Shown: positions 1 to 64,000 of the stretch, in pieces
How the letters are laid out: every line of letters begins with the position of its first letter
Position numbering within the stretch: the stretch's first letter is position 1
IMG/VR virus record: IMGVR_UViG_3300045988_154953
DNA length: 64,000 nucleotides
Source: a virus
Reading direction: 5' to 3' (one strand)
Program-made: the position numbers and the translations under genes
The notes under the pieces: model-generated
The model's database searches: none
What the model saw: the letters and a program-made list of their open reading frames with translations, nothing else
What the model was told of the DNA's origin: nothing

Positions 1-1
1 T

Positions 2-460
2 CAGACTAATTATAACCAGACTGAGTTGAGTTATTCCAATCCTATCAATCAATCTAGAATAACATGGCATAAAGAGGATGCGATAGATACGATGGATAAT
101 GCACAGTCCTACATAAATTTGATTAAAGACAATATCGACTATGACCATCATATGAAATATGATGATTATGGAAAATGTGAGCTTTATGAGGAATTGTTTC
201 AGGTGATCTGTGAGGTTGTATGTGTAAATCATAAAACCGTGAGAATTGCAGGGGAAGATTATCCGTATGAGCTTGTGAAGTCAAGATTTTTGAAACTGAA
301 CGGTAGTCATTTGGAGTATGTGATTGATCGCATGAAGAATGTGAATGCAAAGATAAAAAACATAAAAGCATATATGATCACAGCGTTATATAATGCTCCA
401 AATACAATGAATCATTTTTATCAGCAGGAAGTGCGGTGCGATTTATATGGAATTCCATAA
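2..460 (+). CDS. 5'-truncated CDS, conserved phage/ICE-type protein (C-terminal part), function unknown
   Basis: Reading frame stays open to the window edge upstream of the track start at 26. Stop is TAA at 458-460. Confidence 0.6.
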   Translation, partial: QTNYNQTELSYSNPINQSRITWHKEDAIDTMDNAQSYINLIKDNIDYDHHMKYDDYGKCELYEELFQVICEVVCVNHKTVRIAGEDYPYELVKSRFLKLNGSHLEYVIDRMKNVNAKIKNIKAYMITALYNAPNTMNHFYQQEVRCDLYGIP

Positions 461-475
461 ACTAATCAATATAAT
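459..475 (+). promoter_or_regulatory. 17-nt intergenic motif copy M1 (AAACTAATCAATATAAT)
   Basis: Exact consensus. Overlaps the upstream stop codon and lies 33 nt before the ATG at 508. Confidence 0.6.
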
Positions 476-507
476 TTAGAGGATTATAAAAAAGCGGAGG
501 GTAAAAT

Positions 508-1506
508 ATGAATGGAATTACAGAATATGAGATGACGTTTCAACGAAAAATAAATAAAATTCTTGAAGAAAACAAAAATTTATATGGATTTTATGGGTTT
601 ATGACGAATATTTCAATTTCTTCTGCATATAACTATTTAAGACATATCGAAAGATTCTTGTTGTATCTTGATGGAAAACCTTTAAACGAATTGACGATTG
701 ATGATTTTACCGGATACATGATTAAAATCCAGAGGAAAGATAACGGAGAGAAAGTTACATCATCGTATAAAATTACTGTGTATTCAGCCTTAAAAAAATA
801 CGGAAAATACTTAGTAGGATCACATCAGTTAGAAAGTAATCCTATGGACTTTGTAGATCGACCAAAGGCAACAGAGAGTCAAGAAACTATTTCAAAACGA
901 GAAAATGGATATTTGACAACAGGTGAAATTAAGTCTTATATATCCGCAGTTAAACATGGGAGTGGCAATGATAAAAGTATAGCAATGCAAATGGAATGGA
1001 AAGAAAGAGATATGGCGATTATAATGATTTTCTTAAACACTGGTATAAGATGTTCAGCCCTAATGAAGCTTGATGTGAAAGATATAAATTTTCAACAGAA
1101 GACATTATCTGTTATTGACAAAGAGTCAAAATATAACGTATATAATTTATCTGATGAGATATTAAATATCATTAAAGATTGGCTAGATAAGAGGCGTTTA
1201 TTACTTTTTGGCACAGAAAATGATGCTTTGTTTATTTCTAATCGAAGAACACGTATGACACAAAACGCAATTTCTTATGTTGTCCAAAAATATGCATCCG
1301 ACATAAAAGGCAAACATATAACACCGCATAAATTAAGAGCAACATATGGTACACAGTTATACAACGCCACAAAAGATATTTATTTTGTGCAGCAGTGCTT
1401 AAAACATAATAGTCCAAAAACATCCGAATTATACATCAGAGGAAATGATAATAGCAATCAAACTGGCAAAGCTTCTGACATCATGAAGTATATAACACTA
1501 AACTAA
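508..1506 (+). CDS. tyrosine recombinase/integrase (XerC/XerD-like)
   Basis: SAM-like N-terminal domain. C-terminal HKLRATYG (HxxR) box and terminal LYIRG tyrosine. RBS GGAGGG. Confidence 0.85.
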   Translation: MNGITEYEMTFQRKINKILEENKNLYGFYGFMTNISISSAYNYLRHIERFLLYLDGKPLNELTIDDFTGYMIKIQRKDNGEKVTSSYKITVYSALKKYGKYLVGSHQLESNPMDFVDRPKATESQETISKRENGYLTTGEIKSYISAVKHGSGNDKSIAMQMEWKERDMAIIMIFLNTGIRCSALMKLDVKDINFQQKTLSVIDKESKYNVYNLSDEILNIIKDWLDKRRLLLFGTENDALFISNRRTRMTQNAISYVVQKYASDIKGKHITPHKLRATYGTQLYNATKDIYFVQQCLKHNSPKTSELYIRGNDNSNQTGKASDIMKYITLN

Positions 1507-1604
1507 TCATTTTAACATTTGAAACTTGATAAAATCCCAAATATAGTGTATTATAAAGGTAAATATCTATATAATTCATTGTTTGGATTTTTAAGGAGGG
1601 AAAT

Positions 1605-2876
1605 ATGTTAAAAGATAGGAGGACACTTGAATTATATTTAGAAAATTGTAATTTTGATATAGCCATAGATAATGAGAAATGTAAAGAAATATACGATTAT
1701 GCAAATCTAATTTATAATATTCCAAAGTCTTTAGTTTTAGATTATATGACTCAAAGAAAGTCTTTGGCTGAAGCATCTGAATTTGAATTGTTTATATTAT
1801 TAGATTCAATTCTCAAATTCACAAAAAATGAAAGTAAACTTACGACATATTTTACAGAAAAGGAGTTAAATTTTTATTCCACAGAAAAATTTCAAAACGA
1901 AAATATAAAATTTCCATTGGAATTTAAAGCTATACAAATAACAAATGATCAATGGATCGGAAAAATTAATGTTAAAACTTTAATGAAATTTCGTAAAGCG
2001 CAGCTTATCAATTACGATGCAAATACTCAACGTGTAATGACGAGGATTGTTCGTAATGAAAAAGTTGAATGGAAGATAACAACCAATAAAAAATCTGTAA
2101 ACGAAATTGCTAGAGAATATGAGAACAATACGTTTATTCCGAATACCATTACATTAAATATTCCTACAGATAGTGACGCAGACTTTTATTATGACGAAGA
2201 AACATGTACACTTATTATAAATAAACTTGAGCACTTTAATATAACAGATGGGTATCACAGATACTTAGCAGAAGCAGAAACGAGTGATAAAATTCCTGAT
2301 TTCGATTATCCGATGGAATTAAGAATCATTAATTTTACGGACGATAAAGCTAAAAGGTTTATATCCCAGGAAGAACATAAAAACCATATGAAAAAACTAG
2401 ATAGCAAATCAATGGATATGAATAATATGGCGAATATTACCGTAGAGAGATTGAATGACAATGTGAATTTTAATTTAAAAGGATTGATATCTCGAAATAG
2501 AGGAATCGTAAATTTTCCAATTCTTGCTGATTTAGTTGAGTATTTTTATTTTAAAAATACCCCTAAAAGTAAATCCAGGATAACAATGATACAAACAGTT
2601 AAGGAATTGACAGATAAAATCAATGAATTTACAGAATGTTATCCTGAATATCTTGAAAAAGAAATAGATTATAGTACAATATTATCTATGATGTTTTGTT
2701 TCAATTACTACAAAGATACAAACAAACCAAATATAAATGAAATAATCATTCGGCTTGCAGATAGAATAAGAAATACAAAAAATCCAACACTTCGTGATAA
2801 AAGATCTACTCCTAAAAAGATGAGGTTAGTTGAACAGGAATTATTAGAAGTTTTAAATGAGATGGAGGGAAAATAA
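1605..2876 (+). CDS. DGQHR/DndB-like (ParB/Srx-fold) domain protein
   Basis: ITDGYHRY motif resembles the DGQHR signature of the DndB/ParB-like family. RBS AGGAGGG. Confidence 0.55.
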   Translation: MLKDRRTLELYLENCNFDIAIDNEKCKEIYDYANLIYNIPKSLVLDYMTQRKSLAEASEFELFILLDSILKFTKNESKLTTYFTEKELNFYSTEKFQNENIKFPLEFKAIQITNDQWIGKINVKTLMKFRKAQLINYDANTQRVMTRIVRNEKVEWKITTNKKSVNEIAREYENNTFIPNTITLNIPTDSDADFYYDEETCTLIINKLEHFNITDGYHRYLAEAETSDKIPDFDYPMELRIINFTDDKAKRFISQEEHKNHMKKLDSKSMDMNNMANITVERLNDNVNFNLKGLISRNRGIVNFPILADLVEYFYFKNTPKSKSRITMIQTVKELTDKINEFTECYPEYLEKEIDYSTILSMMFCFNYYKDTNKPNINEIIIRLADRIRNTKNPTLRDKRSTPKKMRLVEQELLEVLNEMEGK

Positions 2877-2877
2877 T

Positions 2878-3636
2878 ATGCATGATACAAGTTGTTTTTA
2901 TAATGAGGAGTTAAAAAATAGATTTATTAATGATAAATCAGAAGAAATTATAAGCGTAACATCCATGTATTATATGTTCAAGAAAGTTGCAAAGATAGAA
3001 ACGGAATTGAATAAAGATTTATGTGATTGGAATTATTACGAAATAATGGAGTATTATAAATTACTTAATTGTTCTTCAATACAACCATTAATCATTATAA
3101 ATGCAATATTTTCACAGTATACACAATTTTGTTTGATGAACAATATTGTAAAAGACAGCCAGAATCATTATACAGAAGTTAAAAGAGAAATATTAATCAA
3201 ATGTATCAATAAATTAATATTGGATAAAAAATGCGTGGATCGAGAACAAGTTTTAACATGGATAGATGAATTGCCGAATCCGAAAGATCAATTTATTATG
3301 CTTGGTGTATTCGAATTTGGAAAGAGAAGAAATTACTATGATATTGCAAATGCTAAACCTGAAGATGTAGATTTACGAAATTGTACATTGAAACTGGAAA
3401 ATAGAACAGTAAAAATTTCAGAAAAATTAGTAGAGATAATAAAAGATTGCATGAGTACAAATTACTACTTTTCAGTTTCTGGTTCATTCTTAAAGAGAAT
3501 GCCGTTAATTTACGATGGACACATTGTTAAAAAGTATCCAAACGAGGAAATTAAATCAACCGATTATGCAAAGGAAGAAACATTTATCAAAGTCTTACAA
3601 GAAGTTTTAAATATCTTGGTGTTGAAAAATGGATGA
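2878..3636 (+). CDS. hypothetical protein, weak resemblance to a degenerate tyrosine-recombinase core
   Basis: ATG at 2878 follows GGAGGG. The track start at 2857 overlaps the upstream gene. No catalytic residues identified. Confidence 0.5.
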   Translation: MHDTSCFYNEELKNRFINDKSEEIISVTSMYYMFKKVAKIETELNKDLCDWNYYEIMEYYKLLNCSSIQPLIIINAIFSQYTQFCLMNNIVKDSQNHYTEVKREILIKCINKLILDKKCVDREQVLTWIDELPNPKDQFIMLGVFEFGKRRNYYDIANAKPEDVDLRNCTLKLENRTVKISEKLVEIIKDCMSTNYYFSVSGSFLKRMPLIYDGHIVKKYPNEEIKSTDYAKEETFIKVLQEVLNILVLKNG

Positions 3637-3821
3637 ACGGAGTGGCATTGGTAAATTCTGGCAAAATATATTCGATCAATCAAAAAGCGAAAGAATTAAA
3701 TATTTCTGGTAGAGATGTAATAAATAGCGATCATATAAAAGAAATAAATAATCAATATGATTCTAATATTGAAATAAATGCGCGTACATTTATTTTACAA
3801 TATGAAGATTACCTGGCCTAA
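3633..3821 (+). CDS. hypothetical protein (possibly the C-terminal continuation of 2878..3636)
   Basis: ATGA overlap with the upstream stop. Its frame is already open from 3555. Confidence 0.45.
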   Translation: MNGVALVNSGKIYSINQKAKELNISGRDVINSDHIKEINNQYDSNIEINARTFILQYEDYLA

Positions 3822-3846
3822 CCGGCTAGGTAATTTTATAAAATTT

Positions 3847-3863
3847 AAACTAATCAGTTTAAT
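3847..3863 (+). promoter_or_regulatory. 17-nt motif copy M2 (AAACTAATCAGTTTAAT)
   Basis: One mismatch to the consensus. Intergenic. Confidence 0.5.
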
Positions 3864-3928
3864 TATTCTATATTAATAGGAGGTGAGGATTTATGATTGC
3901 GATATGTACAAAATTTCAAAAAGAACAC

Positions 3929-3957
3929 TTGTTCTCAGACGAATAGTATGATATACT
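3929..3957 (+). promoter_or_regulatory. sigma-70/SigA-type promoter
   Basis: TTGTTC, 17 nt, TGaTATACT (extended -10), upstream of 4020. Confidence 0.55.
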
Positions 3958-4019
3958 ATTACCAGAACATATGTACACCATTTAATTAAATGTAATTTTA
4001 AACAGGAGGAAACGCGATA

Positions 4020-4355
4020 ATGAAGGAACACACTTTTTCAAATGTAAATAATAGAGTTGATAGATCTGCAATTATAGAAAAGTTAGAATATATATTGAAT
4101 GCTGCAAAAAATGCTGCTGATACATTTATGATATATATTTCTAACGATAACTTTGAATGCAGAAATAATGTTGATGCAAATGATTTTGAATTAGACGAAA
4201 AAGATTTTCATTTATCATATGGATCTTATGAGTTACATATTAATTTAAACGAAACTGATATAAAATATTTAGCAGCGGAGGAAAATAATTATGAAGGAGA
4301 ATTATTTATTTTTTCGTTAGTTAAATATAATACAGAAATCAGCATGGTCTTCTAA
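4020..4355 (+). CDS. hypothetical protein
   Basis: ORF with RBS AGGAGGAA. No recognisable motif. Confidence 0.6.
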   Translation: MKEHTFSNVNNRVDRSAIIEKLEYILNAAKNAADTFMIYISNDNFECRNNVDANDFELDEKDFHLSYGSYELHINLNETDIKYLAAEENNYEGELFIFSLVKYNTEISMVF

Positions 4356-4380
4356 TATTGGAAGTCCATCGAAAATATAT

Positions 4381-4397
4381 AGACTAATCAATATAAT
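4381..4397 (+). promoter_or_regulatory. 17-nt motif copy M3 (AGACTAATCAATATAAT)
   Basis: One mismatch. Intergenic. Confidence 0.5.
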
Positions 4398-4516
4398 ATT
4401 TATTGATTGATGATACATATACATATATGTATATGATAGTTGATATATTTTATTTTTTATTTGACGTAGCTGCTCAAATGCAGCTACGGACATAAAATAA
4501 ATCGAAAGGAAGATTA

Positions 4517-4666
4517 ATGATAAATGCAATTGTGTGGATTGTCATTGGAATTGTTATGTTCTTGTATTTATTTGCATGTTGTAAAGTTGGTTCAGATGCA
4601 GATGATTGGATGGATGAAAAATTCAATGAAGAAAATAAAAATAAAAAAGATGACACGCATTATTAA
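4517..4666 (+). CDS. small membrane protein (49 aa)
   Basis: ATG at 4517 after AAGGAAG. Translation MINAIVWIVIGIVMFLYLFACC has one TM helix followed by an acidic/basic tail. Preferred over the track ORF 4524..4706. Confidence 0.45.
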   Translation: MINAIVWIVIGIVMFLYLFACCKVGSDADDWMDEKFNEENKNKKDDTHY

Positions 4667-4922
4667 TAATATTAACAATGAAGATAACTTTGATACAAAA
4701 TATTAAGATTACTTAGAAGGAAAAATAATCAAATGACAAATCAGGAATTTTTAGAATTATGTGTAGAAAAGGTAAAGAGTTATACAAATAAACATTTGGA
4801 TAAGACAGACATGATAGAAATTACAAATGAAGATGTGTTTATAAAGAAGGCGAGAACACTCGCCACTTTAGTGGTGAGATGAATCGCCGACAAAGAGAGA
4901 ATATACATATGAGGTGATAATC

Positions 4923-5027
4923 ATGAAAGTAACGCATGGTCATGGATATGTGTATTCAATTCAATATCATATTGTTTGGTGTGTTAAAGCTATATTAAAA
5001 ATCAAAAACGAAAGTGAGGTGAAGACG
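4923..5027 (+). pseudogene. tnpA: remnant of IS200-type Y1 transposase TnpA (N-terminal ~22 aa only)
   Basis: MKVTHGHGYVYSIQYHIVWCVK matches the TnpA N-terminus, then similarity is lost. Confidence 0.6.
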
Positions 5028-6128
5028 GTGGAAAAGGCATATAAATATAGAATATATCCAAATAAAAAGCAAAAAGAACTTATTCATAAAACTTTTGGAT
5101 GTACTAGATTCGTATATAATACATATCTTGCAAAAAGAATTGAGAAATATGAAAAAGATAAAATCACATTTACTTATATACAATGTGCAAATGATATGAA
5201 AAATCTTAAAACTGAATTAGGATGACTTAAAGAAGTTGATTCTACTGCTCTTCAATCATCCCTTAAAGATTTAGATGTTGCTTATCAAAAATTTTTTAAA
5301 GAGCATGCTGGTTATCCAAAGTTTAAATCAAAGAAAACACATAAATATTCTTACAAGTCAAAATGTACTAATGAAAATATCCAGTATTGTGACAAGCATA
5401 TAAAATTACCTAAGCTTGGAATGGTAAAAACAAGAAACAAATTAATACCACAAGGAAGAATACTTAATGCAACTGTGTCACAAGAATCTAGTGGTAAATA
5501 TTATGTATCACTCTGCTGTACTGATGTAGATATAAAACCATTGGAAAAGACTGGAAATTCAATTGGAATTGATTTAGGAATTAAAGAATTTTGTATTACA
5601 TCAGATGGTGAAATGATAGAAAATCCAAAATATCTCAAGAAGTCTTTAGACAAACTTGCAAAGTTACAAAGAGAGTTGTCTCGAAAATCAAAAGGTGGTT
5701 CAAATTGTAATAAAGCAAGAATTAAGGTTGCAAGACAACACGAGAAAATTACAAATCAGAGAAAAGATTTTTTGCAGAAATTATCTACTAAAATTATTAA
5801 ATACAACGACATTATTTGTATTGAAGATTTACAAGTTAAAAACATGATTAAAAATCATAAACTTGCAAGAAGTATTGCAGATGTATCATGGTCTGAGTTC
5901 GTTAGACAGTTAGAGTACAAAGCTAATTGGTATGGTAAACAGATTGTAAAAGTAGATAAGTTCTTTGCAAGCTCACAGACTTGCAGTGTTTGTGGGTATG
6001 TTAATAAAGAAACAAAGAATCTTGGTATTCGTGAATGGGATTGCCCGCAATGCGGGACACATCATGATCGAGATATAAATGCTGCTATAAATATCTTAAA
6101 TGAAGGATTAAGAGTTTTGGCAGCATAA
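5028..6128 (+). pseudogene. tnpB: TnpB (OrfB/IS605 RNA-guided nuclease family) with one in-frame TGA at 5223-5225
   Basis: GTG start after GAGGTGA. AYKYRIYPN start motif. C-terminal CSVCG..CPQCG zinc finger and RuvC-like D residues. The TGA replaces the Trp of the conserved ..WLKEVDS.. motif. Confidence 0.8.
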
Positions 6129-6394
6129 TCATTTAAGAACGGTTGGAACAGGCGGGATAGCTTGGTAGATATTCTTGCAATGGTAAGAAGTTCCCAAGAA
6201 TCATGCCACTTTAGTGGTGTGAGGTTCAAAGTATGGTCATGTAAAACATTACAGAACAATAAGGCGCTGCTTAGTACAACGGTGACTGATGGTATGTATT
6301 ATGAGCTGACTTATAACGGAGATAAAAAAGAATTGTATTTCGATGCATATAAAAAATGGGAAAACATTAAGTATAGTTTGTAGGAGGAACAAAA

Positions 6395-8368
6395 TTGAGT
6401 AAATTAGATGAAATAAAAACACTTATTGCAAAATTAAACGAAGCCGCTTACTATTACTATCAAAAAGATGACCCAATTATAAGTGATAAACGGTATGATG
6501 AGTGGTATGATCAACTTGTGCAGCTTGAAAAAGAAACAGGAATTATATTAGCCAGTTCACCAACTCAAACTGTGCAGGGTTTCTTATTGAAGGATTTGAA
6601 AAAAGTTAAGCATATGCGACCTATGCTTTCTGCAAACAAGTCTAAAGATGTAAATGATATTAAAAAGTTCCTTAGTAATAAAAGGGGAATTGTTAGTTGG
6701 AAGATGGATGGTCTGACAATTGTATTAACGTATAAAGCAGGAAAGTTTATACAGGCTGTTACCAGAGGTACTGGAGAGATTGGTGAGGATGTAACCCATA
6801 CAATGAGAATGTGCGAAAATATTCCTTTGACTATCCCATATCCAATTGATATGACTGTACGTGGTGAATGTGTTATCTCATGGAACGAGTTTACAAGAAT
6901 AAATGATAAACTTATTGATAAATATAAACATCCTCGCAATTTAGCTGCAGGTACTGTTAGACAGCTCGATTCTAACATTGTTAAAGATAGAAAGATTATA
7001 TTTAAAGCTTTCGAGCTTGTGCAGGATGATAATTATAATCATCCAAAAGTCGCTGAGAAAATATATGATATTGGTGAATCATTTAATTTCTTATCTGAAT
7101 GTGGCTTTGATGTAGTTGAACACAATATTGTCACAAGAGATACTGTAGACACAATGATCGAAAAGTTTGACCCAGATCAATATGCATATCCTGTGGATGG
7201 ATTGATTTTTACATATGATGACTACGTATACGGAAAGCAACTTGGAACAACCTCTAAGTTTCCTCTGAATATGATAGCTCTTAAGTGGGAAGACGAGTTG
7301 TACGAAACTGTTTTAAGAGATATTGAATGGAATACAACTCGTACAGGTGTTATTAATCCTGTAGCCATATTTGATGAGATTGACTTGGATGGTGCTTTAA
7401 CAACTAGAGCAACGCTTCATAATGTATCTATCATTGAGTCGTTAAAATTAGGGATTGGTGATATTATTCAAGTGTACCGTTCAAATAAGGTTATCCCTAA
7501 AGTACATGACAACTTAACCAGAAGTAATACATATATTATTCCAAGCAGATGTCCTTGTTGTGGCGGTCACGCAATTGTAAAGAATGAAAATAATTCTAAG
7601 ATTTTATATTGTATAAATCCAGATTGTTCAGCAAAATTTACTTCTAAACTCGAAAATTTTGTAAGCAGAAATGGAATGAATATTGTTGGATTAAGCGGAC
7701 AAACGATTGAACAAATAGTTAATAAGGGATACGTGAATACATTTACAGATATTTATCACTTGTTAGAATATAAAAAAGAATTATCTACAATTCCTAAGAT
7801 GGGTGCTAAGTCAGTATCAAAATTATTAAATGCAATTGAAGATAGCAGAAAAACAGATTTAACTCATTTGATTACAGCTTTATCTATACCACTTATTGGA
7901 AAATCAACAGCGAAAGATATTGCAAAATATTGTCATGATGATGTTGATAAATTTGTATTTATTATGAATAACACATCTCTTGAATTAGCTGCAATTGATG
8001 GGGTTGGTGTGGCCGCTACAAAATCATTAGATGATTGGTGGAGTGAAAACGCAGATTTATTTTATGAATTATTGAAAGAATTAGATGTTGAGAAACCAGA
8101 AGATGCTTCTTTATCGACATCGGATGGAATTGATTTAACAGGTAAGACATTTGTTATTACTGGATCTCTAAATCATTTTATTAATAGAGATGCTTTAAAA
8201 GATAAGTTAGAAAACATGGGTGCGAAAGTTTCTGGTTCTGTAAGTAAAAATACATTTGCACTTATTTGTAATGACAAGGATAGTAATAGCGGCAAATCTA
8301 AGAAAGCAAAAGACATTGGAGTAAATGTTTGGAGCGAAGAAGATTTATTGATATTTATTGGAGAATAG
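6395..8368 (+). CDS. ligA: NAD+-dependent DNA ligase
   Basis: KMDGLT adenylation motif, Cys4 zinc finger (CPCCGG..C..C), HhH region and C-terminal BRCT (GKTFVITGSL). TTG start after AGGAGG. Confidence 0.9.
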   Translation: MSKLDEIKTLIAKLNEAAYYYYQKDDPIISDKRYDEWYDQLVQLEKETGIILASSPTQTVQGFLLKDLKKVKHMRPMLSANKSKDVNDIKKFLSNKRGIVSWKMDGLTIVLTYKAGKFIQAVTRGTGEIGEDVTHTMRMCENIPLTIPYPIDMTVRGECVISWNEFTRINDKLIDKYKHPRNLAAGTVRQLDSNIVKDRKIIFKAFELVQDDNYNHPKVAEKIYDIGESFNFLSECGFDVVEHNIVTRDTVDTMIEKFDPDQYAYPVDGLIFTYDDYVYGKQLGTTSKFPLNMIALKWEDELYETVLRDIEWNTTRTGVINPVAIFDEIDLDGALTTRATLHNVSIIESLKLGIGDIIQVYRSNKVIPKVHDNLTRSNTYIIPSRCPCCGGHAIVKNENNSKILYCINPDCSAKFTSKLENFVSRNGMNIVGLSGQTIEQIVNKGYVNTFTDIYHLLEYKKELSTIPKMGAKSVSKLLNAIEDSRKTDLTHLITALSIPLIGKSTAKDIAKYCHDDVDKFVFIMNNTSLELAAIDGVGVAATKSLDDWWSENADLFYELLKELDVEKPEDASLSTSDGIDLTGKTFVITGSLNHFINRDALKDKLENMGAKVSGSVSKNTFALICNDKDSNSGKSKKAKDIGVNVWSEEDLLIFIGE

Positions 8369-8373
8369 GTGGA

Positions 8374-8967
8374 ATGACGGAAGAAACAATATTAGAATAT
8401 AAAATTAGTGATCATGCTCAGAAAAGATATGCTGAACGTATCATTGGAAAAGATAATCAGGTTGAAATAAATCGTTTTGTAACTGAAAATAAAGACAAAA
8501 TTAAAACTGATATTAATAAAATGATTCAGTATGGAGAAATGATTTACGCCGGTATTCAATCTCAGAAAGATAACAAAGGAAAAGTAATAAATGTTTTCCT
8601 AAAGGATTGTTGGGTTGTTTTAGTGAATATACAAACACATATTGTTGTGACACTTTACAAGATTGATCTTGGATGTGGAGATGAATTCAATCAGATATAT
8701 GTTTCGAAAATGTTAAACAAGTTGAATGAGAAAAAGAAATTATTAGCGGAAACAAAATTTAATGTCGCTAAAGAATCTGAAGAATATAAAAATTTAATTT
8801 CTGATGCACAATCCCAAATCAACGAATATAAGAGTATGGTTAAAAATCTCGAATCAATGTGTATTGGATATCAAACTATCATTGATAATAACACTGTTAA
8901 AATAAAACAGGCAGATAGAGAAGTTGCTGACATTGTAAATACACTTATTAACAAAAAAGAATTTTAA
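8374..8967 (+). CDS. hypothetical coiled-coil protein
   Basis: ATG at 8374 is in the same frame as the track ORF, which starts inside ligA. Confidence 0.55.
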   Translation: MTEETILEYKISDHAQKRYAERIIGKDNQVEINRFVTENKDKIKTDINKMIQYGEMIYAGIQSQKDNKGKVINVFLKDCWVVLVNIQTHIVVTLYKIDLGCGDEFNQIYVSKMLNKLNEKKKLLAETKFNVAKESEEYKNLISDAQSQINEYKSMVKNLESMCIGYQTIIDNNTVKIKQADREVADIVNTLINKKEF

Positions 8968-8982
8968 ACTAGTCAATTTAAT
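8966..8982 (+). promoter_or_regulatory. 17-nt motif copy M4 (AAACTAGTCAATTTAAT)
   Basis: Ends 8 nt upstream of the -35 at 8991. Confidence 0.55.
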
Positions 8983-8990
8983 TATTAATA

Positions 8991-9019
8991 TTGACAGATA
9001 TATATAATTGTGATATCTT
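8991..9019 (+). promoter_or_regulatory. SigA-type promoter
   Basis: TTGACA, 17 nt, TGaTATCTT. Confidence 0.5.
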
Positions 9020-9020
9020 T

Positions 9021-9037
9021 AAACTATTCAATATAAT
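9021..9037 (+). promoter_or_regulatory. 17-nt motif copy M5 (AAACTATTCAATATAAT)
   Basis: Starts 2 nt after the -10 hexamer and lies 28 nt before the ATG at 9065. Confidence 0.55.
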
Positions 9038-9064
9038 TTTACTTTTTTGAAAGGAGAATAAAGC

Positions 9065-9454
9065 ATGAGTAAATTATTCAAATGTAGTATTTGCGGTAGA
9101 GAATATGATAATGTTAATGATTTTCTTAAATGCGTTACAAATTGTGCTGCGGATGTAAAGAGAAAAGAAAAAGAAGAAAGCGAACAAAGATTGGCGGAAA
9201 TCAATGCAGCTATCAATGGTGTTAAGCAAGCGAAGGCGTATTATGATCAGAAATTGAAAGAATTTAAAGAAAAGTATCCAAAAGAATATGAATTGAATTT
9301 TAGAAATGACTCTGGTTGTTTTTGTAATTGTTGTGATGATATTGCAAAAACTGTTCCAAAAAGTAAAAAAGACACAAATAATTCAAGTATAAAAACAACA
9401 TATGATTTTCAGGATACTGTAAATGAGATGTTAAATCTACTTAAATTACAATAG
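9065..9454 (+). CDS. hypothetical Cys-rich protein
   Basis: ORF with RBS AAAGGAG. CxxC pairs. Confidence 0.6.
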   Translation: MSKLFKCSICGREYDNVNDFLKCVTNCAADVKRKEKEESEQRLAEINAAINGVKQAKAYYDQKLKEFKEKYPKEYELNFRNDSGCFCNCCDDIAKTVPKSKKDTNNSSIKTTYDFQDTVNEMLNLLKLQ

Positions 9455-9463
9455 GTGAGTTGT

Positions 9464-10222
9464 ATGAAGTATAAAGTTGGAGATAGAGTTAAGATTAGAG
9501 AAGATTTGATAGTTGGTAAGAAGTATGGAGGTAAAATTCTAACAGAAGTTTTTGCAAGATATCGTGGTAGAATTAGCATAATTGATTTTTGTTATACTAA
9601 TTCTAATACTTATGAAATCAAGGATAGTCTTTTAAGTTTTCCAGAAGAAATGATTGAAGGATTTGCAGAAAATAAAACAAAGGAGAATGTTGAAATGCAT
9701 TATAGTAATATCAAAGGAGAAACTGAGAAATTTCATAAATTAGAAGAATGTGTCTCACTATTTGTAAAAATTAAAGATTATGTGATTATTGTACCAAATA
9801 AAGTTGTTGAAGTATTATTCGAAGATAGTAAAACTGAGAAAATGGTATGCCAGGAAAAGGATGATTTTGATATCAGAAGATGCTTATTCATTGCATTAGC
9901 AAAACATATGTACAAACAAGAATATACATTCGAAGGAATTGAGTATAAAGCAAATGAAATGATGTATATGAAAAAATATGTTAAGATGGTAGACAATGTA
10001 ATCAAAAAACATATCAAAGGTGAATTGGTTGTACAGAAGAAGAAACAACAAGAGCAGGAAGAAAAGGAGCGTATTGCTAGAAGACGAGCTAAAAGATATG
10101 CTTATAAAGAACGTCGTAAACAGAAAGAAGAAGCTCGTCAGATTGAAATGCAGAAAGAAGCTTATCTTAAAGCAATGAAAGAGTATGACTTAGAGAAAGC
10201 TGAAAAGAAAAAGAGTAAATAA
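9464..10222 (+). CDS. hypothetical protein with Lys/Glu/Arg-rich C-terminal tail
   Basis: ORF. ATG at 9464 lies within the track ORF. Confidence 0.6.
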   Translation: MKYKVGDRVKIREDLIVGKKYGGKILTEVFARYRGRISIIDFCYTNSNTYEIKDSLLSFPEEMIEGFAENKTKENVEMHYSNIKGETEKFHKLEECVSLFVKIKDYVIIVPNKVVEVLFEDSKTEKMVCQEKDDFDIRRCLFIALAKHMYKQEYTFEGIEYKANEMMYMKKYVKMVDNVIKKHIKGELVVQKKKQQEQEEKERIARRRAKRYAYKERRKQKEEARQIEMQKEAYLKAMKEYDLEKAEKKKSK

Positions 10223-10227
10223 CGCAG

Positions 10228-10244
10228 AAACTAATCAATTTAAT
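10228..10244 (+). promoter_or_regulatory. 17-nt motif copy M6 (AAACTAATCAATTTAAT)
   Basis: Lies 23 nt upstream of the ATG at 10267. Confidence 0.55.
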
Positions 10245-10266
10245 TTTACAGTTTGAGGAAATATAA

Positions 10267-12867
10267 ATGAATGGATTAAACAAAAATGAGGTTCTTGAAA
10301 GTAGAAGAACTTATGGAAGTAATAAGCTTCCAGAACCTAAAATGAAGAAATGGTATGATTTTGCTATACAAGCATTAACAGAAAAAATTACATTAATTTT
10401 AATCGCAATTGCAGTTTTACAGTTAGTTCTTGGAATAATTGGAGTTTCGGAAATTTCAACTCCAATTATGATTATTATCGTACTTGCAATCGTAACAATA
10501 CTTGGTATAAAAACAAATCTTGGAGTACAAAGATCAGCTGCCGAATTACGAGCGAGAACAGCAACCAGATATTGTGATGTAATTCGTAATGGAGAACTTC
10601 AAACAATAAATAAAGATGAACTAGTAGTTGGTGATCTTGTATGTGTGAGAATGGGACAAGAAATATTTGCAGATGGTTATTTGATTGAAGGTAAAATTTC
10701 AGTAAATAACGCTGCTATTAATGGTGAAACAAAAGAATGTAAGAAAACACCAATTGAAGGATACAAACATATAAAAACAACATCTACAGATGCTTATACA
10801 AATCAAAACTGTTTATTCGCAGGAACTACAGTTATGGCCGGTGAAGGTAAAATGATTGTTACAGATGTTGGTGTTAATACTATAAATGGTGATACACTTG
10901 TTAAAATGCAGACTCTTGAAGCACCTAAAACAGCTCTTGATATTGCACTTGATAATTTATGTGATTTTATCTCAAAATGGGGTACAATTGCAGCATTTGT
11001 AGCATTTGTTATTCTCATGATAACTAGTGTCATGCAAGTTGGTTTTGTGGAATATTTTAGTGGTGATATTCTTGATATTATTCATAAAATTGCATTGAAT
11101 TTTTCTGTAGCAGTAACAATTATTGTAGCTGCTGTACCAGAGGGTCTTCCAATGATTGTCAAGCTTGTTACAAAACAGAATGTTAATACAATGGAAAAAT
11201 TTAATATTCTTGCAAAAAATCCTGGAAAGATTCCAGAACTTGCTTATGTTGATATCATTTGCACAGATAAAACTGGTACATTAACAACAGGAATTATGAC
11301 ACCAAAGAAAATCATTGATGGATATGGAAATGAAGTTGATCAGAAATCAATTCTTTGGAGTAATATTAAAGATAATATTTGTTTAAATAATAGTGCTGCG
11401 TTTGATTCAGATGATAATATTACAGGCGGGAATTCAATTGACAGAGCACTTCTTGGACTGGTTTCTTCGGAACAATATAATGAAATCATTAACAGATATT
11501 CTGTTAAATTAAAACAGGTATTTAGTAGTGAAAATAAGTATTCTGCATTTACATGTTCTGATGGAGTTACATATTATAAAGGTGCTCCAGAAAAACTTAT
11601 TGACTCATGTACATCAGTTTTAAATTCTGGAGTAGAAATATTTTCTGATAACAACAAAAAGAAATTATATGAACATATTAAGGAAATGACAGAAAAGTCA
11701 ATGAGATGTATTGCTTTAACAATGAGTAATGAAGATTTGGTTGAAAATCAGCTTCCAAATAATATGACGTTTCTTGGTGTTATTGGAGTAGTAGATCCTG
11801 TAAGAGATGAAGTACCTGATGCTGTTAAAACAGCTCATGAAGCGGGTATACAGGTAATTGAAATTACAGGTGATTGTCTTGAAACAGCGAAAGCAGTTGC
11901 TGCGGAATGTGGAATTTACAAAAACGGTGATCTTGCCATTACAAATGATGAGTTTGAAAAAATGTCTGATGATGAAGTTAAATTAATCATTCCTAGATTG
12001 AGAGTTATTTCAAGATGTTCACCAAATACAAAATTAAGACTTGTAACTATTGCTCAAGAAGTAGGAAAATCAGTTGCCATGACAGGTGATGGAGTTAATG
12101 ATTCACCAGCATTAAAGAAAGCAGACGTTGGTTTTGGAATGCAAAGCGGATCTGATGTAGCAAAAGAAGCATCAGACATTATATTGACAGATGATAATTT
12201 TGCAAGTGTTGTAAAAGCAGTCGAACTTGGCAGAACATTCATGCACAATATTATGATGTTCCTTGAGTTTCAGCTCCCTATTAATATTTCACTTTTAATT
12301 TTGAGCGTAATTTATCCTATCATTGCGACAGGTGCATTACTTGCTTCTGTTCAAATTCTGATAATTAATATTATCATGGATTCTTTGAATTCATTATCAT
12401 TTGGTGGTGAGCCACCGAAAGAAGAATATATGCTAGAGAAACCTATTAAAAAAGGATCTGGACTTTTTATTAGAGGAGCAAAGAAACGAATTGCTGTTAG
12501 TACGATCACGTTTATTGTTTTATATGCGATTATTACATTTACTCCAATTAAGAATATGTTTTCGTCAGAAACAGAAGCTATGACCGCAAGATTTGCATTA
12601 CTTTGTTTTATGGCTGTGTTCAATGGGTTTAATATCCGTACAGAACATATGAATTTATTTAAAGGAATCGGAAAGAATAAGTTGTTTTTATATATTGCAA
12701 TTGGAATTTTTGTAATGACGATTGTTTTATGTAATGTTGTAGGATCATTCATTAAAGTGACTCAGTTGGATTCAATACATTGGTTAACAATTATTGCATT
12801 ATCATTTATTGTTATTCCAGTTGATCTTATCAGAAAGGTAATCGACCGTAAAACTAAGGAGGCATAA
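10267..12867 (+). CDS. P-type ATPase, Ca2+-ATPase-like (P2 type)
   Basis: DKTGTLT phosphorylation site, TGD, GDGVNDSPALKKADVG hinge, about 10 TM segments. Confidence 0.9.
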   Translation: MNGLNKNEVLESRRTYGSNKLPEPKMKKWYDFAIQALTEKITLILIAIAVLQLVLGIIGVSEISTPIMIIIVLAIVTILGIKTNLGVQRSAAELRARTATRYCDVIRNGELQTINKDELVVGDLVCVRMGQEIFADGYLIEGKISVNNAAINGETKECKKTPIEGYKHIKTTSTDAYTNQNCLFAGTTVMAGEGKMIVTDVGVNTINGDTLVKMQTLEAPKTALDIALDNLCDFISKWGTIAAFVAFVILMITSVMQVGFVEYFSGDILDIIHKIALNFSVAVTIIVAAVPEGLPMIVKLVTKQNVNTMEKFNILAKNPGKIPELAYVDIICTDKTGTLTTGIMTPKKIIDGYGNEVDQKSILWSNIKDNICLNNSAAFDSDDNITGGNSIDRALLGLVSSEQYNEIINRYSVKLKQVFSSENKYSAFTCSDGVTYYKGAPEKLIDSCTSVLNSGVEIFSDNNKKKLYEHIKEMTEKSMRCIALTMSNEDLVENQLPNNMTFLGVIGVVDPVRDEVPDAVKTAHEAGIQVIEITGDCLETAKAVAAECGIYKNGDLAITNDEFEKMSDDEVKLIIPRLRVISRCSPNTKLRLVTIAQEVGKSVAMTGDGVNDSPALKKADVGFGMQSGSDVAKEASDIILTDDNFASVVKAVELGRTFMHNIMMFLEFQLPINISLLILSVIYPIIATGALLASVQILIINIIMDSLNSLSFGGEPPKEEYMLEKPIKKGSGLFIRGAKKRIAVSTITFIVLYAIITFTPIKNMFSSETEAMTARFALLCFMAVFNGFNIRTEHMNLFKGIGKNKLFLYIAIGIFVMTIVLCNVVGSFIKVTQLDSIHWLTIIALSFIVIPVDLIRKVIDRKTKEA

Positions 12868-12868
12868 A

Positions 12869-13645
12869 ATGGGATTATTTGGTAAATTATTCAAAGGGAA
12901 CAAAGTTGATACGAAAGAAAATGAAGCTATACTAAAAAATAGCACAGTTAGTCAAAACGTGATTGACATGTCTAAGTCATCAGAAAACTTAAATAAAGTT
13001 CTGATCAATATGTCTAAAACCGGAAAAATTGATATGACAAAACATGTTGCACGAGTTGCACTTGCTATGGATTATTCTGGCAGTATGTATAATTTGTATG
13101 ACAATGGATCTGTACAGAATGTTATCACAAGACTTCTTCCTATCGCATTGAAATTCGATGATAATGGTGAACTTGAAGCTTGGTTGTTTTCTAATGGTAA
13201 AGAAAGACTTGCTGCAGTAACAACTGAAAATTATAAAAACTATGTAAAAAAAGTAATGATGAAGTCAGGAATGAGAATGGGCGGTACAAATTATGCGCCT
13301 GTATTGGAAGATATGGTGATGTATTATAAAGATATTGAACCAAGCACTGTTCCAGCATTTATCATTTTTATTACAGACGGAGAAAATTTCGACACCGATG
13401 AAACGAATAGAATTATAAAAGAGTTATCAAACTATAATATTTTTATTCAATTTATTGGTATTGGTAATGAAGATTTTAAATACCTTAAATCCTTAGATAA
13501 CATGAAAGGTAGAAAACATGATAATACAGGGTTTACAGCTGTAGAGGATATGAACAAAATGACAGACGAAGAGTTGTACACAGAAATACTTAGACAGTAT
13601 AGTGCTTGGTATGAACGTAGTAAAGGAGTAAATAAATATGAGTAA
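12869..13645 (+). CDS. vWA domain protein (TerF/TerY-like)
   Basis: MIDAS motif DYSGSM. FITDGEN motif. Confidence 0.75.
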   Translation: MGLFGKLFKGNKVDTKENEAILKNSTVSQNVIDMSKSSENLNKVLINMSKTGKIDMTKHVARVALAMDYSGSMYNLYDNGSVQNVITRLLPIALKFDDNGELEAWLFSNGKERLAAVTTENYKNYVKKVMMKSGMRMGGTNYAPVLEDMVMYYKDIEPSTVPAFIIFITDGENFDTDETNRIIKELSNYNIFIQFIGIGNEDFKYLKSLDNMKGRKHDNTGFTAVEDMNKMTDEELYTEILRQYSAWYERSKGVNKYE

Positions 13646-14276
13646 TGTAATTAATATGAGTAAGAATCAGAAAATTAATATGACTAAAGATAATGGTGAG
13701 GCAATTAAGAATTTCTTCATTGGTGTAAATTGGGATCAAAATAGATATGCTGGAGAAGCAGATATTGATTTTGATATCAATGGTTTCTTAACAAATTCTG
13801 ACAGAAAAGTAATATACCCAAAAGATATTGTTAATTATAATACATATAATAGCAACGATTATCCATGGGTTGAATATTCCGGTGATAATTTAACAGGTGA
13901 TAATTCTATAGGTATTACATTTGATGGAAAGCATTATGATGAGTATTTTATTGTACACGCTGATTTATTTCCAAATGATAGAACAGATTTTACTATTTGC
14001 TTAACAATTTATAGAGCGGTTCAAAGATTGCAGAATTTTGGTATGATAAGCAATGCTTCAATGATGATTTGTGATTATGATGATCCAAGTGATAAAAAAT
14101 GGGAGTTTAACCTTTCTGAAGATGAAAAATTTGAAAATTTAAATGCTGTAGAAATAGGAAGACTTTATCGTTACGGTAACGGATTTAAATTTCAAGCACT
14201 TGGATCAGGATATGTCGGTGGAATGACAGAGCTGTTCAAAAACTTTGGATTAGATATTGATGAAGGTAGGGATTGA
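13638..14276 (+). CDS. TerD-family stress protein
   Basis: GDNLTGD signature (TerD Ca2+-binding motif) and IGVNWD motif. Confidence 0.75.
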   Translation: MSNVINMSKNQKINMTKDNGEAIKNFFIGVNWDQNRYAGEADIDFDINGFLTNSDRKVIYPKDIVNYNTYNSNDYPWVEYSGDNLTGDNSIGITFDGKHYDEYFIVHADLFPNDRTDFTICLTIYRAVQRLQNFGMISNASMMICDYDDPSDKKWEFNLSEDEKFENLNAVEIGRLYRYGNGFKFQALGSGYVGGMTELFKNFGLDIDEGRD

Positions 14277-14279
14277 TAG

Positions 14280-15011
14280 GTGGCTGCAATTATAATTGTT
14301 ATTACCATTATTATAGTTGGTGTATTATTTTTCACAAAGACAGGCAAAAGATTGAGACTTAGAGCGTCAGGCACAGCAGAAGAAATGATAACAAAAGATG
14401 CTGCAACACCAAATGGAGCTAAAGCACACTATAATGCCGTTATTTCAAAAAAAGAAGAAGAATATCAGAACGTAAACAAATTTTATACTGAAACGCTTGG
14501 AAACATTAAATTCTATGAAACACAATTGCGTTCATTGCAAAAAGAAAATATGCAGTTAAACCTTAATATTAATAATTGTGTTGAGAAAAACGATGATAAT
14601 GGTGCTAAAGTATATTTAGGTCGTCAACAAGAAGTAAATGATAAGATTGATATTATCAAAAATACTTTAGTTGAATTACGAAGAAATTCTGAGCTTCAAA
14701 AGGAAAATTTAGATACATTATATGAAAATATTAATAATTTAAAGTCCGAAAAGGAAACTTCAGTTTTGACTCTTGAAGCAGCTGAGATAACAAAATCATT
14801 AAAATCCGCTCCTGGTGTTTATTCGCAAGAAGAAGATAAAATGCTTGAAAAAGTACGCGATGGAGTAAAGAAAGCTAAGAAAGAAGCAGATGGCGTTAGT
14901 ATCGCTTATGAAAATTCAATGGATGTTCAACAGAAACGTCTTGATAAGAAAATGAAAGATGACGAAGTTAATAGAAAGCTTAAACAACTAAAAGATGCTA
15001 AGAAAAAATAA
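14280..15011 (+). CDS. membrane-anchored coiled-coil protein, PspA/IM30-like (tentative)
   Basis: N-terminal TM helix followed by a long heptad-rich helical region of PspA-like composition. GTG start. Confidence 0.5.
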   Translation: MAAIIIVITIIIVGVLFFTKTGKRLRLRASGTAEEMITKDAATPNGAKAHYNAVISKKEEEYQNVNKFYTETLGNIKFYETQLRSLQKENMQLNLNINNCVEKNDDNGAKVYLGRQQEVNDKIDIIKNTLVELRRNSELQKENLDTLYENINNLKSEKETSVLTLEAAEITKSLKSAPGVYSQEEDKMLEKVRDGVKKAKKEADGVSIAYENSMDVQQKRLDKKMKDDEVNRKLKQLKDAKKK

Positions 15012-15026
15012 ACTAATCAATTTAAC
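15010..15026 (+). promoter_or_regulatory. 17-nt motif copy M7 (AAACTAATCAATTTAAC)
   Basis: Ends 8 nt upstream of the -35 at 15035. Confidence 0.55.
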
Positions 15027-15034
15027 AAAAAATA

Positions 15035-15066
15035 TTGACAGAAAATAATATATATGATATTATAAT
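15035..15066 (+). promoter_or_regulatory. SigA-type promoter of the RNA-array operon
   Basis: TTGACA, 17 nt, TGaTATTAT(AAT). Confidence 0.65.
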
Positions 15067-15096
15067 CATGTCAGCAAGGATAGTTTTTGTAAAATT

Positions 15097-15113
15097 AAAC
15101 TAATCAATATAAT
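15097..15113 (+). promoter_or_regulatory. 17-nt motif copy M8 (AAACTAATCAATATAAT)
   Basis: Exact consensus, about 35 nt downstream of the promoter. Confidence 0.55.
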
Positions 15114-15354
15114 TTCCAAATGGTTTAAAATTTCCATTTGTTGAAAGAATCTGGTGTACGGAGCACGATAAATTGTTTTATTTAATTATAAAATAATTTG
15201 TAAGAAATAAGTTCAATTCTTATTGATTCTTCTTTGGCTTGCTGAAGCCAATCTCATACTTTTCATTCCATATCTTCTTTATAAGCTCTGATCCAGTTTT
15301 GAAGAATACATTGGAAGATGTTCACTTACTCATCTATAAAAAAGTAAGTAATAT

Positions 15355-15437
15355 AGGAGTGTGGTGAAATTGGATAGACACCCCAGATTTTGATTCTGGT
15401 GTCGCAAGACGTGTGGGTTCGAGTCCCACCACTCCCG
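15355..15437 (+). tRNA. class II (long variable arm) tRNA with apparent anticodon UUG
   Basis: T arm GTGGG-TTCGAGT-CCCAC. 3-bp D stem with a 12-nt loop. Anticodon arm CCAGA-TTTTGAT-TCTGG. Variable arm GTC-GCAA-GAC. Discriminator G. A1xC72 mismatch. Confidence 0.6.
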
Positions 15438-15636
15438 CTATGAACAAACTCCGAAGTACAAGGATAGTAGTTCAGAATGGATCCATAAAACAATTAAAAC
15501 ATCAAAAATACGCTGTTTTATTTCTTTATATTTAAATCTCGGTTTGGAGTTTGTAAGAAACAGTCTTTAGGTTACGTTAATATCTAGAAAACTTACCGGA
15601 GTTCGGCACTCTGGAGTGGATGTCTACCACTCAAGT

Positions 15637-15706
15637 TGCACTGCTAATGGATTAGCTGCTAAGTAGTCATTGGCCATGCAGAAAGGTTCGATTCCTTTCA
15701 GTGCAA
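15637..15706 (+). ncRNA. tRNA-like gene with non-canonical D and anticodon arms
   Basis: Acceptor TGCACTG/CAGTGCA. T arm AAAGG-TTCGATT-CCTTT. D region CTAA-TGGA-TTAG. Best anticodon arm GCTAA-GTAGTCA-TTGGC has C at position 37. Confidence 0.45.
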
Positions 15707-15963
15707 TTAAATTCTTTATTTCAGAGAAGTGAATAATCAGCATTAGGCTTAACACAAATGATAAGCATAAACTTGTTGCCAAGTGATTCTTGTAAAAAGA
15801 TTATAGAGTAAACTATTAAAAATCCTGCAAATAATCTCGTAGATCAGAGATTATCAGATATCTAGTCAATAAAAGGCGTTCACGACATCTGACAGAGAAT
15901 ATTAATTATTATGAAATGTATAAAATTAATGCGGATCATTTGCTTAGAATCATGATTCAGGTT

Positions 15964-16026
15964 TGTTCATTGGTGTAAAGGTGCATATCAGAAATGATGG
16001 TTCTGGTTCGACTCCAGAATGAACAA
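15964..16026 (+). ncRNA. tRNA-like gene lacking an anticodon arm (63 nt)
   Basis: Acceptor TGTTCAT/ATGAACA, a D arm, and T arm TCTGG-TTCGACT-CCAGA. The anticodon arm is replaced by ATCA-GAAA-TGAT. Confidence 0.5.
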
Positions 16027-16126
16027 TTATCTCATAAGTAGAAATGAGATGTGAGGACGCTATCCAAAATATAAGAAATAGTAAGCTTATGGATTGCTTG
16101 TACAAATATGCTGAAAATCCACACTT

Positions 16127-16200
16127 AGGAAATTAGCTCAGTTGGTGAGAGCGGCGGCCTTATAAGCCGTGTGTGCTGGGTTCAAGTCCCAGATTTCCTA
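16127..16200 (+). tRNA. tRNA-Ile (anticodon UAU)
   Basis: Full cloverleaf: AGGAAAT/ATTTCCT, GCTC-AGTTGGTGA-GAGC, GCGGC-CTTATAA-GCCGT, CTGGG-TTCAAGT-CCCAG. No encoded CCA. Confidence 0.85.
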
Positions 16201-16387
16201 TTCAATATAAAATAAGTATAAATGAACCATATAAAATATTCATATGTCATTCACTCCTGTTTTTACATACAATCTTTTTGGTTCATTAAATTCTATTTTG
16301 TATTTAGGCGATTTCTGCAATTCAAAGAAATTATAAAGTTATAATTAGACTTAAAATCTAATCGATAAAATTATATCGTCTAGTAAT

Positions 16388-16456
16388 GGCTTCATGGCGT
16401 AAAGGTTAGCGCAATAATCTAGTAATGAGGATCTGGTTCGAATCCAGATGAAGCCA
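16388..16456 (+). ncRNA. tRNA-like gene with an unpaired, shortened anticodon region
   Basis: Acceptor GGCTTCA/TGAAGCC, a D arm, and T arm TCTGG-TTCGAAT-CCAGA. The 19-nt middle segment AATAATCTAGTAATGAGGA forms no stem. Confidence 0.5.
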
Positions 16457-16504
16457 GCAGTATTTATTACTGTAATTCTTTTATATACCCTCCAATACAA
16501 CAGA

Positions 16505-16557
16505 TAGACACTAACAGCAATTTTTACATATGGTATTAAAAATATTTATGGTGTCTA
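16505..16557 (+). ncRNA. stem-closed ACAGCAA element E1
   Basis: TAGACAC (16505-11) pairs with GTGTCTA (16551-57). ACAGCAA at 16514-20. Confidence 0.5.
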
Positions 16558-16563
16558 GAATAT

Positions 16564-16683
16564 GGAAGACGTAGGGAAGTGGCCAAACCCAACAAAGAAT
16601 AGTGGTTAGCTACTTAATCGCTTACAGCAAAGTTAATTGTAAAACAGGCAAGTTTTCGTGAGTTCGAATCTCACCGTCTTCCA
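16564..16683 (+). tRNA. interrupted class II tRNA-like gene (Tyr-like D arm), about 45-nt insertion carrying ACAGCAA
   Basis: Acceptor GAAGACG/CGTCTTC with G-1 and C73. D arm GGG-AAGTGGCCAAA-CCC. Variable arm AAAAC-AGGCAA-GTTTT. T arm GTGAG-TTCGAAT-CTCAC. ACAGCAA at 16624-30. Anticodon not assignable. Confidence 0.5.
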
Positions 16684-16688
16684 AACCT

Positions 16689-16811
16689 CGTCAGATAGTT
16701 TCAATTGGTAAAACACTGCTTAAATCAAATGTGATTAGTTAATTAATCACTAACAGCAATATTCTTATGATGGGCCTGGCAGAACTATAGGTTCGAATCC
16801 TATTCTGGCGA
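16689..16811 (+). tRNA. interrupted tRNA-like gene; the anticodon-stem halves are separated by about 57 nt
   Basis: Acceptor CGTCAGA/TCTGGCG. D arm GTTT-CAATTGGTA-AAAC. Stem CTGCT...GGCAG. Inner hairpin GTGATTA-GTTAAT-TAATCAC followed by TA-ACAGCAA (16753-59). T arm ATAGG-TTCGAAT-CCTAT. Confidence 0.5.
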
Positions 16812-16813
16812 TT

Positions 16814-16870
16814 TAGACGGATACAGCAATTTAATGGATAAGACTTTTAATCTTAATACCAAGCCGTCTA
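16814..16870 (+). ncRNA. stem-closed ACAGCAA element E2 with a Lys(UUU) anticodon stem-loop and no D/T arms
   Basis: TAGACGG/CCGTCTA 7-bp closing stem. ACAGCAA at 16823-29. TAAGA-CTTTTAA-TCTTA at 16839-55. Confidence 0.55.
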
Positions 16871-16877
16871 GTATATG

Positions 16878-16992
16878 AGGAATATAGCTCAGTTGGTAGA
16901 GCATCGGACAATACAAAAAAGAGTCTAGTTATAGACTTGAACAGCAAATTATAAAACTCTGACTGTCGTTGGTTCGAATCCAACTATTCCTC
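16878..16992 (+). tRNA. interrupted tRNA-like gene (Lys-like body); the anticodon-stem halves are separated by 49 nt
   Basis: Acceptor AGGAATA/TATTCCT. D arm GCTC-AGTTGGTA-GAGC. Stem TCGGA...TCTGA. Inner hairpin GAGTCTA-GTTA-TAGACTT followed by GA-ACAGCAA (16941-47). T arm GTTGG-TTCGAAT-CCAAC. Confidence 0.5.
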
Positions 16993-16994
16993 AT

Positions 16995-17059
16995 TAGGTG
17001 CAATTACAGCAAAAAGAAAAGCGTATAATTTGGGATTATAATAGCAAAAACTGCACCTA
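16995..17059 (+). ncRNA. stem-closed ACAGCAA element E3 with a Pro(UGG) anticodon stem-loop and no D/T arms
   Basis: TAGGTGCA/TGCACCTA 8-bp closing stem. ACAGCAA at 17006-12. TATAA-TTTGGGA-TTATA at 17024-40 (G at position 37, as in tRNA-Pro). Confidence 0.55.
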
Positions 17060-17066
17060 GTTTGTC

Positions 17067-17193
17067 AAGTGGGTAGCTCAGTGGTAGAGCACGATAATAA
17101 GATAATGTGTCGAGTACTTTAGTGACACTTACAGCAATTTTTCTTTTTTGCATTTTAAGCACGATGTCGTAGGTTCGAGTCCTGCCCCACTTG
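17067..17193 (+). tRNA. tRNA-Lys(UUU)-like gene with a 55-nt insertion between the D arm and the anticodon arm
   Basis: Acceptor AAGTGGG/CCCACTT. D arm GCTC-AGTGGTA-GAGC. Insertion 17092-17146 contains GTGTC..GACAC-TT-ACAGCAA. Anticodon arm TTTGC-ATTTTAA-GCACG (4 of 5 pairs). Variable loop ATGTC. T arm GTAGG-TTCGAGT-CCTGC. Confidence 0.55.
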
Positions 17194-17196
17194 TTT

Positions 17197-17268
17197 TAGA
17201 TGATAACAGCAATTCACGAAAATATAAACACATTTATTAAACAAGTATAAAAGTTATAAAATCATCTA
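17197..17268 (+). ncRNA. stem-closed ACAGCAA element E4
   Basis: TAGATGAT/ATCATCTA closing stem. ACAGCAA at 17206-12. Confidence 0.5.
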
Positions 17269-17276
17269 GCGATTAT

Positions 17277-17335
17277 AAGACAGTTACAGCAACACTATTA
17301 TATAAAAGACTTAAAATTTAAAACAAAACTGTCTT
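17277..17335 (+). ncRNA. stem-closed ACAGCAA element E5
   Basis: AAGACAGT/ACTGTCTT closing stem. ACAGCAA at 17286-92. Weak Leu(UAA)-like loop CTTAAAA. Confidence 0.5.
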
Positions 17336-17384
17336 GGAATCAAAGTAACTTTACAACAATTTTGGTTCAAAGGAGAATAAATTT

Positions 17385-18938
17385 ATGTTTATGAACGATT
17401 TAAAAGAAACGTTAAATGAAGATTTTAATGAATCTATCACCGAAAATAATGCCAATGGTTATAGAACAACAGGAAAAGAACTGTTGGATATGAACTTTAT
17501 GGTATCTTCGATGAGAAAAATGAGTGATAAACAAATTATTGATAAATTTGTAAAAGCTTTCTATGAAAATAAAATGTATGCAATTAAATGGTTGTATTAC
17601 GTAAGGGATGCTCGTGAGGGAGTTGGCGAGAGAAGATTGTTCAGAGTTTGTATGGAATATCTTGCAAAGAATCATACAGACATTGCAAAAGCCATGATCC
17701 CTTTGACAGCTGAATATGGTCGTTGGGATGACTTATTATCTTTACTTGATACAGAATTAGCTGACAATGTTATTAAATTATTTGGTGATCAGCTTACTGA
17801 AGATATGAAAAACTTGAAATCAAATAAACCTATTTCATTATTAGGTAAATGGATGCCTAGCTGCAATGCATCATCTAGAAAAACTAGAAAACTGGGTGTA
17901 GAGATTGCGGAAAAGCTTGGTATTTCTGAAAGGAAGTATAGAAAGATGCTTTCTGCCATCAGAAAATATCTTGACGTTGTAGAAGTTAAAATGGCTGCAG
18001 GACAATGGGATCAGATTGATTATTCAAAAGTTTCCTCAAGAGCTAATTTAATTTATAATAACGCTTTTCTGAGACATGATGAAGAACGTAGACGTAAATA
18101 CCTTGAAAGCTTGCAAAAAGGCGAAACAAAGATTAATGCCGGTGTATTATTTCCACATGATATTGTACATAAGTATTATAACTTAGATTATTGGCGTATC
18201 AATATTAAAAATTATGATACAGCACTTGAAGAAATGTGGAAGGCATTACCAGATTATGTGAATGGTGCTGGTAATACAATTTGTGTTGCTGATGGGTCTG
18301 GAAGTATGTACACAAGAGTAGGTGGCACAAATGTAATGGCGATTGAAGTAGCAAATGCTTTAGCAATTTATTTTTCCGAAAGATGCTCTGGACAGTTTAA
18401 GGATAATTATATAACCTTTAGTATGAATCCGAAACTTGTTAGTTTTAGTAGAGCTAAATCTTTAAAAGAGAAAATAGAAATTGCTTTAAAACACACCGAA
18501 TGTGCTAATACGAATATTGAAGCCGTATTTGATTTGATTCTTAAAACAGCAATTAGAAAAAATATGAAACAGGATGAATTACCGCAGAATATATTGATTT
18601 TATCGGACATGGAGTTCGATAGTTGTGTTGAATACAATAGAAGTAGCAGATGTAATCTCAATAGACCTACCAAAAGATTATTTAAAGTATTTGAAGAAAG
18701 ATATGCTGAACATGGCTATAAACTTCCAAGATTAGTATTTTGGAATATTTGTAGTAGAACTGGTACAATTCCTGTAAAAGAAAATGATTTAGGTGTAGCA
18801 CTTGTAAGTGGTTTCAGTCCGGCAGTTGTTAAGATGGTACTTAGTAATAGTACAGATCCACTTGAATGTTTACTTGAACAGTTGAATTCAGAAAGATATC
18901 AGCCGGTAGAAGATGCAATCAAGGATTTAGTTGCTTAA
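17385..18938 (+). CDS. DUF2828-type protein: helical N-terminal domain plus C-terminal vWA (Ro60/TROVE-like architecture)
   Basis: N-terminal TENNANGY..TG..LLD motif typical of DUF2828. MIDAS motif DGSGSM at about aa 305. RBS AAAGGAG. Confidence 0.7.
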   Translation: MFMNDLKETLNEDFNESITENNANGYRTTGKELLDMNFMVSSMRKMSDKQIIDKFVKAFYENKMYAIKWLYYVRDAREGVGERRLFRVCMEYLAKNHTDIAKAMIPLTAEYGRWDDLLSLLDTELADNVIKLFGDQLTEDMKNLKSNKPISLLGKWMPSCNASSRKTRKLGVEIAEKLGISERKYRKMLSAIRKYLDVVEVKMAAGQWDQIDYSKVSSRANLIYNNAFLRHDEERRRKYLESLQKGETKINAGVLFPHDIVHKYYNLDYWRINIKNYDTALEEMWKALPDYVNGAGNTICVADGSGSMYTRVGGTNVMAIEVANALAIYFSERCSGQFKDNYITFSMNPKLVSFSRAKSLKEKIEIALKHTECANTNIEAVFDLILKTAIRKNMKQDELPQNILILSDMEFDSCVEYNRSSRCNLNRPTKRLFKVFEERYAEHGYKLPRLVFWNICSRTGTIPVKENDLGVALVSGFSPAVVKMVLSNSTDPLECLLEQLNSERYQPVEDAIKDLVA

Positions 18939-18943
18939 AAAGA

Positions 18944-19008
18944 ATAGATACGCACAGCAATTAAGAAGTTTGGTTTAGGTTCACATCCTTTTTCAAATAT
19001 TTGTATCT
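18944..19008 (+). ncRNA. stem-closed ACAGCAA element E6
   Basis: TAGATAC/GTATCTA closing stem. ACAGCAA at 18953-59. Starts 6 nt after the stop of 17385..18938. Confidence 0.5.
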
Positions 19009-19037
19009 AGATAAAAAATAGAAACGTTAAAAGTTAT

Positions 19038-19064
19038 GCGTCAGTAAAGTTGCTGACGCATTTT
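19038..19064 (+). terminator. Rho-independent terminator ending the RNA-array operon
   Basis: GCGTCAG-N8-CTGACGC followed by ATTTT. Confidence 0.65.
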
Positions 19065-19081
19065 ACAAATAGGAGAAGTAA

Positions 19082-19372
19082 ATGGTTTTTTGTAGTGATG
19101 ATAGAAAAGAATTAATTGTGACATGTAAATGTGGATGCCAGGATTCAATTCATGTGAAAATAGATAAAGAAAGTCCAGACTATTATTGTTTGGTTACTTA
19201 TATGAATGGTAATTGGAGTAGAGATCAAGGAGATAAGATTCATAGAACAATTGGAAGAAAACTTAAGAAAATCTGGAGTATTATTCGCAATAAAGATTAC
19301 TATTATTCAGATATTATTATGAGAAAGTCAGATTTCAAGATATTAAAAAATTATATTAATGAGATTGAGTAG
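19082..19372 (+). CDS. hypothetical protein
   Basis: ORF with RBS AGGAGAAG. Confidence 0.6.
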   Translation: MVFCSDDRKELIVTCKCGCQDSIHVKIDKESPDYYCLVTYMNGNWSRDQGDKIHRTIGRKLKKIWSIIRNKDYYYSDIIMRKSDFKILKNYINEIE

Positions 19373-20377
19373 ATGCACATGTTACAAATTTTAGAATTGT
19401 TTGGTGGTATTGGAAGTCCAAGAGTAGCACTTCGCAATTTAGGTATTCCAGTAAAAGCCATTGACTATGTTGAAATTGATGCAAAGGCTGTAAGAAGTTA
19501 TAATGCAATGTTCGCATCGGAACTTCCTTATAAAACACAATCAGTTATTGGTTATAATTTACAACCAGATATCCTTATACATGGGAGTCCATGTCAGACC
19601 TTCAGTATAGCTGGTCATCAAGGTGGATTAACAAAAGAAAACGGTCGTATAAATAGAGGTGCCGGGGCTGATGAAGGATCTGGTTCGCAGTCATCTCTTA
19701 TGTGGGAAACAGTTAATATTATAAAACAAATGGGTGAATGGAAACCTAAAATTGTCATTTGGGAAAATGTAAAGAATATAACAAGCAAATATATGATACA
19801 TAATTTTGTTAAGTATCTTAACGTAATGGAAGAAATGGGATATACAAATTCATATGAATGTCTAGATGCAAGAGATTTTGGAATACCACAAGCGAGAGAA
19901 AGGGTATTTACAATTTCCTGTTTAAATGGCACAAAATTTAATTTTAAAACTTTGAAACATACTAAAATGAGACCTTTACAGAATTTTTTAGAAGATAATG
20001 TTTCTGAAAGATATTTAGTAACGCAGCCAAGTATTCTTTCTACCATCGGCAATACAAAAACGATCAAGAGAGCAACCGTAATTAAAGATTATGTATATAC
20101 AATTACAGAACGTCAAGATAGATGCCCGGCACAAATTATTGATGTTGGAAATGGCAAGTATAGATTTTTAACAGAATTAGAATGTTGGAGATTATTTGGA
20201 TATTCAGATGATGACTATTATGCTGCGGAAGCTGCTAATCCAAAACGTAAGAATGCGATTGTGAATAGAACTTTGTATCGACAAGCTGGTAATAGCATAG
20301 TGGTTCCAATATTTGAATCTATATTTGAACAGTGTTTAGATATATTAAATTATAATAAAGCAACAGTAGAGGAATAA
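19373..20377 (+). CDS. DNA (cytosine-5)-methyltransferase
   Basis: Motifs FGGIGS (I), PCQTFS (IV), ENV (VI), QARERVF (VIII) and GNS (X). Confidence 0.9.
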   Translation: MHMLQILELFGGIGSPRVALRNLGIPVKAIDYVEIDAKAVRSYNAMFASELPYKTQSVIGYNLQPDILIHGSPCQTFSIAGHQGGLTKENGRINRGAGADEGSGSQSSLMWETVNIIKQMGEWKPKIVIWENVKNITSKYMIHNFVKYLNVMEEMGYTNSYECLDARDFGIPQARERVFTISCLNGTKFNFKTLKHTKMRPLQNFLEDNVSERYLVTQPSILSTIGNTKTIKRATVIKDYVYTITERQDRCPAQIIDVGNGKYRFLTELECWRLFGYSDDDYYAAEAANPKRKNAIVNRTLYRQAGNSIVVPIFESIFEQCLDILNYNKATVEE

Positions 20378-20457
20378 TAATTAAATGAAGATTTTCAATT
20401 TTGGATTACATCTATTATCCATTGGAAATTTAGATGTTGTTAAAGTAGGAGGAAAAA

Positions 20458-20670
20458 ATGGATTGGATTAAATGTAGCGATAAACTTCCAGAAAATGACG
20501 AAAGATTTACAAATAGGAAAGCAATAGATGTATTAGTTACTACTAAATACAAAAGAGTAAGAAAAGTGCAACGAATATACGATAAATATTCAGGTATGTG
20601 GCATTGGAGTGGAAAAGCTAATTTACCAATTGCTTGGATGTATATGCCGGAACCTTATAAAGGAGATTAG
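20458..20670 (+). CDS. DUF551-like phage protein
   Basis: WIKCSDKLPEND.. N-terminus typical of DUF551. Confidence 0.55.
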   Translation: MDWIKCSDKLPENDERFTNRKAIDVLVTTKYKRVRKVQRIYDKYSGMWHWSGKANLPIAWMYMPEPYKGD

Positions 20671-20672
20671 AG

Positions 20673-21320
20673 ATGAGTAGCTGGACTTACATAAACGGTA
20701 CTATTACAGCAGAACCATTAGGACGAACGCAAGCTGAAAAAAGATATATTCTCGAAACAGTTTTAAATCATTTACCCATTGTCACAGGATCTGAAGGAAA
20801 TATGGATGTATATATCATTCAAAAAAATGGTTATAACAGTTCATTATCGCACGATGAGTTTGGAGAAAGAACCAATAATTTAGTAGATAGATATGGCAAT
20901 AAATCTTTTGATAGAGGGTGGATGAGAGTTCAGGATGAATATATCTTAGTCGTCAATGCTGCATTACGAGACAGAGAATTTGGTCAGACGTATAGAGAAT
21001 TCATAAAGTGGCTTGTAAGGCTCTGCAAACGAGTGATGTGTGAAGATGTCCTTGTTGAGATAAAGGGTTATAACAAGTCAACAGTAATCAAAGATAGAAA
21101 TATTCAAAATAAAGCGTATTCCTGGAAGAGTGTATTCGATAGTTTGTTTGAGGATCCAAGTTGGTGTAATAAAACCGAAGAACCTAATTGGACAGAATAT
21201 CTTATGTGGGACAGAGCTAAAGATTCATATTATCCAATGAAGCTGGCATATAAGTATTTTAATGATGAAGAAAATGACAAAGAAGTCGAGAGAAGAAAAA
21301 CATGGAGAAAGCATGAGTAA
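20673..21320 (+). CDS. hypothetical protein
   Basis: ORF tightly packed with its neighbours. Confidence 0.6.
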   Translation: MSSWTYINGTITAEPLGRTQAEKRYILETVLNHLPIVTGSEGNMDVYIIQKNGYNSSLSHDEFGERTNNLVDRYGNKSFDRGWMRVQDEYILVVNAALRDREFGQTYREFIKWLVRLCKRVMCEDVLVEIKGYNKSTVIKDRNIQNKAYSWKSVFDSLFEDPSWCNKTEEPNWTEYLMWDRAKDSYYPMKLAYKYFNDEENDKEVERRKTWRKHE

Positions 21321-21558
21321 TAAAATTGATAGGGTGTTGTCGATAGATATAAATTGTATATATACTCCAGACAATGAAAATTTATATCCAATAACGTTAC
21401 ATATGGAACAGCTTTCTAATTGCACAATTAGATTTTCAGATAATGGGAAAACATCAAATGATTTTAAAATAGATGAATCACAAGTCCTTAGTAATTTAAA
21501 AATAAAAACAGATTCGGCCTCATGTAAGTTTAAAGAAACAGTTTGCGCAGGTATATAA
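21314..21558 (+). CDS. hypothetical protein
   Basis: ATG at 21314 overlaps the upstream stop. Same frame as the track ORF 21262. Confidence 0.5.
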
Positions 21559-21864
21559 ATGAAATTTAAAGAAAAGTTATATATATTTTTAGAACGATCT
21601 AAGTTGTCAAATTCAGAATATTTGACAATGAAAGAAAAAGCAAAAAAATTTGATGAGATGTTAGCTGCAATTAGTATGGAAACAAACGCAGAATACTTAC
21701 CTGTTGAACGCCCAAATGGATGTGTCATTGCAAAAGTACTGATATCAAAAAGTTTGACTATTTCTGTTAATATACCAGACTTAATGAAAGGTGCAGGTAT
21801 TGTATATGATAGACAGCTTACGAATATAAAGGTTATCGAAGAAGAAAAGAATGGAGACAAATGA
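21559..21864 (+). CDS. hypothetical protein
   Basis: ORF. Confidence 0.55.
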   Translation: MKFKEKLYIFLERSKLSNSEYLTMKEKAKKFDEMLAAISMETNAEYLPVERPNGCVIAKVLISKSLTISVNIPDLMKGAGIVYDRQLTNIKVIEEEKNGDK

Positions 21865-21868
21865 ATAA

Positions 21869-22432
21869 ATGAGTTCAACAAAAGATAATACATATACTGA
21901 CACAGATGAAAGAACATTTTATTTATCAGATGATGTTGATAATGAATCTGTTGGTAAATTAGTATGGAATATTTTATATCAGATTCGAAAAGATGATGAA
22001 AAAGACGAAAAGGAAAAAGAATATAAACGTGATCCAATTAGGTTATATATTAATTCCTATGGCGGAAATGTCTATGATATGTGGGGACTGATTGATATTA
22101 TTCTTAATAGTAAAACACCAATTTACACATACTGCACTGGATATGCCATGAGTGGAGCCTTTAAAATTTTCTTAGCAGGACATAAAAGATATTGTTATAA
22201 ACATTCAACATTTATGTATCATCAGATGAATTGTTGGCGAAGTGGCAAATATCAGGATTTAGTAGAAAACAGAGAAGAAATGGATTGGTTAAATAAAAAA
22301 ATCGAAGAGTATGTAATTAATAGAACTAATCTTACTGAATGTGATATTAAGGATATTCGTGAAAAGAAAAAAGATTTCTATATTCATTCTGACAAAGCAA
22401 TCAATTTTGGAATTGTAGACGAGGTTTTATAA
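21869..22432 (+). CDS. ClpP-family serine protease
   Basis: YINSYGGNV, the GYAMSGAF active-site Ser context and MYHQM (His) match the ClpP fold. Confidence 0.8.
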   Translation: MSSTKDNTYTDTDERTFYLSDDVDNESVGKLVWNILYQIRKDDEKDEKEKEYKRDPIRLYINSYGGNVYDMWGLIDIILNSKTPIYTYCTGYAMSGAFKIFLAGHKRYCYKHSTFMYHQMNCWRSGKYQDLVENREEMDWLNKKIEEYVINRTNLTECDIKDIREKKKDFYIHSDKAINFGIVDEVL

Positions 22433-22449
22433 AACAAGGAGGTTTCACT

Positions 22450-22623
22450 ATGAGTAGCATTTCTGCTGGCGAATTAAAATATATCCTCAGTAGGTATCCA
22501 GATGATTATGAAGTTATCATGGAAATCACCACAAAGTACGATGTTGAAGCAGGAACGACTATTTCCTTCATCAATGGAATGAAAGTAAATCATGAAACCA
22601 AAGAAATTAGATTGATGAATTAG
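22450..22623 (+). CDS. hypothetical protein (57 aa, below the track cutoff)
   Basis: ATG after AAGGAGG. Fills a gap otherwise covered only by an antisense track ORF. Confidence 0.5.
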   Translation: MSSISAGELKYILSRYPDDYEVIMEITTKYDVEAGTTISFINGMKVNHETKEIRLMN

Positions 22624-22634
22624 GAGATTGAATT

Positions 22635-23213
22635 TTGAAAATAGATAAAAATAATCCAAATAGAGATTTTTTCTTACACAATTTGAAAAATATTATAAAA
22701 ACCGACAATGGATATATTCTTCAGAAGTGTTACAAAGAATTAGATAATGAAGAAATTATTGCGATAGGTGATGCTTCTTTAATGGACTATTCAAAGCACA
22801 ATTGCGATATATGTATCCATCATACTTCACTGGATTCTTGTTTAATCAGAAATCAATTAGAAAAACTACCACCAAATCATTTTAGATATTGTAATACCAT
22901 AAACAAGTGTGATGCCTATGAACCGATTCAGGAGCTTACCATTATAAAATCTAAAGAAGAAATGGTTCAGTTTATTGAAAAGACAGAGAATTTCTTTGGA
23001 TGTCCAGAGGATTATGAAAGCTATTATGGTTTTGAACGAATCTGGGACGAAGAAGGAGATGGCAGCATTCTTGAGACAACTAGAGAATATTACGATAGAG
23101 GTGGCGATTTTACAAACATTCCTGATAAGTTCCCGTGCGTAATATATTTTGGAATAATCGATGATGATTGTGTAAGAAGTGATCATTTAAAATGGATTTA
23201 CATTGGAAAATAA
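22635..23213 (+). CDS. hypothetical protein
   Basis: ORF with TTG start after AGGAG. Confidence 0.55.
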   Translation: MKIDKNNPNRDFFLHNLKNIIKTDNGYILQKCYKELDNEEIIAIGDASLMDYSKHNCDICIHHTSLDSCLIRNQLEKLPPNHFRYCNTINKCDAYEPIQELTIIKSKEEMVQFIEKTENFFGCPEDYESYYGFERIWDEEGDGSILETTREYYDRGGDFTNIPDKFPCVIYFGIIDDDCVRSDHLKWIYIGK

Positions 23214-23217
23214 GATT

Positions 23218-23595
23218 ATGGATAGATTAAGAGAAATTGGAACTATATCTGGAAAATATAGAGATTTAGAACATGAGATCAGAAGACTATTAAAAAATGA
23301 ATATGATGCATATATTCAAGAAAAACAAAATTTTACAATAAATCCATATCATTGGAGTAATAATAAGCGAAGAATGTATGGTCTCTGTACATTAAGGGGA
23401 AATGCAAATAAATTTCGTTCAAAAAAATTTCAATCGTTTAGAATAAATGATTGTATTTTCGATTTTATTACAGATGTAATGGATGAGTGTATTAAAAATG
23501 AAATTTTAGAATCATTAAACTATTTTGTTGAAATAAATGATATCACTTTAGGAGATAAAGATTTTGTTTGGAATTACAAACAGGAGGAAGTTTAA
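23218..23595 (+). CDS. hypothetical protein
   Basis: ORF. ATG at 23218. Confidence 0.55.
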   Translation: MDRLREIGTISGKYRDLEHEIRRLLKNEYDAYIQEKQNFTINPYHWSNNKRRMYGLCTLRGNANKFRSKKFQSFRINDCIFDFITDVMDECIKNEILESLNYFVEINDITLGDKDFVWNYKQEEV

Positions 23596-23598
23596 ATT

Positions 23599-23943
23599 AT
23601 GGATAGATTGTTACGAGAAAGTGATGTAATAAAAGTGATAAATGAACATACGAATGATGGAAAAATTGATAAGGATATTAGATACATTCTTGAAAATATC
23701 GAGACAGCATCTATAGATATTCCACCTTTAATGCTGAATGCAGAAAGGTCAGAAGCGTGTGATGAAAGTCCAAGGCCAAGGAAAGAAAAACGAGTGCAGT
23801 TATTCGAAAATAATAATCTTATCTTGGATCATCGTGGAAACAAATATTACTTATCATTCTTTGATGATGATGGTAAATTTCGTAGAGAAGTTACAATTAT
23901 ATTAAAGGATGACTATAAAGTTGTACTTTCTAATGGACAATAG
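23599..23943 (+). CDS. hypothetical protein
   Basis: ORF with RBS AGGAGGAAG. Confidence 0.6.
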   Translation: MDRLLRESDVIKVINEHTNDGKIDKDIRYILENIETASIDIPPLMLNAERSEACDESPRPRKEKRVQLFENNNLILDHRGNKYYLSFFDDDGKFRREVTIILKDDYKVVLSNGQ

Positions 23944-23953
23944 GTAATTAATA

Positions 23954-24157
23954 ATGGAAAAGTTATTGATAGATAGTATAGAGTATCAACAAAAAGTTTT
24001 GGATTGTATAGGCTCTGGAGAAATTGATAAATTTTTTGGAGTAACCTATTTTAAAAATCTTCCAGAGTCCGATGTGTGCAAACAAGCTATGATTTATGGA
24101 ATGACTATTGCATCTATGATAACAAGTAGATGTGATCGAATCGTCATTAAGGTATGA
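23954..24157 (+). CDS. hypothetical protein
   Basis: ORF. Confidence 0.5.
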   Translation: MEKLLIDSIEYQQKVLDCIGSGEIDKFFGVTYFKNLPESDVCKQAMIYGMTIASMITSRCDRIVIKV

Positions 24158-24272
24158 TCAATGGTAAGAATAAAATTCAAAAATGGTAGTTATAATGATG
24201 GAATGGATTCATTTAATGCTGCATTAGGTAGTTTTTCAATGTTTAAAGATTTAGTGGAGTTAAAAGATTGAT

Positions 24273-24560
24273 ATGAAAGTAATTGAATTAATCAATAGAC
24301 TAAACGAAATTGGTTATGATGAAAATACTGAATTGACGTTTAGTTGTATAGATGGCGATTCTGGAGAATATTATGATATTCCATTTGAAGAAATTTCTTG
24401 TGGAGAAGACCTCACAGGTGAACCTTATTGTAATGATGTGATTGATATTGAAGTAAATGTCGATGCAGCGGAAGACTATATAAAAGACAAATCGAATAAC
24501 CGCGTATATGATATAGTTAATCATTTAATAGAAGTTTTAAAAGGATATGATCTGTATTAA
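24273..24560 (+). CDS. hypothetical acidic protein
   Basis: ORF. Confidence 0.55.
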   Translation: MKVIELINRLNEIGYDENTELTFSCIDGDSGEYYDIPFEEISCGEDLTGEPYCNDVIDIEVNVDAAEDYIKDKSNNRVYDIVNHLIEVLKGYDLY

Positions 24561-24670
24561 ACAAAATCGAAAATCATAACAACTATATATAGTGTACATA
24601 TGATATATACAGACTATATATAGATATAAAAAGCTATTGAAATTCCGATTTCAATTGGAGGTGGAGAAAA

Positions 24671-25204
24671 ATGAATTTAAAATCAAAAAACGAGCAATCA
24701 AATAAAAAAACAAAAGTAACAAGTCTCGATATTATAGTAACTATGTATGGAGATAAACCATATTATGAAATTAAATACAAAAAATTGGGAGATGATTCTT
24801 ATTATATCGGTTACAGTTCTTTTAGTTTGAATCTTGTTCTTGATTGGAAGAGGGAACATTTCGAATTAGTTGAATGTAGAGATAGTGATAATTACGAAAC
24901 GATTATTGAACGATTAGAGCGTTTTGTAGATGCTCTTGATGAGGGGATTGATTCTATCTATGAACATCCCATGACAAATAAAGAAATTATTGATTATTTG
25001 GTATCGACTGGATTATACGAAAACACTGAAGGTGATATGTTCTATGAAAAGAAAATGCTTGATGAAAATAAAACAGTTCCAATTAGAGATTTGGTAGAAA
25101 GATTTGTTGATGTAGATAAGGAATTTAATGGAGAACCTTGGAACATCATGCAAATTCTAAAGAATATAGACATGGTTATTCCAGTAGAGGATAGAAAATG
25201 TTGA
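24671..25204 (+). CDS. hypothetical protein
   Basis: ORF with RBS GGAGGTGGAG. Confidence 0.6.
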   Translation: MNLKSKNEQSNKKTKVTSLDIIVTMYGDKPYYEIKYKKLGDDSYYIGYSSFSLNLVLDWKREHFELVECRDSDNYETIIERLERFVDALDEGIDSIYEHPMTNKEIIDYLVSTGLYENTEGDMFYEKKMLDENKTVPIRDLVERFVDVDKEFNGEPWNIMQILKNIDMVIPVEDRKC

Positions 25205-25302
25205 AATTGTAGCAGAAGAAAATTTTACCAAAGAGGATGTAAAATTGAGCATGATGCTGCGGTTGCTTATGATTTGGATATTATTTATGAGGAGGATTAA
25301 TT

Positions 25303-25608
25303 ATGATTATTACAGGAATGGATCACTTTCAGAGTGTATGTAAAAAGAAACTTGTTGAGTGGTACAACAATAGTGTTAAATGGCGCAACAATAATAGACG
25401 AGTAGATGCTCCCCAGATACCACAGATTGATTTAAGTAATGTATTTATTGTTTGGTCATGTAAGACTTTGCAGAATTACAAGTGCCTTGCATCAACTACC
25501 GTCAGTGGAGATGGAATCTATGCTGAATATACATACAATGGTGACAAACAGGAGCTGTATGAAGATGTGTACAAGAAGCTGACGAATACTTGTCATACAA
25601 AGGAATAG
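25303..25608 (+). CDS. hypothetical protein, intact paralog of the IS-disrupted gene at 4743/6231
   Basis: Shares ..VFIVWSCKTLQN.K.L.STTV..DG.Y.E.TYNGDK.ELY.D.YKK with the split gene. Confidence 0.65.
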   Translation: MIITGMDHFQSVCKKKLVEWYNNSVKWRNNNRRVDAPQIPQIDLSNVFIVWSCKTLQNYKCLASTTVSGDGIYAEYTYNGDKQELYEDVYKKLTNTCHTKE

Positions 25609-25720
25609 ATGAAATTTTATAAAATTGGTATCTCCTAAAACCATTAGAAAATAAGGGATTTAGAAATCAAAAAAGTGAACAAATCATATTATACGATTAG
25701 TTGGAAAGAGGTAAAATAAT

Positions 25721-25981
25721 ATGCCAGAGAAATTTTCAGTACAAGTCAAGAAAATAAATATTCAAGAATTTAATACTCAAATACAGAATTTTGAAAAATA
25801 TAATGATTTCAAACCATATATTTTTGTAAATCACGAAACAATAAAAGAATTAGATTCTATTATTGGAAGTGGAAGTGAACTTTGTACCTTTAAGGAATCT
25901 AATTGTTTTGTAGGAAAATTCACAGGACATAAAGTATATCAGGATAACACGTTAGGATATGGCGAGGTTGAATTGAGGTGA
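25721..25981 (+). CDS. hypothetical protein
   Basis: ORF. Confidence 0.55.
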   Translation: MPEKFSVQVKKINIQEFNTQIQNFEKYNDFKPYIFVNHETIKELDSIIGSGSELCTFKESNCFVGKFTGHKVYQDNTLGYGEVELR

Positions 25982-25985
25982 GAAT

Positions 25986-26354
25986 TTGAGTTGTAAGTAT
26001 CCAGAAAATAGTAGAAGTTATATGTTTTGTATTGGATGTAAAGAAGCAGATTCTTGTTCAAGTTCAACATTCAACATTCCAATGCCAGATAATGTAAAGC
26101 CACCAAAAAATTCTATTCCAACAGCTGCTGAAGCAAAAAATGTAACTGAGTTGGCTATAGAGAATTCTATCACCAAACAATTAGAAGAATTATCATTTAA
26201 AATAAATACAGCAATTCATAAAGGAAAATATGACATTACAAACGATGGTATTTTGGATCTAGAAGTAAAAAGAAGATTAGAAGATCTCGGTTATAATATT
26301 ACAATTGGGAATCAATATAACGAATCATATTATACGATTAGTTGGAAAGGATGA
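25986..26354 (+). CDS. hypothetical protein
   Basis: ORF with TTG start. Its 3' end carries the second copy of a 27-bp direct repeat. Confidence 0.55.
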   Translation: MSCKYPENSRSYMFCIGCKEADSCSSSTFNIPMPDNVKPPKNSIPTAAEAKNVTELAIENSITKQLEELSFKINTAIHKGKYDITNDGILDLEVKRRLEDLGYNITIGNQYNESYYTISWKG

Positions 26355-26359
26355 AAATA

Positions 26360-26593
26360 ATGAAGCCATTAATTTATTTCGATTTTGAAGAATGTAGTGA
26401 TAAAGATAGCGTAATAATCAAAAAATGTAGATTAGAGGAAATTTTAGATGAAGTATATCAGGCTGGATGTGAAGATGGGATGAGAGGATATCCGATTTCT
26501 AAATATACTTATACCACAACAAATAATAAATTAAAAATCAATAGTGATGCTCTTGGTAAAAGGTCTGATATTGAATTTACATGTAATGGATAA
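26360..26593 (+). CDS. hypothetical protein
   Basis: Same frame as the track ORF 26342. The ATG at 26360 has the best RBS spacing, but the start is uncertain. Confidence 0.5.
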   Translation: MKPLIYFDFEECSDKDSVIIKKCRLEEILDEVYQAGCEDGMRGYPISKYTYTTTNNKLKINSDALGKRSDIEFTCNG

Positions 26594-26633
26594 TATTTTA
26601 GATGAAAGCGTTGTTTCAACTGGTGCATTTTTA

Positions 26634-26807
26634 TGGAAAAAGTTATAAATGGACGAAAAATCATTGAAATTGCTTTAAATCCTATGTATACGACAAATGA
26701 TGATTATAAAAGCCTGGAAAATCAAGGATTTAGAGTACGTTGGATGGAAGAGAATGAAGGTAATGATAAAAATATTTTTCAACTTATAGTTGATGAAAAC
26801 CAATGAA
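26634..26807 (+). CDS. hypothetical protein (57 aa, below the track cutoff)
   Basis: ATG ORF (MEKVINGRKIIEIAL..) filling an otherwise empty gap. Confidence 0.4.
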
Positions 26808-26820
26808 AGGTTGATTTCAA

Positions 26821-27009
26821 ATGAAAAGGTTAATTAATTATATACGAAGTTGCTTTTGCAAACATGACTGGGAATTAATTTTTGATACTTATGCATATGG
26901 AGAACATTTAGATGGAACACCTTATAAATATCCATTATATCGTATGAAAACTTATCGTTGTAAAAAATGTGGAATAGAGAAGAAATATAAAAGCTGTGAT
27001 AACAGTTGA
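26821..27009 (+). CDS. small zinc-ribbon protein
   Basis: CxxH..CxxC pattern. Confidence 0.5.
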   Translation: MKRLINYIRSCFCKHDWELIFDTYAYGEHLDGTPYKYPLYRMKTYRCKKCGIEKKYKSCDNS

Positions 27010-27054
27010 AAGAAATCTTTCATGGGATGTGTGAAAGAATGGTGGTAAATTAAA

Positions 27055-28386
27055 ATGGAGGCTATGAACTGGAACCCGGTATTAAGCAAGTTTGTAGAAA
27101 TTAAAAATGAATTCAAAAAGAAACTTGGATATATAACTTACTATTATACTGAAGGTTACACAAACGAATCTCAAACTTGTTTAGAAAGATGGGTAGAATA
27201 TTTAAATGGTATTAAGCCGTTTAATCAATATCAAGAGTATGCAGATTTGCTTTCATGTCTTGAATTAAATCAATATGGAGATTTTCTTCTTTTAAGATAT
27301 GGAAGATATAGTAACATTTATGATGGTGAAATTGAAAAGTCTGGTGAGGATTTTTGGGATAGATATGAGGGTTTTTACAGAGAATGTAGAAGTATAGTAA
27401 TTGATGTAAAAAATGATTGTATTGTACTTTGCCCATTTCGCAAATTTTTTAATCTAAATGAGTTAGAAGAAACTAGTGAAGAAAACATTAATAAAAGAAT
27501 TGAGAACGCATCACTTATAGAATTTTCAAATAAATTAGATGGATCGATGCAAACAGCTACATGGTACGATGGTAAAATTATTATGGCTGGAAGTCAAGCA
27601 ATAAATCCAGAAAAATCGTGGAGATTACAGGATGGATACAGAATGATTCAAGCGTTGCCTGGATATGAGCAAATGCTTAAAATGCATCCTAACTTTACAT
27701 TTATATTTGAATATATCTCTTTGGCCGATGCTCATGTAGTAAAATATAAAAAAGAGCAAGAAGGTCTATATCTTATTGGTATTAGAGATAATTTAACAGG
27801 ACATGAACTTAGTTATCGTAAGGTGATAGATATTGCTAATCATTTTAATATTCCAACAACGGTATTATTTGATAAAACACTTGGACAAATCTTAAATGAA
27901 TTAGATAACAAAAGTTCAGAAGAAGCAGAAGGCTTTGTTATTAACATTGATGAATATAAAGTTAAAGTGAAATATAATGATTATGTACATATTCATAAAG
28001 CACTGTCTAAACTCTCTTCAATAAATCTTATTATTCGTTCTATTGCAGATGATCAGTACGATGATCTCTTATCTAAACTTCCAGCAGCTTATCATGATAG
28101 TGTAAAAAAAGTAGCTGCTATCGTATTCAGATATATAAAAGATACAGAACGAACTTCTAACGAATATTTTCAGCAAGCTCCAAAAACTAGTCAAAAAGAA
28201 TTCATGATCTGGATTGATAGAAATGTTCCTAAAAAGTTCCGTGGATTTTGTAGGGAATTGTATTTTGGAAACGAAATTAATGTAATTAAATTCAATCAAT
28301 CTGGAGATCCAAAATATTTAAAATTAAATCAAATGGGAGTAAATGATTACTCTACATTATTCACACAGGAGGAAGAAAATGAGTAA
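27055..28386 (+). CDS. ATP-dependent RNA ligase (T4 Rnl1-like)
   Basis: Nucleotidyl-transferase motif I KLDGS and EGFV(I) motif. Size and layout fit phage RNA ligases. Confidence 0.7.
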   Translation: MEAMNWNPVLSKFVEIKNEFKKKLGYITYYYTEGYTNESQTCLERWVEYLNGIKPFNQYQEYADLLSCLELNQYGDFLLLRYGRYSNIYDGEIEKSGEDFWDRYEGFYRECRSIVIDVKNDCIVLCPFRKFFNLNELEETSEENINKRIENASLIEFSNKLDGSMQTATWYDGKIIMAGSQAINPEKSWRLQDGYRMIQALPGYEQMLKMHPNFTFIFEYISLADAHVVKYKKEQEGLYLIGIRDNLTGHELSYRKVIDIANHFNIPTTVLFDKTLGQILNELDNKSSEEAEGFVINIDEYKVKVKYNDYVHIHKALSKLSSINLIIRSIADDQYDDLLSKLPAAYHDSVKKVAAIVFRYIKDTERTSNEYFQQAPKTSQKEFMIWIDRNVPKKFRGFCRELYFGNEINVIKFNQSGDPKYLKLNQMGVNDYSTLFTQEEENE

Positions 28387-29269
28387 ACCTATACTTTGGG
28401 TTATGGTAGGACTTTCGGGAAGCGGTAAGTCAACGATTGCTAAAAAAATTGCTGCTGATAATCCTAATACACTAATAATATCGTCAGATAATATTCGTGA
28501 AGAAATAACCGGTGATTATGAAGACCAGGAACATAACGCAGAAGTATTTAATATTTTTCATGATAGAATTCTCAAGAATCTTGAAAATAAACAGAACGTC
28601 GTAGCCGATGCTACAAATCTTACAATAAAATCCCGTAGATCAATTTTGAATAAAGTGAATGGATTAGATATTGAGAAAATATGTGTTATTATTCCAAAAC
28701 CATTTGAAAAGTGTAAAGAAGATAATTTACATAGAGAGCATCCTGTACCAGAAGATGTATTAAATAAACAGCTCAGAAGATTTCAAGTACCATTTAAAGA
28801 AGAAGGGTGGAATGAAATTAAAATCCATTATTTACAAAAAGATGGATATGAACCAAATGAGATTCGTTTCTTAGATATGGAAAGTTTTGATCAGAAGAAC
28901 CCGCATCATACTATGGATTTACTTGAGCATTGTACACATGCAACAGACATGTTTATCGAAAAACACAAATATTCGCCAGAATTTATAATTGGTGCTTTAT
29001 ATCATGATATTGGTAAGCTGTACACACAAACATTTGATGAAAACGGTATAGCTCATTACTACCAGCATCATGCGGTCGGTTCATATTTGTATTTTACTAG
29101 TATGTATCCAATAGGGAATCCTGTATTAGATACATGTTTTCTTATCAACTATCATATGATGCCATTTAGTTGGGAAAGCGATAAGTCAAAGAAAAAGTGG
29201 AAAAAGATATTTGGTAATTATAAATATCAAATGCTTTTAGATTTTAATGAATGTGACAAGGCGAGATAG
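28379..29269 (+). CDS. polynucleotide kinase (P-loop) fused to an HD-domain phosphohydrolase
   Basis: GLSGSGKST Walker A at the N-terminus. HHTMDLLEH and YHDIGK (HD motif) in the C-terminal half. ATG at 28379 after AGGAGGAAG overlaps the ligase stop. Confidence 0.7.
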   Translation: MSKPILWVMVGLSGSGKSTIAKKIAADNPNTLIISSDNIREEITGDYEDQEHNAEVFNIFHDRILKNLENKQNVVADATNLTIKSRRSILNKVNGLDIEKICVIIPKPFEKCKEDNLHREHPVPEDVLNKQLRRFQVPFKEEGWNEIKIHYLQKDGYEPNEIRFLDMESFDQKNPHHTMDLLEHCTHATDMFIEKHKYSPEFIIGALYHDIGKLYTQTFDENGIAHYYQHHAVGSYLYFTSMYPIGNPVLDTCFLINYHMMPFSWESDKSKKKWKKIFGNYKYQMLLDFNECDKAR

Positions 29270-29350
29270 GGATAATAGAACAGTAAAGGATATGATCTAT
29301 GAACTTATTAAGACATGTAGTGGTTCACAAGTGAGTAGGAGTGAAGCGAA

Positions 29351-29737
29351 TTGACGTTTGAAGAAAAAATACATGAATGTTGTCTACGATCAGATATAGC
29401 ATATGAAAAAATTCTTTTTTCTCCATGTGAAAAAGATTTGTATATCTTATATCCATCAGAATTAGCAAATGAACAGATTATTAAAGACAACATTCCAAAG
29501 ATGCTAAAAGTAATTAGAGAATATATAAAAGAGTCTGAGTTATATAATGGATACATGAATAGAGTTGATAAGTTTCATTTTGATTCACAGAAAACAGCAA
29601 TGATAAATGAAACGCATAGGCATCAAGAAAAAGCAGATGAACTGGCAGAAATTATGAATGAAGGAATTAGTCCTTATGCTTGGTATTATTATGATGTCAT
29701 GCAATATGGATATATTGTGTATTTAGATAATATTTAA
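29351..29737 (+). CDS. hypothetical protein
   Basis: ORF with TTG start after AGGAGTGAAG. Confidence 0.5.
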   Translation: MTFEEKIHECCLRSDIAYEKILFSPCEKDLYILYPSELANEQIIKDNIPKMLKVIREYIKESELYNGYMNRVDKFHFDSQKTAMINETHRHQEKADELAEIMNEGISPYAWYYYDVMQYGYIVYLDNI

Positions 29738-29751
29738 GGAGGGAACTAACA

Positions 29752-29934
29752 ATGGCAGAAGCAACAAGATTATGTCCAGTTTGTAGGACAATCATGAAAT
29801 CAGCAGCTTACAAGGTTGGAAAACAAGATGGAGTTGAAAGATTGGAAAATAATATTTTTACACCTGATGGTGTTGGTATTATCGGAAAACTTTTAGTATG
29901 TCCGAAATGTGGGAATGTAGCAGTGGTGAAATAA
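29752..29934 (+). CDS. small zinc-ribbon protein
   Basis: CPVC..CPKC. RBS AGGAGGG. Confidence 0.6.
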   Translation: MAEATRLCPVCRTIMKSAAYKVGKQDGVERLENNIFTPDGVGIIGKLLVCPKCGNVAVVK

Positions 29935-29937
29935 AGT

Positions 29938-30357
29938 ATGGAGAAAATAATTAGATATATGTGCGATTACTGCGGTGAATTGTTTAGCTCAGAAGATCGG
30001 TGTTTGGAACATGAAGAGTCACACGGGAAATCAGAAAAAGCCAATGAGATGCTTGATGCCGGTAATACGCTTGAAGAGATAAATACAGAATGCCATTTGT
30101 GGTCTGAAATACCTGATTATTTAAAGAATGTGACAAAAGATAATTGTTTCGTTATTAGTTATTGGCAATGTTGTGAAAAACCAGCTTACAGAATAGTTTC
30201 TATCACTCATAAAGGAAAATTGAGATTATTTGGTTGTGGTTCTTGGTCAGGTTATTACGGTAGTGAGTTAAATATCAGTGATAATAATTTAAAAAATCCA
30301 AGACTAAAAGAAGAGTTATTTGTTGATCCAAGATACGAAGAATTGTATGGATATTAG
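29938..30357 (+). CDS. hypothetical protein with an N-terminal C2H2-like zinc finger
   Basis: CDYCG..HEESH. Confidence 0.55.
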   Translation: MEKIIRYMCDYCGELFSSEDRCLEHEESHGKSEKANEMLDAGNTLEEINTECHLWSEIPDYLKNVTKDNCFVISYWQCCEKPAYRIVSITHKGKLRLFGCGSWSGYYGSELNISDNNLKNPRLKEELFVDPRYEELYGY

Positions 30358-30366
30358 GAGTTTATT

Positions 30367-30663
30367 ATGAAAATTAAATCAGATGGTTATTTTGGAGAAA
30401 ACATAACATTTACATGCGATCATTGTGCATGTATGTATGAAGTTGAATCAAAAGATGATTGGAAAATAAATCAAATTTCAACTCTAGCAGATTATGGTTT
30501 CAAAAAGATTCCAGAATACAATGTTGTTTGTCCAAAATGTAAGTGTGAAAAATATTTAGGTTTTCAGACAACAGATGTGCCATTCATGATTAATGGAATT
30601 ATTGACATTTTATCAGAGCGAAAAGATTGGGAAACAAGATTTCAAGTAAAATTAGAGGGTTAA
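30367..30663 (+). CDS. small zinc-ribbon protein
   Basis: CDHC..CPKC. Confidence 0.55.
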   Translation: MKIKSDGYFGENITFTCDHCACMYEVESKDDWKINQISTLADYGFKKIPEYNVVCPKCKCEKYLGFQTTDVPFMINGIIDILSERKDWETRFQVKLEG

Positions 30664-31106
30664 TGAATATGGAATTAGTTAATATAAATTTATTCGCTGA
30701 AGGATTTTATTCAGGAAGTATATATGAAGATAATATTTGGATCAAAAAATCTTCATATGAAAAATTAACAGATAATTTTCCAACTGAAATTTACATCGGT
30801 GATTTAGATGGGAAATATAGTGAAGTAGAAGGTAATATTAAAATTCAAAATTATTGGCACACAGATGAAGAATATGCGAAAAGCCTGTCAGACCATGAAA
30901 ATGACGGTGATTACCTTAAAGATTCTTTGATCAATTTATACGAAGAAAATGGTCTTGACTGGGAAGCGGAGCAACAAGAAATCAAAGAATATTTTGATGG
31001 TATTGATGTTTGGAAAACCATAGAAGTTTTTATCCTATCCAGCAAAGTCGATAAATTAAATAAATTCGTTAAAACTTTAATAAATCAAGGTAATAATAAT
31101 GATTGA
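30663..31106 (+). CDS. hypothetical acidic protein
   Basis: ATG overlaps the upstream TAA (TAATG). Confidence 0.55.
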   Translation: MNMELVNINLFAEGFYSGSIYEDNIWIKKSSYEKLTDNFPTEIYIGDLDGKYSEVEGNIKIQNYWHTDEEYAKSLSDHENDGDYLKDSLINLYEENGLDWEAEQQEIKEYFDGIDVWKTIEVFILSSKVDKLNKFVKTLINQGNNND

Positions 31107-31299
31107 TACAGAAATTAAATTAAGAGGATCTGCCGCAAAAGAATTTCATAAGATGATGACTTCCGTGGATATTGATTCACTGAATGCAAGAGATAAATTC
31201 ATTTCAAATTTGAATTATGATGTTGATGAAAATGGCATACTATCAATTGATATCTATGATTTAGATATTGATTTAAGTGTTATGCAAAATGAGTTTTAG
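31099..31299 (+). CDS. hypothetical protein
   Basis: ORF. Confidence 0.5.
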   Translation: MIDTEIKLRGSAAKEFHKMMTSVDIDSLNARDKFISNLNYDVDENGILSIDIYDLDIDLSVMQNEF

Positions 31300-31320
31300 T
31301 AGAGTAAACGAGGTAAATAT

Positions 31321-31542
31321 ATGGTAGGTACATTAAAAGAAATCACAGAAAATTATGAAAAACTACATAGACTTGAGATGATAAATACTATTCTTAGAAG
31401 GACATCAGAATATGTCAGCGATATAGTAGGAAGAGTATGTGATGATTTCGATGATTGCGAAGAATTTGAGGATTATATCACAGAGAGTGTGATTAAACAT
31501 GTCAAAGAAAATTTTGAAGTTTTAGAAAAATATATTAAATAA
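31321..31542 (+). CDS. hypothetical acidic protein
   Basis: ORF. Confidence 0.5.
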   Translation: MVGTLKEITENYEKLHRLEMINTILRRTSEYVSDIVGRVCDDFDDCEEFEDYITESVIKHVKENFEVLEKYIK

Positions 31543-31561
31543 ATACAAATGGAGAAAAATT

Positions 31562-31828
31562 ATGGAAATGATTTGTGTTGCCAAATGTACAGCGATTCAT
31601 AAAGAATCTAAGGCTCAGGGATTCTCCACTTTAAAAGTTGGAGATGTTGTTTACTTTTCAGCTGAACTTGCTGCCACTGGAAGAAGTAACAATGGAACAT
31701 ATGCAGCGTATGTTTGTATCGAAAATGAAAGAACATCAGAAATAGGGTATAAATCTTTTAATGAGCTTGGACGTTTACTTAGTAACTTCGAATTCGAACA
31801 GCTAAATGATAAAGAGGTAACTATATGA
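31562..31828 (+). CDS. hypothetical protein
   Basis: ORF. Confidence 0.5.
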   Translation: MEMICVAKCTAIHKESKAQGFSTLKVGDVVYFSAELAATGRSNNGTYAAYVCIENERTSEIGYKSFNELGRLLSNFEFEQLNDKEVTI

Positions 31829-32040
31829 AAATTCTAACAAGATTATTTACGAAGAATTTCACAAAACTTCCTCTGTTTTGGGTTACATTCAACTGGCAGC
31901 TATTCAAAACGAATGGCTCCAGAGGTTCTTGTATGTGTCATACCCATCCATGTTTAAAAAATGATGAACACATTATAAAAACTTTGAACGGATTATGTGA
32001 TTACGTCAGAGAAAATTATGATATGAGGAAGCTGATTTAA
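31825..32040 (+). CDS. hypothetical protein
   Basis: ORF with ATGA overlap. Confidence 0.5.
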   Translation: MKILTRLFTKNFTKLPLFWVTFNWQLFKTNGSRGSCMCHTHPCLKNDEHIIKTLNGLCDYVRENYDMRKLI

Positions 32041-32076
32041 GTAGATAAAACTAAATTTCAACAGGAGGATTAATTT

Positions 32077-32493
32077 ATGAAAAGACAAATTAGACGCGGA
32101 GTATTTGAAACAAATTCATCAAGTACTCATTCACTTACAATCTGCACCGAAGAAGAATTTGAACAGTGGAAAGAAGGAAAACTCCTTTTTAATGAATATA
32201 ATAATACGCATTTTGTAAAAGCAAATAAATTATCGGATTATGATAAGAAATGTGCCGCTCAGCATTATGAAGATAATAAAGATGAATTTTACAAAGATTG
32301 GTCGGATTTATCTCAGTCAGAAAAAGAAAAATATTATACAAAATATGCAAAAGAGAATTACATTGCAAATGAGGATGATGAAACTTATGAAGAATGGAGG
32401 CACGATGATTACCTTGAAATTTTTGTAAGTAAATATACAAGTAAAAGTGGTGATAAAATCGTTGCATTTGGTAAATATGGATACGATGGTTAA
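32077..32493 (+). CDS. hypothetical protein (FETNSSSTHS N-terminal motif)
   Basis: ORF with RBS AGGAGGA. Confidence 0.55.
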   Translation: MKRQIRRGVFETNSSSTHSLTICTEEEFEQWKEGKLLFNEYNNTHFVKANKLSDYDKKCAAQHYEDNKDEFYKDWSDLSQSEKEKYYTKYAKENYIANEDDETYEEWRHDDYLEIFVSKYTSKSGDKIVAFGKYGYDG

Positions 32494-32516
32494 TTTAGAT
32501 TAGGAAGATTTTGAGA

Positions 32517-33407
32517 ATGGAATTATTAGGGAGATATAAGAATGGTAATTTTACGACTACCATCTTGAGTAATGGAACAAAGATCAGAGAGACAGACGAG
32601 GATGAATTTATTCCAACTTTTGCAGAAAATATGGATATAAAAATAACAAATTTTTGTGATATTGGATGCCCATTCTGTCATGAAGGTAGTACAACATATG
32701 GAAAGTTTGGGGATATTCTGAATGAGAAATTCATTGATACACTTCATCTGTATCAAGAAGTTGCTCTTGGTGGTGGTGATGCTACAAGTCATCCTGATTT
32801 AATTCCATTTTTACAGAAACTCAAAGATAGAAAAGTTATTGTAAACATGACTGTTAATCAGATCCATTTTGAGAAGAAACAGGAACTTATTAGAAAACTT
32901 GTTAATGAAAAACTTATCTATGGTCTTGGTGTATCTCTTGTAAATCCCACAGAAAATTTTATTAAACTCATTAAACAATATCCAAATGCAGTTATCCATG
33001 TAATCAATGGTGTATTAAAGCTATCAGATGTAGAAGCTTTGGAGAATAATAATCTGAAGATGCTGATTCTTGGATACAAACATCTCAGGCGTGGTGGTGA
33101 CTTTTATACAGAAGATCACGACAATATTGTAACTAAACAGAACTGGTTATATGAAAATCTTGTTAATATTATTGATAAGTTCAAGGTCGTTAGTTTTGAT
33201 AATCTTGCAATTGACCAGTTAAATGTCAAAAGATTAATGACTGATGAAGAGTGGAACGAGTTTTATATGGGAGATGATGGCACAATGACTTACTACATTG
33301 ATATGGTAGAACGTAAATTTGCGAAAAGTTCAACGGCTGCATTTGATAAGAGATACAATTTATTGGATTCAGTTGACGATATGTTTCAAAAAATTGTATC
33401 TGAGTAA
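32517..33407 (+). CDS. radical SAM domain protein
   Basis: CDIGCPFC (CX3CX2C) followed by a GGGD glycine-rich motif. Confidence 0.7.
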   Translation: MELLGRYKNGNFTTTILSNGTKIRETDEDEFIPTFAENMDIKITNFCDIGCPFCHEGSTTYGKFGDILNEKFIDTLHLYQEVALGGGDATSHPDLIPFLQKLKDRKVIVNMTVNQIHFEKKQELIRKLVNEKLIYGLGVSLVNPTENFIKLIKQYPNAVIHVINGVLKLSDVEALENNNLKMLILGYKHLRRGGDFYTEDHDNIVTKQNWLYENLVNIIDKFKVVSFDNLAIDQLNVKRLMTDEEWNEFYMGDDGTMTYYIDMVERKFAKSSTAAFDKRYNLLDSVDDMFQKIVSE

Positions 33408-33437
33408 AATTGCAACAGATGGATTAAGGAGTATTAA

Positions 33438-33800
33438 ATGGATTGGAGAAATAGAAAATATTACGTTGTTACATTTTGTTATAATTCATTTGACATGAGA
33501 ATGAGTTATTTAAAACTTATTCCTAATATTAAGTTTACATATTATAAAAATATTCCAAAACAAATAGATGAGGCTGAGGAACGTGGTAATTATCAATTTA
33601 TGATTGGTGTCCCTCATGATTTTTCTTCCACTGTTGAGTATGAATTGGAAAAAGCAGAAAGAAAAGATCTATATTGTGAATGGAAAGAGATTAAACAAGA
33701 TTTGTCTAAGAAATATCTGGATGTATTTGGCAATCCAATGCCTTATAGAAGATGTGATATAAATCCGAACAAAATGTGTAATCATTGTATGAATTGTTAA
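33438..33800 (+). CDS. hypothetical protein
   Basis: ORF with RBS AAGGAG. Confidence 0.55.
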   Translation: MDWRNRKYYVVTFCYNSFDMRMSYLKLIPNIKFTYYKNIPKQIDEAEERGNYQFMIGVPHDFSSTVEYELEKAERKDLYCEWKEIKQDLSKKYLDVFGNPMPYRRCDINPNKMCNHCMNC

Positions 33801-33845
33801 AATTATTTTTTCATGTAGCGTCATATTCAGACGCATAGAGAGAGT

Positions 33846-34031
33846 ATGAATAATATTAAGAAAAATTCGAGAGGACTTAGAGCAGAATTAAAAGTTTATG
33901 ATGATTTCATAGTTGACAAGGAAGAGTCCGATAAAATTATAGAAGCATTTGCGAATATACCTGAGAAGTATATTGTGACATATGATACGTTATTATATAT
34001 GAGTTCTGCATTGAAAGAAGGTGATGAATAG
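33846..34031 (+). CDS. hypothetical protein
   Basis: ORF. Confidence 0.5.
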   Translation: MNNIKKNSRGLRAELKVYDDFIVDKEESDKIIEAFANIPEKYIVTYDTLLYMSSALKEGDE

Positions 34032-34457
34032 ATGGAGGTATTGGCAAATACGAAATATCAAGATGTTTATAGAATCACAGATGGTGTATTACTTATTGTG
34101 AACAAGTTTTTGTATAAAGATTATTCTAAGAAAACTAAACGTATTGTAGAAGTCAATAACACTGGAAGAGACAATTGTAAAACATACAATAAAGGATGTC
34201 AGTCTTGTCTGAAAGAGTTGAAAAAAGATTATCTTGACACATATGCAACAGTAACAATTCCTAAAGGTACAGTTCTGTATCATGGTTATCCAGTAGAACC
34301 TACAACTAAACCAGAGAATTATATCTATGAGATCAAAACCACAGGAAATTCATTTGGCGGTGATTATAGTGAAGTAATGGATATGATTAATAATGTTTGT
34401 GAAGTTATGGATGAGAATAATTTTGCTGACAATTCATGTTTGAAAGGTGAAAAATAA
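34032..34457 (+). CDS. hypothetical protein
   Basis: ORF. Confidence 0.55.
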   Translation: MEVLANTKYQDVYRITDGVLLIVNKFLYKDYSKKTKRIVEVNNTGRDNCKTYNKGCQSCLKELKKDYLDTYATVTIPKGTVLYHGYPVEPTTKPENYIYEIKTTGNSFGGDYSEVMDMINNVCEVMDENNFADNSCLKGEK

Positions 34458-35014
34458 TGTCTGATTTATATGTATATCTAATTCTTTCAAGAAACAAAGA
34501 TAACAAAGATATTCCTAATTTCAAAGAACGCGCAAAAACTATTTTAGAATATAAAGAAAACGAAGATAGAGTAATCAAAGAATTTCATAAGTTTGCAGCA
34601 GATGGAGTTCCAGGTGAAAGAGCAAGATTGTATCGTTCTGTAAATTCTAGAAACGAAGAAAAGATAAGAGAAGAACTTATTATTAAATTGCTGAGAGACA
34701 AACCAAGTATGACAAAATTAAATAAAACGTTAGCTTCTGTTGCACAGCAAGTCTATAACCGAGACGAAAGTAAATGGTTATTTGATTTTGATGTGGACGA
34801 TGAAGAAAAAGTAGATGATTTTGTTGACGATATTTACTTTTATTCTGAAATAGAAAGTCATGAATTACATAAAACACCACATGGTTACGCAATTGTAGTT
34901 CCTTATGGTTTCGATACAAGAGAGCTTATGGAGAAGTGGAAAAATTATGATATTACGTTGAAGAAAGACGAGTTATTATTTTTAGATATGATTGTGAATG
35001 CTACAAAAGTATAG
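34457..35014 (+). CDS. hypothetical protein
   Basis: ORF. Confidence 0.55.
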   Translation: MSDLYVYLILSRNKDNKDIPNFKERAKTILEYKENEDRVIKEFHKFAADGVPGERARLYRSVNSRNEEKIREELIIKLLRDKPSMTKLNKTLASVAQQVYNRDESKWLFDFDVDDEEKVDDFVDDIYFYSEIESHELHKTPHGYAIVVPYGFDTRELMEKWKNYDITLKKDELLFLDMIVNATKV

Positions 35015-35026
35015 AGGTGAAACATA

Positions 35027-35233
35027 TTGGTAAGTTTACCTAAGAAACCAAGCGCAATACCTTTAGAATATAGAGATGATTGCTGTTTAAGATGCATAAA
35101 ATCTGATGTGTGTAAATACAAAGAACAATTCAAAAATGCTCGTTATATTATGAAAAAGGCACTAGAAGGAAACAATTCTTTCTCTCAGCTGTTAGATATT
35201 GTAGATATTACGTGTAAGAAAATAAAGTTTTGA
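35027..35233 (+). CDS. hypothetical Cys-rich protein
   Basis: ORF with TTG start after GAGGTGA. Confidence 0.5.
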   Translation: MVSLPKKPSAIPLEYRDDCCLRCIKSDVCKYKEQFKNARYIMKKALEGNNSFSQLLDIVDITCKKIKF

Positions 35234-35234
35234 G

Positions 35235-35471
35235 GTGATGAACGTTTTATATTACATAATTTTTGTAGTGGTAATGATTTATTTTATTTTAAAATGTTTA
35301 TACGTTGTTGCAGCACACAATAAGCATTTACAGAAATTTTATTGTAAAATTGGTTGGCACTGTTATTATGATGATTATATTTTTCTGGATTATGACGGTA
35401 AAAATTATTATTGTAAATGTAAATGGTGTGGTAAGGAAGGTATCCTGGATGATCAGGGTAAATTATTTTAG
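35235..35471 (+). CDS. small membrane/zinc-ribbon protein
   Basis: N-terminal TM helix. CKCKWCG. Confidence 0.5.
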   Translation: MMNVLYYIIFVVVMIYFILKCLYVVAAHNKHLQKFYCKIGWHCYYDDYIFLDYDGKNYYCKCKWCGKEGILDDQGKLF

Positions 35472-35517
35472 ATAAAGCATGTGATACTAGAAAAGATATA
35501 CAAAAAATTTAATTTAA

Positions 35518-35556
35518 AAGGCGACTGTAAAGAGCTTTTGAACCAGTCGCCTTTTG
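35518..35556 (+). terminator. Rho-independent terminator
   Basis: AAGGCGACTG-N16-CAGTCGCCTT followed by TT. Confidence 0.6.
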
Positions 35557-35652
35557 GAGAATATGTTACATTGATAGTATAACATTTGAATAATATATTA
35601 TTCAATAGAATTTCAAAATTACAATATAAGAAATGGTAAAGAAAGGAATAAT

Positions 35653-36159
35653 ATGAAGGTTGCATTAACTGGTCATAGACCAGAAAGATTGGGGATGCCT
35701 GATAATGAATTAGATGATAAATGGAATAAAATAAGAGATTGGATTGTAAATAATCTTATACAAATGTTTCAGACAACACTGCTAGAAGATGATTCATTAG
35801 ATGTATATTGCGGAATGGCTACTGGAAGCGACATCTTATTTGGAATGAGTTCTGTTTTTCTAAAAATAGATATTGTTCCTCTGAAGTTACATTGTGTGCT
35901 TCCATGTAAAAATTACAATTCTTCACACAAATATTATAACGATATTAAGCTTCTTGCAGACGAATGGATAGAACTGTCAGAAGAGTTCTATAAAGGTTGT
36001 GATAATGTGAGAGATCAGTACATGGTTGATCACTGTGATGTATTATTGGCTATTTGGGATGGTAATAAATCTGGTGGTGTTTGGTCTACAATTCGAAAAG
36101 TACAAAAAGCTGGAAAACAAATTATATATTGTCCTAAAGAAATAGTAACGGGAGAATAG
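35653..36159 (+). CDS. SLOG/DUF1273-like protein (tentative)
   Basis: MKVALTGHRPERLG N-terminus resembles the YpsA/DUF1273 family. Confidence 0.45.
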   Translation: MKVALTGHRPERLGMPDNELDDKWNKIRDWIVNNLIQMFQTTLLEDDSLDVYCGMATGSDILFGMSSVFLKIDIVPLKLHCVLPCKNYNSSHKYYNDIKLLADEWIELSEEFYKGCDNVRDQYMVDHCDVLLAIWDGNKSGGVWSTIRKVQKAGKQIIYCPKEIVTGE

Positions 36160-36162
36160 TAG

Positions 36163-36501
36163 ATGAAGAAAGAATTAATAAAAGTATGGAAAGCAAAAGA
36201 ATTTGTTGGAGATTCTTATATTTTGGAAGATGAAGACATTGTTCTGAATTCTATTAAAGTATATAAAAATGTTGATTTTAACATTATTGGTCTGATGTGT
36301 TTTGATATATCTTTTGATAATAAGAGCATGGGCTATAAAATAATTGTCAAAGGAATACCGAGTGCATACACAATTATATATCAGGTTGTTATAGAAGGAT
36401 ACAAAATAAACATATCCGCAAATGATTTACCAAAATATAAGGATAAAAACGATAACATTACAATATGTTTTGACAATGAATTGAATGTTATAGAAAGATG
36501 A
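36163..36501 (+). CDS. hypothetical protein
   Basis: ORF. Confidence 0.55.
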   Translation: MKKELIKVWKAKEFVGDSYILEDEDIVLNSIKVYKNVDFNIIGLMCFDISFDNKSMGYKIIVKGIPSAYTIIYQVVIEGYKINISANDLPKYKDKNDNITICFDNELNVIER

Positions 36502-36505
36502 AATA

Positions 36506-36973
36506 ATGTTTATATTAAAAATTGTTCTTTTAACACTGATTATATACTCTACAATTTCAACATTGGTTTTTATTCTGTCGAAAGAGAATGAGAAAATTAT
36601 TACATTCTTTGGTTTAGGAGTTGTTGGAACAATATTATATTTTATTTGCAGAACTATCTGTAAAATACGAAACTATTTCAAATATCATTATAAAAAACGA
36701 TCTATATTCCAGGATAAGACTGGTGATAAATATATTTGTAGTGTAGACGAAGCATCTGACATAATGTGCCTTCAATCATATAAAATGATAAAAAGATACG
36801 CCCATCAATCAGAGTGGGAGGGATTGCCAGAAATACCGAAGGATGTAATATTACAGAGTAAACGAACTTGTAAATACTGTAAATATGATGATATGTGTGG
36901 AGAAGAATATGATTATATTTTATGTAATCGCTCAGAAAATGGAATAGAATATGATAAATTTGAAAAGAAATGA
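36506..36973 (+). CDS. membrane protein (2 TM) with a Cys-rich C-terminus
   Basis: ORF. Confidence 0.55.
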   Translation: MFILKIVLLTLIIYSTISTLVFILSKENEKIITFFGLGVVGTILYFICRTICKIRNYFKYHYKKRSIFQDKTGDKYICSVDEASDIMCLQSYKMIKRYAHQSEWEGLPEIPKDVILQSKRTCKYCKYDDMCGEEYDYILCNRSENGIEYDKFEKK

Positions 36974-36983
36974 GGTAGACTAT

Positions 36984-37313
36984 ATGCGACTTTTTTATTG
37001 TCCTAGATGCCAGCGAGAGCAGAAATTAACGTCCAATCCATATAAGAGGGAAGAAACGATAATAAATATCAGAGACGGCTATGGACGGCCAATACGGCAC
37101 TATAAATGCGAATGTGGCTACTATTTGGCGGGTAGCATGGACATAAGTGGGTACGATGAAAGTGATATTTCATACGCTAAAAATGTTATCTCTCTCTACA
37201 GTAATCTCAATTCTAACTCTGATTCTGGCTATGTTATTAGCAGCTTTTCTTTATCAAATACTAATCTATATGAACAGGCCAAAGCTGCCTATGAAAGAAG
37301 TCATCAAAAATAA
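36984..37313 (+). CDS. zinc-ribbon protein
   Basis: CPRC..CEC. ATG at 36984 after GAGGTAG. Confidence 0.5.
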   Translation: MRLFYCPRCQREQKLTSNPYKREETIINIRDGYGRPIRHYKCECGYYLAGSMDISGYDESDISYAKNVISLYSNLNSNSDSGYVISSFSLSNTNLYEQAKAAYERSHQK

Positions 37314-37327
37314 GGAGACAATTTGTT

Positions 37328-37618
37328 ATGGGTTTTACTAAACAACAACGTATAAATGAAGCAATAGAACTACTCACAACACATGGCTATATTGTGAGGC
37401 AAGACTTCTCTTCATTTATTGGCAAATGGGTATCTTTTTTGAAACCAGGAATGTTACCGGTATTACATGGGAGAGTTATAGATGAAATTGGAAAAGATGA
37501 TGCTATATTCAAAGTTAAATGCAAGAATAGTTGTTATCGATTCGTACATATGGATAATGTAATCGAGTTTCATGATAATAAACAAGATTGCTATGCCATT
37601 AAAAATAAATGGAATTAA
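37328..37618 (+). CDS. hypothetical protein
   Basis: ORF. N-terminus is similar to that of 38320..38493. Confidence 0.55.
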   Translation: MGFTKQQRINEAIELLTTHGYIVRQDFSSFIGKWVSFLKPGMLPVLHGRVIDEIGKDDAIFKVKCKNSCYRFVHMDNVIEFHDNKQDCYAIKNKWN

Positions 37619-37634
37619 GAGGATGTGATAAAAT

Positions 37635-37898
37635 ATGAGTTTTACTAAAAACTTTCCAGTTGATACTGGAACATTTGTAATTGTAGATTACGAAAATATT
37701 GATTTGAGAAATCCTAAAGAATTGCTTGGCAAAGTAGGTACAATAGCTGCTTATCAATGTGTAACAAAAAAAGAAGATATTTATATTGTAATGGTCTCTG
37801 GATATAAAGATTCATGGTGTGGCGAATATTTGCTTGATAAATGTTTGATAGCAACTGATGAACAAATTAAATTATATAAGAAAGAAATGGGAATATAA
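37635..37898 (+). CDS. hypothetical protein
   Basis: ORF. Confidence 0.55.
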   Translation: MSFTKNFPVDTGTFVIVDYENIDLRNPKELLGKVGTIAAYQCVTKKEDIYIVMVSGYKDSWCGEYLLDKCLIATDEQIKLYKKEMGI

Positions 37899-37900
37899 GT

Positions 37901-38137
37901 ATGGAAATAATTATTAAAGATGTGCCAGTATTTATTACAATAAGACAACGTTGTGATAAATGCAAAAAAGGTGATATGGAACGTACAAATCCGTATATTA
38001 CATTAACAACGTATCCAGCACAATATACACATAAATGTACTAATTGCGGCTGCGTTGAACATTATACAAAAAGTTATCCTTATTCTCAAGTTATTTCAGA
38101 AGCAGAATATAATAAAATAATGCATGATAAAGCTTGA
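37901..38137 (+). CDS. zinc-ribbon protein
   Basis: CDKC..CTNCG. Confidence 0.55.
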   Translation: MEIIIKDVPVFITIRQRCDKCKKGDMERTNPYITLTTYPAQYTHKCTNCGCVEHYTKSYPYSQVISEAEYNKIMHDKA

Positions 38138-38147
38138 AGGAGTAAAT

Positions 38148-38336
38148 ATGTGTGAGTTATGTAATGATGAATCAAGTAGTTGTGAAGTATTTTATAATGA
38201 CATATTAGGAGAATACTATTTAGATGTTGAGACAATGCAATGGGATGATTATGATGATGAATTCTTACATATAAAAATAAATATTTCGTATTGTCCATAT
38301 TGCGGAAGGAAATTAAACAATGAGAGAAAAGAATAA
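38148..38336 (+). CDS. zinc-ribbon protein
   Basis: CELC..CPYCG. ATG after AAGGAG. Confidence 0.55.
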   Translation: MCELCNDESSSCEVFYNDILGEYYLDVETMQWDDYDDEFLHIKINISYCPYCGRKLNNERKE

Positions 38337-38493
38337 AAATATTCTGGAGGCAATCGATCTATTAAAATCTAATGGATATTTTGTAATAAAGAAGCCGAAG
38401 AAAATATGTAAAACGGCTGAACGTTGCAGTGAGTTTGGTTGTGGTGAATGTTTAGATTGCAATTGTTTTGTATGTCTTTTAGGTAACGAGTAA
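38320..38493 (+). CDS. hypothetical Cys-rich protein (57 aa, below the track cutoff)
   Basis: MREKNKNILEAIDLLKSNGYFV.. resembles the N-terminus of 37328. The antisense track ORF 38313..38498 is rejected. Confidence 0.5.
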   Translation: MREKNKNILEAIDLLKSNGYFVIKKPKKICKTAERCSEFGCGECLDCNCFVCLLGNE

Positions 38494-38746
38494 AACATAT
38501 ATGAGGTAAAAAGAATCGAAAAGCTGCGATGCTGAAAAGATGAAGGTGAAGGCTAGATGTAAAGATCTAGTCAACTGATGAGCGTATGGATTGAAACTCT
38601 GATGAGAATATAATATCCAGGAACAACCCTCGACCTTAACATATAATGATGAAGGATAATGATGCTCTCATAGAATACAGAAAATGAATGTATTCTTAAT
38701 TAAAACTATAATGGAGGATTGGAATAGAGTTTTGGAAATTAGAAAA

Positions 38747-38776
38747 CCACACTCATATTTTAGAGTGTGGTTATTG
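38747..38776. terminator. bidirectional Rho-independent terminator
   Basis: CCACACTC-N8-GAGTGTGG, flanked by AGAAAA on the left and TTATTG on the right. Confidence 0.6.
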
Positions 38777-38816
38777 AGAAAAAAGGAAACTAAATATGAC
38801 AATATATAGAATAGAA

Positions 38817-38996
38817 TCATTTAGAATTGTGTTTATCTTTAGAAACCATGGTAGTTATGTATTTGACTTTCTCATCAGAAAGTTCAGGATGTTTACAGAT
38901 GTGGATTATTGTGAACATTTTCAATCCTAAATATCCTAAATAACAAATACTAACAGGTTCAAAGATTTTAATAATTTGTGTTAGTGTTTCTAACAA
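38817..38996 (-). CDS. small hydrophobic protein (59 aa); the only convincing minus-strand gene
   Basis: TTG start 5 nt after GAAGGGAGGG on the minus strand. One hydrophobic segment (PVSICYLGYLGLKMFTIIHIC). Followed by the terminator at 38747-38776. Confidence 0.5.
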   Translation of the reverse strand: MLETLTQIIKIFEPVSICYLGYLGLKMFTIIHICKHPELSDEKVKYITTMVSKDKHNSK

Positions 38997-39039
38997 CTCT
39001 ACCCTCCCTTCTTTATAGTATTTCATAAAAGTTGGGGAA

Positions 39040-39141
39040 TTGTACGCCCAGAATAGGGCAAAGATATTTAATTTCCAAAGCGTACCATACTACAAACTGG
39101 TACTTCGTATGATATACAATATCGGGCATTCTGGCGTGCAA
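39040..39141. repeat. long imperfect inverted repeat in a divergent intergenic region
   Basis: TTGTACGCCCAGAAT (39040-54) pairs with ATTCTGGCGTGCAA (39128-41), 14 bp with one bulge. Inner hairpin GTACCA-N10-TGGTAC. Confidence 0.5.
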
Positions 39142-39233
39142 CTTATAAAAGATACGATAGCTTCTATACGATCAGCTTGGTATTAGTATATCATACAGAA
39201 TAATCAAAGTGAAGAATTTAAAGGAGACGAACA

Positions 39234-39500
39234 ATGAAGAAATTTTTGCTTGGTACATTTTTAGTACTTTCGATTGGATTAACTGGTTGTCAAACGGCAG
39301 CTAAAAACTTTGGTGGCTCTATAACAATTGATCTTGATCCAAATCAGAAACTAGAAGAGATCACATGGAAAGATGATGATTTATGGTATCTTACAAGACC
39401 AATGACATCAGATGACAATGCAGAAACACATACATTTCAGCAGTCAAAAGATCTCGGTGTGTTTGAAGGAACTGTAACCATTGTAGAGCATAAGAAATAA
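39234..39500 (+). CDS. lipoprotein
   Basis: Signal peptide with lipobox LTGC. RBS AAAGGAG. Confidence 0.7.
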   Translation: MKKFLLGTFLVLSIGLTGCQTAAKNFGGSITIDLDPNQKLEEITWKDDDLWYLTRPMTSDDNAETHTFQQSKDLGVFEGTVTIVEHKK

Positions 39501-39539
39501 ACAAGAGAAGAAGGCTAATTTAAATATTAAAAATAAGAG

Positions 39540-40103
39540 GTGATTAAAATAGAGACAGAATGTTATATTAACTACGATACAGGAAGTACACATCAAGCAA
39601 ATTCTTATTGTTGTTCAAATGGAATTAAAATTATAAAAAACAACTATAATAAATCAAATTTAAGCGGAGTATTAGAATTACCGAAAAGAATTCGTACACT
39701 CTGTGAGAATTGTGATTCTGAGTTAGAGATTACAGAAAAAGACGCACATGTTGGATGGTTAGGATTGAAATATATTACTTGTCCATGTTGTGGCAAAGAA
39801 AGCTGCGTTGAAGAATTAGAAGAAACCAATATCACAAAAGATAATATTAAATTTCCTACACATTTTCGAAGAGTTGTAAAAACTAATCGTGGTACTGTCG
39901 ATATAAAAGAAGATGAGATAAATAAAAATATTCAAAAAGGGATAGAGTATCTTAGAAATAACAAAAATGAATTTTATTACTATACGCAATTTGGCGATTT
40001 ATTTCTAATTATATTCAGATATGAAGACGATGAAGAGTATACTATTATGATAACAAAAGATTACTATGAAGCTAACGCATCTTTTAAATATGAAGATTTT
40101 TAG
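39540..40103 (+). CDS. hypothetical Cys-rich protein
   Basis: ORF with GTG start after AAGAGG. Confidence 0.5.
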   Translation: MIKIETECYINYDTGSTHQANSYCCSNGIKIIKNNYNKSNLSGVLELPKRIRTLCENCDSELEITEKDAHVGWLGLKYITCPCCGKESCVEELEETNITKDNIKFPTHFRRVVKTNRGTVDIKEDEINKNIQKGIEYLRNNKNEFYYYTQFGDLFLIIFRYEDDEEYTIMITKDYYEANASFKYEDF

Positions 40104-40116
40104 AAAGTGTGATAAT

Positions 40117-40377
40117 ATGATTATGATTAATTTAGACTGTCTTGAAACAGCTAGTAAACTTGTATCAATGTGCGAAAAGTATAAAGATCAGATGGACATG
40201 GATGTGATATATGGTAGGTATGTTATTGATGCTTGTAGCATTCTTGCCGTAACCTCTCTTGTAGGAAATATTGTAAAAATTCAAGCAAATTGTAACGACA
40301 ATTCTTCACTTCAGTCTCTTAAAAATGATATTATTTCAATTGGCGGTTGGGTTCCAATACAATTCAAAAAAGAATGA
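40117..40377 (+). CDS. HPr-like domain protein (tentative)
   Basis: ..GRYVIDACSILAVTSLVGNIVKIQ.. resembles the core of HPr-family proteins. Confidence 0.4.
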   Translation: MIMINLDCLETASKLVSMCEKYKDQMDMDVIYGRYVIDACSILAVTSLVGNIVKIQANCNDNSSLQSLKNDIISIGGWVPIQFKKE

Positions 40378-40406
40378 AAATTTTACAGAAATTGTGCGAC
40401 AACTTG

Positions 40407-40435
40407 TTGACAAACTATTATGTAAATGTTATAAT
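40407..40435 (+). promoter_or_regulatory. SigA-type promoter
   Basis: TTGACA, 17 nt, TGtTATAAT. Confidence 0.65.
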
Positions 40436-40472
40436 AACTATAACAGCATAAAGCTGTTAAATAAAACAACGG

Positions 40473-40489
40473 AAACTAATCAATATAAT
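40473..40489 (+). promoter_or_regulatory. 17-nt motif copy M9 (AAACTAATCAATATAAT)
   Basis: Exact consensus, 30 nt before the ATG at 40519. Confidence 0.55.
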
Positions 40490-40518
40490 TTTACAACATT
40501 GAAAGAAAGGATGCTTTA

Positions 40519-40866
40519 ATGAAAAAAAATGAATTATTAACAGCCGATGTTGTTCTTAGCTCAAAGGGCAGCTATGGTATTGTACTTAAAAACACATCAA
40601 AAGGTGATTTGATCAAATGGTTTAGAAACAAGAAAGATGAAGTTATTCATAAATTTCGATCATTTGACATGTTAAATGATGACTTGTCTTTCAAATATGA
40701 TTCAGATAATAGAATCATCAAAGTATATAGAATTACAGATCCGCATGATATGACAACTCAGGCTGCTATTGATGATAAGTATTTGATCTGGGAAGAACAA
40801 ATTAAAGAAGTTACTATGGCTGAGCTTGAAGAAAAGTTTGGCTGCAAAGTAAAAATTGTAAAGTAG
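40519..40866 (+). CDS. hypothetical protein
   Basis: ORF with RBS AAGGA. Confidence 0.6.
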   Translation: MKKNELLTADVVLSSKGSYGIVLKNTSKGDLIKWFRNKKDEVIHKFRSFDMLNDDLSFKYDSDNRIIKVYRITDPHDMTTQAAIDDKYLIWEEQIKEVTMAELEEKFGCKVKIVK

Positions 40867-40879
40867 AAAGGAAGAGATA

Positions 40880-41239
40880 ATTATTAGCACAGAAGTTTTA
40901 GAAACATTATTATCATCAATTGATGAAGACCCTACAATTGTTTTACCGGTAGTTAGAGAGTATATTAATAAATACAAACCTTTAGTATATGGTTTATTAA
41001 AAGAAGTTGTTGAAGTTTGTAAAGACTATTCAAATTACACCGAATATCAAGAAACAGTAGCAAAAGTAAAAAGAAATACATACGAAGCCTATCTCAATGT
41101 TGGTTTTACAGAAGATCAAGCACTTGCATTGATGTTAAATGATAATCTTCAACTCATGAAAAATTTCAAAACCAATTCTACAAAAACATCTAATAATTCT
41201 ATTACATCTAAATCAAAAATCCCATTAAGAAATAATTAA
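40880..41239 (+). CDS. hypothetical protein with an apparent non-canonical (ATT/ATA) start
   Basis: 120-codon open frame from 40862 to TAA at 41237-39. No ATG/GTG/TTG in its first 85 or so codons. RBS AAAGGAAGAG at 40867-76. Missing from the track. Confidence 0.45.
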   Translation: MISTEVLETLLSSIDEDPTIVLPVVREYINKYKPLVYGLLKEVVEVCKDYSNYTEYQETVAKVKRNTYEAYLNVGFTEDQALALMLNDNLQLMKNFKTNSTKTSNNSITSKSKIPLRNN

Positions 41240-41370
41240 AAAATCTTTAAAAAATTCTCAAAAATTTTACTAGTTTAGGTGACGTATGAAAAATAAATAT
41301 ATTAGAAAGGGTAACAGAATAGTAAGTGTGCGTGACGCACCTTGGTTTGCCTTCGGAAAGGAGGTTGACC

Positions 41371-41595
41371 GTGAAAAATCCAGAACAACATAAAAAAATA
41401 TATCAAAATCATGAAATTAAATGCAATATGTGCGGTACATTTTATATTTCAGATGAAGAAATACATTTTGATGAACGTGGATATGGATACAGTACAAAAT
41501 ATTGCAATTGTCCAAAATGTGGAAAATTTATAATTTTAAAACATATTGAAGATTACGGATTTGATGTCAATTTTGACGAAAGATTTTACGAATAA
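41371..41595 (+). CDS. zinc-ribbon protein
   Basis: GTG at 41371 after AAAGGAGG. CNMCG..CPKCG. Confidence 0.55.
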   Translation: MKNPEQHKKIYQNHEIKCNMCGTFYISDEEIHFDERGYGYSTKYCNCPKCGKFIILKHIEDYGFDVNFDERFYE

Positions 41596-41721
41596 ATTTC
41601 ATGTCTAAAACTTATAGAATATCTGAAAATATCTCGTGTTAACTCCCGATTATTAAAAAATTACAAAATATAAAACATTTTAATAGAACTATATTATTCA
41701 AATTTAAAAGGAGAAATTTTA

Positions 41722-42672
41722 ATGAAAGAACTTAAAAATTTAGTATCAATCAAAGGAAAGTTAGTAAAAAATACAATTGAAGAATTTACTACAAAGAAGG
41801 GCGAAGATGCAATTGGCGGAAGTTTAACACTAAGAACAGCCGATGACAGTGAACATGAAGTTAATTTCTTTGCTTTTAAATATAAAAAAGATGAAAATAA
41901 AAATTTTACATCCGAAGAAAGTTATTTTTACAAAAAGTATATCGATGCTATGAATCTTAAAGATATTGAACATTGTGCAGATGGTGAAATGCCAGATATT
42001 ATTTCTATTGATGATGGTATGTTCATAGCAAATGATTTTAAAGGCAGCGATGGTAATGTTGTTTCAACTAACAAGATTTCAGCAAGATTTATTAACCGAG
42101 TTGAACCAAAGGATTACGAAAACACAATATTAGATGCAAAATTTGAAGTTGAGGGAATTATCGAATCAATTACAGATGAAGTGCGAAATGATATTTCTAC
42201 CGGAAATCTTATAATCCAGATGAATGCTATTAATCAGAGAGCAGATAAATTTGGGAAAGATGCAAATTATGAAGTTGATTCTCTTATTCCAATCAGAATG
42301 ACAGTTGATAAATCTATGGCAAATGATTTCAAGAGCGCTGGCTATTATGATGGTTGTTTCACAAAACTTACAGGTGTAATTGTCAACAATGTTGAAATTG
42401 AAAAAGTGACCGAAAAAGCAGCATTTGGCCCAGATATTGTCAAGACAGTGAAGAGAACAATTAGAAAAAATGATGTGAAGTCTGGTCTTGCCCCATCTAC
42501 AATTTTTGAACATGAACTTACACAAGATATCATTGATACATTACAGGCTAAGAGAAAAGCTAAATTAGCTGAAGTTAAAGCCGGTGAATCATCTAGTCAG
42601 ATTGCTGAAGGATTCCAGAAAAATACTAGTACACCAGCTCCCCAGACTACATATAATCCATTTGCACAGTAA
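41722..42672 (+). CDS. putative ssDNA-binding/replication protein (assigned by position)
   Basis: First gene of the replication block. OB-like repeat composition and a C-terminal tail ..YNPFAQ. Confidence 0.35.
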   Translation: MKELKNLVSIKGKLVKNTIEEFTTKKGEDAIGGSLTLRTADDSEHEVNFFAFKYKKDENKNFTSEESYFYKKYIDAMNLKDIEHCADGEMPDIISIDDGMFIANDFKGSDGNVVSTNKISARFINRVEPKDYENTILDAKFEVEGIIESITDEVRNDISTGNLIIQMNAINQRADKFGKDANYEVDSLIPIRMTVDKSMANDFKSAGYYDGCFTKLTGVIVNNVEIEKVTEKAAFGPDIVKTVKRTIRKNDVKSGLAPSTIFEHELTQDIIDTLQAKRKAKLAEVKAGESSSQIAEGFQKNTSTPAPQTTYNPFAQ

Positions 42673-42722
42673 AATAATATAGTTAAAAAAAACGAAAATT
42701 ATAAAAGGAGATAATATAAAAT

Positions 42723-43706
42723 ATGGTAGGAAATTTATTAGATTTACAACCAAATAAAGTGTCAGTGGACTTAACTCAATATTCTACAGTATGGATGGGT
42801 GATACTGGCGTTGGTAAAACAACAACACTTATGAAATTTTTAAAAGAACTTGTTCCAGATAAAGATCCATTTTTTTTAGAGTTTGAAGATAGATATCAGA
42901 ATATTCCTGGTATTATGGCTCAGAAAGTCAATAGCATGTCGGATTTCAAATCAATTATTGCACAGTTAAGAAATCCAGCATTAAAGCAAAAATTTTCATG
43001 TATTGTAATTGATACATTAGATAAATTTGAAGAAAGTTGTGAGAGATATGTACTTGAAAATAGAGATGCTGAAATCCTCAAAGATGTAGGTGCATTTGGC
43101 GAAGGATCTCTTCGTTTTAAAAGTGCTTTAAGAAATATTGGAATTATTCAGAGTCTTGGTTACACTGTTCATTTTATTGCTCAATCAACTCACAGTAAAG
43201 ATTTTGAGACAAAAAAAGAAAGTGATGCTCTCAAGCTCAATAAAAATACTTTTTCCTATTGTAGAGAAGCAGCATTTTTAGTTGGATATATGTATAAAGA
43301 AAAAGATGAACGATATATTACTTTCAAGAAATGTGAAAAATACCCAGATTTAAAAGATACGTTTGGACTTCCAGAAAAAATCAATGTTAAAGATTTAAAA
43401 AATGTTTGGACAAAATCTGTCGAAAGTTTAGGCGGAGAATTTATCACAAAAGAAAAGACTATTGATAAAACTATTCAAACAGAAGATTTTGATTCAATTA
43501 AAGCAAGAGGTGTCGAATTAGGCAGTCTGCTTGCTTCGAATGGTCATCTTCCTGAAGCAACAGCTGTTCTTCAGCGTAATCTTGGTTTGGATGATAATGG
43601 CAATGTTAAAATGTTCGATTCTCTTAGAGATACACAATTAGATCTTACAAAAGTCATTGTTATGGAACTTGAAGAATTGGTTCAGAAATACAAAATTAAA
43701 GCGTAA
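42723..43706 (+). CDS. RecA-fold AAA ATPase (Sak4/AAA_24-like)
   Basis: Walker A GDTGVGKTT. Walker B IVIDTLD. Confidence 0.65.
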   Translation: MVGNLLDLQPNKVSVDLTQYSTVWMGDTGVGKTTTLMKFLKELVPDKDPFFLEFEDRYQNIPGIMAQKVNSMSDFKSIIAQLRNPALKQKFSCIVIDTLDKFEESCERYVLENRDAEILKDVGAFGEGSLRFKSALRNIGIIQSLGYTVHFIAQSTHSKDFETKKESDALKLNKNTFSYCREAAFLVGYMYKEKDERYITFKKCEKYPDLKDTFGLPEKINVKDLKNVWTKSVESLGGEFITKEKTIDKTIQTEDFDSIKARGVELGSLLASNGHLPEATAVLQRNLGLDDNGNVKMFDSLRDTQLDLTKVIVMELEELVQKYKIKA

Positions 43707-43711
43707 CATAA

Positions 43712-43738
43712 CGGAGGGATTTTCCCTCCGGTTATTTA
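43712..43738 (+). terminator. Rho-independent terminator (possibly partial)
   Basis: CGGAGGG-ATTTT-CCCTCCG followed by GTTATTT. Confidence 0.5.
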
Positions 43739-43752
43739 CAAGGTGGGTATGC

Positions 43753-44247
43753 ATGGGTAGATTATCAACATGTAGAGGCTGTGGAAAGAAATTAAAAAAA
43801 GAAGAAAAATTTATGCATTCATCAAAACCATATTGTGAGGAATGCTTTAAAAAAGTTGAAAGAGAATCTACTGAATATAAGCGATTGATTGAATTTATAT
43901 GTAATAATTATGAACTAGATAAACCAACAGGGTTCATTCTGAAACAAATTAAAGAATTAAAAAATGACTGTGGATACAATTATGCAGCAATGGAGTATAC
44001 ACTTTGGTATTGCAAAGAAGTCTTAAATAAACCTTTAAAAGAAAAATATGGTGTATCACTTATTAAATATTATTACGAAGATGCTAAAAATTATTATGCA
44101 CAACAGGAAAAATTAAAGAAACAAATTGATAAATTGTCAGATGCAAAGATTAAAACTAAAATCGTAAAACATATTTCGATGAATTCTGATAATCGATCAT
44201 CTTTGATAAATTTAGATGAATTACTAAAAGGTGGTGACTCAAATTAA
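43753..44247 (+). CDS. zinc-ribbon protein of the replication module
   Basis: CRGCG..CEEC. ATG after AAGGTGGG. Confidence 0.5.
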   Translation: MGRLSTCRGCGKKLKKEEKFMHSSKPYCEECFKKVERESTEYKRLIEFICNNYELDKPTGFILKQIKELKNDCGYNYAAMEYTLWYCKEVLNKPLKEKYGVSLIKYYYEDAKNYYAQQEKLKKQIDKLSDAKIKTKIVKHISMNSDNRSSLINLDELLKGGDSN

Positions 44248-45856
44248 TTTTGAACAACAAGTGGATAAAAAAGCAATATTCTTACTTTTTGGATGTTATT
44301 GTTTGAATCCAAGATATGTATTAGATGAGCGTTATTCAACAAATATAAATGATTATCCTGAAAATTTTCATAAAATGATATTTGGGTCAATTGTTAATAT
44401 TGCCAAAAAAGGCAACGTCGAAAAAATTACACCTATTGATATTGAAAACGACATTGCTCAGTTTGAAGCAGCAGTTTCATTGTGGAAAAATAATAATGGT
44501 TGGGATTATATTGAATCAGCCATCGAAATGACATCTGATAATACAATGAATATTGCAAAATATCATGATGATGTTCGTAAATATTCAATTGTACGGAACG
44601 CTATAGAATATCTAAAAATGGATATTACTTTTTTATATGATGAAAATGATGACGAAAAGCTAGAAAATTTTAATAAAATGACTAGCACAGATGTTTTAAA
44701 TGAAATAAATAATAAATTTATTGATTTTAAATCAATGTGGAAAAATATGTTTGGGGATAATTATTCATTTAAAGTAGGAGATGGTATTGAATGTAGATTA
44801 TTAGAACATAAAGAGCAGCAGAATGTATATGGCTATCCTTTCCAATCTGGATATTTAACAACAGTATATAGAGGTATGAGACCAAAAAAATACATATTAA
44901 GAAGTTCTGTATCTGGCGGTGGCAAATCAAGAAGTTCTCTTGCAGATGGATGTAATATGGTTTCTGATCGAATATATGATTGGAACAAAAAAGAATGGAT
45001 ATCAACAGGTGAAAGTAAGCCAGTATTATTTATTTCTACAGAATTGGAAAAAGAAGAAATACAAGATATCATACTTGCTCATGTGAGTGGAATTGAGCAA
45101 GACAGGATTGAAACTTGGGATAATATTACCTCTGAAGAAGAAGATATTTTAAATAAATCCACAAAATATATTGAATCATATGAATATTATGTCGAATATA
45201 TGCCAGATTTTACAATCGATCTCATTTCTCAGACAATTGAAAAATATATCTTAAATTATAAAATAGTCGCCTGTTTCTTTGACTATATAAATGATTCCCC
45301 CTCATTATATGAATATTATTACAATAAAACACATACACGACTTAGAACAGATCAGATTTTATTTTTGTTTAGTGCAGCTTTAAAGTCTGTTTGCAATAAA
45401 TTTGGTATATATCTTGGTTCAGCTACTCAGTTGAATGATAATTATAAAGAAGATAATAATAAAGATGCAGGTGCATTAAAAGGATCTAAAGCAATCATCG
45501 AAAAAGCTGATGGTGGTATTTTGGCATTACCTGTTACTCACAAAGATTTAAAAAGACTTAAACCAATACTTGAAAGTGATGGTAGTTTTGGAAAACTTGT
45601 TCCGAATATGTCGTATTATATTTTCAAAAATCGTGGTGGTAAGTGGAAATCAATTATTATTTGGACAAAGCTAAATATGGGAACAATGAGAGAAGTAGAT
45701 TGTTTTGTAACGGATTATAATTATGAAATTATAACAAATATTGAACAAACACTTATTGATTTTAAACTTGAAGATGTTGGTGATGTCGGAATTATTGAAT
45801 CAGATGTAGATGTTTTAGGATCTGACTTAGCAACACAATTATCAAAAACGTTTTAG
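44231..45856 (+). CDS. DnaB-like replicative helicase
   Basis: RecA-like C-terminal domain with Walker A SGGGKS and Walker B FFDYI. N-terminal DnaB-like helical domain. Confidence 0.7.
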   Translation: MVTQINFEQQVDKKAIFLLFGCYCLNPRYVLDERYSTNINDYPENFHKMIFGSIVNIAKKGNVEKITPIDIENDIAQFEAAVSLWKNNNGWDYIESAIEMTSDNTMNIAKYHDDVRKYSIVRNAIEYLKMDITFLYDENDDEKLENFNKMTSTDVLNEINNKFIDFKSMWKNMFGDNYSFKVGDGIECRLLEHKEQQNVYGYPFQSGYLTTVYRGMRPKKYILRSSVSGGGKSRSSLADGCNMVSDRIYDWNKKEWISTGESKPVLFISTELEKEEIQDIILAHVSGIEQDRIETWDNITSEEEDILNKSTKYIESYEYYVEYMPDFTIDLISQTIEKYILNYKIVACFFDYINDSPSLYEYYYNKTHTRLRTDQILFLFSAALKSVCNKFGIYLGSATQLNDNYKEDNNKDAGALKGSKAIIEKADGGILALPVTHKDLKRLKPILESDGSFGKLVPNMSYYIFKNRGGKWKSIIIWTKLNMGTMREVDCFVTDYNYEIITNIEQTLIDFKLEDVGDVGIIESDVDVLGSDLATQLSKTF

Positions 45857-45870
45857 TAGGGAGGTATATA

Positions 45871-46947
45871 ATGACCGCCCAGGAATTGAAAAAACGACTA
45901 AAAGAAGATGATATTCGAAAGTTGTTGATAGAAATGGGAGCAACTTTCTATTATGAAGATGATGACATATGGATAACAGATACCATATGTCATCATGGAA
46001 CTAAACCGAAATTATATTTCTATAAAGATTCCATGTCATTTCATTGTTATACAGAATGTGGGCAAATGGACATTATCGGTGTAGTAATGGGATACAAAGA
46101 TTATGCTCAAGAAGATTTTCAAAAAGCTATCAATTGGATATGTAAAAAATTAAATATTGATAATTGTGAATATGGCTTTGGTAAACAGGAACAGATTTCA
46201 GATTGGGAATTTATTAGGAAATATAAAAGAAATAAAAAGGAAACAAAAGAAAAATCATTAATTCCATATAATAAGAGCATTTTGAATATTTTCCAAAAAT
46301 TCTATTCGAAACAATGGATTGATGAAGGAATTTCGATTAAGAGTATGAAAAAATACAATATTTTATATTCTACTTGGCAGCAAAAAATAATTATACCTCA
46401 TTATGATATGAATAATAGATTAGTTGGAGTTCGTGCAAGGTCAATGTTAGACGAAGATATTGAAATTTATGGTAAATATTCTCCATTTAAAGTGGGAAAT
46501 AAATTTTATAATCATTCTCTTGGTATGAATTTATTTGGATTAAATTATAACATAAACGCTATTCAAAAGAAAAGAAAAATAATGCTCGTTGAAGCCGAGA
46601 AATCTGTGCTTCAAACAGATACGATGTTCGGTGAAGATAACTTTACAGTCGCTTTGTGTGGAAGTAACTTAACAGATTATCAAAAGGGGATAATTTTAAT
46701 GCTCGGTGTAAGAGAAGTGATCATAGCATTAGATAAACAATATCAAACATTAGATTCAGAAGAATGTAAAAAATGGGCAAAACATATAAAGGATAAGATT
46801 ATTGATAAATTAAGTCCATTTTTTGTTGTATCTGTATTATGGGATACAAATGATTTACTTAAATATAAAGATAGTCCGACAGATAGAGGTAAAGAAACTT
46901 TACTTCAATTGATGGATAATAAAATATATGTAGGAACTAATCAATAA
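45871..46947 (+). CDS. DNA primase (DnaG-type: CHC2 zinc finger plus TOPRIM)
   Basis: CHHG..HCYTECG zinc finger. TOPRIM VEAEKS and ALDKQ. Confidence 0.8.
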   Translation: MTAQELKKRLKEDDIRKLLIEMGATFYYEDDDIWITDTICHHGTKPKLYFYKDSMSFHCYTECGQMDIIGVVMGYKDYAQEDFQKAINWICKKLNIDNCEYGFGKQEQISDWEFIRKYKRNKKETKEKSLIPYNKSILNIFQKFYSKQWIDEGISIKSMKKYNILYSTWQQKIIIPHYDMNNRLVGVRARSMLDEDIEIYGKYSPFKVGNKFYNHSLGMNLFGLNYNINAIQKKRKIMLVEAEKSVLQTDTMFGEDNFTVALCGSNLTDYQKGIILMLGVREVIIALDKQYQTLDSEECKKWAKHIKDKIIDKLSPFFVVSVLWDTNDLLKYKDSPTDRGKETLLQLMDNKIYVGTNQ

Positions 46948-46962
46948 GGAAGGAGTGTAAAT

Positions 46963-48702
46963 TTGAGTTTCAAATATGACGTATTAGGTAAGGTTAGATT
47001 CGGAAATGAGTTAGAAGATATTTTGAAATTAAAAGGTATCAAAGATATAGACTCCTTTCTGAATCCTACTATCAAAAATACAGAGAGTGAATTACTTTTT
47101 GATAATATAGAAAAAGCAAGAGATTTGTTTATAAAGCATATAAGCAATAAAGATGTTATAGATTTACTGGTAGATTGTGATGTTGATGGATTTACATCAG
47201 CATCCAATATTTATCAGTATATAAAAAGATTAAGTCCTGACATTGAAGTTAGATGTTTTATTCACAAAGGTAAAACTCATGGATTATCCGAATTTGTGGA
47301 TAGTATGTGTGAAGACGATTCAAATCTTGTTATTGTTCCAGATGCAGGTTCAGGAAATTTTAAGGAATGTGAAAAACTTATAACACATGGAAAAGATGTA
47401 ATTATTTTAGATCATCATAGTATTGATGCAAGTGATAATCCTGCAATAGTTGTAAATAACCAACTTTCGGATAGAATAACAGACAAAGCTATGACTGGTG
47501 TTGGAATTACATATAAATTCACAAAGCTATTGGATAAGTATTATGGTGTGAATTATGCAGATGATTATTTGGACTTAGTTGCGTTGGGGATGATTGGAGA
47601 TAGGGCTGATACATTTAATCTTCAAACAAGATATCTTATATTAAAAGGATTGGAACAGATACAAAATAAAGTTAATAAAAATAAACTTATATCTGTTCTA
47701 GTAGATGCTCAAATGTATTCAATGAATAATAAAATCACAATAAATGGAATTGGATTTTATGTATGTCCTCTTATGAACTCAATGATTCGATTGGGAGAAT
47801 ATGAAGATAAGTGTTATATGTTTGAAGCATTATGTAACTCTGATAGAATGCTTGACAGAAAAGTACGAGGAAAAGGTGTAGTCAATATGACTATTCAAGA
47901 ATATGTTCTAAAAGCTTGTCAATCATCAAATAGAAAACAGAAAAAAATAACAGAGGAAAGTGCTGCTGTTTTATCTGAGGAAATTAAGAAGTTTAATATG
48001 GACAAATTACCTATTCTTGTATGTAATGCAAGAGATGATGTTGATAGTAATTCAACAGGACTTATTGCAAATAGATTGGCTGATCAATACAGAAGACCAT
48101 GCTTATTAATGAGACGGGTGGGAGATATTTGCAAAGGTAGTGGTAGAGGTAGTGATAAATGCGAAATATTAAATTTTAATCAATGGTGTAAAGATACAGA
48201 ATTATTTAACAAAGTGAAAGGGCATCCAGAAGCATTTGGATGTGAAATTACTTATGAGAATACTAATAAATTATTATATTTGTTATCTACAATGAGAAAA
48301 ATTGATGAACCAACTTATCATGTATATAACGTTTATGAAGCTGATAAGATTTACGATCAAATTATTAAAAATGTAGCTAAATGGGATTGTATATGGGGTA
48401 ATTCTGTAAGTGAACCTATTTTCTTAATTAAAAGTGTACCTTGTAATAAATATAATTTGTATCTTCTTGGTTCTAAACAAAATAAAATTGAATTTACATA
48501 TCATAATATAAAATTTGTAAAACAAACAAAAGGTAGTTCATTGGCTTCTTTATACAAAGAGATTGTATCGATTGGAGAAAATGTTGAATTTGATATCATT
48601 GGTAGATTTTCAATCGATTACAAATCTGGAAAAACAGCACAAGTATTAATTGAAGATTGGATGTTTTACAAAAGTGATAAAGCGCAAGGATTTTTTGGTT
48701 AA
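46963..48702 (+). CDS. DHH-family phosphoesterase (RecJ-like)
   Basis: DCDVDGFTS, PDAGSG and LDHHS motifs. TTG start after AAGGAG. Confidence 0.7.
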   Translation: MSFKYDVLGKVRFGNELEDILKLKGIKDIDSFLNPTIKNTESELLFDNIEKARDLFIKHISNKDVIDLLVDCDVDGFTSASNIYQYIKRLSPDIEVRCFIHKGKTHGLSEFVDSMCEDDSNLVIVPDAGSGNFKECEKLITHGKDVIILDHHSIDASDNPAIVVNNQLSDRITDKAMTGVGITYKFTKLLDKYYGVNYADDYLDLVALGMIGDRADTFNLQTRYLILKGLEQIQNKVNKNKLISVLVDAQMYSMNNKITINGIGFYVCPLMNSMIRLGEYEDKCYMFEALCNSDRMLDRKVRGKGVVNMTIQEYVLKACQSSNRKQKKITEESAAVLSEEIKKFNMDKLPILVCNARDDVDSNSTGLIANRLADQYRRPCLLMRRVGDICKGSGRGSDKCEILNFNQWCKDTELFNKVKGHPEAFGCEITYENTNKLLYLLSTMRKIDEPTYHVYNVYEADKIYDQIIKNVAKWDCIWGNSVSEPIFLIKSVPCNKYNLYLLGSKQNKIEFTYHNIKFVKQTKGSSLASLYKEIVSIGENVEFDIIGRFSIDYKSGKTAQVLIEDWMFYKSDKAQGFFG

Positions 48703-48710
48703 GGCGGTGA

Positions 48711-51290
48711 ATTAAAATAATAAACAAAAGTAAAATTTGGGGATACGATTTCGAAGTATATTCGGCTATTCCAGGTGGCGGATGGTTTTGTGTGACATTT
48801 ATTAATTATGAAGATAGAACAAATGAGATCGTAATTGTAAATAATAGAGCTGAATTGATTCAATTTTATAATAATCACAAAGATGATATTTTTATTTCAT
48901 ATAATGGTAGACAGTATGATACGGGTATTCTCAAAGGAATACTTGATGGAATGAATGTTGGATACGTAAATGATAAATTGATCAAAGAAGGTAAGAAACC
49001 GTTCCAAGTTGTTAAAAATGCAAAAAAATATCCATTTAATGACTATGATACAATTCTTAAAGATAAGTCACTTAAACAATTAGAAGCTTTTATGGGTGAC
49101 GACATTCGCGAGACAGAAGTAGACTTTAATATTTCCAGACCGCTAACAGATGTAGAAATACAACAAACATTGTATTATAATCATCATGATGTAATTGAGG
49201 TATTAAGAGTCTTAGATTATTGTTGGGATGATTTTGAAGGTCAATTAGATATCATTGAATTATATGGTCTAGACATGTCATATTTCACAAAAACAAAAGT
49301 TCAATTAGCTTCTAAAATTCTAAACGCTGTAAGTCAACATACTCTTGATGATGAATTTGAAATTCGAATTCCTGATACAATTAAATTATCAGATAAATAT
49401 AAATTTATTTCAGAATGGTATCTTAATCCTAAGAATTGGAGATATAAAGAATATTTACATTCAGAAGATGATCAACATAATAATCAATTATGTTGTATTG
49501 TTGCCGGTATTCCTCATGTGTTTGCATGGGGAGGATGTCATGGAGCAGATGATAAACAAGCTGTATTTGAAGGTATAATCCTCCACGCAGATGTTTCTTC
49601 GATGTATCCAACAACTGATATCGAATATGGATTATTAAGTAGGAAATTTAAGAATCCTGATGATTTTAGACAAATGCGAGATTTCAGATTGAAACTTAAA
49701 GCAGATGGTGATTCTAAAAATAAAGCATTGAAACCTATGATAAACGGTGTATACGGGGCTTCAAAAGATAGAAATAATCCATGTTATGATCCACTTATGG
49801 CTAATTTAACTTGTGTATTTGGTCAGATGTTTATTTTGGATTTAATTGATAAGCTAGAGCCTTATTGTAGATTATTACAAACTAATACAGATGGTATTTT
49901 TGTTCTTTGTAAAAATGAAGAAATGAAAAACAAAGTCATTGAAATTACAAACGAAGTAGGAAAACGACTCAGGATGGAGTTTGAAATAGATGAATACACA
50001 AAATTAATTCAAAAGGATGTAAACAATTATATCGCTGTTATGAAAAATGGTAAATTGGAATGTAAAGGTGCAATGGTTAAATTTAATAAACCAATTGACA
50101 ATGATTTACCTATTCTCAATGATGCTGTTAGAAATTATCTTGCTGAGGGAATTCCTGTTGAAGAAACAATTAATAATTGTACAGATTATATTAAATTCCA
50201 AAAAGTAATAAAATTATCGGCTAAATATAAAGAAATTTGGTATGGCAATGGTGTAGCTGCAAAAGATGGAAAGATTACTTCAATAAATGGAGAATTATTA
50301 AAGGGTAAAGTACATAGAGTATTTGCTAGTAAACGTCCATCGGATGGGTCAATTTACAAATTGAAGATTGAAAAAGGTGTTAAATCATATGAACAGTTTG
50401 CAAATACACCTGCTCATTTGTTTATAGATAATGAAGATATTCATAATAAAAACATCCCTGAATACTTGGATAAAGAATATTATGTCAATGAAGCAAAAAA
50501 GCGAATAGATATGTTTTTGACTAAAGATAAAGAAAAAGTTGATAAAAATCCAGTTATATTATTTAAATGTATGTCTGAAAGTCCTACATTTTATGATTTT
50601 TTAGAGAAGTGTTCGGAAAATAAGATAACAAAGAAAATTTTAGAACAATATTTAATAGCGGACTGTTGTTCTAATTATGGTAAAACCAAAAAATTGTTAT
50701 TATTTAGAGATTATTTTCTTTTATTATATAAAAAAGATAAAATTAACTTAACTACATTGAACAAAAAATTCTCTGATGATAAAATCAAATCTATCATTTT
50801 ATTAAATTCAGAATTATCAAAAACCGGAAAGTCTTATACAAATCTTGATTCTAAAAAATGTCTATTAGAAATTTTCGATATTATCCCAGATGAACATATA
50901 GATATATACGACATAATGGAGATGCAAATTAACAAGTTCGGAACAGTTCGATATAAAGATTCATTGATGGATAACAGGTACTTTGTATTAAACACAAGAA
51001 ATGTTATTGCTCCGAATTTAACTCTTTATAATATTGGAACAGGCGAAATAGAATATAGAAAAATAAAAAAAGAAATATTTAAAATTCTTCCATTGCAGGA
51101 CGGAGATATCATTGATGTTAAGAATTGTGAAAAACAATTTGATATGAAAATTATTGGCAAAGACGATGAAGGAAAAAATATTTTAGCTGCTAACATTGAT
51201 AAAGAATATGATGTGATCACACAATATGAAATTGTTTATAGAAAATATAATAAAAAGCATAGTCTTTTAATAGATCGTGAGGAATGTTGA
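48711..51290 (+). CDS. family B DNA polymerase (start codon non-canonical, ATT 48711 or ATA 48717)
   Basis: ExoI YDFEV (48744-58) lies upstream of the track start at 48792. ExoII NGRQYD. PolA DVSSMYPT. PolB KPMINGVYG. PolC TNTDGI. Confidence 0.85.
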   Translation: MKIINKSKIWGYDFEVYSAIPGGGWFCVTFINYEDRTNEIVIVNNRAELIQFYNNHKDDIFISYNGRQYDTGILKGILDGMNVGYVNDKLIKEGKKPFQVVKNAKKYPFNDYDTILKDKSLKQLEAFMGDDIRETEVDFNISRPLTDVEIQQTLYYNHHDVIEVLRVLDYCWDDFEGQLDIIELYGLDMSYFTKTKVQLASKILNAVSQHTLDDEFEIRIPDTIKLSDKYKFISEWYLNPKNWRYKEYLHSEDDQHNNQLCCIVAGIPHVFAWGGCHGADDKQAVFEGIILHADVSSMYPTTDIEYGLLSRKFKNPDDFRQMRDFRLKLKADGDSKNKALKPMINGVYGASKDRNNPCYDPLMANLTCVFGQMFILDLIDKLEPYCRLLQTNTDGIFVLCKNEEMKNKVIEITNEVGKRLRMEFEIDEYTKLIQKDVNNYIAVMKNGKLECKGAMVKFNKPIDNDLPILNDAVRNYLAEGIPVEETINNCTDYIKFQKVIKLSAKYKEIWYGNGVAAKDGKITSINGELLKGKVHRVFASKRPSDGSIYKLKIEKGVKSYEQFANTPAHLFIDNEDIHNKNIPEYLDKEYYVNEAKKRIDMFLTKDKEKVDKNPVILFKCMSESPTFYDFLEKCSENKITKKILEQYLIADCCSNYGKTKKLLLFRDYFLLLYKKDKINLTTLNKKFSDDKIKSIILLNSELSKTGKSYTNLDSKKCLLEIFDIIPDEHIDIYDIMEMQINKFGTVRYKDSLMDNRYFVLNTRNVIAPNLTLYNIGTGEIEYRKIKKEIFKILPLQDGDIIDVKNCEKQFDMKIIGKDDEGKNILAANIDKEYDVITQYEIVYRKYNKKHSLLIDREEC

Positions 51291-53647
51291 TGGAAGAAAA
51301 TATTTTAAAAGAAGAAAATATTTTAAAATTTGAATGCGTTTTGGATAGAATTTTCTATCCAAAATATTCTAAAAAAGTAAATTCTGGTGAGTTCGCCATA
51401 TTTAATGCTGCTATTACGAAATGGTTAGATAATAAAGTAGAAAATTTAGATTTAATTAAATTAAAAGGTATATCTCCTTGTCTAGAGTATGGAACTACAT
51501 ATAAAGTATTCTGCAAATTAGCTGACACACATGAAAAGTTTGGAGATACATATCAACTTATATATATTAGCAAATGTATTGATATTTCAAGTAAAGATAA
51601 GCAAAAAGAATTTTTAAAAAGTATATTGCCGGAAATTACGGTAGAGAGATTATTTGAGAAATATGACGATGTTATACAACTTTTAGAAAATAGAGATGTG
51701 AAATCTCTTATGGAAGTAAAAGGTATTGGTAATCAAGTAGCTTTAAGAATAATTGATGAATACGAAGAATCTAAAGACTATAGTTCTATTTATATGGAAC
51801 TTGGTAAATTGGGTTTAACTCACACATTCATAAAAAAATTAGTAGATTTTTATAATTCTCCAGATACAGTTATTGATGTCATAAGAAACAATCCATATGA
51901 TTTAATACGTATAGATGGAATAGGATTTAAAAGAGCGGATGAAATTGCATGTAAAGTTGGAATAGGACAATACGACATTACACGAGTTAAAGGTTTTTTG
52001 ATGTATCATTTGAATGAACAAGGTGAAGCCGGTAAAAGTTTTTTAAATTACCAAGAATTAATGAAGGCACTCTACGATACACTTGGATATATTCCAGAGA
52101 ATATTGTTAATAGTACAGCTAAACAAATGATCGAAAACACAGATGTGATAGTACTTGACAATGGATCAAAAATCGCCTTAAAAAAATTTTATAATCTGGA
52201 AAATAACATAATGAGAGAACTTGTACGTCTTCAAATTGGAAGAGTAAAAGTAATAGAAAATAATCACGACAATGAAAGTGATTCTTGCGAATATATTCCA
52301 AAATCATTTAATATCTATGATTGGGAATCAACGATAAAAAGAGTAGAAGAAAATCAAGGTTTTACTTTCACAGATGAACAGAGAGCTGCTATTAAATTAA
52401 GTCTTGACAATAATGTAATTGAAATAACAGGATCTGCTGGCTGTGGTAAAACTAGTACAGCAAATGGTATTTGTTCACTATATGATGATTATAATATTCT
52501 GGCTTGTGCGTTATCTGGTAAAGCAAGTGTAAGAATTACAGAAGCAACTGGATTACCAGCATCTACAATTCATAAAGCATTAGAATATCAGAATGGTGCT
52601 TTTTCTAGAAATAAATACAATAAATTATGTGTGGATATTGTTCTTATCGATGAAGCAACGATGATAAATGGTAGTTTGTTTTTGGCGTTATTAGAATCTA
52701 TTCCAACAGGAGCAAAGGTGATCATTATGGGTGACGTACAACAGCTTACTCCAATTGGTAATTGCCAGGTATTTGCAGATATTCTCGATAGTGATGTATT
52801 ACCAGTCGCTAGACTTACAAAACCTCATAGACAAGCTCTTAAAAGTGGTATAATTCCAACATCTATAAAAATAGCAAATCAAGAACAAATTTTTAGTGGC
52901 AGCTTCGTTGGAAATACTATTCTTGGGGAATTAAAAGATATGGAATTAGATATTTCAAATCCAAAAGAAACAATTCAAGATTGTATCATCAAACATTTTC
53001 AAACTGAAATGAATAAATTTAACGATGTGATGGAAGTACAAATATGCGTTCCAATGAAGCTAAGAGGAGATTTATCTTGTTATAATCTTAATACTAAAAT
53101 TCAGAATATATACAATCCAAAATTAAATGACTGTAACGAAATAGAAATTATTTTAGATAAGAAAAATGACGAATTTAAAAAATATGTAATTAGAGAAAAT
53201 GACAAAGTAATCAACACCAAAAATAATTACAAATGTTTTAATTCTAATGGTGAAGTAACTCCTGTATTTAATGGTAATATTGGAATCGTAAAAAAGATTG
53301 AAGATGATGGATATTGCTTAATTGATTTTGTGGGAATTGGAGAAGTATTATTTAGTAAAAGTGATACAAATAATCTTGAATTAGCATATGCTTGTACCAC
53401 ACATCGTCTCCAAGGATCTGGATTTACTGTAACAATTGTAGGAATGGATTCTAGTAGTTATATAATGAATAATTCTGAATTACTTTATACAGCTATCACA
53501 AGAGCTAAAAAATATTGTGTTTTAGTTGGTGATAATCATGCTATTAGAAAAGCAATTCAAACAAAAGAAGCAAATACTAAACAAACATTTTTAAAGAAAA
53601 TGTTACTTGAAAATGCATATAAATTAAAAGAAAAGGAGAATAATTAA
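51290..53647 (+). CDS. RecD-like SF1 helicase
   Basis: N-terminal HhH region. Walker A GSAGCGKT. LIDEATM. C-terminal SF1B motifs (TTHRLQGSG). Confidence 0.8.
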   Translation: MEENILKEENILKFECVLDRIFYPKYSKKVNSGEFAIFNAAITKWLDNKVENLDLIKLKGISPCLEYGTTYKVFCKLADTHEKFGDTYQLIYISKCIDISSKDKQKEFLKSILPEITVERLFEKYDDVIQLLENRDVKSLMEVKGIGNQVALRIIDEYEESKDYSSIYMELGKLGLTHTFIKKLVDFYNSPDTVIDVIRNNPYDLIRIDGIGFKRADEIACKVGIGQYDITRVKGFLMYHLNEQGEAGKSFLNYQELMKALYDTLGYIPENIVNSTAKQMIENTDVIVLDNGSKIALKKFYNLENNIMRELVRLQIGRVKVIENNHDNESDSCEYIPKSFNIYDWESTIKRVEENQGFTFTDEQRAAIKLSLDNNVIEITGSAGCGKTSTANGICSLYDDYNILACALSGKASVRITEATGLPASTIHKALEYQNGAFSRNKYNKLCVDIVLIDEATMINGSLFLALLESIPTGAKVIIMGDVQQLTPIGNCQVFADILDSDVLPVARLTKPHRQALKSGIIPTSIKIANQEQIFSGSFVGNTILGELKDMELDISNPKETIQDCIIKHFQTEMNKFNDVMEVQICVPMKLRGDLSCYNLNTKIQNIYNPKLNDCNEIEIILDKKNDEFKKYVIRENDKVINTKNNYKCFNSNGEVTPVFNGNIGIVKKIEDDGYCLIDFVGIGEVLFSKSDTNNLELAYACTTHRLQGSGFTVTIVGMDSSSYIMNNSELLYTAITRAKKYCVLVGDNHAIRKAIQTKEANTKQTFLKKMLLENAYKLKEKENN

Positions 53648-54172
53648 ATGGCTAATATATATGATTTAACAGGTGAATTTCTTCAGCTTTTGGATATGTT
53701 AGAAGATGAAGAAGTAGATGAACAAGTGATTATGGATACTTTGGAATCAGTTGAATGTGAAATTGAAGATAAAGCAGATGGATACGCTAAGATCATAAAA
53801 TCACTTGAATCTGATATAAATGGTTTTCAGAAAGAAATTGAACGACTTACTTCTCGTAAAAAGACGTATGAAAACAGAATTAAATGGTTAAAACAAAATC
53901 TTGAACTGTGTATGAGAGCGATAGGAAAGAAGAAATTTACGACAAATCTATTTTCATTTAATATTCAGAAAAACGGTGGAAAAAGAAAACTTACGATAGA
54001 TGTTGATATTAAAAACATTCCAGAAGAATACAGAATAAAACAACCAGATGCTGTAGATGGTGAAAAATTGAGAGAATATTTAAAAGAAAATGGACTCGAA
54101 GGAAAAGATGGATCTATTAACTGTGAGTGGTGTCATTTGGAACCACAGGGTGAAAGCTTGAGAATCAGATAA
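53648..54172 (+). CDS. Gp157-family phage protein
   Basis: MANIYDLTGEFLQLLDMLEDEE.. is typical of the siphovirus Gp157 family. Confidence 0.6.
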   Translation: MANIYDLTGEFLQLLDMLEDEEVDEQVIMDTLESVECEIEDKADGYAKIIKSLESDINGFQKEIERLTSRKKTYENRIKWLKQNLELCMRAIGKKKFTTNLFSFNIQKNGGKRKLTIDVDIKNIPEEYRIKQPDAVDGEKLREYLKENGLEGKDGSINCEWCHLEPQGESLRIR

Positions 54173-54174
54173 TT

Positions 54175-54191
54175 AAACTAATCAATTTAAT
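54175..54191 (+). promoter_or_regulatory. 17-nt motif copy M10 (AAACTAATCAATTTAAT)
   Basis: Ends 9 nt upstream of the -35 at 54201. Confidence 0.55.
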
Positions 54192-54200
54192 TAAAGCATA

Positions 54201-54229
54201 TTGACAAAATACAAATATGATGATATAGT
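54201..54229 (+). promoter_or_regulatory. SigA-type promoter
   Basis: TTGACA, 17 nt, TGaTATAGT. Confidence 0.65.
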
Positions 54230-54262
54230 ATATACAGATTCAAGTGGAGTATAACAAAAATT

Positions 54263-54279
54263 AAACTAATCAATTTAAT
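54263..54279 (+). promoter_or_regulatory. 17-nt motif copy M11 (AAACTAATCAATTTAAT)
   Basis: About 35 nt downstream of the promoter. Confidence 0.55.
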
Positions 54280-54332
54280 TTTTATTATACAAGTAAGATA
54301 TGCTATATCATCATATTTTTTTGGGGTGAGAA

Positions 54333-54762
54333 ATGTATAAACAGATTATTATAGTTAGAAAAGACTTGAACATGTCAATTGGGAAAATTTGCAGTCAAGT
54401 ATCACACGGCTCTATGGCGTTTTTAACAACGTTTATTCGAAATAATACCGACTTAGATGGTCATGTTGATGGATATATAAATGAATGTATATACCATAAA
54501 TGGATCAACGGGTCTTTTACAAAAGTAGTATTAGAATCAAAAAAACAAAAATCAATTACTCAAAGCTGTTAAAATGGCAGAAGATATGGGAATGAATGAA
54601 GGAGTAGATTTCTTTCTTATAAAAGATAATTGTCTTACAGAACTTAAACCAGAAGAATATGATGAAAATGGAGTCGGAAGAACGTTGACATGTATTGGAT
54701 TCCGGCCAATGGATTCAGAAATAATAGATAAAATAGGTAAAAAATTTCAGTTATACAATTAA
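54333..54762 (+). CDS. peptidyl-tRNA hydrolase, PTH2 (archaeal/eukaryotic) type, interrupted by a +1 frameshift in an A7 run
   Basis: The N-terminal part (..IIVRKDLNMSIGKICSQVSHGS..) and the C-terminal part (..TLTCIGFRP..) are in frames 0 and +1. The frames overlap at 54535-54572. A7 run at 54539-45. Confidence 0.7.
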
Positions 54763-54777
54763 ACTAATCAATATAAT
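54761..54777 (+). promoter_or_regulatory. 17-nt motif copy M12 (AAACTAATCAATATAAT)
   Basis: Exact consensus. Overlaps the stop of the pth2-like gene. Confidence 0.55.
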
Positions 54778-54821
54778 ATTACATAGTTAATTAAAACTCA
54801 AAAGAATATAGGAGGACTAAA

Positions 54822-55367
54822 ATGAAAAAACGGATTCTTTGTGTAATTGATGTCCAAAATGATTTCATTGATGGGTCACTAGGAACACCAGAAGCACAAG
54901 CTATTATTCCTAATGTTGAGAAAAAGATTGATGAGTATATCACCAATGGTAATCCAATTATTTTTACAAGAGATACACATTTCTTAAATTATTCTAAAAC
55001 TCAGGAAGGTAAAAAACTTCCTATACACCATTGTATTAAAGATACTCATGGATGGCAAATTGGTATTAAAACAACACCTGGATCGTATGAAATTATTAAT
55101 AAATTATCAGTTGGATATTACGATTGGAAGTCATTTCTGAATAAATTTATTAATACATATTTTATAGATGATGAAGATTTGATAATAGAATTAATCGGTC
55201 TTGATACAGATATCTGTGTAATATCAAATGCTATTATTATCAAGGCTGCATATCCAGAAACAAATATTGTTGTTGATGCGTCTTGCTGTGCCGGTTCTAC
55301 ACCAGAAAAACATAAAGCTGCATTAGAAGTTATGAAGAGTTGTCAAATAGATGTGATTGGAGAGTAA
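54822..55367 (+). CDS. pncA: nicotinamidase/isochorismatase-family hydrolase
   Basis: VIDVQNDF and the GLDTDICV catalytic Cys context. Confidence 0.75.
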   Translation: MKKRILCVIDVQNDFIDGSLGTPEAQAIIPNVEKKIDEYITNGNPIIFTRDTHFLNYSKTQEGKKLPIHHCIKDTHGWQIGIKTTPGSYEIINKLSVGYYDWKSFLNKFINTYFIDDEDLIIELIGLDTDICVISNAIIIKAAYPETNIVVDASCCAGSTPEKHKAALEVMKSCQIDVIGE

Positions 55368-56000
55368 ATGGATAAATATTTAAGCGTTATAACAAATTTT
55401 GGCTGCCATTATACTTGCCCATATTGCATTGTAAAGAACAACAATCTTCATATCCCAAAAACAACAATCGAAGGCTTAGATAACTTAGAGGAAGAAATAA
55501 AGAAAAATAATTGTAATTGGGTATCTATCTCTGGTGGCGGTGATCCACTGTGGAATTTCGAACGAAATAGATTTTGGTATTATAAATTTGCTGCGATTAT
55601 TACTGGATTGGATGTTAATATTGAACTGCATACAAGTATTATTAATCCGCCTTCTTACATTGCATTATTTAAAAGAATAGTTTACCATTTACATAATTTT
55701 GAACAATTATCATTAATTTATCGTTTGAATGATGAAATAGTTAGAGTTGTATTCGTAGTCACAGAAGACTTTACAGAAGAATTAATCGACAAAATAGCAG
55801 CATTTTGTAAAGAATCTAAACAAATTGATGAACTCAGTTTTAGACAAATGGTTGATGATAACTATCAGAACACAGATTATTACAGAGATTATTTACGAGC
55901 TGGCCATCAAAAGGATTGGTGGTACATAGAACAATGTGATTACAATTTATATTACTGTGAGAACAAAATATATACAGAATACAGAATGATTGGAGAGTAA
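55368..56000 (+). CDS. small radical-SAM-like protein
   Basis: CHYTCPYC (CX3CX2C) and ISGGGDP. Confidence 0.55.
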   Translation: MDKYLSVITNFGCHYTCPYCIVKNNNLHIPKTTIEGLDNLEEEIKKNNCNWVSISGGGDPLWNFERNRFWYYKFAAIITGLDVNIELHTSIINPPSYIALFKRIVYHLHNFEQLSLIYRLNDEIVRVVFVVTEDFTEELIDKIAAFCKESKQIDELSFRQMVDDNYQNTDYYRDYLRAGHQKDWWYIEQCDYNLYYCENKIYTEYRMIGE

Positions 56001-56002
56001 AC

Positions 56003-56839
56003 ATGATAAAAATTGATGACGAGATTGTACAGATTGAAAAGTTTCCAGATGGTACACCTAGAATTAATATTGATACGAACGATATTTTAGAAAAGTATAA
56101 TGTTGGTTGCGGATTTATTATAATCACATGGTTGTATGAAAATGATGCTGAGATGTTCTATCTGTTATTAGTTAAGAAACACCTTGAAAGATTTTTTACT
56201 AATGTTGATTACTATTTATATCTTTCATATATACCAAATGCGAGGATGGATAGAACTAAATCAAATGATGAAGTCTTTACATTAAAGTATTTCTGTGACT
56301 TTATCAATTGGTTAAAATTTTCTGTTGTTTATGTATTAGATGCTCATAGTGATGTTTCAGTAGCATTAATTAATAACTGCTTCAATGAAAATCCAAAGAC
56401 TTATATCAATAATGCGCTTACTATAATCGCAAATAATGATATAATTCTATATTTCCCTGATGCTGGTGCAGCTAAACGCTACTCTGGATTATTCCCAGAG
56501 ATTCCTTATTGCTATGGTGAGAAGAATAGAGATTGGAAAACAGGTAAAATCCTTGGACTTAACGTCAGAACTAATGGTATTAAGCTTAAAGGAAAAGATA
56601 TTCTGATTATTGATGATATTTGCAGCTACGGTGGTTCAATATTTTATAGTGCTAAAACATTAAAAGAACTTGGTGTTAATAAAATTTATGCTTATGCAAC
56701 ACATACTGAAAATTCAGTTCTTGACCATGAGAAAGGTACACTTATTAAATCATTAGAAGATGGTACAGTAGAATGTCTATTTACAACCAATAGTTTATTT
56801 ACTGGTAAGCATAACAAAATCAGTGTTATGGAGGTTTAA
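56003..56839 (+). CDS. ribose-phosphate pyrophosphokinase homologue (Prs/Adps-like)
   Basis: PRPP-type binding loop IIDDICSYGGS. Length and layout fit the Prs family. Confidence 0.7.
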   Translation: MIKIDDEIVQIEKFPDGTPRINIDTNDILEKYNVGCGFIIITWLYENDAEMFYLLLVKKHLERFFTNVDYYLYLSYIPNARMDRTKSNDEVFTLKYFCDFINWLKFSVVYVLDAHSDVSVALINNCFNENPKTYINNALTIIANNDIILYFPDAGAAKRYSGLFPEIPYCYGEKNRDWKTGKILGLNVRTNGIKLKGKDILIIDDICSYGGSIFYSAKTLKELGVNKIYAYATHTENSVLDHEKGTLIKSLEDGTVECLFTTNSLFTGKHNKISVMEV

Positions 56840-56840
56840 A

Positions 56841-58310
56841 ATGAATAATATCTCATTTATGTTGATGGCAGATACATATAAAAATACAAATCCAGATGCA
56901 ATGCCTCAAGGATTAACAAAATTAACATCATATATTACACCGAGAAAATCTATGTTTAAAAATATTGATAAAGTAGTTTTCTTTGGTTTACAGGGATTTA
57001 TTAAAGAATTCTTGATTGATTTGGTGAATGATTCTTTCTTTAATAGAGATAGAAAAGAAGTTCTTAATGAATATAAAACATACCTTGATGCACAGATTGG
57101 TTCTCATAGTTATGATATCCAACGAATCGCAGATTTATATGATTTGGGATATCTACCAATTGAGATGAAGGCGCTGCCAGAAGGTTCATTAGTATCAATG
57201 GGTGTTCCATGTATCGAACTTACAAATACTCATCCAGATTTTGCTTGGGTTGTGCAATGGATCGAATGTATATGTCAGTCAGAAACTTTTGGTACATGTA
57301 ATTGGGCTACTATGGCTCATGAGTATCGTAAATTAGCAAATGTATTCTACAACAAAACAACAGACTCTAATCCTGCAATGGCAATGGCCGATTTTGGATT
57401 TAGAGGACTTGGTGTAGATAATGGTATTAGAGCTAGTAGTTCATGGTTGCTGTCATTTAACAAAACTTCTACAATCCCGGCAATGCAGTATATTGATAAA
57501 ATGTATTCTGCAGAATGCGCTAAAAATCATATTGGTATTGGTGCTGTAAGTCTTGAACATGCAACAGTTTGTGCTAATCTTGCTGTATGTGAAACAGAAG
57601 AAAATCTATTAAGAAGATTACTTACAACAGTTTATAAAGATACTTCGTTTAGTTACGTTTCTGATACATTCGATTACTGGTCTCTTATCAATGATACTCT
57701 CCCTAAACTTCGAAAAGAAATTGAAGAACATAATGGTAAATTCCTTGTTCGTCCAGATAGCGGTGATATTGTAGATATTTCTGTTAAAACAGTACAGAGA
57801 TTATGGAAAATTTTTGGTGGAACAGTCAATCTAAAAGGTTATAAAGAATTAGATCCTAAAGTTGGCATCATTTATGGTGATGGTTGTCAATATGAGAAAA
57901 TTAAAGAAATTTGGACAAAGCTTGAAAGTTTAGGTTTTGCTGCAAATACAATTCTTTTTGGTGTTGGTGCATTCTCATTTACAGCTATGTGTACTCCAGA
58001 TGATGGTATGGTTTGTCTCACAAGAGATACATTTGGTTTCGCAATGAAAAGTACAGATTGTGTAATAGATGATCGTGAACATACTATCCAAAAAAATCCT
58101 AAAACTGATCAGAATCATCTAAAAAAATCGCATAAAGGTTTATGTTGTGTAACAAAAGAAGATGATAAATTTGTTTGTCATGATGGTTACACATCCGAAA
58201 CCATTCCAGAAGATAATCTTCTTACAACAGTATTTAAAGATGGAAAACTTGTACGAGAAGATATATTTATAAATATTCGTAATAGATTAAATGGAGAAAA
58301 TGATGATTAA
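56841..58310 (+). CDS. nicotinamide phosphoribosyltransferase homologue (Nampt/NadV/Namat-like)
   Basis: N-terminal MADTYK motif. Size about 490 aa. RPDSGD motif. Confidence 0.8.
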   Translation: MNNISFMLMADTYKNTNPDAMPQGLTKLTSYITPRKSMFKNIDKVVFFGLQGFIKEFLIDLVNDSFFNRDRKEVLNEYKTYLDAQIGSHSYDIQRIADLYDLGYLPIEMKALPEGSLVSMGVPCIELTNTHPDFAWVVQWIECICQSETFGTCNWATMAHEYRKLANVFYNKTTDSNPAMAMADFGFRGLGVDNGIRASSSWLLSFNKTSTIPAMQYIDKMYSAECAKNHIGIGAVSLEHATVCANLAVCETEENLLRRLLTTVYKDTSFSYVSDTFDYWSLINDTLPKLRKEIEEHNGKFLVRPDSGDIVDISVKTVQRLWKIFGGTVNLKGYKELDPKVGIIYGDGCQYEKIKEIWTKLESLGFAANTILFGVGAFSFTAMCTPDDGMVCLTRDTFGFAMKSTDCVIDDREHTIQKNPKTDQNHLKKSHKGLCCVTKEDDKFVCHDGYTSETIPEDNLLTTVFKDGKLVREDIFINIRNRLNGENDD

Positions 58311-58830
58311 AATTATAGACGGTGATTTATTTAATACGAATGCTAAGTTCATCTGTCATCAAGTAAATTGTCAAGGACAGATGAATTCCGGTGTAGCTTT
58401 ACAAATTAAACAGAAATATCCACATGCATACGAAGAATATATAAAACTTTTAAATCAAACATCTGGTGATGTACTTAGTAAGATTCAAATCATACCAGTT
58501 AAATCAGAATATTTAGAATATGATTGTGGTAGTCTTGCGGTTCCATATACTGAGCAGTGGATTTGTAATATGTTTGCTCAAGATAAATATGGTTATGATG
58601 GAAAAATGTATACATCTCTAGAAGCATTACAGAATTGTTTTACTCAATTGTATTGGCTTACATGTGAGAGGAATAATAATTTCAATGCTAAAATTGCTAT
58701 GCCTTATGGGATTGGTTGCGTAAGAGGCGGAGCTGATTGGAACGTAGTATATAAAATGATAGAGGATACGTTCGTTAATAGAGAAGTAGAATTGTGGAGG
58801 TATGATAAAGATAATAGTAACAGAAGATGA
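58300..58830 (+). CDS. macro-domain protein (ADP-ribose binding/hydrolase)
   Basis: IIDGDLF..ICHQVNCQGQMNSGVA. Confidence 0.7.
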   Translation: MMIKIIDGDLFNTNAKFICHQVNCQGQMNSGVALQIKQKYPHAYEEYIKLLNQTSGDVLSKIQIIPVKSEYLEYDCGSLAVPYTEQWICNMFAQDKYGYDGKMYTSLEALQNCFTQLYWLTCERNNNFNAKIAMPYGIGCVRGGADWNVVYKMIEDTFVNREVELWRYDKDNSNRR

Positions 58831-59768
58831 AATTGGAAAAATATATGGATGTTATAAAGTAATAGGTATTGCTAACGATAGAATTTCTCCTCAAGGTCAA
58901 ATTAAAAAGTATTATAAATGTAAATGCATAAATTGTGGAAATACAAAAGAACTTAATGCTTATAAGGTTCGCCATAACAATTATAAATATTGTGAAAAAT
59001 GCAGACCGAAACATAAAGAAACAAAAACTAAAATTGGGAAAAAATTTGGTCATTTAACTGTAGTTGAACGAGCAGATAATTATATTCAACCAAACGGTTC
59101 TATAAAAGTTGTATGGAAATGTTTATGCGAGTGTGGAAATACAATTAATGTTACGGATACACATTTAAAATCTGGCCATACAACAAGTTGTGGTTGTTTT
59201 CACAAAAAGATAATGCAGGATTTTTTAATAAAAGATATTAGCGGTCAAAAATTTGGCAAATTGACAGTATTGGAAAAAGCATATATAAAAAACGGGAGAC
59301 AGTATTGGCATTGTAAATGTGATTGTGGGAAAACTTGCATTGCATATACGACATCTTTGTTATCTGGGAAAAGAAAATCCTGTGGTTGCCTCATATCTAA
59401 AGCAGAATATGAATTAAGTTTATATTTAGACAAATAATATTCCATATGAATCACAATATAAATTTGACGATTGTAAAGATATAAGATGTTTACCTTTTGA
59501 TTTTGTTATATTTGATAAAAATAAAAATATAACAATGGCTATCGAATTAAATGGTGCACAACATTATCATCCTTTTACATATTCCAATGAAGATAAAGTA
59601 ACTCAAATATTGAATTTAAAAGACAGGCAGAAAAAAGATAAAATTAAACGAGATTATTGTCTCAAAAATAATATTCCGTTATTAGTAGTTAAATACACAA
59701 ACTTTAATAAAAAAGAAGAACTTTTTGATAATTTCTATAAAAATATTGTAGGGGAAAAATATGCATAA
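58802..59768 (+). pseudogene. free-standing endonuclease-like gene (three Zn-ribbon repeats plus a DUF559/Vsr-like nuclease C-terminus), +1 frameshifted
   Basis: 58802..59437 ends ..LSLYLDK-TAA. The +1 frame is open from 59430 and reads NNIPYESQYKFDDCKDIRCLPFDFVIF..IELNGAQHY. Confidence 0.6.
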
Positions 59769-60507
59769 CTTTAACGTAAAAAATGTGACAGATGATGTTG
59801 TTAAATGGGTTAAAAATTTATTTGAAAAAAACTTTCCTGAAAAAAATTGTTGCATTGCTTTATCTGGAGGGAAAGATTCTAGTGTTGTAGCCGCTATTAG
59901 TGTGAATGCATTAGGGAGAGATAAGGTTAAAGCTATAATGTTGCCGCAGCACGAACAAGCAGATATTGATTATAGTATTTTATGTGCAGAACATTTAGGA
60001 ATTGAATACAAAATTATTAATATTGGAGAAACTGTAGATTCTATTATATCTGAAATGAAATCCAACGGAGTAAATATTACAGAACAAGCAATTACTAATG
60101 TTCCTGCAAGAATACGAATGGCAGAATTGTACTTCTATGCTCAATGTAACAACGGCATTCCCAGTTGTAATTGCAATCTTTCAGAAGATTGGGTTGGATA
60201 TGCAACTTATGGTGGTGATGGATTTGGATCTTTTGCACCATTGTCAAATCTTACTGTAACAGAAGTCAAAGCAATTGGCAGAGAGCTTGGACTTCCAAAA
60301 GAACTGATTGAAAAAATACCAACAGATGGCTTATGCGGGAAAACAGATGAAGATAACCTTGGATTTACATACGATGTACTGGATAAATATATCAGAACCG
60401 GTAAAATTGACGATTTGTCAGTAAAAGAAAAGATTGATTCTATGCATGAAAAGAATCTGTTTAAGTTACAACCAATGCCATACTTTAAATATACGCCAAA
60501 TAATTAG
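59761..60507 (+). CDS. nadE: NH3-dependent NAD+ synthetase
   Basis: PP-loop SGGKDSS. Confidence 0.8.
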   Translation: MHNFNVKNVTDDVVKWVKNLFEKNFPEKNCCIALSGGKDSSVVAAISVNALGRDKVKAIMLPQHEQADIDYSILCAEHLGIEYKIINIGETVDSIISEMKSNGVNITEQAITNVPARIRMAELYFYAQCNNGIPSCNCNLSEDWVGYATYGGDGFGSFAPLSNLTVTEVKAIGRELGLPKELIEKIPTDGLCGKTDEDNLGFTYDVLDKYIRTGKIDDLSVKEKIDSMHEKNLFKLQPMPYFKYTPNN

Positions 60508-60522
60508 TCCAGGTAGTTTATT

Positions 60523-60723
60523 ATGACAGAAGAAAAGTTTAAGAAATGTAAAGATTTAGACAATGATATAAGAATAATGAACAAACTTTTCGAAGAAAGA
60601 AACTATTCAAATTATGATCTTCTTGTGAACATTGCACATTTTTCTTCGAGGTTTAAAGATGAATTTTTCGAGTGGTTAGATGAAACACAACGAAAATATA
60701 TGAAAGAATTCAAGGAGTTATAA
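60523..60723 (+). CDS. hypothetical protein
   Basis: ORF. Confidence 0.5.
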   Translation: MTEEKFKKCKDLDNDIRIMNKLFEERNYSNYDLLVNIAHFSSRFKDEFFEWLDETQRKYMKEFKEL

Positions 60724-60915
60724 ATGACTATAACAAATGTATTGTTTGTAATGATTATGACATTGTTCATATCTTCAGGTATCGCAACAATTATTATTGA
60801 ACTTTTTTATGAAGACGAAAACGTAATCGCGTTGTTTGGCTTTGGAATAACGGGAAATCTCATAGCGTTAGTTTTATATGTAATAAGAGGAATGTATGAA
60901 AGATTTAAAAATTAA
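60724..60915 (+). CDS. small membrane protein (2 TM)
   Basis: ORF, hydrophobic. Confidence 0.5.
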   Translation: MTITNVLFVMIMTLFISSGIATIIIELFYEDENVIALFGFGITGNLIALVLYVIRGMYERFKN

Positions 60916-61375
60916 AAAATATGAAAAACCTTTAGATATAATAATTCATAAAATTGATTATTCTGAGGGTGGAAAAGAATCTGATGTATATTGGATGAAT
61001 CAAGGATTAGGTAATGCACATACTCATGGAATGGGGCAATATGGTTTTATTGATATATGTTTAGGTATAGATTTAGAAGAAAGAAGAACATACTTTATTT
61101 TGAATACGATTTGTGAATTAATTTGCGATCCAAATGAAGAATTTGATTTTTCAGTAAAACATATTGTTTATGACAAAAATGATGAGATACAATTTGAATT
61201 CCATTTAATTCCAGCATTTTGTTATAATGAACCAAGTTTTTTAGTTATACTCGCTGATGAAGATGGTCATTATCCAACTGATTTAATCTGTAAAGAACCT
61301 TATAATTTACAATACGTAAATCATTGTGATATTGAAATAATCCATAAAAATTACATGTATAGCTGCAATAATTGA
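60896..61375 (+). CDS. hypothetical protein
   Basis: ORF. Confidence 0.55.
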   Translation: MKDLKIKKYEKPLDIIIHKIDYSEGGKESDVYWMNQGLGNAHTHGMGQYGFIDICLGIDLEERRTYFILNTICELICDPNEEFDFSVKHIVYDKNDEIQFEFHLIPAFCYNEPSFLVILADEDGHYPTDLICKEPYNLQYVNHCDIEIIHKNYMYSCNN

Positions 61376-61391
61376 TTACAAGGAGAAGAAT

Positions 61392-62048
61392 ATGATTAAA
61401 CTATTTACTCATAGTGACAGAGATGGACAAGGGTGCGCTGTTTTAGCTAAATTAGCTTTTGAAGACAATGTAGACATTGAATATTGTAACTATGACGATA
61501 TTAATGATAAAGTAAAAGATTTTTGCGCTAATTATTGTAGAGATAGAAACGTTAGAGAAAAATATGAACATGTTTATATTACAGACATTTCTATTACAGA
61601 AGAATTAGCTAGAAAAATAAATAATTTATCTCTATTTGAACATATCACATTATTAGACCATCATCCCACAGCTTTAAAATTGAATAAATTCAGTTGGTGC
61701 AAAGTTTCTGTTGATAATTCAGAAGGATTAAAGACATCTGGTACAGAATTGTTCTACCAGTGTCTACTTTCAACAAACTGCTTTTCTGATAAATTAAAAA
61801 GCAGTGAATACTTGAAAAGATTCGTTGAATTGACAAGGGATTATGATACCTGGAGATGGACAACTCTTGGTGAAAACGGGCTTATTTGTAAACAGTTAAA
61901 TGACCTGATGTACATTTATGGTATGGATAACTTTACTGATTGGTGTATAAAAGGAATATTAAATAAATCATTTCCTAGATTATCATTAGAAGATCAAATT
62001 GTTCTCAGTATTAGACAGCAGGAGATTGAAAATTTATTTAGGAAATAA
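61392..62048 (+). CDS. DHH-domain phosphoesterase (NrnA/NrnB-like N-terminal domain only)
   Basis: HSDRDGQG and LLDHHPT motifs. No DHHA1 domain follows. Confidence 0.55.
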   Translation: MIKLFTHSDRDGQGCAVLAKLAFEDNVDIEYCNYDDINDKVKDFCANYCRDRNVREKYEHVYITDISITEELARKINNLSLFEHITLLDHHPTALKLNKFSWCKVSVDNSEGLKTSGTELFYQCLLSTNCFSDKLKSSEYLKRFVELTRDYDTWRWTTLGENGLICKQLNDLMYIYGMDNFTDWCIKGILNKSFPRLSLEDQIVLSIRQQEIENLFRK

Positions 62049-62107
62049 TGAGTATAAAAATGAAATTATTCAACAACTGGATTAAAGCCACAGTATAGAG
62101 GTGTAAC

Positions 62108-63370
62108 ATGAAAAGTAATATTTTTATTCCAAAAACGATTAATGTTGGATATCAAAATCGAAATGATACATATACTGGTAAACTTGCTTATGTTATTTAT
62201 TACGATGAGAAAGGTAAGTTGAGAAAAGAGACATCTTGGAATAGTTGGCGTAATAAAGATATTCCAAATGATGAGTTTGAAAATGTTCCAACTGAAGGTT
62301 TTGTTCTCAATAAGAAAGCAGGTGATTACTCTACAGGATGGGATCACAGACATGCATATTGCAGAGTATATGACCCAAGAGGATTTGAATTTGAAATTAC
62401 CATTGAGAATTTATTGTACATTCTTGAAAATGCAACTTGTATTCCAGGCAAAGGATTACAAGGCGAATTTGTGTATGGATGGGATGGTACAGATTTAGTT
62501 CTTATGCCAGTTGTTGCACCTGACTATAAGCAAATCGCAGCTTATAACAAGATTGTGCATAATAACGAATCTATAAAGACAAGGGACTTGCTTCTAGGTG
62601 CCACATATCTTACGAAAGAAAATACTGAATGGATCTATATGGGACGTTTTGAAACATATGGATATGGATACAAATTTGTGCAAGATGGTAAAATTATGAG
62701 AACTAAGCGATACAGTGATCTCCCGACAGAAGGAAGTTATATGGGACGCAAAGTAATTTCTCATAAAAGTATTAACAATCTTCCATATGGGAAGATGCAT
62801 TGGTTCGCAATATTATACAATGATAAATATGTATTTGAGCAATTCAAAAGTGTTCCTAAAAATAAACTTATCAGTTGTGTTGATGATAAATGCACTTCTA
62901 AATATTCTGAAATCTATGATGAAATGGAATCATCTTATCAGTTTTCTCCAATAGATGACAGTAAGGATAAAATCATAAATATTCCATTTGAAGATTTTTA
63001 TGCAAAAGCAGTTAATACATACGTATATGACGATGAAACAAGAAAATATGTTGATGTGCAGTTTATGGCTAATGCTAATGGAGAATACACCAAATATGAA
63101 ATGAGAACGCCATATAGATCAGAAGATAATGGTAAATATATTGTTTATAAATATAGAAAAACAAATATGTATTATGGTGATGAAGAACTTATTGATATCT
63201 TCCCGACACAAGAGAAGGAAGTAACAGATTCTTATGGAATAAAGAGAATAGAAACGCATATGATTCCAGTTTCTATTGAAACAGTTTTTGAAAAATTAAA
63301 GCCAGTGTGCAAACAAAAATATTTAGCAAATGGCAGGGAATATAACAAGGAGTTTTTGTTTAATGAGTAA
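62108..63370 (+). CDS. hypothetical protein (420 aa)
   Basis: Long ORF with no recognisable motif. Confidence 0.6.
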   Translation: MKSNIFIPKTINVGYQNRNDTYTGKLAYVIYYDEKGKLRKETSWNSWRNKDIPNDEFENVPTEGFVLNKKAGDYSTGWDHRHAYCRVYDPRGFEFEITIENLLYILENATCIPGKGLQGEFVYGWDGTDLVLMPVVAPDYKQIAAYNKIVHNNESIKTRDLLLGATYLTKENTEWIYMGRFETYGYGYKFVQDGKIMRTKRYSDLPTEGSYMGRKVISHKSINNLPYGKMHWFAILYNDKYVFEQFKSVPKNKLISCVDDKCTSKYSEIYDEMESSYQFSPIDDSKDKIINIPFEDFYAKAVNTYVYDDETRKYVDVQFMANANGEYTKYEMRTPYRSEDNGKYIVYKYRKTNMYYGDEELIDIFPTQEKEVTDSYGIKRIETHMIPVSIETVFEKLKPVCKQKYLANGREYNKEFLFNE

Positions 63371-63779
63371 AAATGATGATAGAATTTTAGAACTAAAGAA
63401 GCAGATTGATGAAAAGAAAAAACTATTGGCAGATAAAAATACAAGATTTGTACCAGAGACAAATTGCGTATTAACGATGAATAAAAATAGTACAAATATT
63501 AATGTGTGTTCTAACGAAGAATTGAAGTTGCTATTAATTTCATTGAATGCATATTTAATGTCCGCAAAAGACCTTGGTATGAACGACTTCGAAATCTCTG
63601 GATATAGCGTAACATCATGGATCAAAGATATTAAAAATAAATTAGATATTTTTAATTTGAAGAAACAGCAGTCAGATTTGAAAACAATGGAACAAAAGCT
63701 AGATAAACTTCTTTCTGATGATAAGAAAACTGAGCTTGAATTAAATGACATTGCTGCGCTGTTAAAATTGGAGAAATAA
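63363..63779 (+). CDS. hypothetical coiled-coil protein
   Basis: ATG at 63363 overlaps the upstream stop. Confidence 0.55.
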   Translation: MSKNDDRILELKKQIDEKKKLLADKNTRFVPETNCVLTMNKNSTNINVCSNEELKLLLISLNAYLMSAKDLGMNDFEISGYSVTSWIKDIKNKLDIFNLKKQQSDLKTMEQKLDKLLSDDKKTELELNDIAALLKLEK

Positions 63780-63861
63780 TATGACCAAAAATAAAGAAAA
63801 TTTTATATTCTGATGGAACGATAAAATTATATGAAAGTGGTGATTTGACTTGAATCCTATT

Positions 63862-64000
63862 ATGTATTTAATAGTTATTGTGGATGCTATTATAGTTTGG
63901 TTTCTATTAACGATTGTGTTTAAACCATTAGGATCAATTATTTCTAAGATATGGGATGACACATCTAAAACATTAAATGAAAAAGAAGAGAAAGAAGAGG
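63862..64000 (+). CDS. 3'-truncated small membrane protein
   Basis: MYLIVIVDAIIVWFLLTIVF.. runs off the window. The antisense track ORF is rejected. Confidence 0.35.
   Translation, partial: MYLIVIVDAIIVWFLLTIVFKPLGSIISKIWDDTSKTLNEKEEKEE

Follow-up and report, generated by a model that had tools for sequence, protein, structure and literature searches.

A phage gene cassette predicted to rebuild NAD+ through nicotinic acid and NaAD

We analyzed a 64-kb window (64,000 nt) of the ~200-kb genome of a gut phage, in which a nicotinamidase (PncA), relatives of Adps and Namat, a macro domain and an NAD synthetase (NadE) are encoded together. The locus probably specifies NAD+ reconstitution pathway 1 (NARP1) in a deamidated form that runs via nicotinic acid and NaAD, a reading to which we assign a probability of roughly 0.6. 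In this pathway, a defense NADase would first cut NAD+ into nicotinamide and ADP-ribose (ADPR) or ADPR-1''-phosphate, and the Adpp-like macro domain would strip the 1''-phosphate where present. Adps would convert ADPR to ADPR-PP by pyrophosphorylation, and PncA would convert nicotinamide to nicotinic acid. The Namat-like enzyme, hereafter referred to as Namat*, would combine nicotinic acid and ADPR-PP directly into NaAD, which NadE would amidate to NAD+. From the gene identities, retained catalytic residues, pocket substitutions and gene associations, which we observed directly, we infer all substrates and products in this scheme.

A five-gene cassette with two passengers

All genes listed in the preliminary description are present where it placed them, as plus-strand ORFs with family matches, and neighbors abut or overlap in an operon-like arrangement:

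54822..55367, +, PncA nicotinamidase (predicted nicotinamide to nicotinic acid + NH3); Isochorismatase PF00857, 3e-24; core member
55368..56000, +, small radical-SAM-like enzyme; PHROG 17662, 1e-69, Pfam score below the gathering threshold; passenger
56003..56839, +, Adps-like PRPS homolog (predicted ADPR + ATP to ADPR-PP + AMP); PHROG 619, 1e-64; core member
56841..58310, +, Namat*, Namat-subfamily transferase with altered pyridine pocket (predicted nicotinic acid + ADPR-PP to NaAD); PHROG 448, 9e-146; core member
57468..57470, +, Ser210 codon in place of the amide-binding Asp (SPbetaL1 D215, human NAMPT D219), from alignment to Namat
57549..57551, +, Ser237 codon in place of pocket Ala242, from alignment to Namat
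57966..58028, +, modified selectivity-clamp helix, GAFSFT + 10-aa insertion + CLTRD, compared with the Namat consensus GSxΦxΦxΦTRD
58291..58830, +, macro domain, Adpp-like (predicted ADPR-1''-phosphate to ADPR); Pfam Macro, 4e-5; core in most relatives
58802..59768, +, homing-endonuclease gene, frameshifted; PHROG 374 and 559 ("HNH endonuclease" families); inserted passenger
59761..60507, +, NadE, NH3-dependent NAD synthetase (predicted NaAD to NAD+); PF02540, 6.5e-45; core member

The conserved unit comprises PncA, Adps, Namat*, the macro domain and NadE. PncA best matches P. horikoshii PncA in the PDB (1ilw, 3.9e-11) and keeps all the Pyrococcus residues, both catalytic (D10, K94, C132) and metal-binding (D51, H53, H70). 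The Adps-like protein falls below the NCBIfam Prs cut-offs (72.6 vs 296 and 69.8 vs 113) and is nearer to Adps of canonical NARP1 loci (median 82, up to 152 bits) than to solved Prs structures (at most 57.5 bits). Directly 3′ of its gene begins that of Namat*, for which the best solved structure is a Namat (9w5x, 3e-95) whose numbering matches SPbetaL1 Namat. These matches uphold the original assignment of the pair as Adps and Namat. The macro domain resembles DarG macro (5m31, 2.5e-7) and yeast Poa1p (6lfu, 1.4e-5), and homologous macro genes also occur in canonical NARP1 operons; the suggested role in ADP-ribose handling fits the published NARP1-AP phosphatase Adpp. NadE scores well above the TIGR00552 cut-off (152.6 vs 63.65) and has an SGGKDS motif at residue 35.

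Consistent with the preliminary description, tblastn with sibling-phage proteins found no match to PncB, NadD or NMNAT within the 64-kb window, and a NadD gene could lie elsewhere in the ~200-kb genome. The window also encodes an NAD+-dependent DNA ligase (6395-8368).

The radical-SAM-like protein carries a C13x3C17x2C20 motif (CHYTCPYC, residues 13-20) and GGGDP at 56. The fold modeled by AF2 (pLDDT 90) is that of a radical-SAM enzyme, with Foldseek matches to EpeE, HydE, viperin and QueE (TM 0.5-0.65). Its gene had been counted among the pathway's company, but it lies within the cassette in a minority of relatives and in others is 4-6 kb downstream or absent; it is a positionally mobile passenger outside the pathway. 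The frameshifted homing endonuclease, correctly placed by the preliminary description between the macro gene and nadE, is likewise a passenger. It is split (58802-59437 and 59535-59768) by a single-nucleotide frameshift within a run of A residues near 59430-59437, is a single intact ORF of ~320 aa in three relatives (L042, L048 and L055) and always lies directly upstream of nadE.

A distinct Namat subfamily with an altered pyridine pocket

Structures are available for Namat (PMC12774641) and Adps (PMC13586617). In SPbetaL1 Namat, nicotinamide is contacted by F189, R192, D215, A242, R306, D13′ and Y15′, with a hydrogen bond from D215. Among these residues only D215 and A242 differ in the window protein, both being Ser. 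The catalytic core is kept (D11, Y13, F185, R188, H240, R304, D306 and T394-R395-D396). According to what PMC4919578 and PMC7096376 relay of Khan et al. 2006, D219 of human NAMPT is the determinant of nicotinamide specificity, D219A is inactive and D219S shifts substrate preference, worded in a review table as "switch the substrate affinity". The window protein thus has the same substitution at the same position as the variant for which these reviews report a switch; that variant, however, is an engineered, PRPP-dependent enzyme, whereas the change in Namat* is natural, coupled to A242S and subfamily-defining.

Clusters at 50% identity were compared through 150 representatives, in which residues 215 and 242 change together (DA in 96, AS in 25 and SS in 17), with about half of the Namat* proteins having Ala at position 215. 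Of ~479 alignment columns, 242 ranks second in separating Namat* from canonical Namat, followed by columns 187 and 213, whose human counterparts H191 and G217 lie in the nicotinamide tunnel. In a neighbor-joining tree, all sequences without the Asp fall into a single contiguous block. By sequence, the Namat-like enzyme lacking the amide-binding Asp is a member of a distinct subfamily.

The clamp helix of the window protein departs from the Namat consensus, with Ser391 replaced by Ala, a 10-aa insertion and an unclear aromatic at position 7; Arg40 is also replaced by Met. Given these departures, a preference for ADPR-PP over PRPP is not secured for the window protein, and PRPP also serves canonical Namat as a substrate in vitro. 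ADPR as the input is nonetheless favored by F/Y392 of the adenine clamp, which is kept in Namat*, together with Adps adjacency, the frequency of macro/Adpp genes and the response of NrtR to ADPR.

Gene associations and replacement in the same slot

In samples drawn blind to gene neighborhood (IMG/VR and GTDB genomes), PncA accompanies Namat* at 63 of 66 loci, and neither PncA nor NadE was found at any of 174 canonical Namat loci. The IMG/VR set contains 41 Namat* loci (PncA 40/41, NadE 40/41) and 119 canonical loci (0 for each gene); the GTDB set contains 25 (PncA 23/25, NadE 15/25) and 55 (again 0 for each). The pooled Fisher test gives p = 8e-55, uncorrected for phylogeny, a value that overstates independence since the association apparently stems from one clade. 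Representatives of deep branches (P0134, P0183, P0184, P0136, P0232 and P0138) show the same association, and the cassettes have at least four gene orders. Adps adjoins Namat* in ~97% of Namat* phage loci, and a macro/Adpp gene is present at 39/41 Namat* loci compared to 27/119 canonical loci.

Phage loci anchored on NadE and lacking Namat (n = 20) carry PncB (18/20) and NadD or NMNAT (17/20) between PncA and NadE. PncB cassettes of sibling phages nearly always have their own NadD or NMNAT (17/18). Across the IMG/VR sets anchored on Namat, anchored on NadE or based on alignment, 136 Namat* phage loci in all, neither PncB nor NadD occurs, indicating that cassettes on the NaMN route supply an adenylyltransferase themselves and those with Adps/Namat* do not. 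The missing adenylyltransferase is what direct NaAD formation would predict. Together with the D215 to S210 change, the distinct subfamily and the PncA/NadE association, this exchange lends strong comparative support to the deamido branch first put forward in the preliminary description; its proposed insensitivity to nicotinamide-directed countermeasures is not supported by our analysis.

Cellular operons show related arrangements. C. acetobutylicum has nrtR-pncA-pncB-nadD-nadE (PMC2330246), and the C. intestinale chromosome has Adps-PncA-Namat*-NadE-NrtR in a non-phage context (ThiI, TetR and RluB neighbors). NrtR, the regulator adjoining these operons, is freed from DNA by ADPR (PMC2330246). 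Two Desulfovibrionaceae loci with NrtR-PncA-Namat*-NadE (L307 and L308) have no Adps within 8 kb.

Alternative readings and known systems

The same chemistry may serve a purpose other than dedicated counter-defense, with a borrowed cellular recycling operon maintaining NAD+ for phage enzymes or general metabolism. The NrtR-linked Clostridium operon and the phage's NAD+-dependent DNA ligase point this way. Experiments showing that NARP1 and NARP1-AP overcome Thoeris, DSR1, DSR2, SIR2-HerA, SEFIR and aRES argue against it, as does the enrichment of Adpp-like macro genes in phage Namat* cassettes, in keeping with an arms race against defenses of the aRES type. We regard it as possible but somewhat unlikely.

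We consider it less likely still that Namat* is a nicotinate phosphoribosyltransferase of NadV fold, making NaMN from nicotinic acid and PRPP supplied by an Adps-like PRPP synthetase. Host NadD would then form NaAD for phage NadE, and the cassette would be a Preiss-Handler booster with no ADPR recycling. The PRPP activity of canonical Namat, the atypical clamp motif, the two loci without adjacent Adps and the earlier reading of nrtR-prs-nadV operons as PRPP supply (PMC2330246) are consistent with such a route. However, the Adps-like protein is far below curated Prs cut-offs and nearer to NARP1 Adps, the macro/Adpp gene at 39/41 loci makes sense only with ADPR as substrate, NrtR responds to ADPR and not PRPP, and NadD or NMNAT accompanies PncB rather than Namat*.

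A third reading has two parallel branches, with Namat* acting on nicotinamide as in NARP1-AP and PncA and NadE feeding the host PncB/NadD pathway. Adps, Namat and the macro domain by themselves already make up a complete known pathway, and human D219S is said to be dual-specific rather than strictly nicotinic acid-specific, with some nicotinamide activity left. This reading is doubtful given the exclusive co-variation (PncA or NadE lies near none of 174 D215/A242 Namat genes but near almost all Namat* genes), the Ala215 of about half of Namat*, equivalent to a human variant inactive with nicotinamide, and the expectation that PncA, if expressed alongside, would consume the nicotinamide that such a Namat depends on. 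It is very improbable that NadE is a Francisella-like NMN synthetase (nicotinic acid to NaMN to NMN): its second-best solved homolog is the similarly short, NaMN-preferring Francisella NadE (3fiu, 2.5e-28), but the best is an ordinary NAD synthetase (2e18, 1.6e-36), and the NMN adenylyltransferase that this route needs was not found in the window or the 136 Namat* loci.

The favored deamidated pathway is closest to NARP1 (Adps + Namat; Osterman et al. 2024, bioRxiv 10.1101/2024.02.11.579819), sharing adjacent PRPS-like and Nampt-like genes, a Namat-type core (catalytic His, Arg306, Asp308, TRD) and an aromatic at clamp position 3. It differs in the two pocket Ser residues, the clamp helix, the PncA/NadE company and a predicted Namat* product of NaAD instead of NAD+. 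NARP1-AP (Adps-Adpp-Namat; Osterman et al. 2026, bioRxiv 10.64898/2026.01.28.702374) likewise has a Poa1p-like macro gene inside the operon; the window order is instead Adps-Namat-Macro with PncA and NadE added, and macro genes are commoner with Namat* than with canonical Namat (15% in that study). Preiss-Handler operons (pncA-pncB-nadD-nadE, in C. acetobutylicum, PMC2330246, and gut phages L043 and L056) also begin with PncA and end with NadE, and sibling-phage NadE is up to 80% identical to that of the window. They have PncB and NadD in place of Adps and Namat* (with or without macro) and use PRPP + ATP for the ribosyl donor, which in the window would be recycled ADPR. NARP2 (Nampt + Nmnat, Vibrio phage KVP40) also rebuilds NAD+ with a Nampt-fold enzyme; the window has Adps and no Nmnat, and its enzyme lies in the Namat rather than the Nampt branch. 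NrtR-regulated prs-nadV operons (Rodionov et al. 2008, PMC2330246) share the ADPR-relieved regulator with cellular relatives of the cassette but hold the canonical pair of Asp type and neither PncA nor NadE; they were read as PRPP supply and NMN synthesis.

We found no earlier description of a nicotinic-acid variant in the searchable literature. The Adps/Namat/macro part matches the published NARP1-AP pathway, and the new part is Namat*. The NrtR-linked chromosomal operon in Clostridium suggests that this is probably a general route for recycling ADPR and nicotinamide, of which phages are also carriers.

An NAD+ gene island around an Adps/Namat pair

On the + strand of the window, 54822-60507 is occupied by densely packed ORFs that abut or overlap one another. 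We confirmed every particular that the preliminary description had reported as observed here, including the ORFs, their families, the frameshift and the missing enzymes.

Genes of the island (coordinates; strand; product; match or feature)
54822-55367; +; PncA, isochorismatase family; Pfam 3e-24
55368-56000; +; radical-SAM protein, 210 aa; CHYTCPYC and GGGDP motifs
56003-56839; +; PRPS-like (Adps-like) protein; PHROG 619, 1e-64
56841-58310; +; Nampt-like protein (Namat*); PHROG 448, 9e-146
58291-58830; +; macro domain; Pfam Macro 4e-5, Poa1p 6lfu 1.4e-5
58802-59437 and 59535-59768; +; endonuclease in two frames; one intact ORF in relatives
59761-60507; +; NadE, NH3-dependent NAD synthetase, 248 aa; TIGR00552 152.6 against a cut-off of 63.65

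The described phage NAD+ systems are NARP1, NARP1-AP, NARP2, NARP3 and RyDEP, the last being a phage enzyme that converts cyclic-ADPR immune signals to ADP-ribose (ADPR). In NARP1, Adps and Namat make NAD+ from ADPR, ATP and nicotinamide (Osterman et al. 2024, bioRxiv 10.1101/2024.02.11.579819). The window likewise has an Adps gene immediately beside a Namat gene, and the assignment of this adjacent Prs/Nampt pair to the NARP1 type held: 56003-56839 abuts 56841-58310, the Namat core is kept, and the PRPS-like protein scores as an Adps. Its scores miss both NCBIfam cut-offs for Prs (72.6, cut-off 296; 69.8, cut-off 113) and reach a median of 82 and a maximum of 152 bits against Adps of canonical loci (those with Asp or Glu at Namat position 215), compared with at most 57.5 bits against solved Prs. 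Judged by these scores, it appears to belong to the Adps clade and not to housekeeping Prs.

In NARP1-AP, the operon's Poa1p-like macro domain, Adpp, converts ADPR-1''-phosphate to ADPR and counters aRES defence (bioRxiv 10.64898/2026.01.28.702374). The window likewise has a Poa1p-like macro gene within two genes of Adps/Namat, its start overlapping the end of Namat*. The encoded domain matches both DarG-type and Poa1p macro domains, and homologous genes occur in the canonical NARP1 operons of our own sample. Because of these matches to NARP1 and NARP1-AP, together with the Adps scores, we assign the Adps/Namat/macro part to a described system.

The remaining core genes encode PncA and NadE. 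PncA residues D10, K94 and C132 (triad) and D51, H53 and H70 (metal) align with those of Pyrococcus horikoshii PncA, and its NCBIfam nicotinamidase score lies below the cut-off. NadE is a single-domain protein with SGGKDS, the SGGxDS pyrophosphatase loop, at residue 35, and is similar also to the Francisella enzyme that prefers nicotinic acid mononucleotide (NaMN). As first reported, PncB and an NMN/NaMN adenylyltransferase are absent: tblastn with PncB, NadD and NMNAT gave 0 matches in the 64-kb window, which is part of the phage genome. The same-phage NMN adenylyltransferase of NARP2 is also missing from the window (no NadD-like or NadR-like tblastn match), and of the Preiss-Handler set (PncA, PncB, NadD and NadE) only PncA and NadE are present.

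The other two genes are passengers, that is, judged to lie outside the core set. The CX3CX2C protein noted between PncA and the Prs-like gene, with its motif at residues 13-20, is confidently predicted from its modelled fold to be a member of the radical SAM superfamily, which is recognised by that motif and a partial TIM barrel (AF2 pLDDT 90; at probability 1.0, Foldseek pairs the model with EpeE, HydE, viperin and QueE, a generic fold that points to no one subfamily). In Pfam it scores 21.1, short of the gathering threshold (29.5), and a PDB sequence search returned no match. We ruled it out as a pathway member because its place is not conserved: it is in the cassette in a minority of relatives and otherwise 4-6 kb downstream or absent. 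Identity with the NrdG-type activase beside NadE in one related locus (L282) was also ruled out, as the L282 protein matches the window gene at 32.6 kb. This second radical-SAM protein (32511-33407, 298 aa) bears a weak likeness to the activase; no NrdD was found in the window. A YpsA-family SLOG protein is encoded at 35653-36153, 20 kb from the small radical-SAM gene, and directly after that gene in a relative (L009, 14295-14801).

The endonuclease is a single intact ORF of ~320 aa in three relatives (L042, L048 and L055) and carries a one-base frameshift in the window, in an A-run near 59430-59437. It lies directly upstream of nadE in both Namat* and PncB/NadD cassettes, as expected of a homing element. 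The peptidyl-tRNA hydrolase gene PTH2 (54333-54762) is also split by a frameshift, in poly-A near 54560, and is intact in L080 and L092. Since both frameshifts fall in A-runs, assembly or sequencing error is possible. Stop-codon recoding, as in the relative Phass-1 (genetic code 15), was ruled out: in both genes the frame truly changes within an A-run, and all three stops are used by ORFs of the window.

A promoter/terminator scan gave fewer matches than shuffled sequence. The region's only near-consensus sigma-70-like site (TTGACA-17-TATAGT with an upstream TG) is at 54201-54229, ahead of PTH2, and this candidate promoter may be where the transcription unit begins. Elsewhere, the window encodes a LigA-type NAD+-dependent DNA ligase (6395-8368), so the phage has its own direct need for NAD+. 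It also carries a full-length P-type cation-transporting ATPase gene (10267-12867), which is unusual phage cargo, and a tRNA cluster (15146-16201) with tRNA-Gln(TTG), tRNA-Ile(TAT) and an 87-nt tRNA-like call whose anticodon loop is abnormal.

The nicotinamide site and clamp of Namat*

The best solved homologue of the Namat-like protein is 9w5x (3e-95), whose numbering fits SPbetaL1 Namat (PMC12774641). Seven residues of SPbetaL1 Namat surround nicotinamide (F189, R192, D215, A242, R306, D13' and Y15'), with D215 as the hydrogen-bond partner of the amide (PMC12774641). The window protein keeps five of the seven, while D215 becomes Ser210 and A242 becomes Ser237. The Namat core, taken from SPbetaL1 as His245, Arg306, Asp308, Phe189, Arg192, Asp13', Tyr15' and TRD, is kept as H240, R304, D306, F185, R188, D11, Y13 and T394-R395-D396. 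The protein therefore departs from NARP1 at Asp215, a position that is Ser or Ala throughout its subfamily, Namat*, which also has Ser at 242 in its two common types. In human NAMPT, the equivalent D219 is a recognised determinant of nicotinamide specificity, D219S being listed as a substrate-preference switch and D219A as inactive (cited in PMC4919578, PMC7096376).

A direct homologue search with Namat* was too narrow, returning only sequences of at least 57% identity; breadth came from 150 representatives of 50%-identity clusters in a 1.8-billion-protein library, in which we read the pocket columns. The residues at 215 and 242 vary together (Asp/Ala in 96, Ala/Ser in 25 and Ser/Ser in 17, plus a few rare types). 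When the set is split at 215, column 242 ranks second of ~479 in telling the groups apart, and the next include 187 and 213 (H191 and G217 of the human nicotinamide tunnel), so the differences between Namat* and canonical Namat centre on the pyridine site. A neighbour-joining tree places every non-Asp sequence in a single contiguous block. Many homologues (P0124, P0137, P0154, P0223 and others) have lengths of 800-1100 aa and align with the query in 2-4 separate stretches, a sequence pattern that suggests inteins or other gene insertions.

The adenine selectivity-clamp helix of the window protein reads GAFSFT, a 10-aa insertion, then CLTRD, with aromatics at positions 3 and 5 and an ambiguous position 7; in addition, Ser391 is Ala and loop Arg40 is Met. 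Phass-1 and Clostridium members of Namat* have the canonical clamp GA/SYTYQYxTRD. Because its helix is atypical, a preference for ADPR-pyrophosphate (ADPR-PP) over PRPP is less secure for the window protein than for those members. The atypical helix also favours the main rival explanation, in which Namat* would be a PRPP-dependent nicotinate phosphoribosyltransferase relying on host NadD. We consider this unlikely, given the gene neighbourhoods described below.

Gene neighbourhoods of Namat* and of PncB/NadD cassettes

The locus had no megablast match among INPHARED phages, and relatives were therefore sought by protein search. We ran two Namat-anchored IMG/VR scans and one GTDB genome scan with degenerate, context-blind patterns, typed the loci by Namat residues and searched their flanks with profiles.

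Genes flanking Namat* and canonical Namat
Viral (IMG/VR) Namat*, 41 loci: PncA 40, NadE 40, Adps 40, macro 39
Viral (IMG/VR) canonical (Asp or Glu), 119 loci: PncA 0, NadE 0, Adps 113, macro 27
Genomes (GTDB) Namat*, 25 loci: PncA 23, NadE 15, Adps 22
Genomes (GTDB) canonical, 55 loci: PncA 0, NadE 0, Adps 44

The association of Namat* with PncA and NadE gives a pooled Fisher p = 8e-55, which ignores kinship and overstates independence, as Namat* is seemingly one clade. Adps is directly beside Namat* in ~97% of Namat* loci. The contexts of deep-branching representatives agree with the PncA/NadE pattern; P0172 and P0249 were left out because their contigs are too short.

Contexts of deep-branching Namat* cluster representatives
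P0134: PncA-Adps-Namat*...NadE
P0183: PncA-Adps-Namat*-NadE
P0184: PncA-Adps-Namat*-NadE
P0136: PncA-Adps-Namat*-ABC transporter-CinA-NadE
P0232: Namat*-NadE
P0138: PncA...Adps-Namat*

At least four gene orders occur, for example Adps-PncA-Namat*-NadE in Clostridium and Adps...Namat*-Macro-NadE-PncA in MT835544; Phass-1 has PncA-Adps-Namat*-x-NadE. A family of ~135 aa with no Pfam match and 34-38% mutual identity directly follows Namat* in the usual place of the macro gene in three loci (L002, 9576-9995; L278, 2399-2818; L285, 3168-3563), and may be another ADPR-processing enzyme. In L285, moreover, ABC-transporter genes and one of CinA/PncC type (NMN deamidase family) separate Namat* from NadE (3585-9228).

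Twenty NadE-anchored gut-phage loci without Adps/Namat carry PncB (18/20) and a NadD/NMNAT-type adenylyltransferase (17/20) between PncA and NadE, and sibling-phage PncB scores 483 bits on NF003704 (cut-off 379). Across the Namat-anchored, NadE-anchored and alignment-based IMG/VR sets, PncB and NadD/NMNAT were found in 0/136 Namat* phage loci. Thus, NaMN-route cassettes carry their own adenylyltransferase and Adps/Namat* cassettes never do, as expected if Namat* makes deamido-NAD (NaAD) directly and contrary to the PRPP-dependent alternative. That alternative gains some support from two Desulfovibrionaceae MAG contigs, L307 (6509-10319) and L308, in which NrtR-PncA-Namat*-NadE occurs and the nearest 8 kb hold no Adps; they are a possible PRPP-using exception.

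Complete Preiss-Handler cassettes, PncA-PncB-NadD/NMNAT-NadE, are present in sibling gut phages (L043, 4229-8741; L056, 5715-9317), followed in L056 by a NudE/ADPR-pyrophosphatase-like Nudix gene. Window NadE shares ~80% identity with its counterpart in PncB/NadD-type cassettes that have the same endonuclease (L042-L052), but only 45-61% with the NadE found in most Adps/Namat* cassettes, suggesting, from these identities, mosaic exchange around the homing endonuclease.

Both arrangements also occur in cells. C. acetobutylicum has nrtR-pncA-pncB-nadD-nadE, and NrtR leaves DNA on ADPR and also on NaAD (PMC2330246). C. intestinale DSM 6191 has Adps-PncA-Namat*-NadE-NrtR (L287, 6639-11129) in an ordinary chromosomal neighbourhood, and the chromosomal Adps-PncA-Namat*-NadE operons of Clostridium, Oscillospiraceae and other genomes (L288-L309) adjoin NrtR, a regulator that combines Nudix and winged-helix parts. 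Canonical Adps-Namat pairs of Bacteroidota and Paenibacillus adjoin NrtR as well.

A predicted deamidated route to NAD+

Of the deamido branch put forward in the preliminary description, the gene set stands. What we observed is which genes are present and which neighbours they keep, the conservation of catalytic residues and the substitutions in the pocket; every substrate and product is one that we infer from sequence. On the proposed route, Adpp would convert ADPR-1''-phosphate to ADPR, Adps would convert ADPR to ADPR-PP, and PncA would convert nicotinamide to nicotinic acid. Namat* would join nicotinic acid and ADPR-PP into NaAD, and NadE would convert NaAD to NAD+. We give a probability of roughly 0.55 to the reading that Namat* catalyses this reaction, which has no earlier description, and that the resulting deamido-NARP1 (PncA-Adps-Namat*-NadE with or without Adpp) is both an NrtR-linked, ADPR-induced housekeeping operon of Clostridia and a counter-defence cassette of large gut phages, having displaced PncB and NadD of an ancestral Preiss-Handler operon in both. 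In the literature covered, which is incomplete, we found no description of NARP1 with PncA/nicotinamidase, NadE, nicotinic acid or NaAD.

The reason for using a deamidated route is a matter of speculation. Active host PncA may leave scant nicotinamide; nicotinate, being charged, might not leak from the cell; or the cassette may simply derive from a Preiss-Handler operon.

Depleting NAD+ is one of the most widespread ways in which bacteria fight phages, and NARP1 is the principal counter known on the phage side. If true, deamido-NARP1 would be a third chemical solution to NAD+ depletion and would bring a new activity, nicotinate ADP-ribosyl transferase. Ser/Ala at 215 with Ser at 242 would then serve as an annotation rule separating two kinds of Namat, and the long-puzzling nrtR-prs-nadV operon class would gain a deamidated sibling, one that adjoins the ADPR sensor NrtR in Clostridium.
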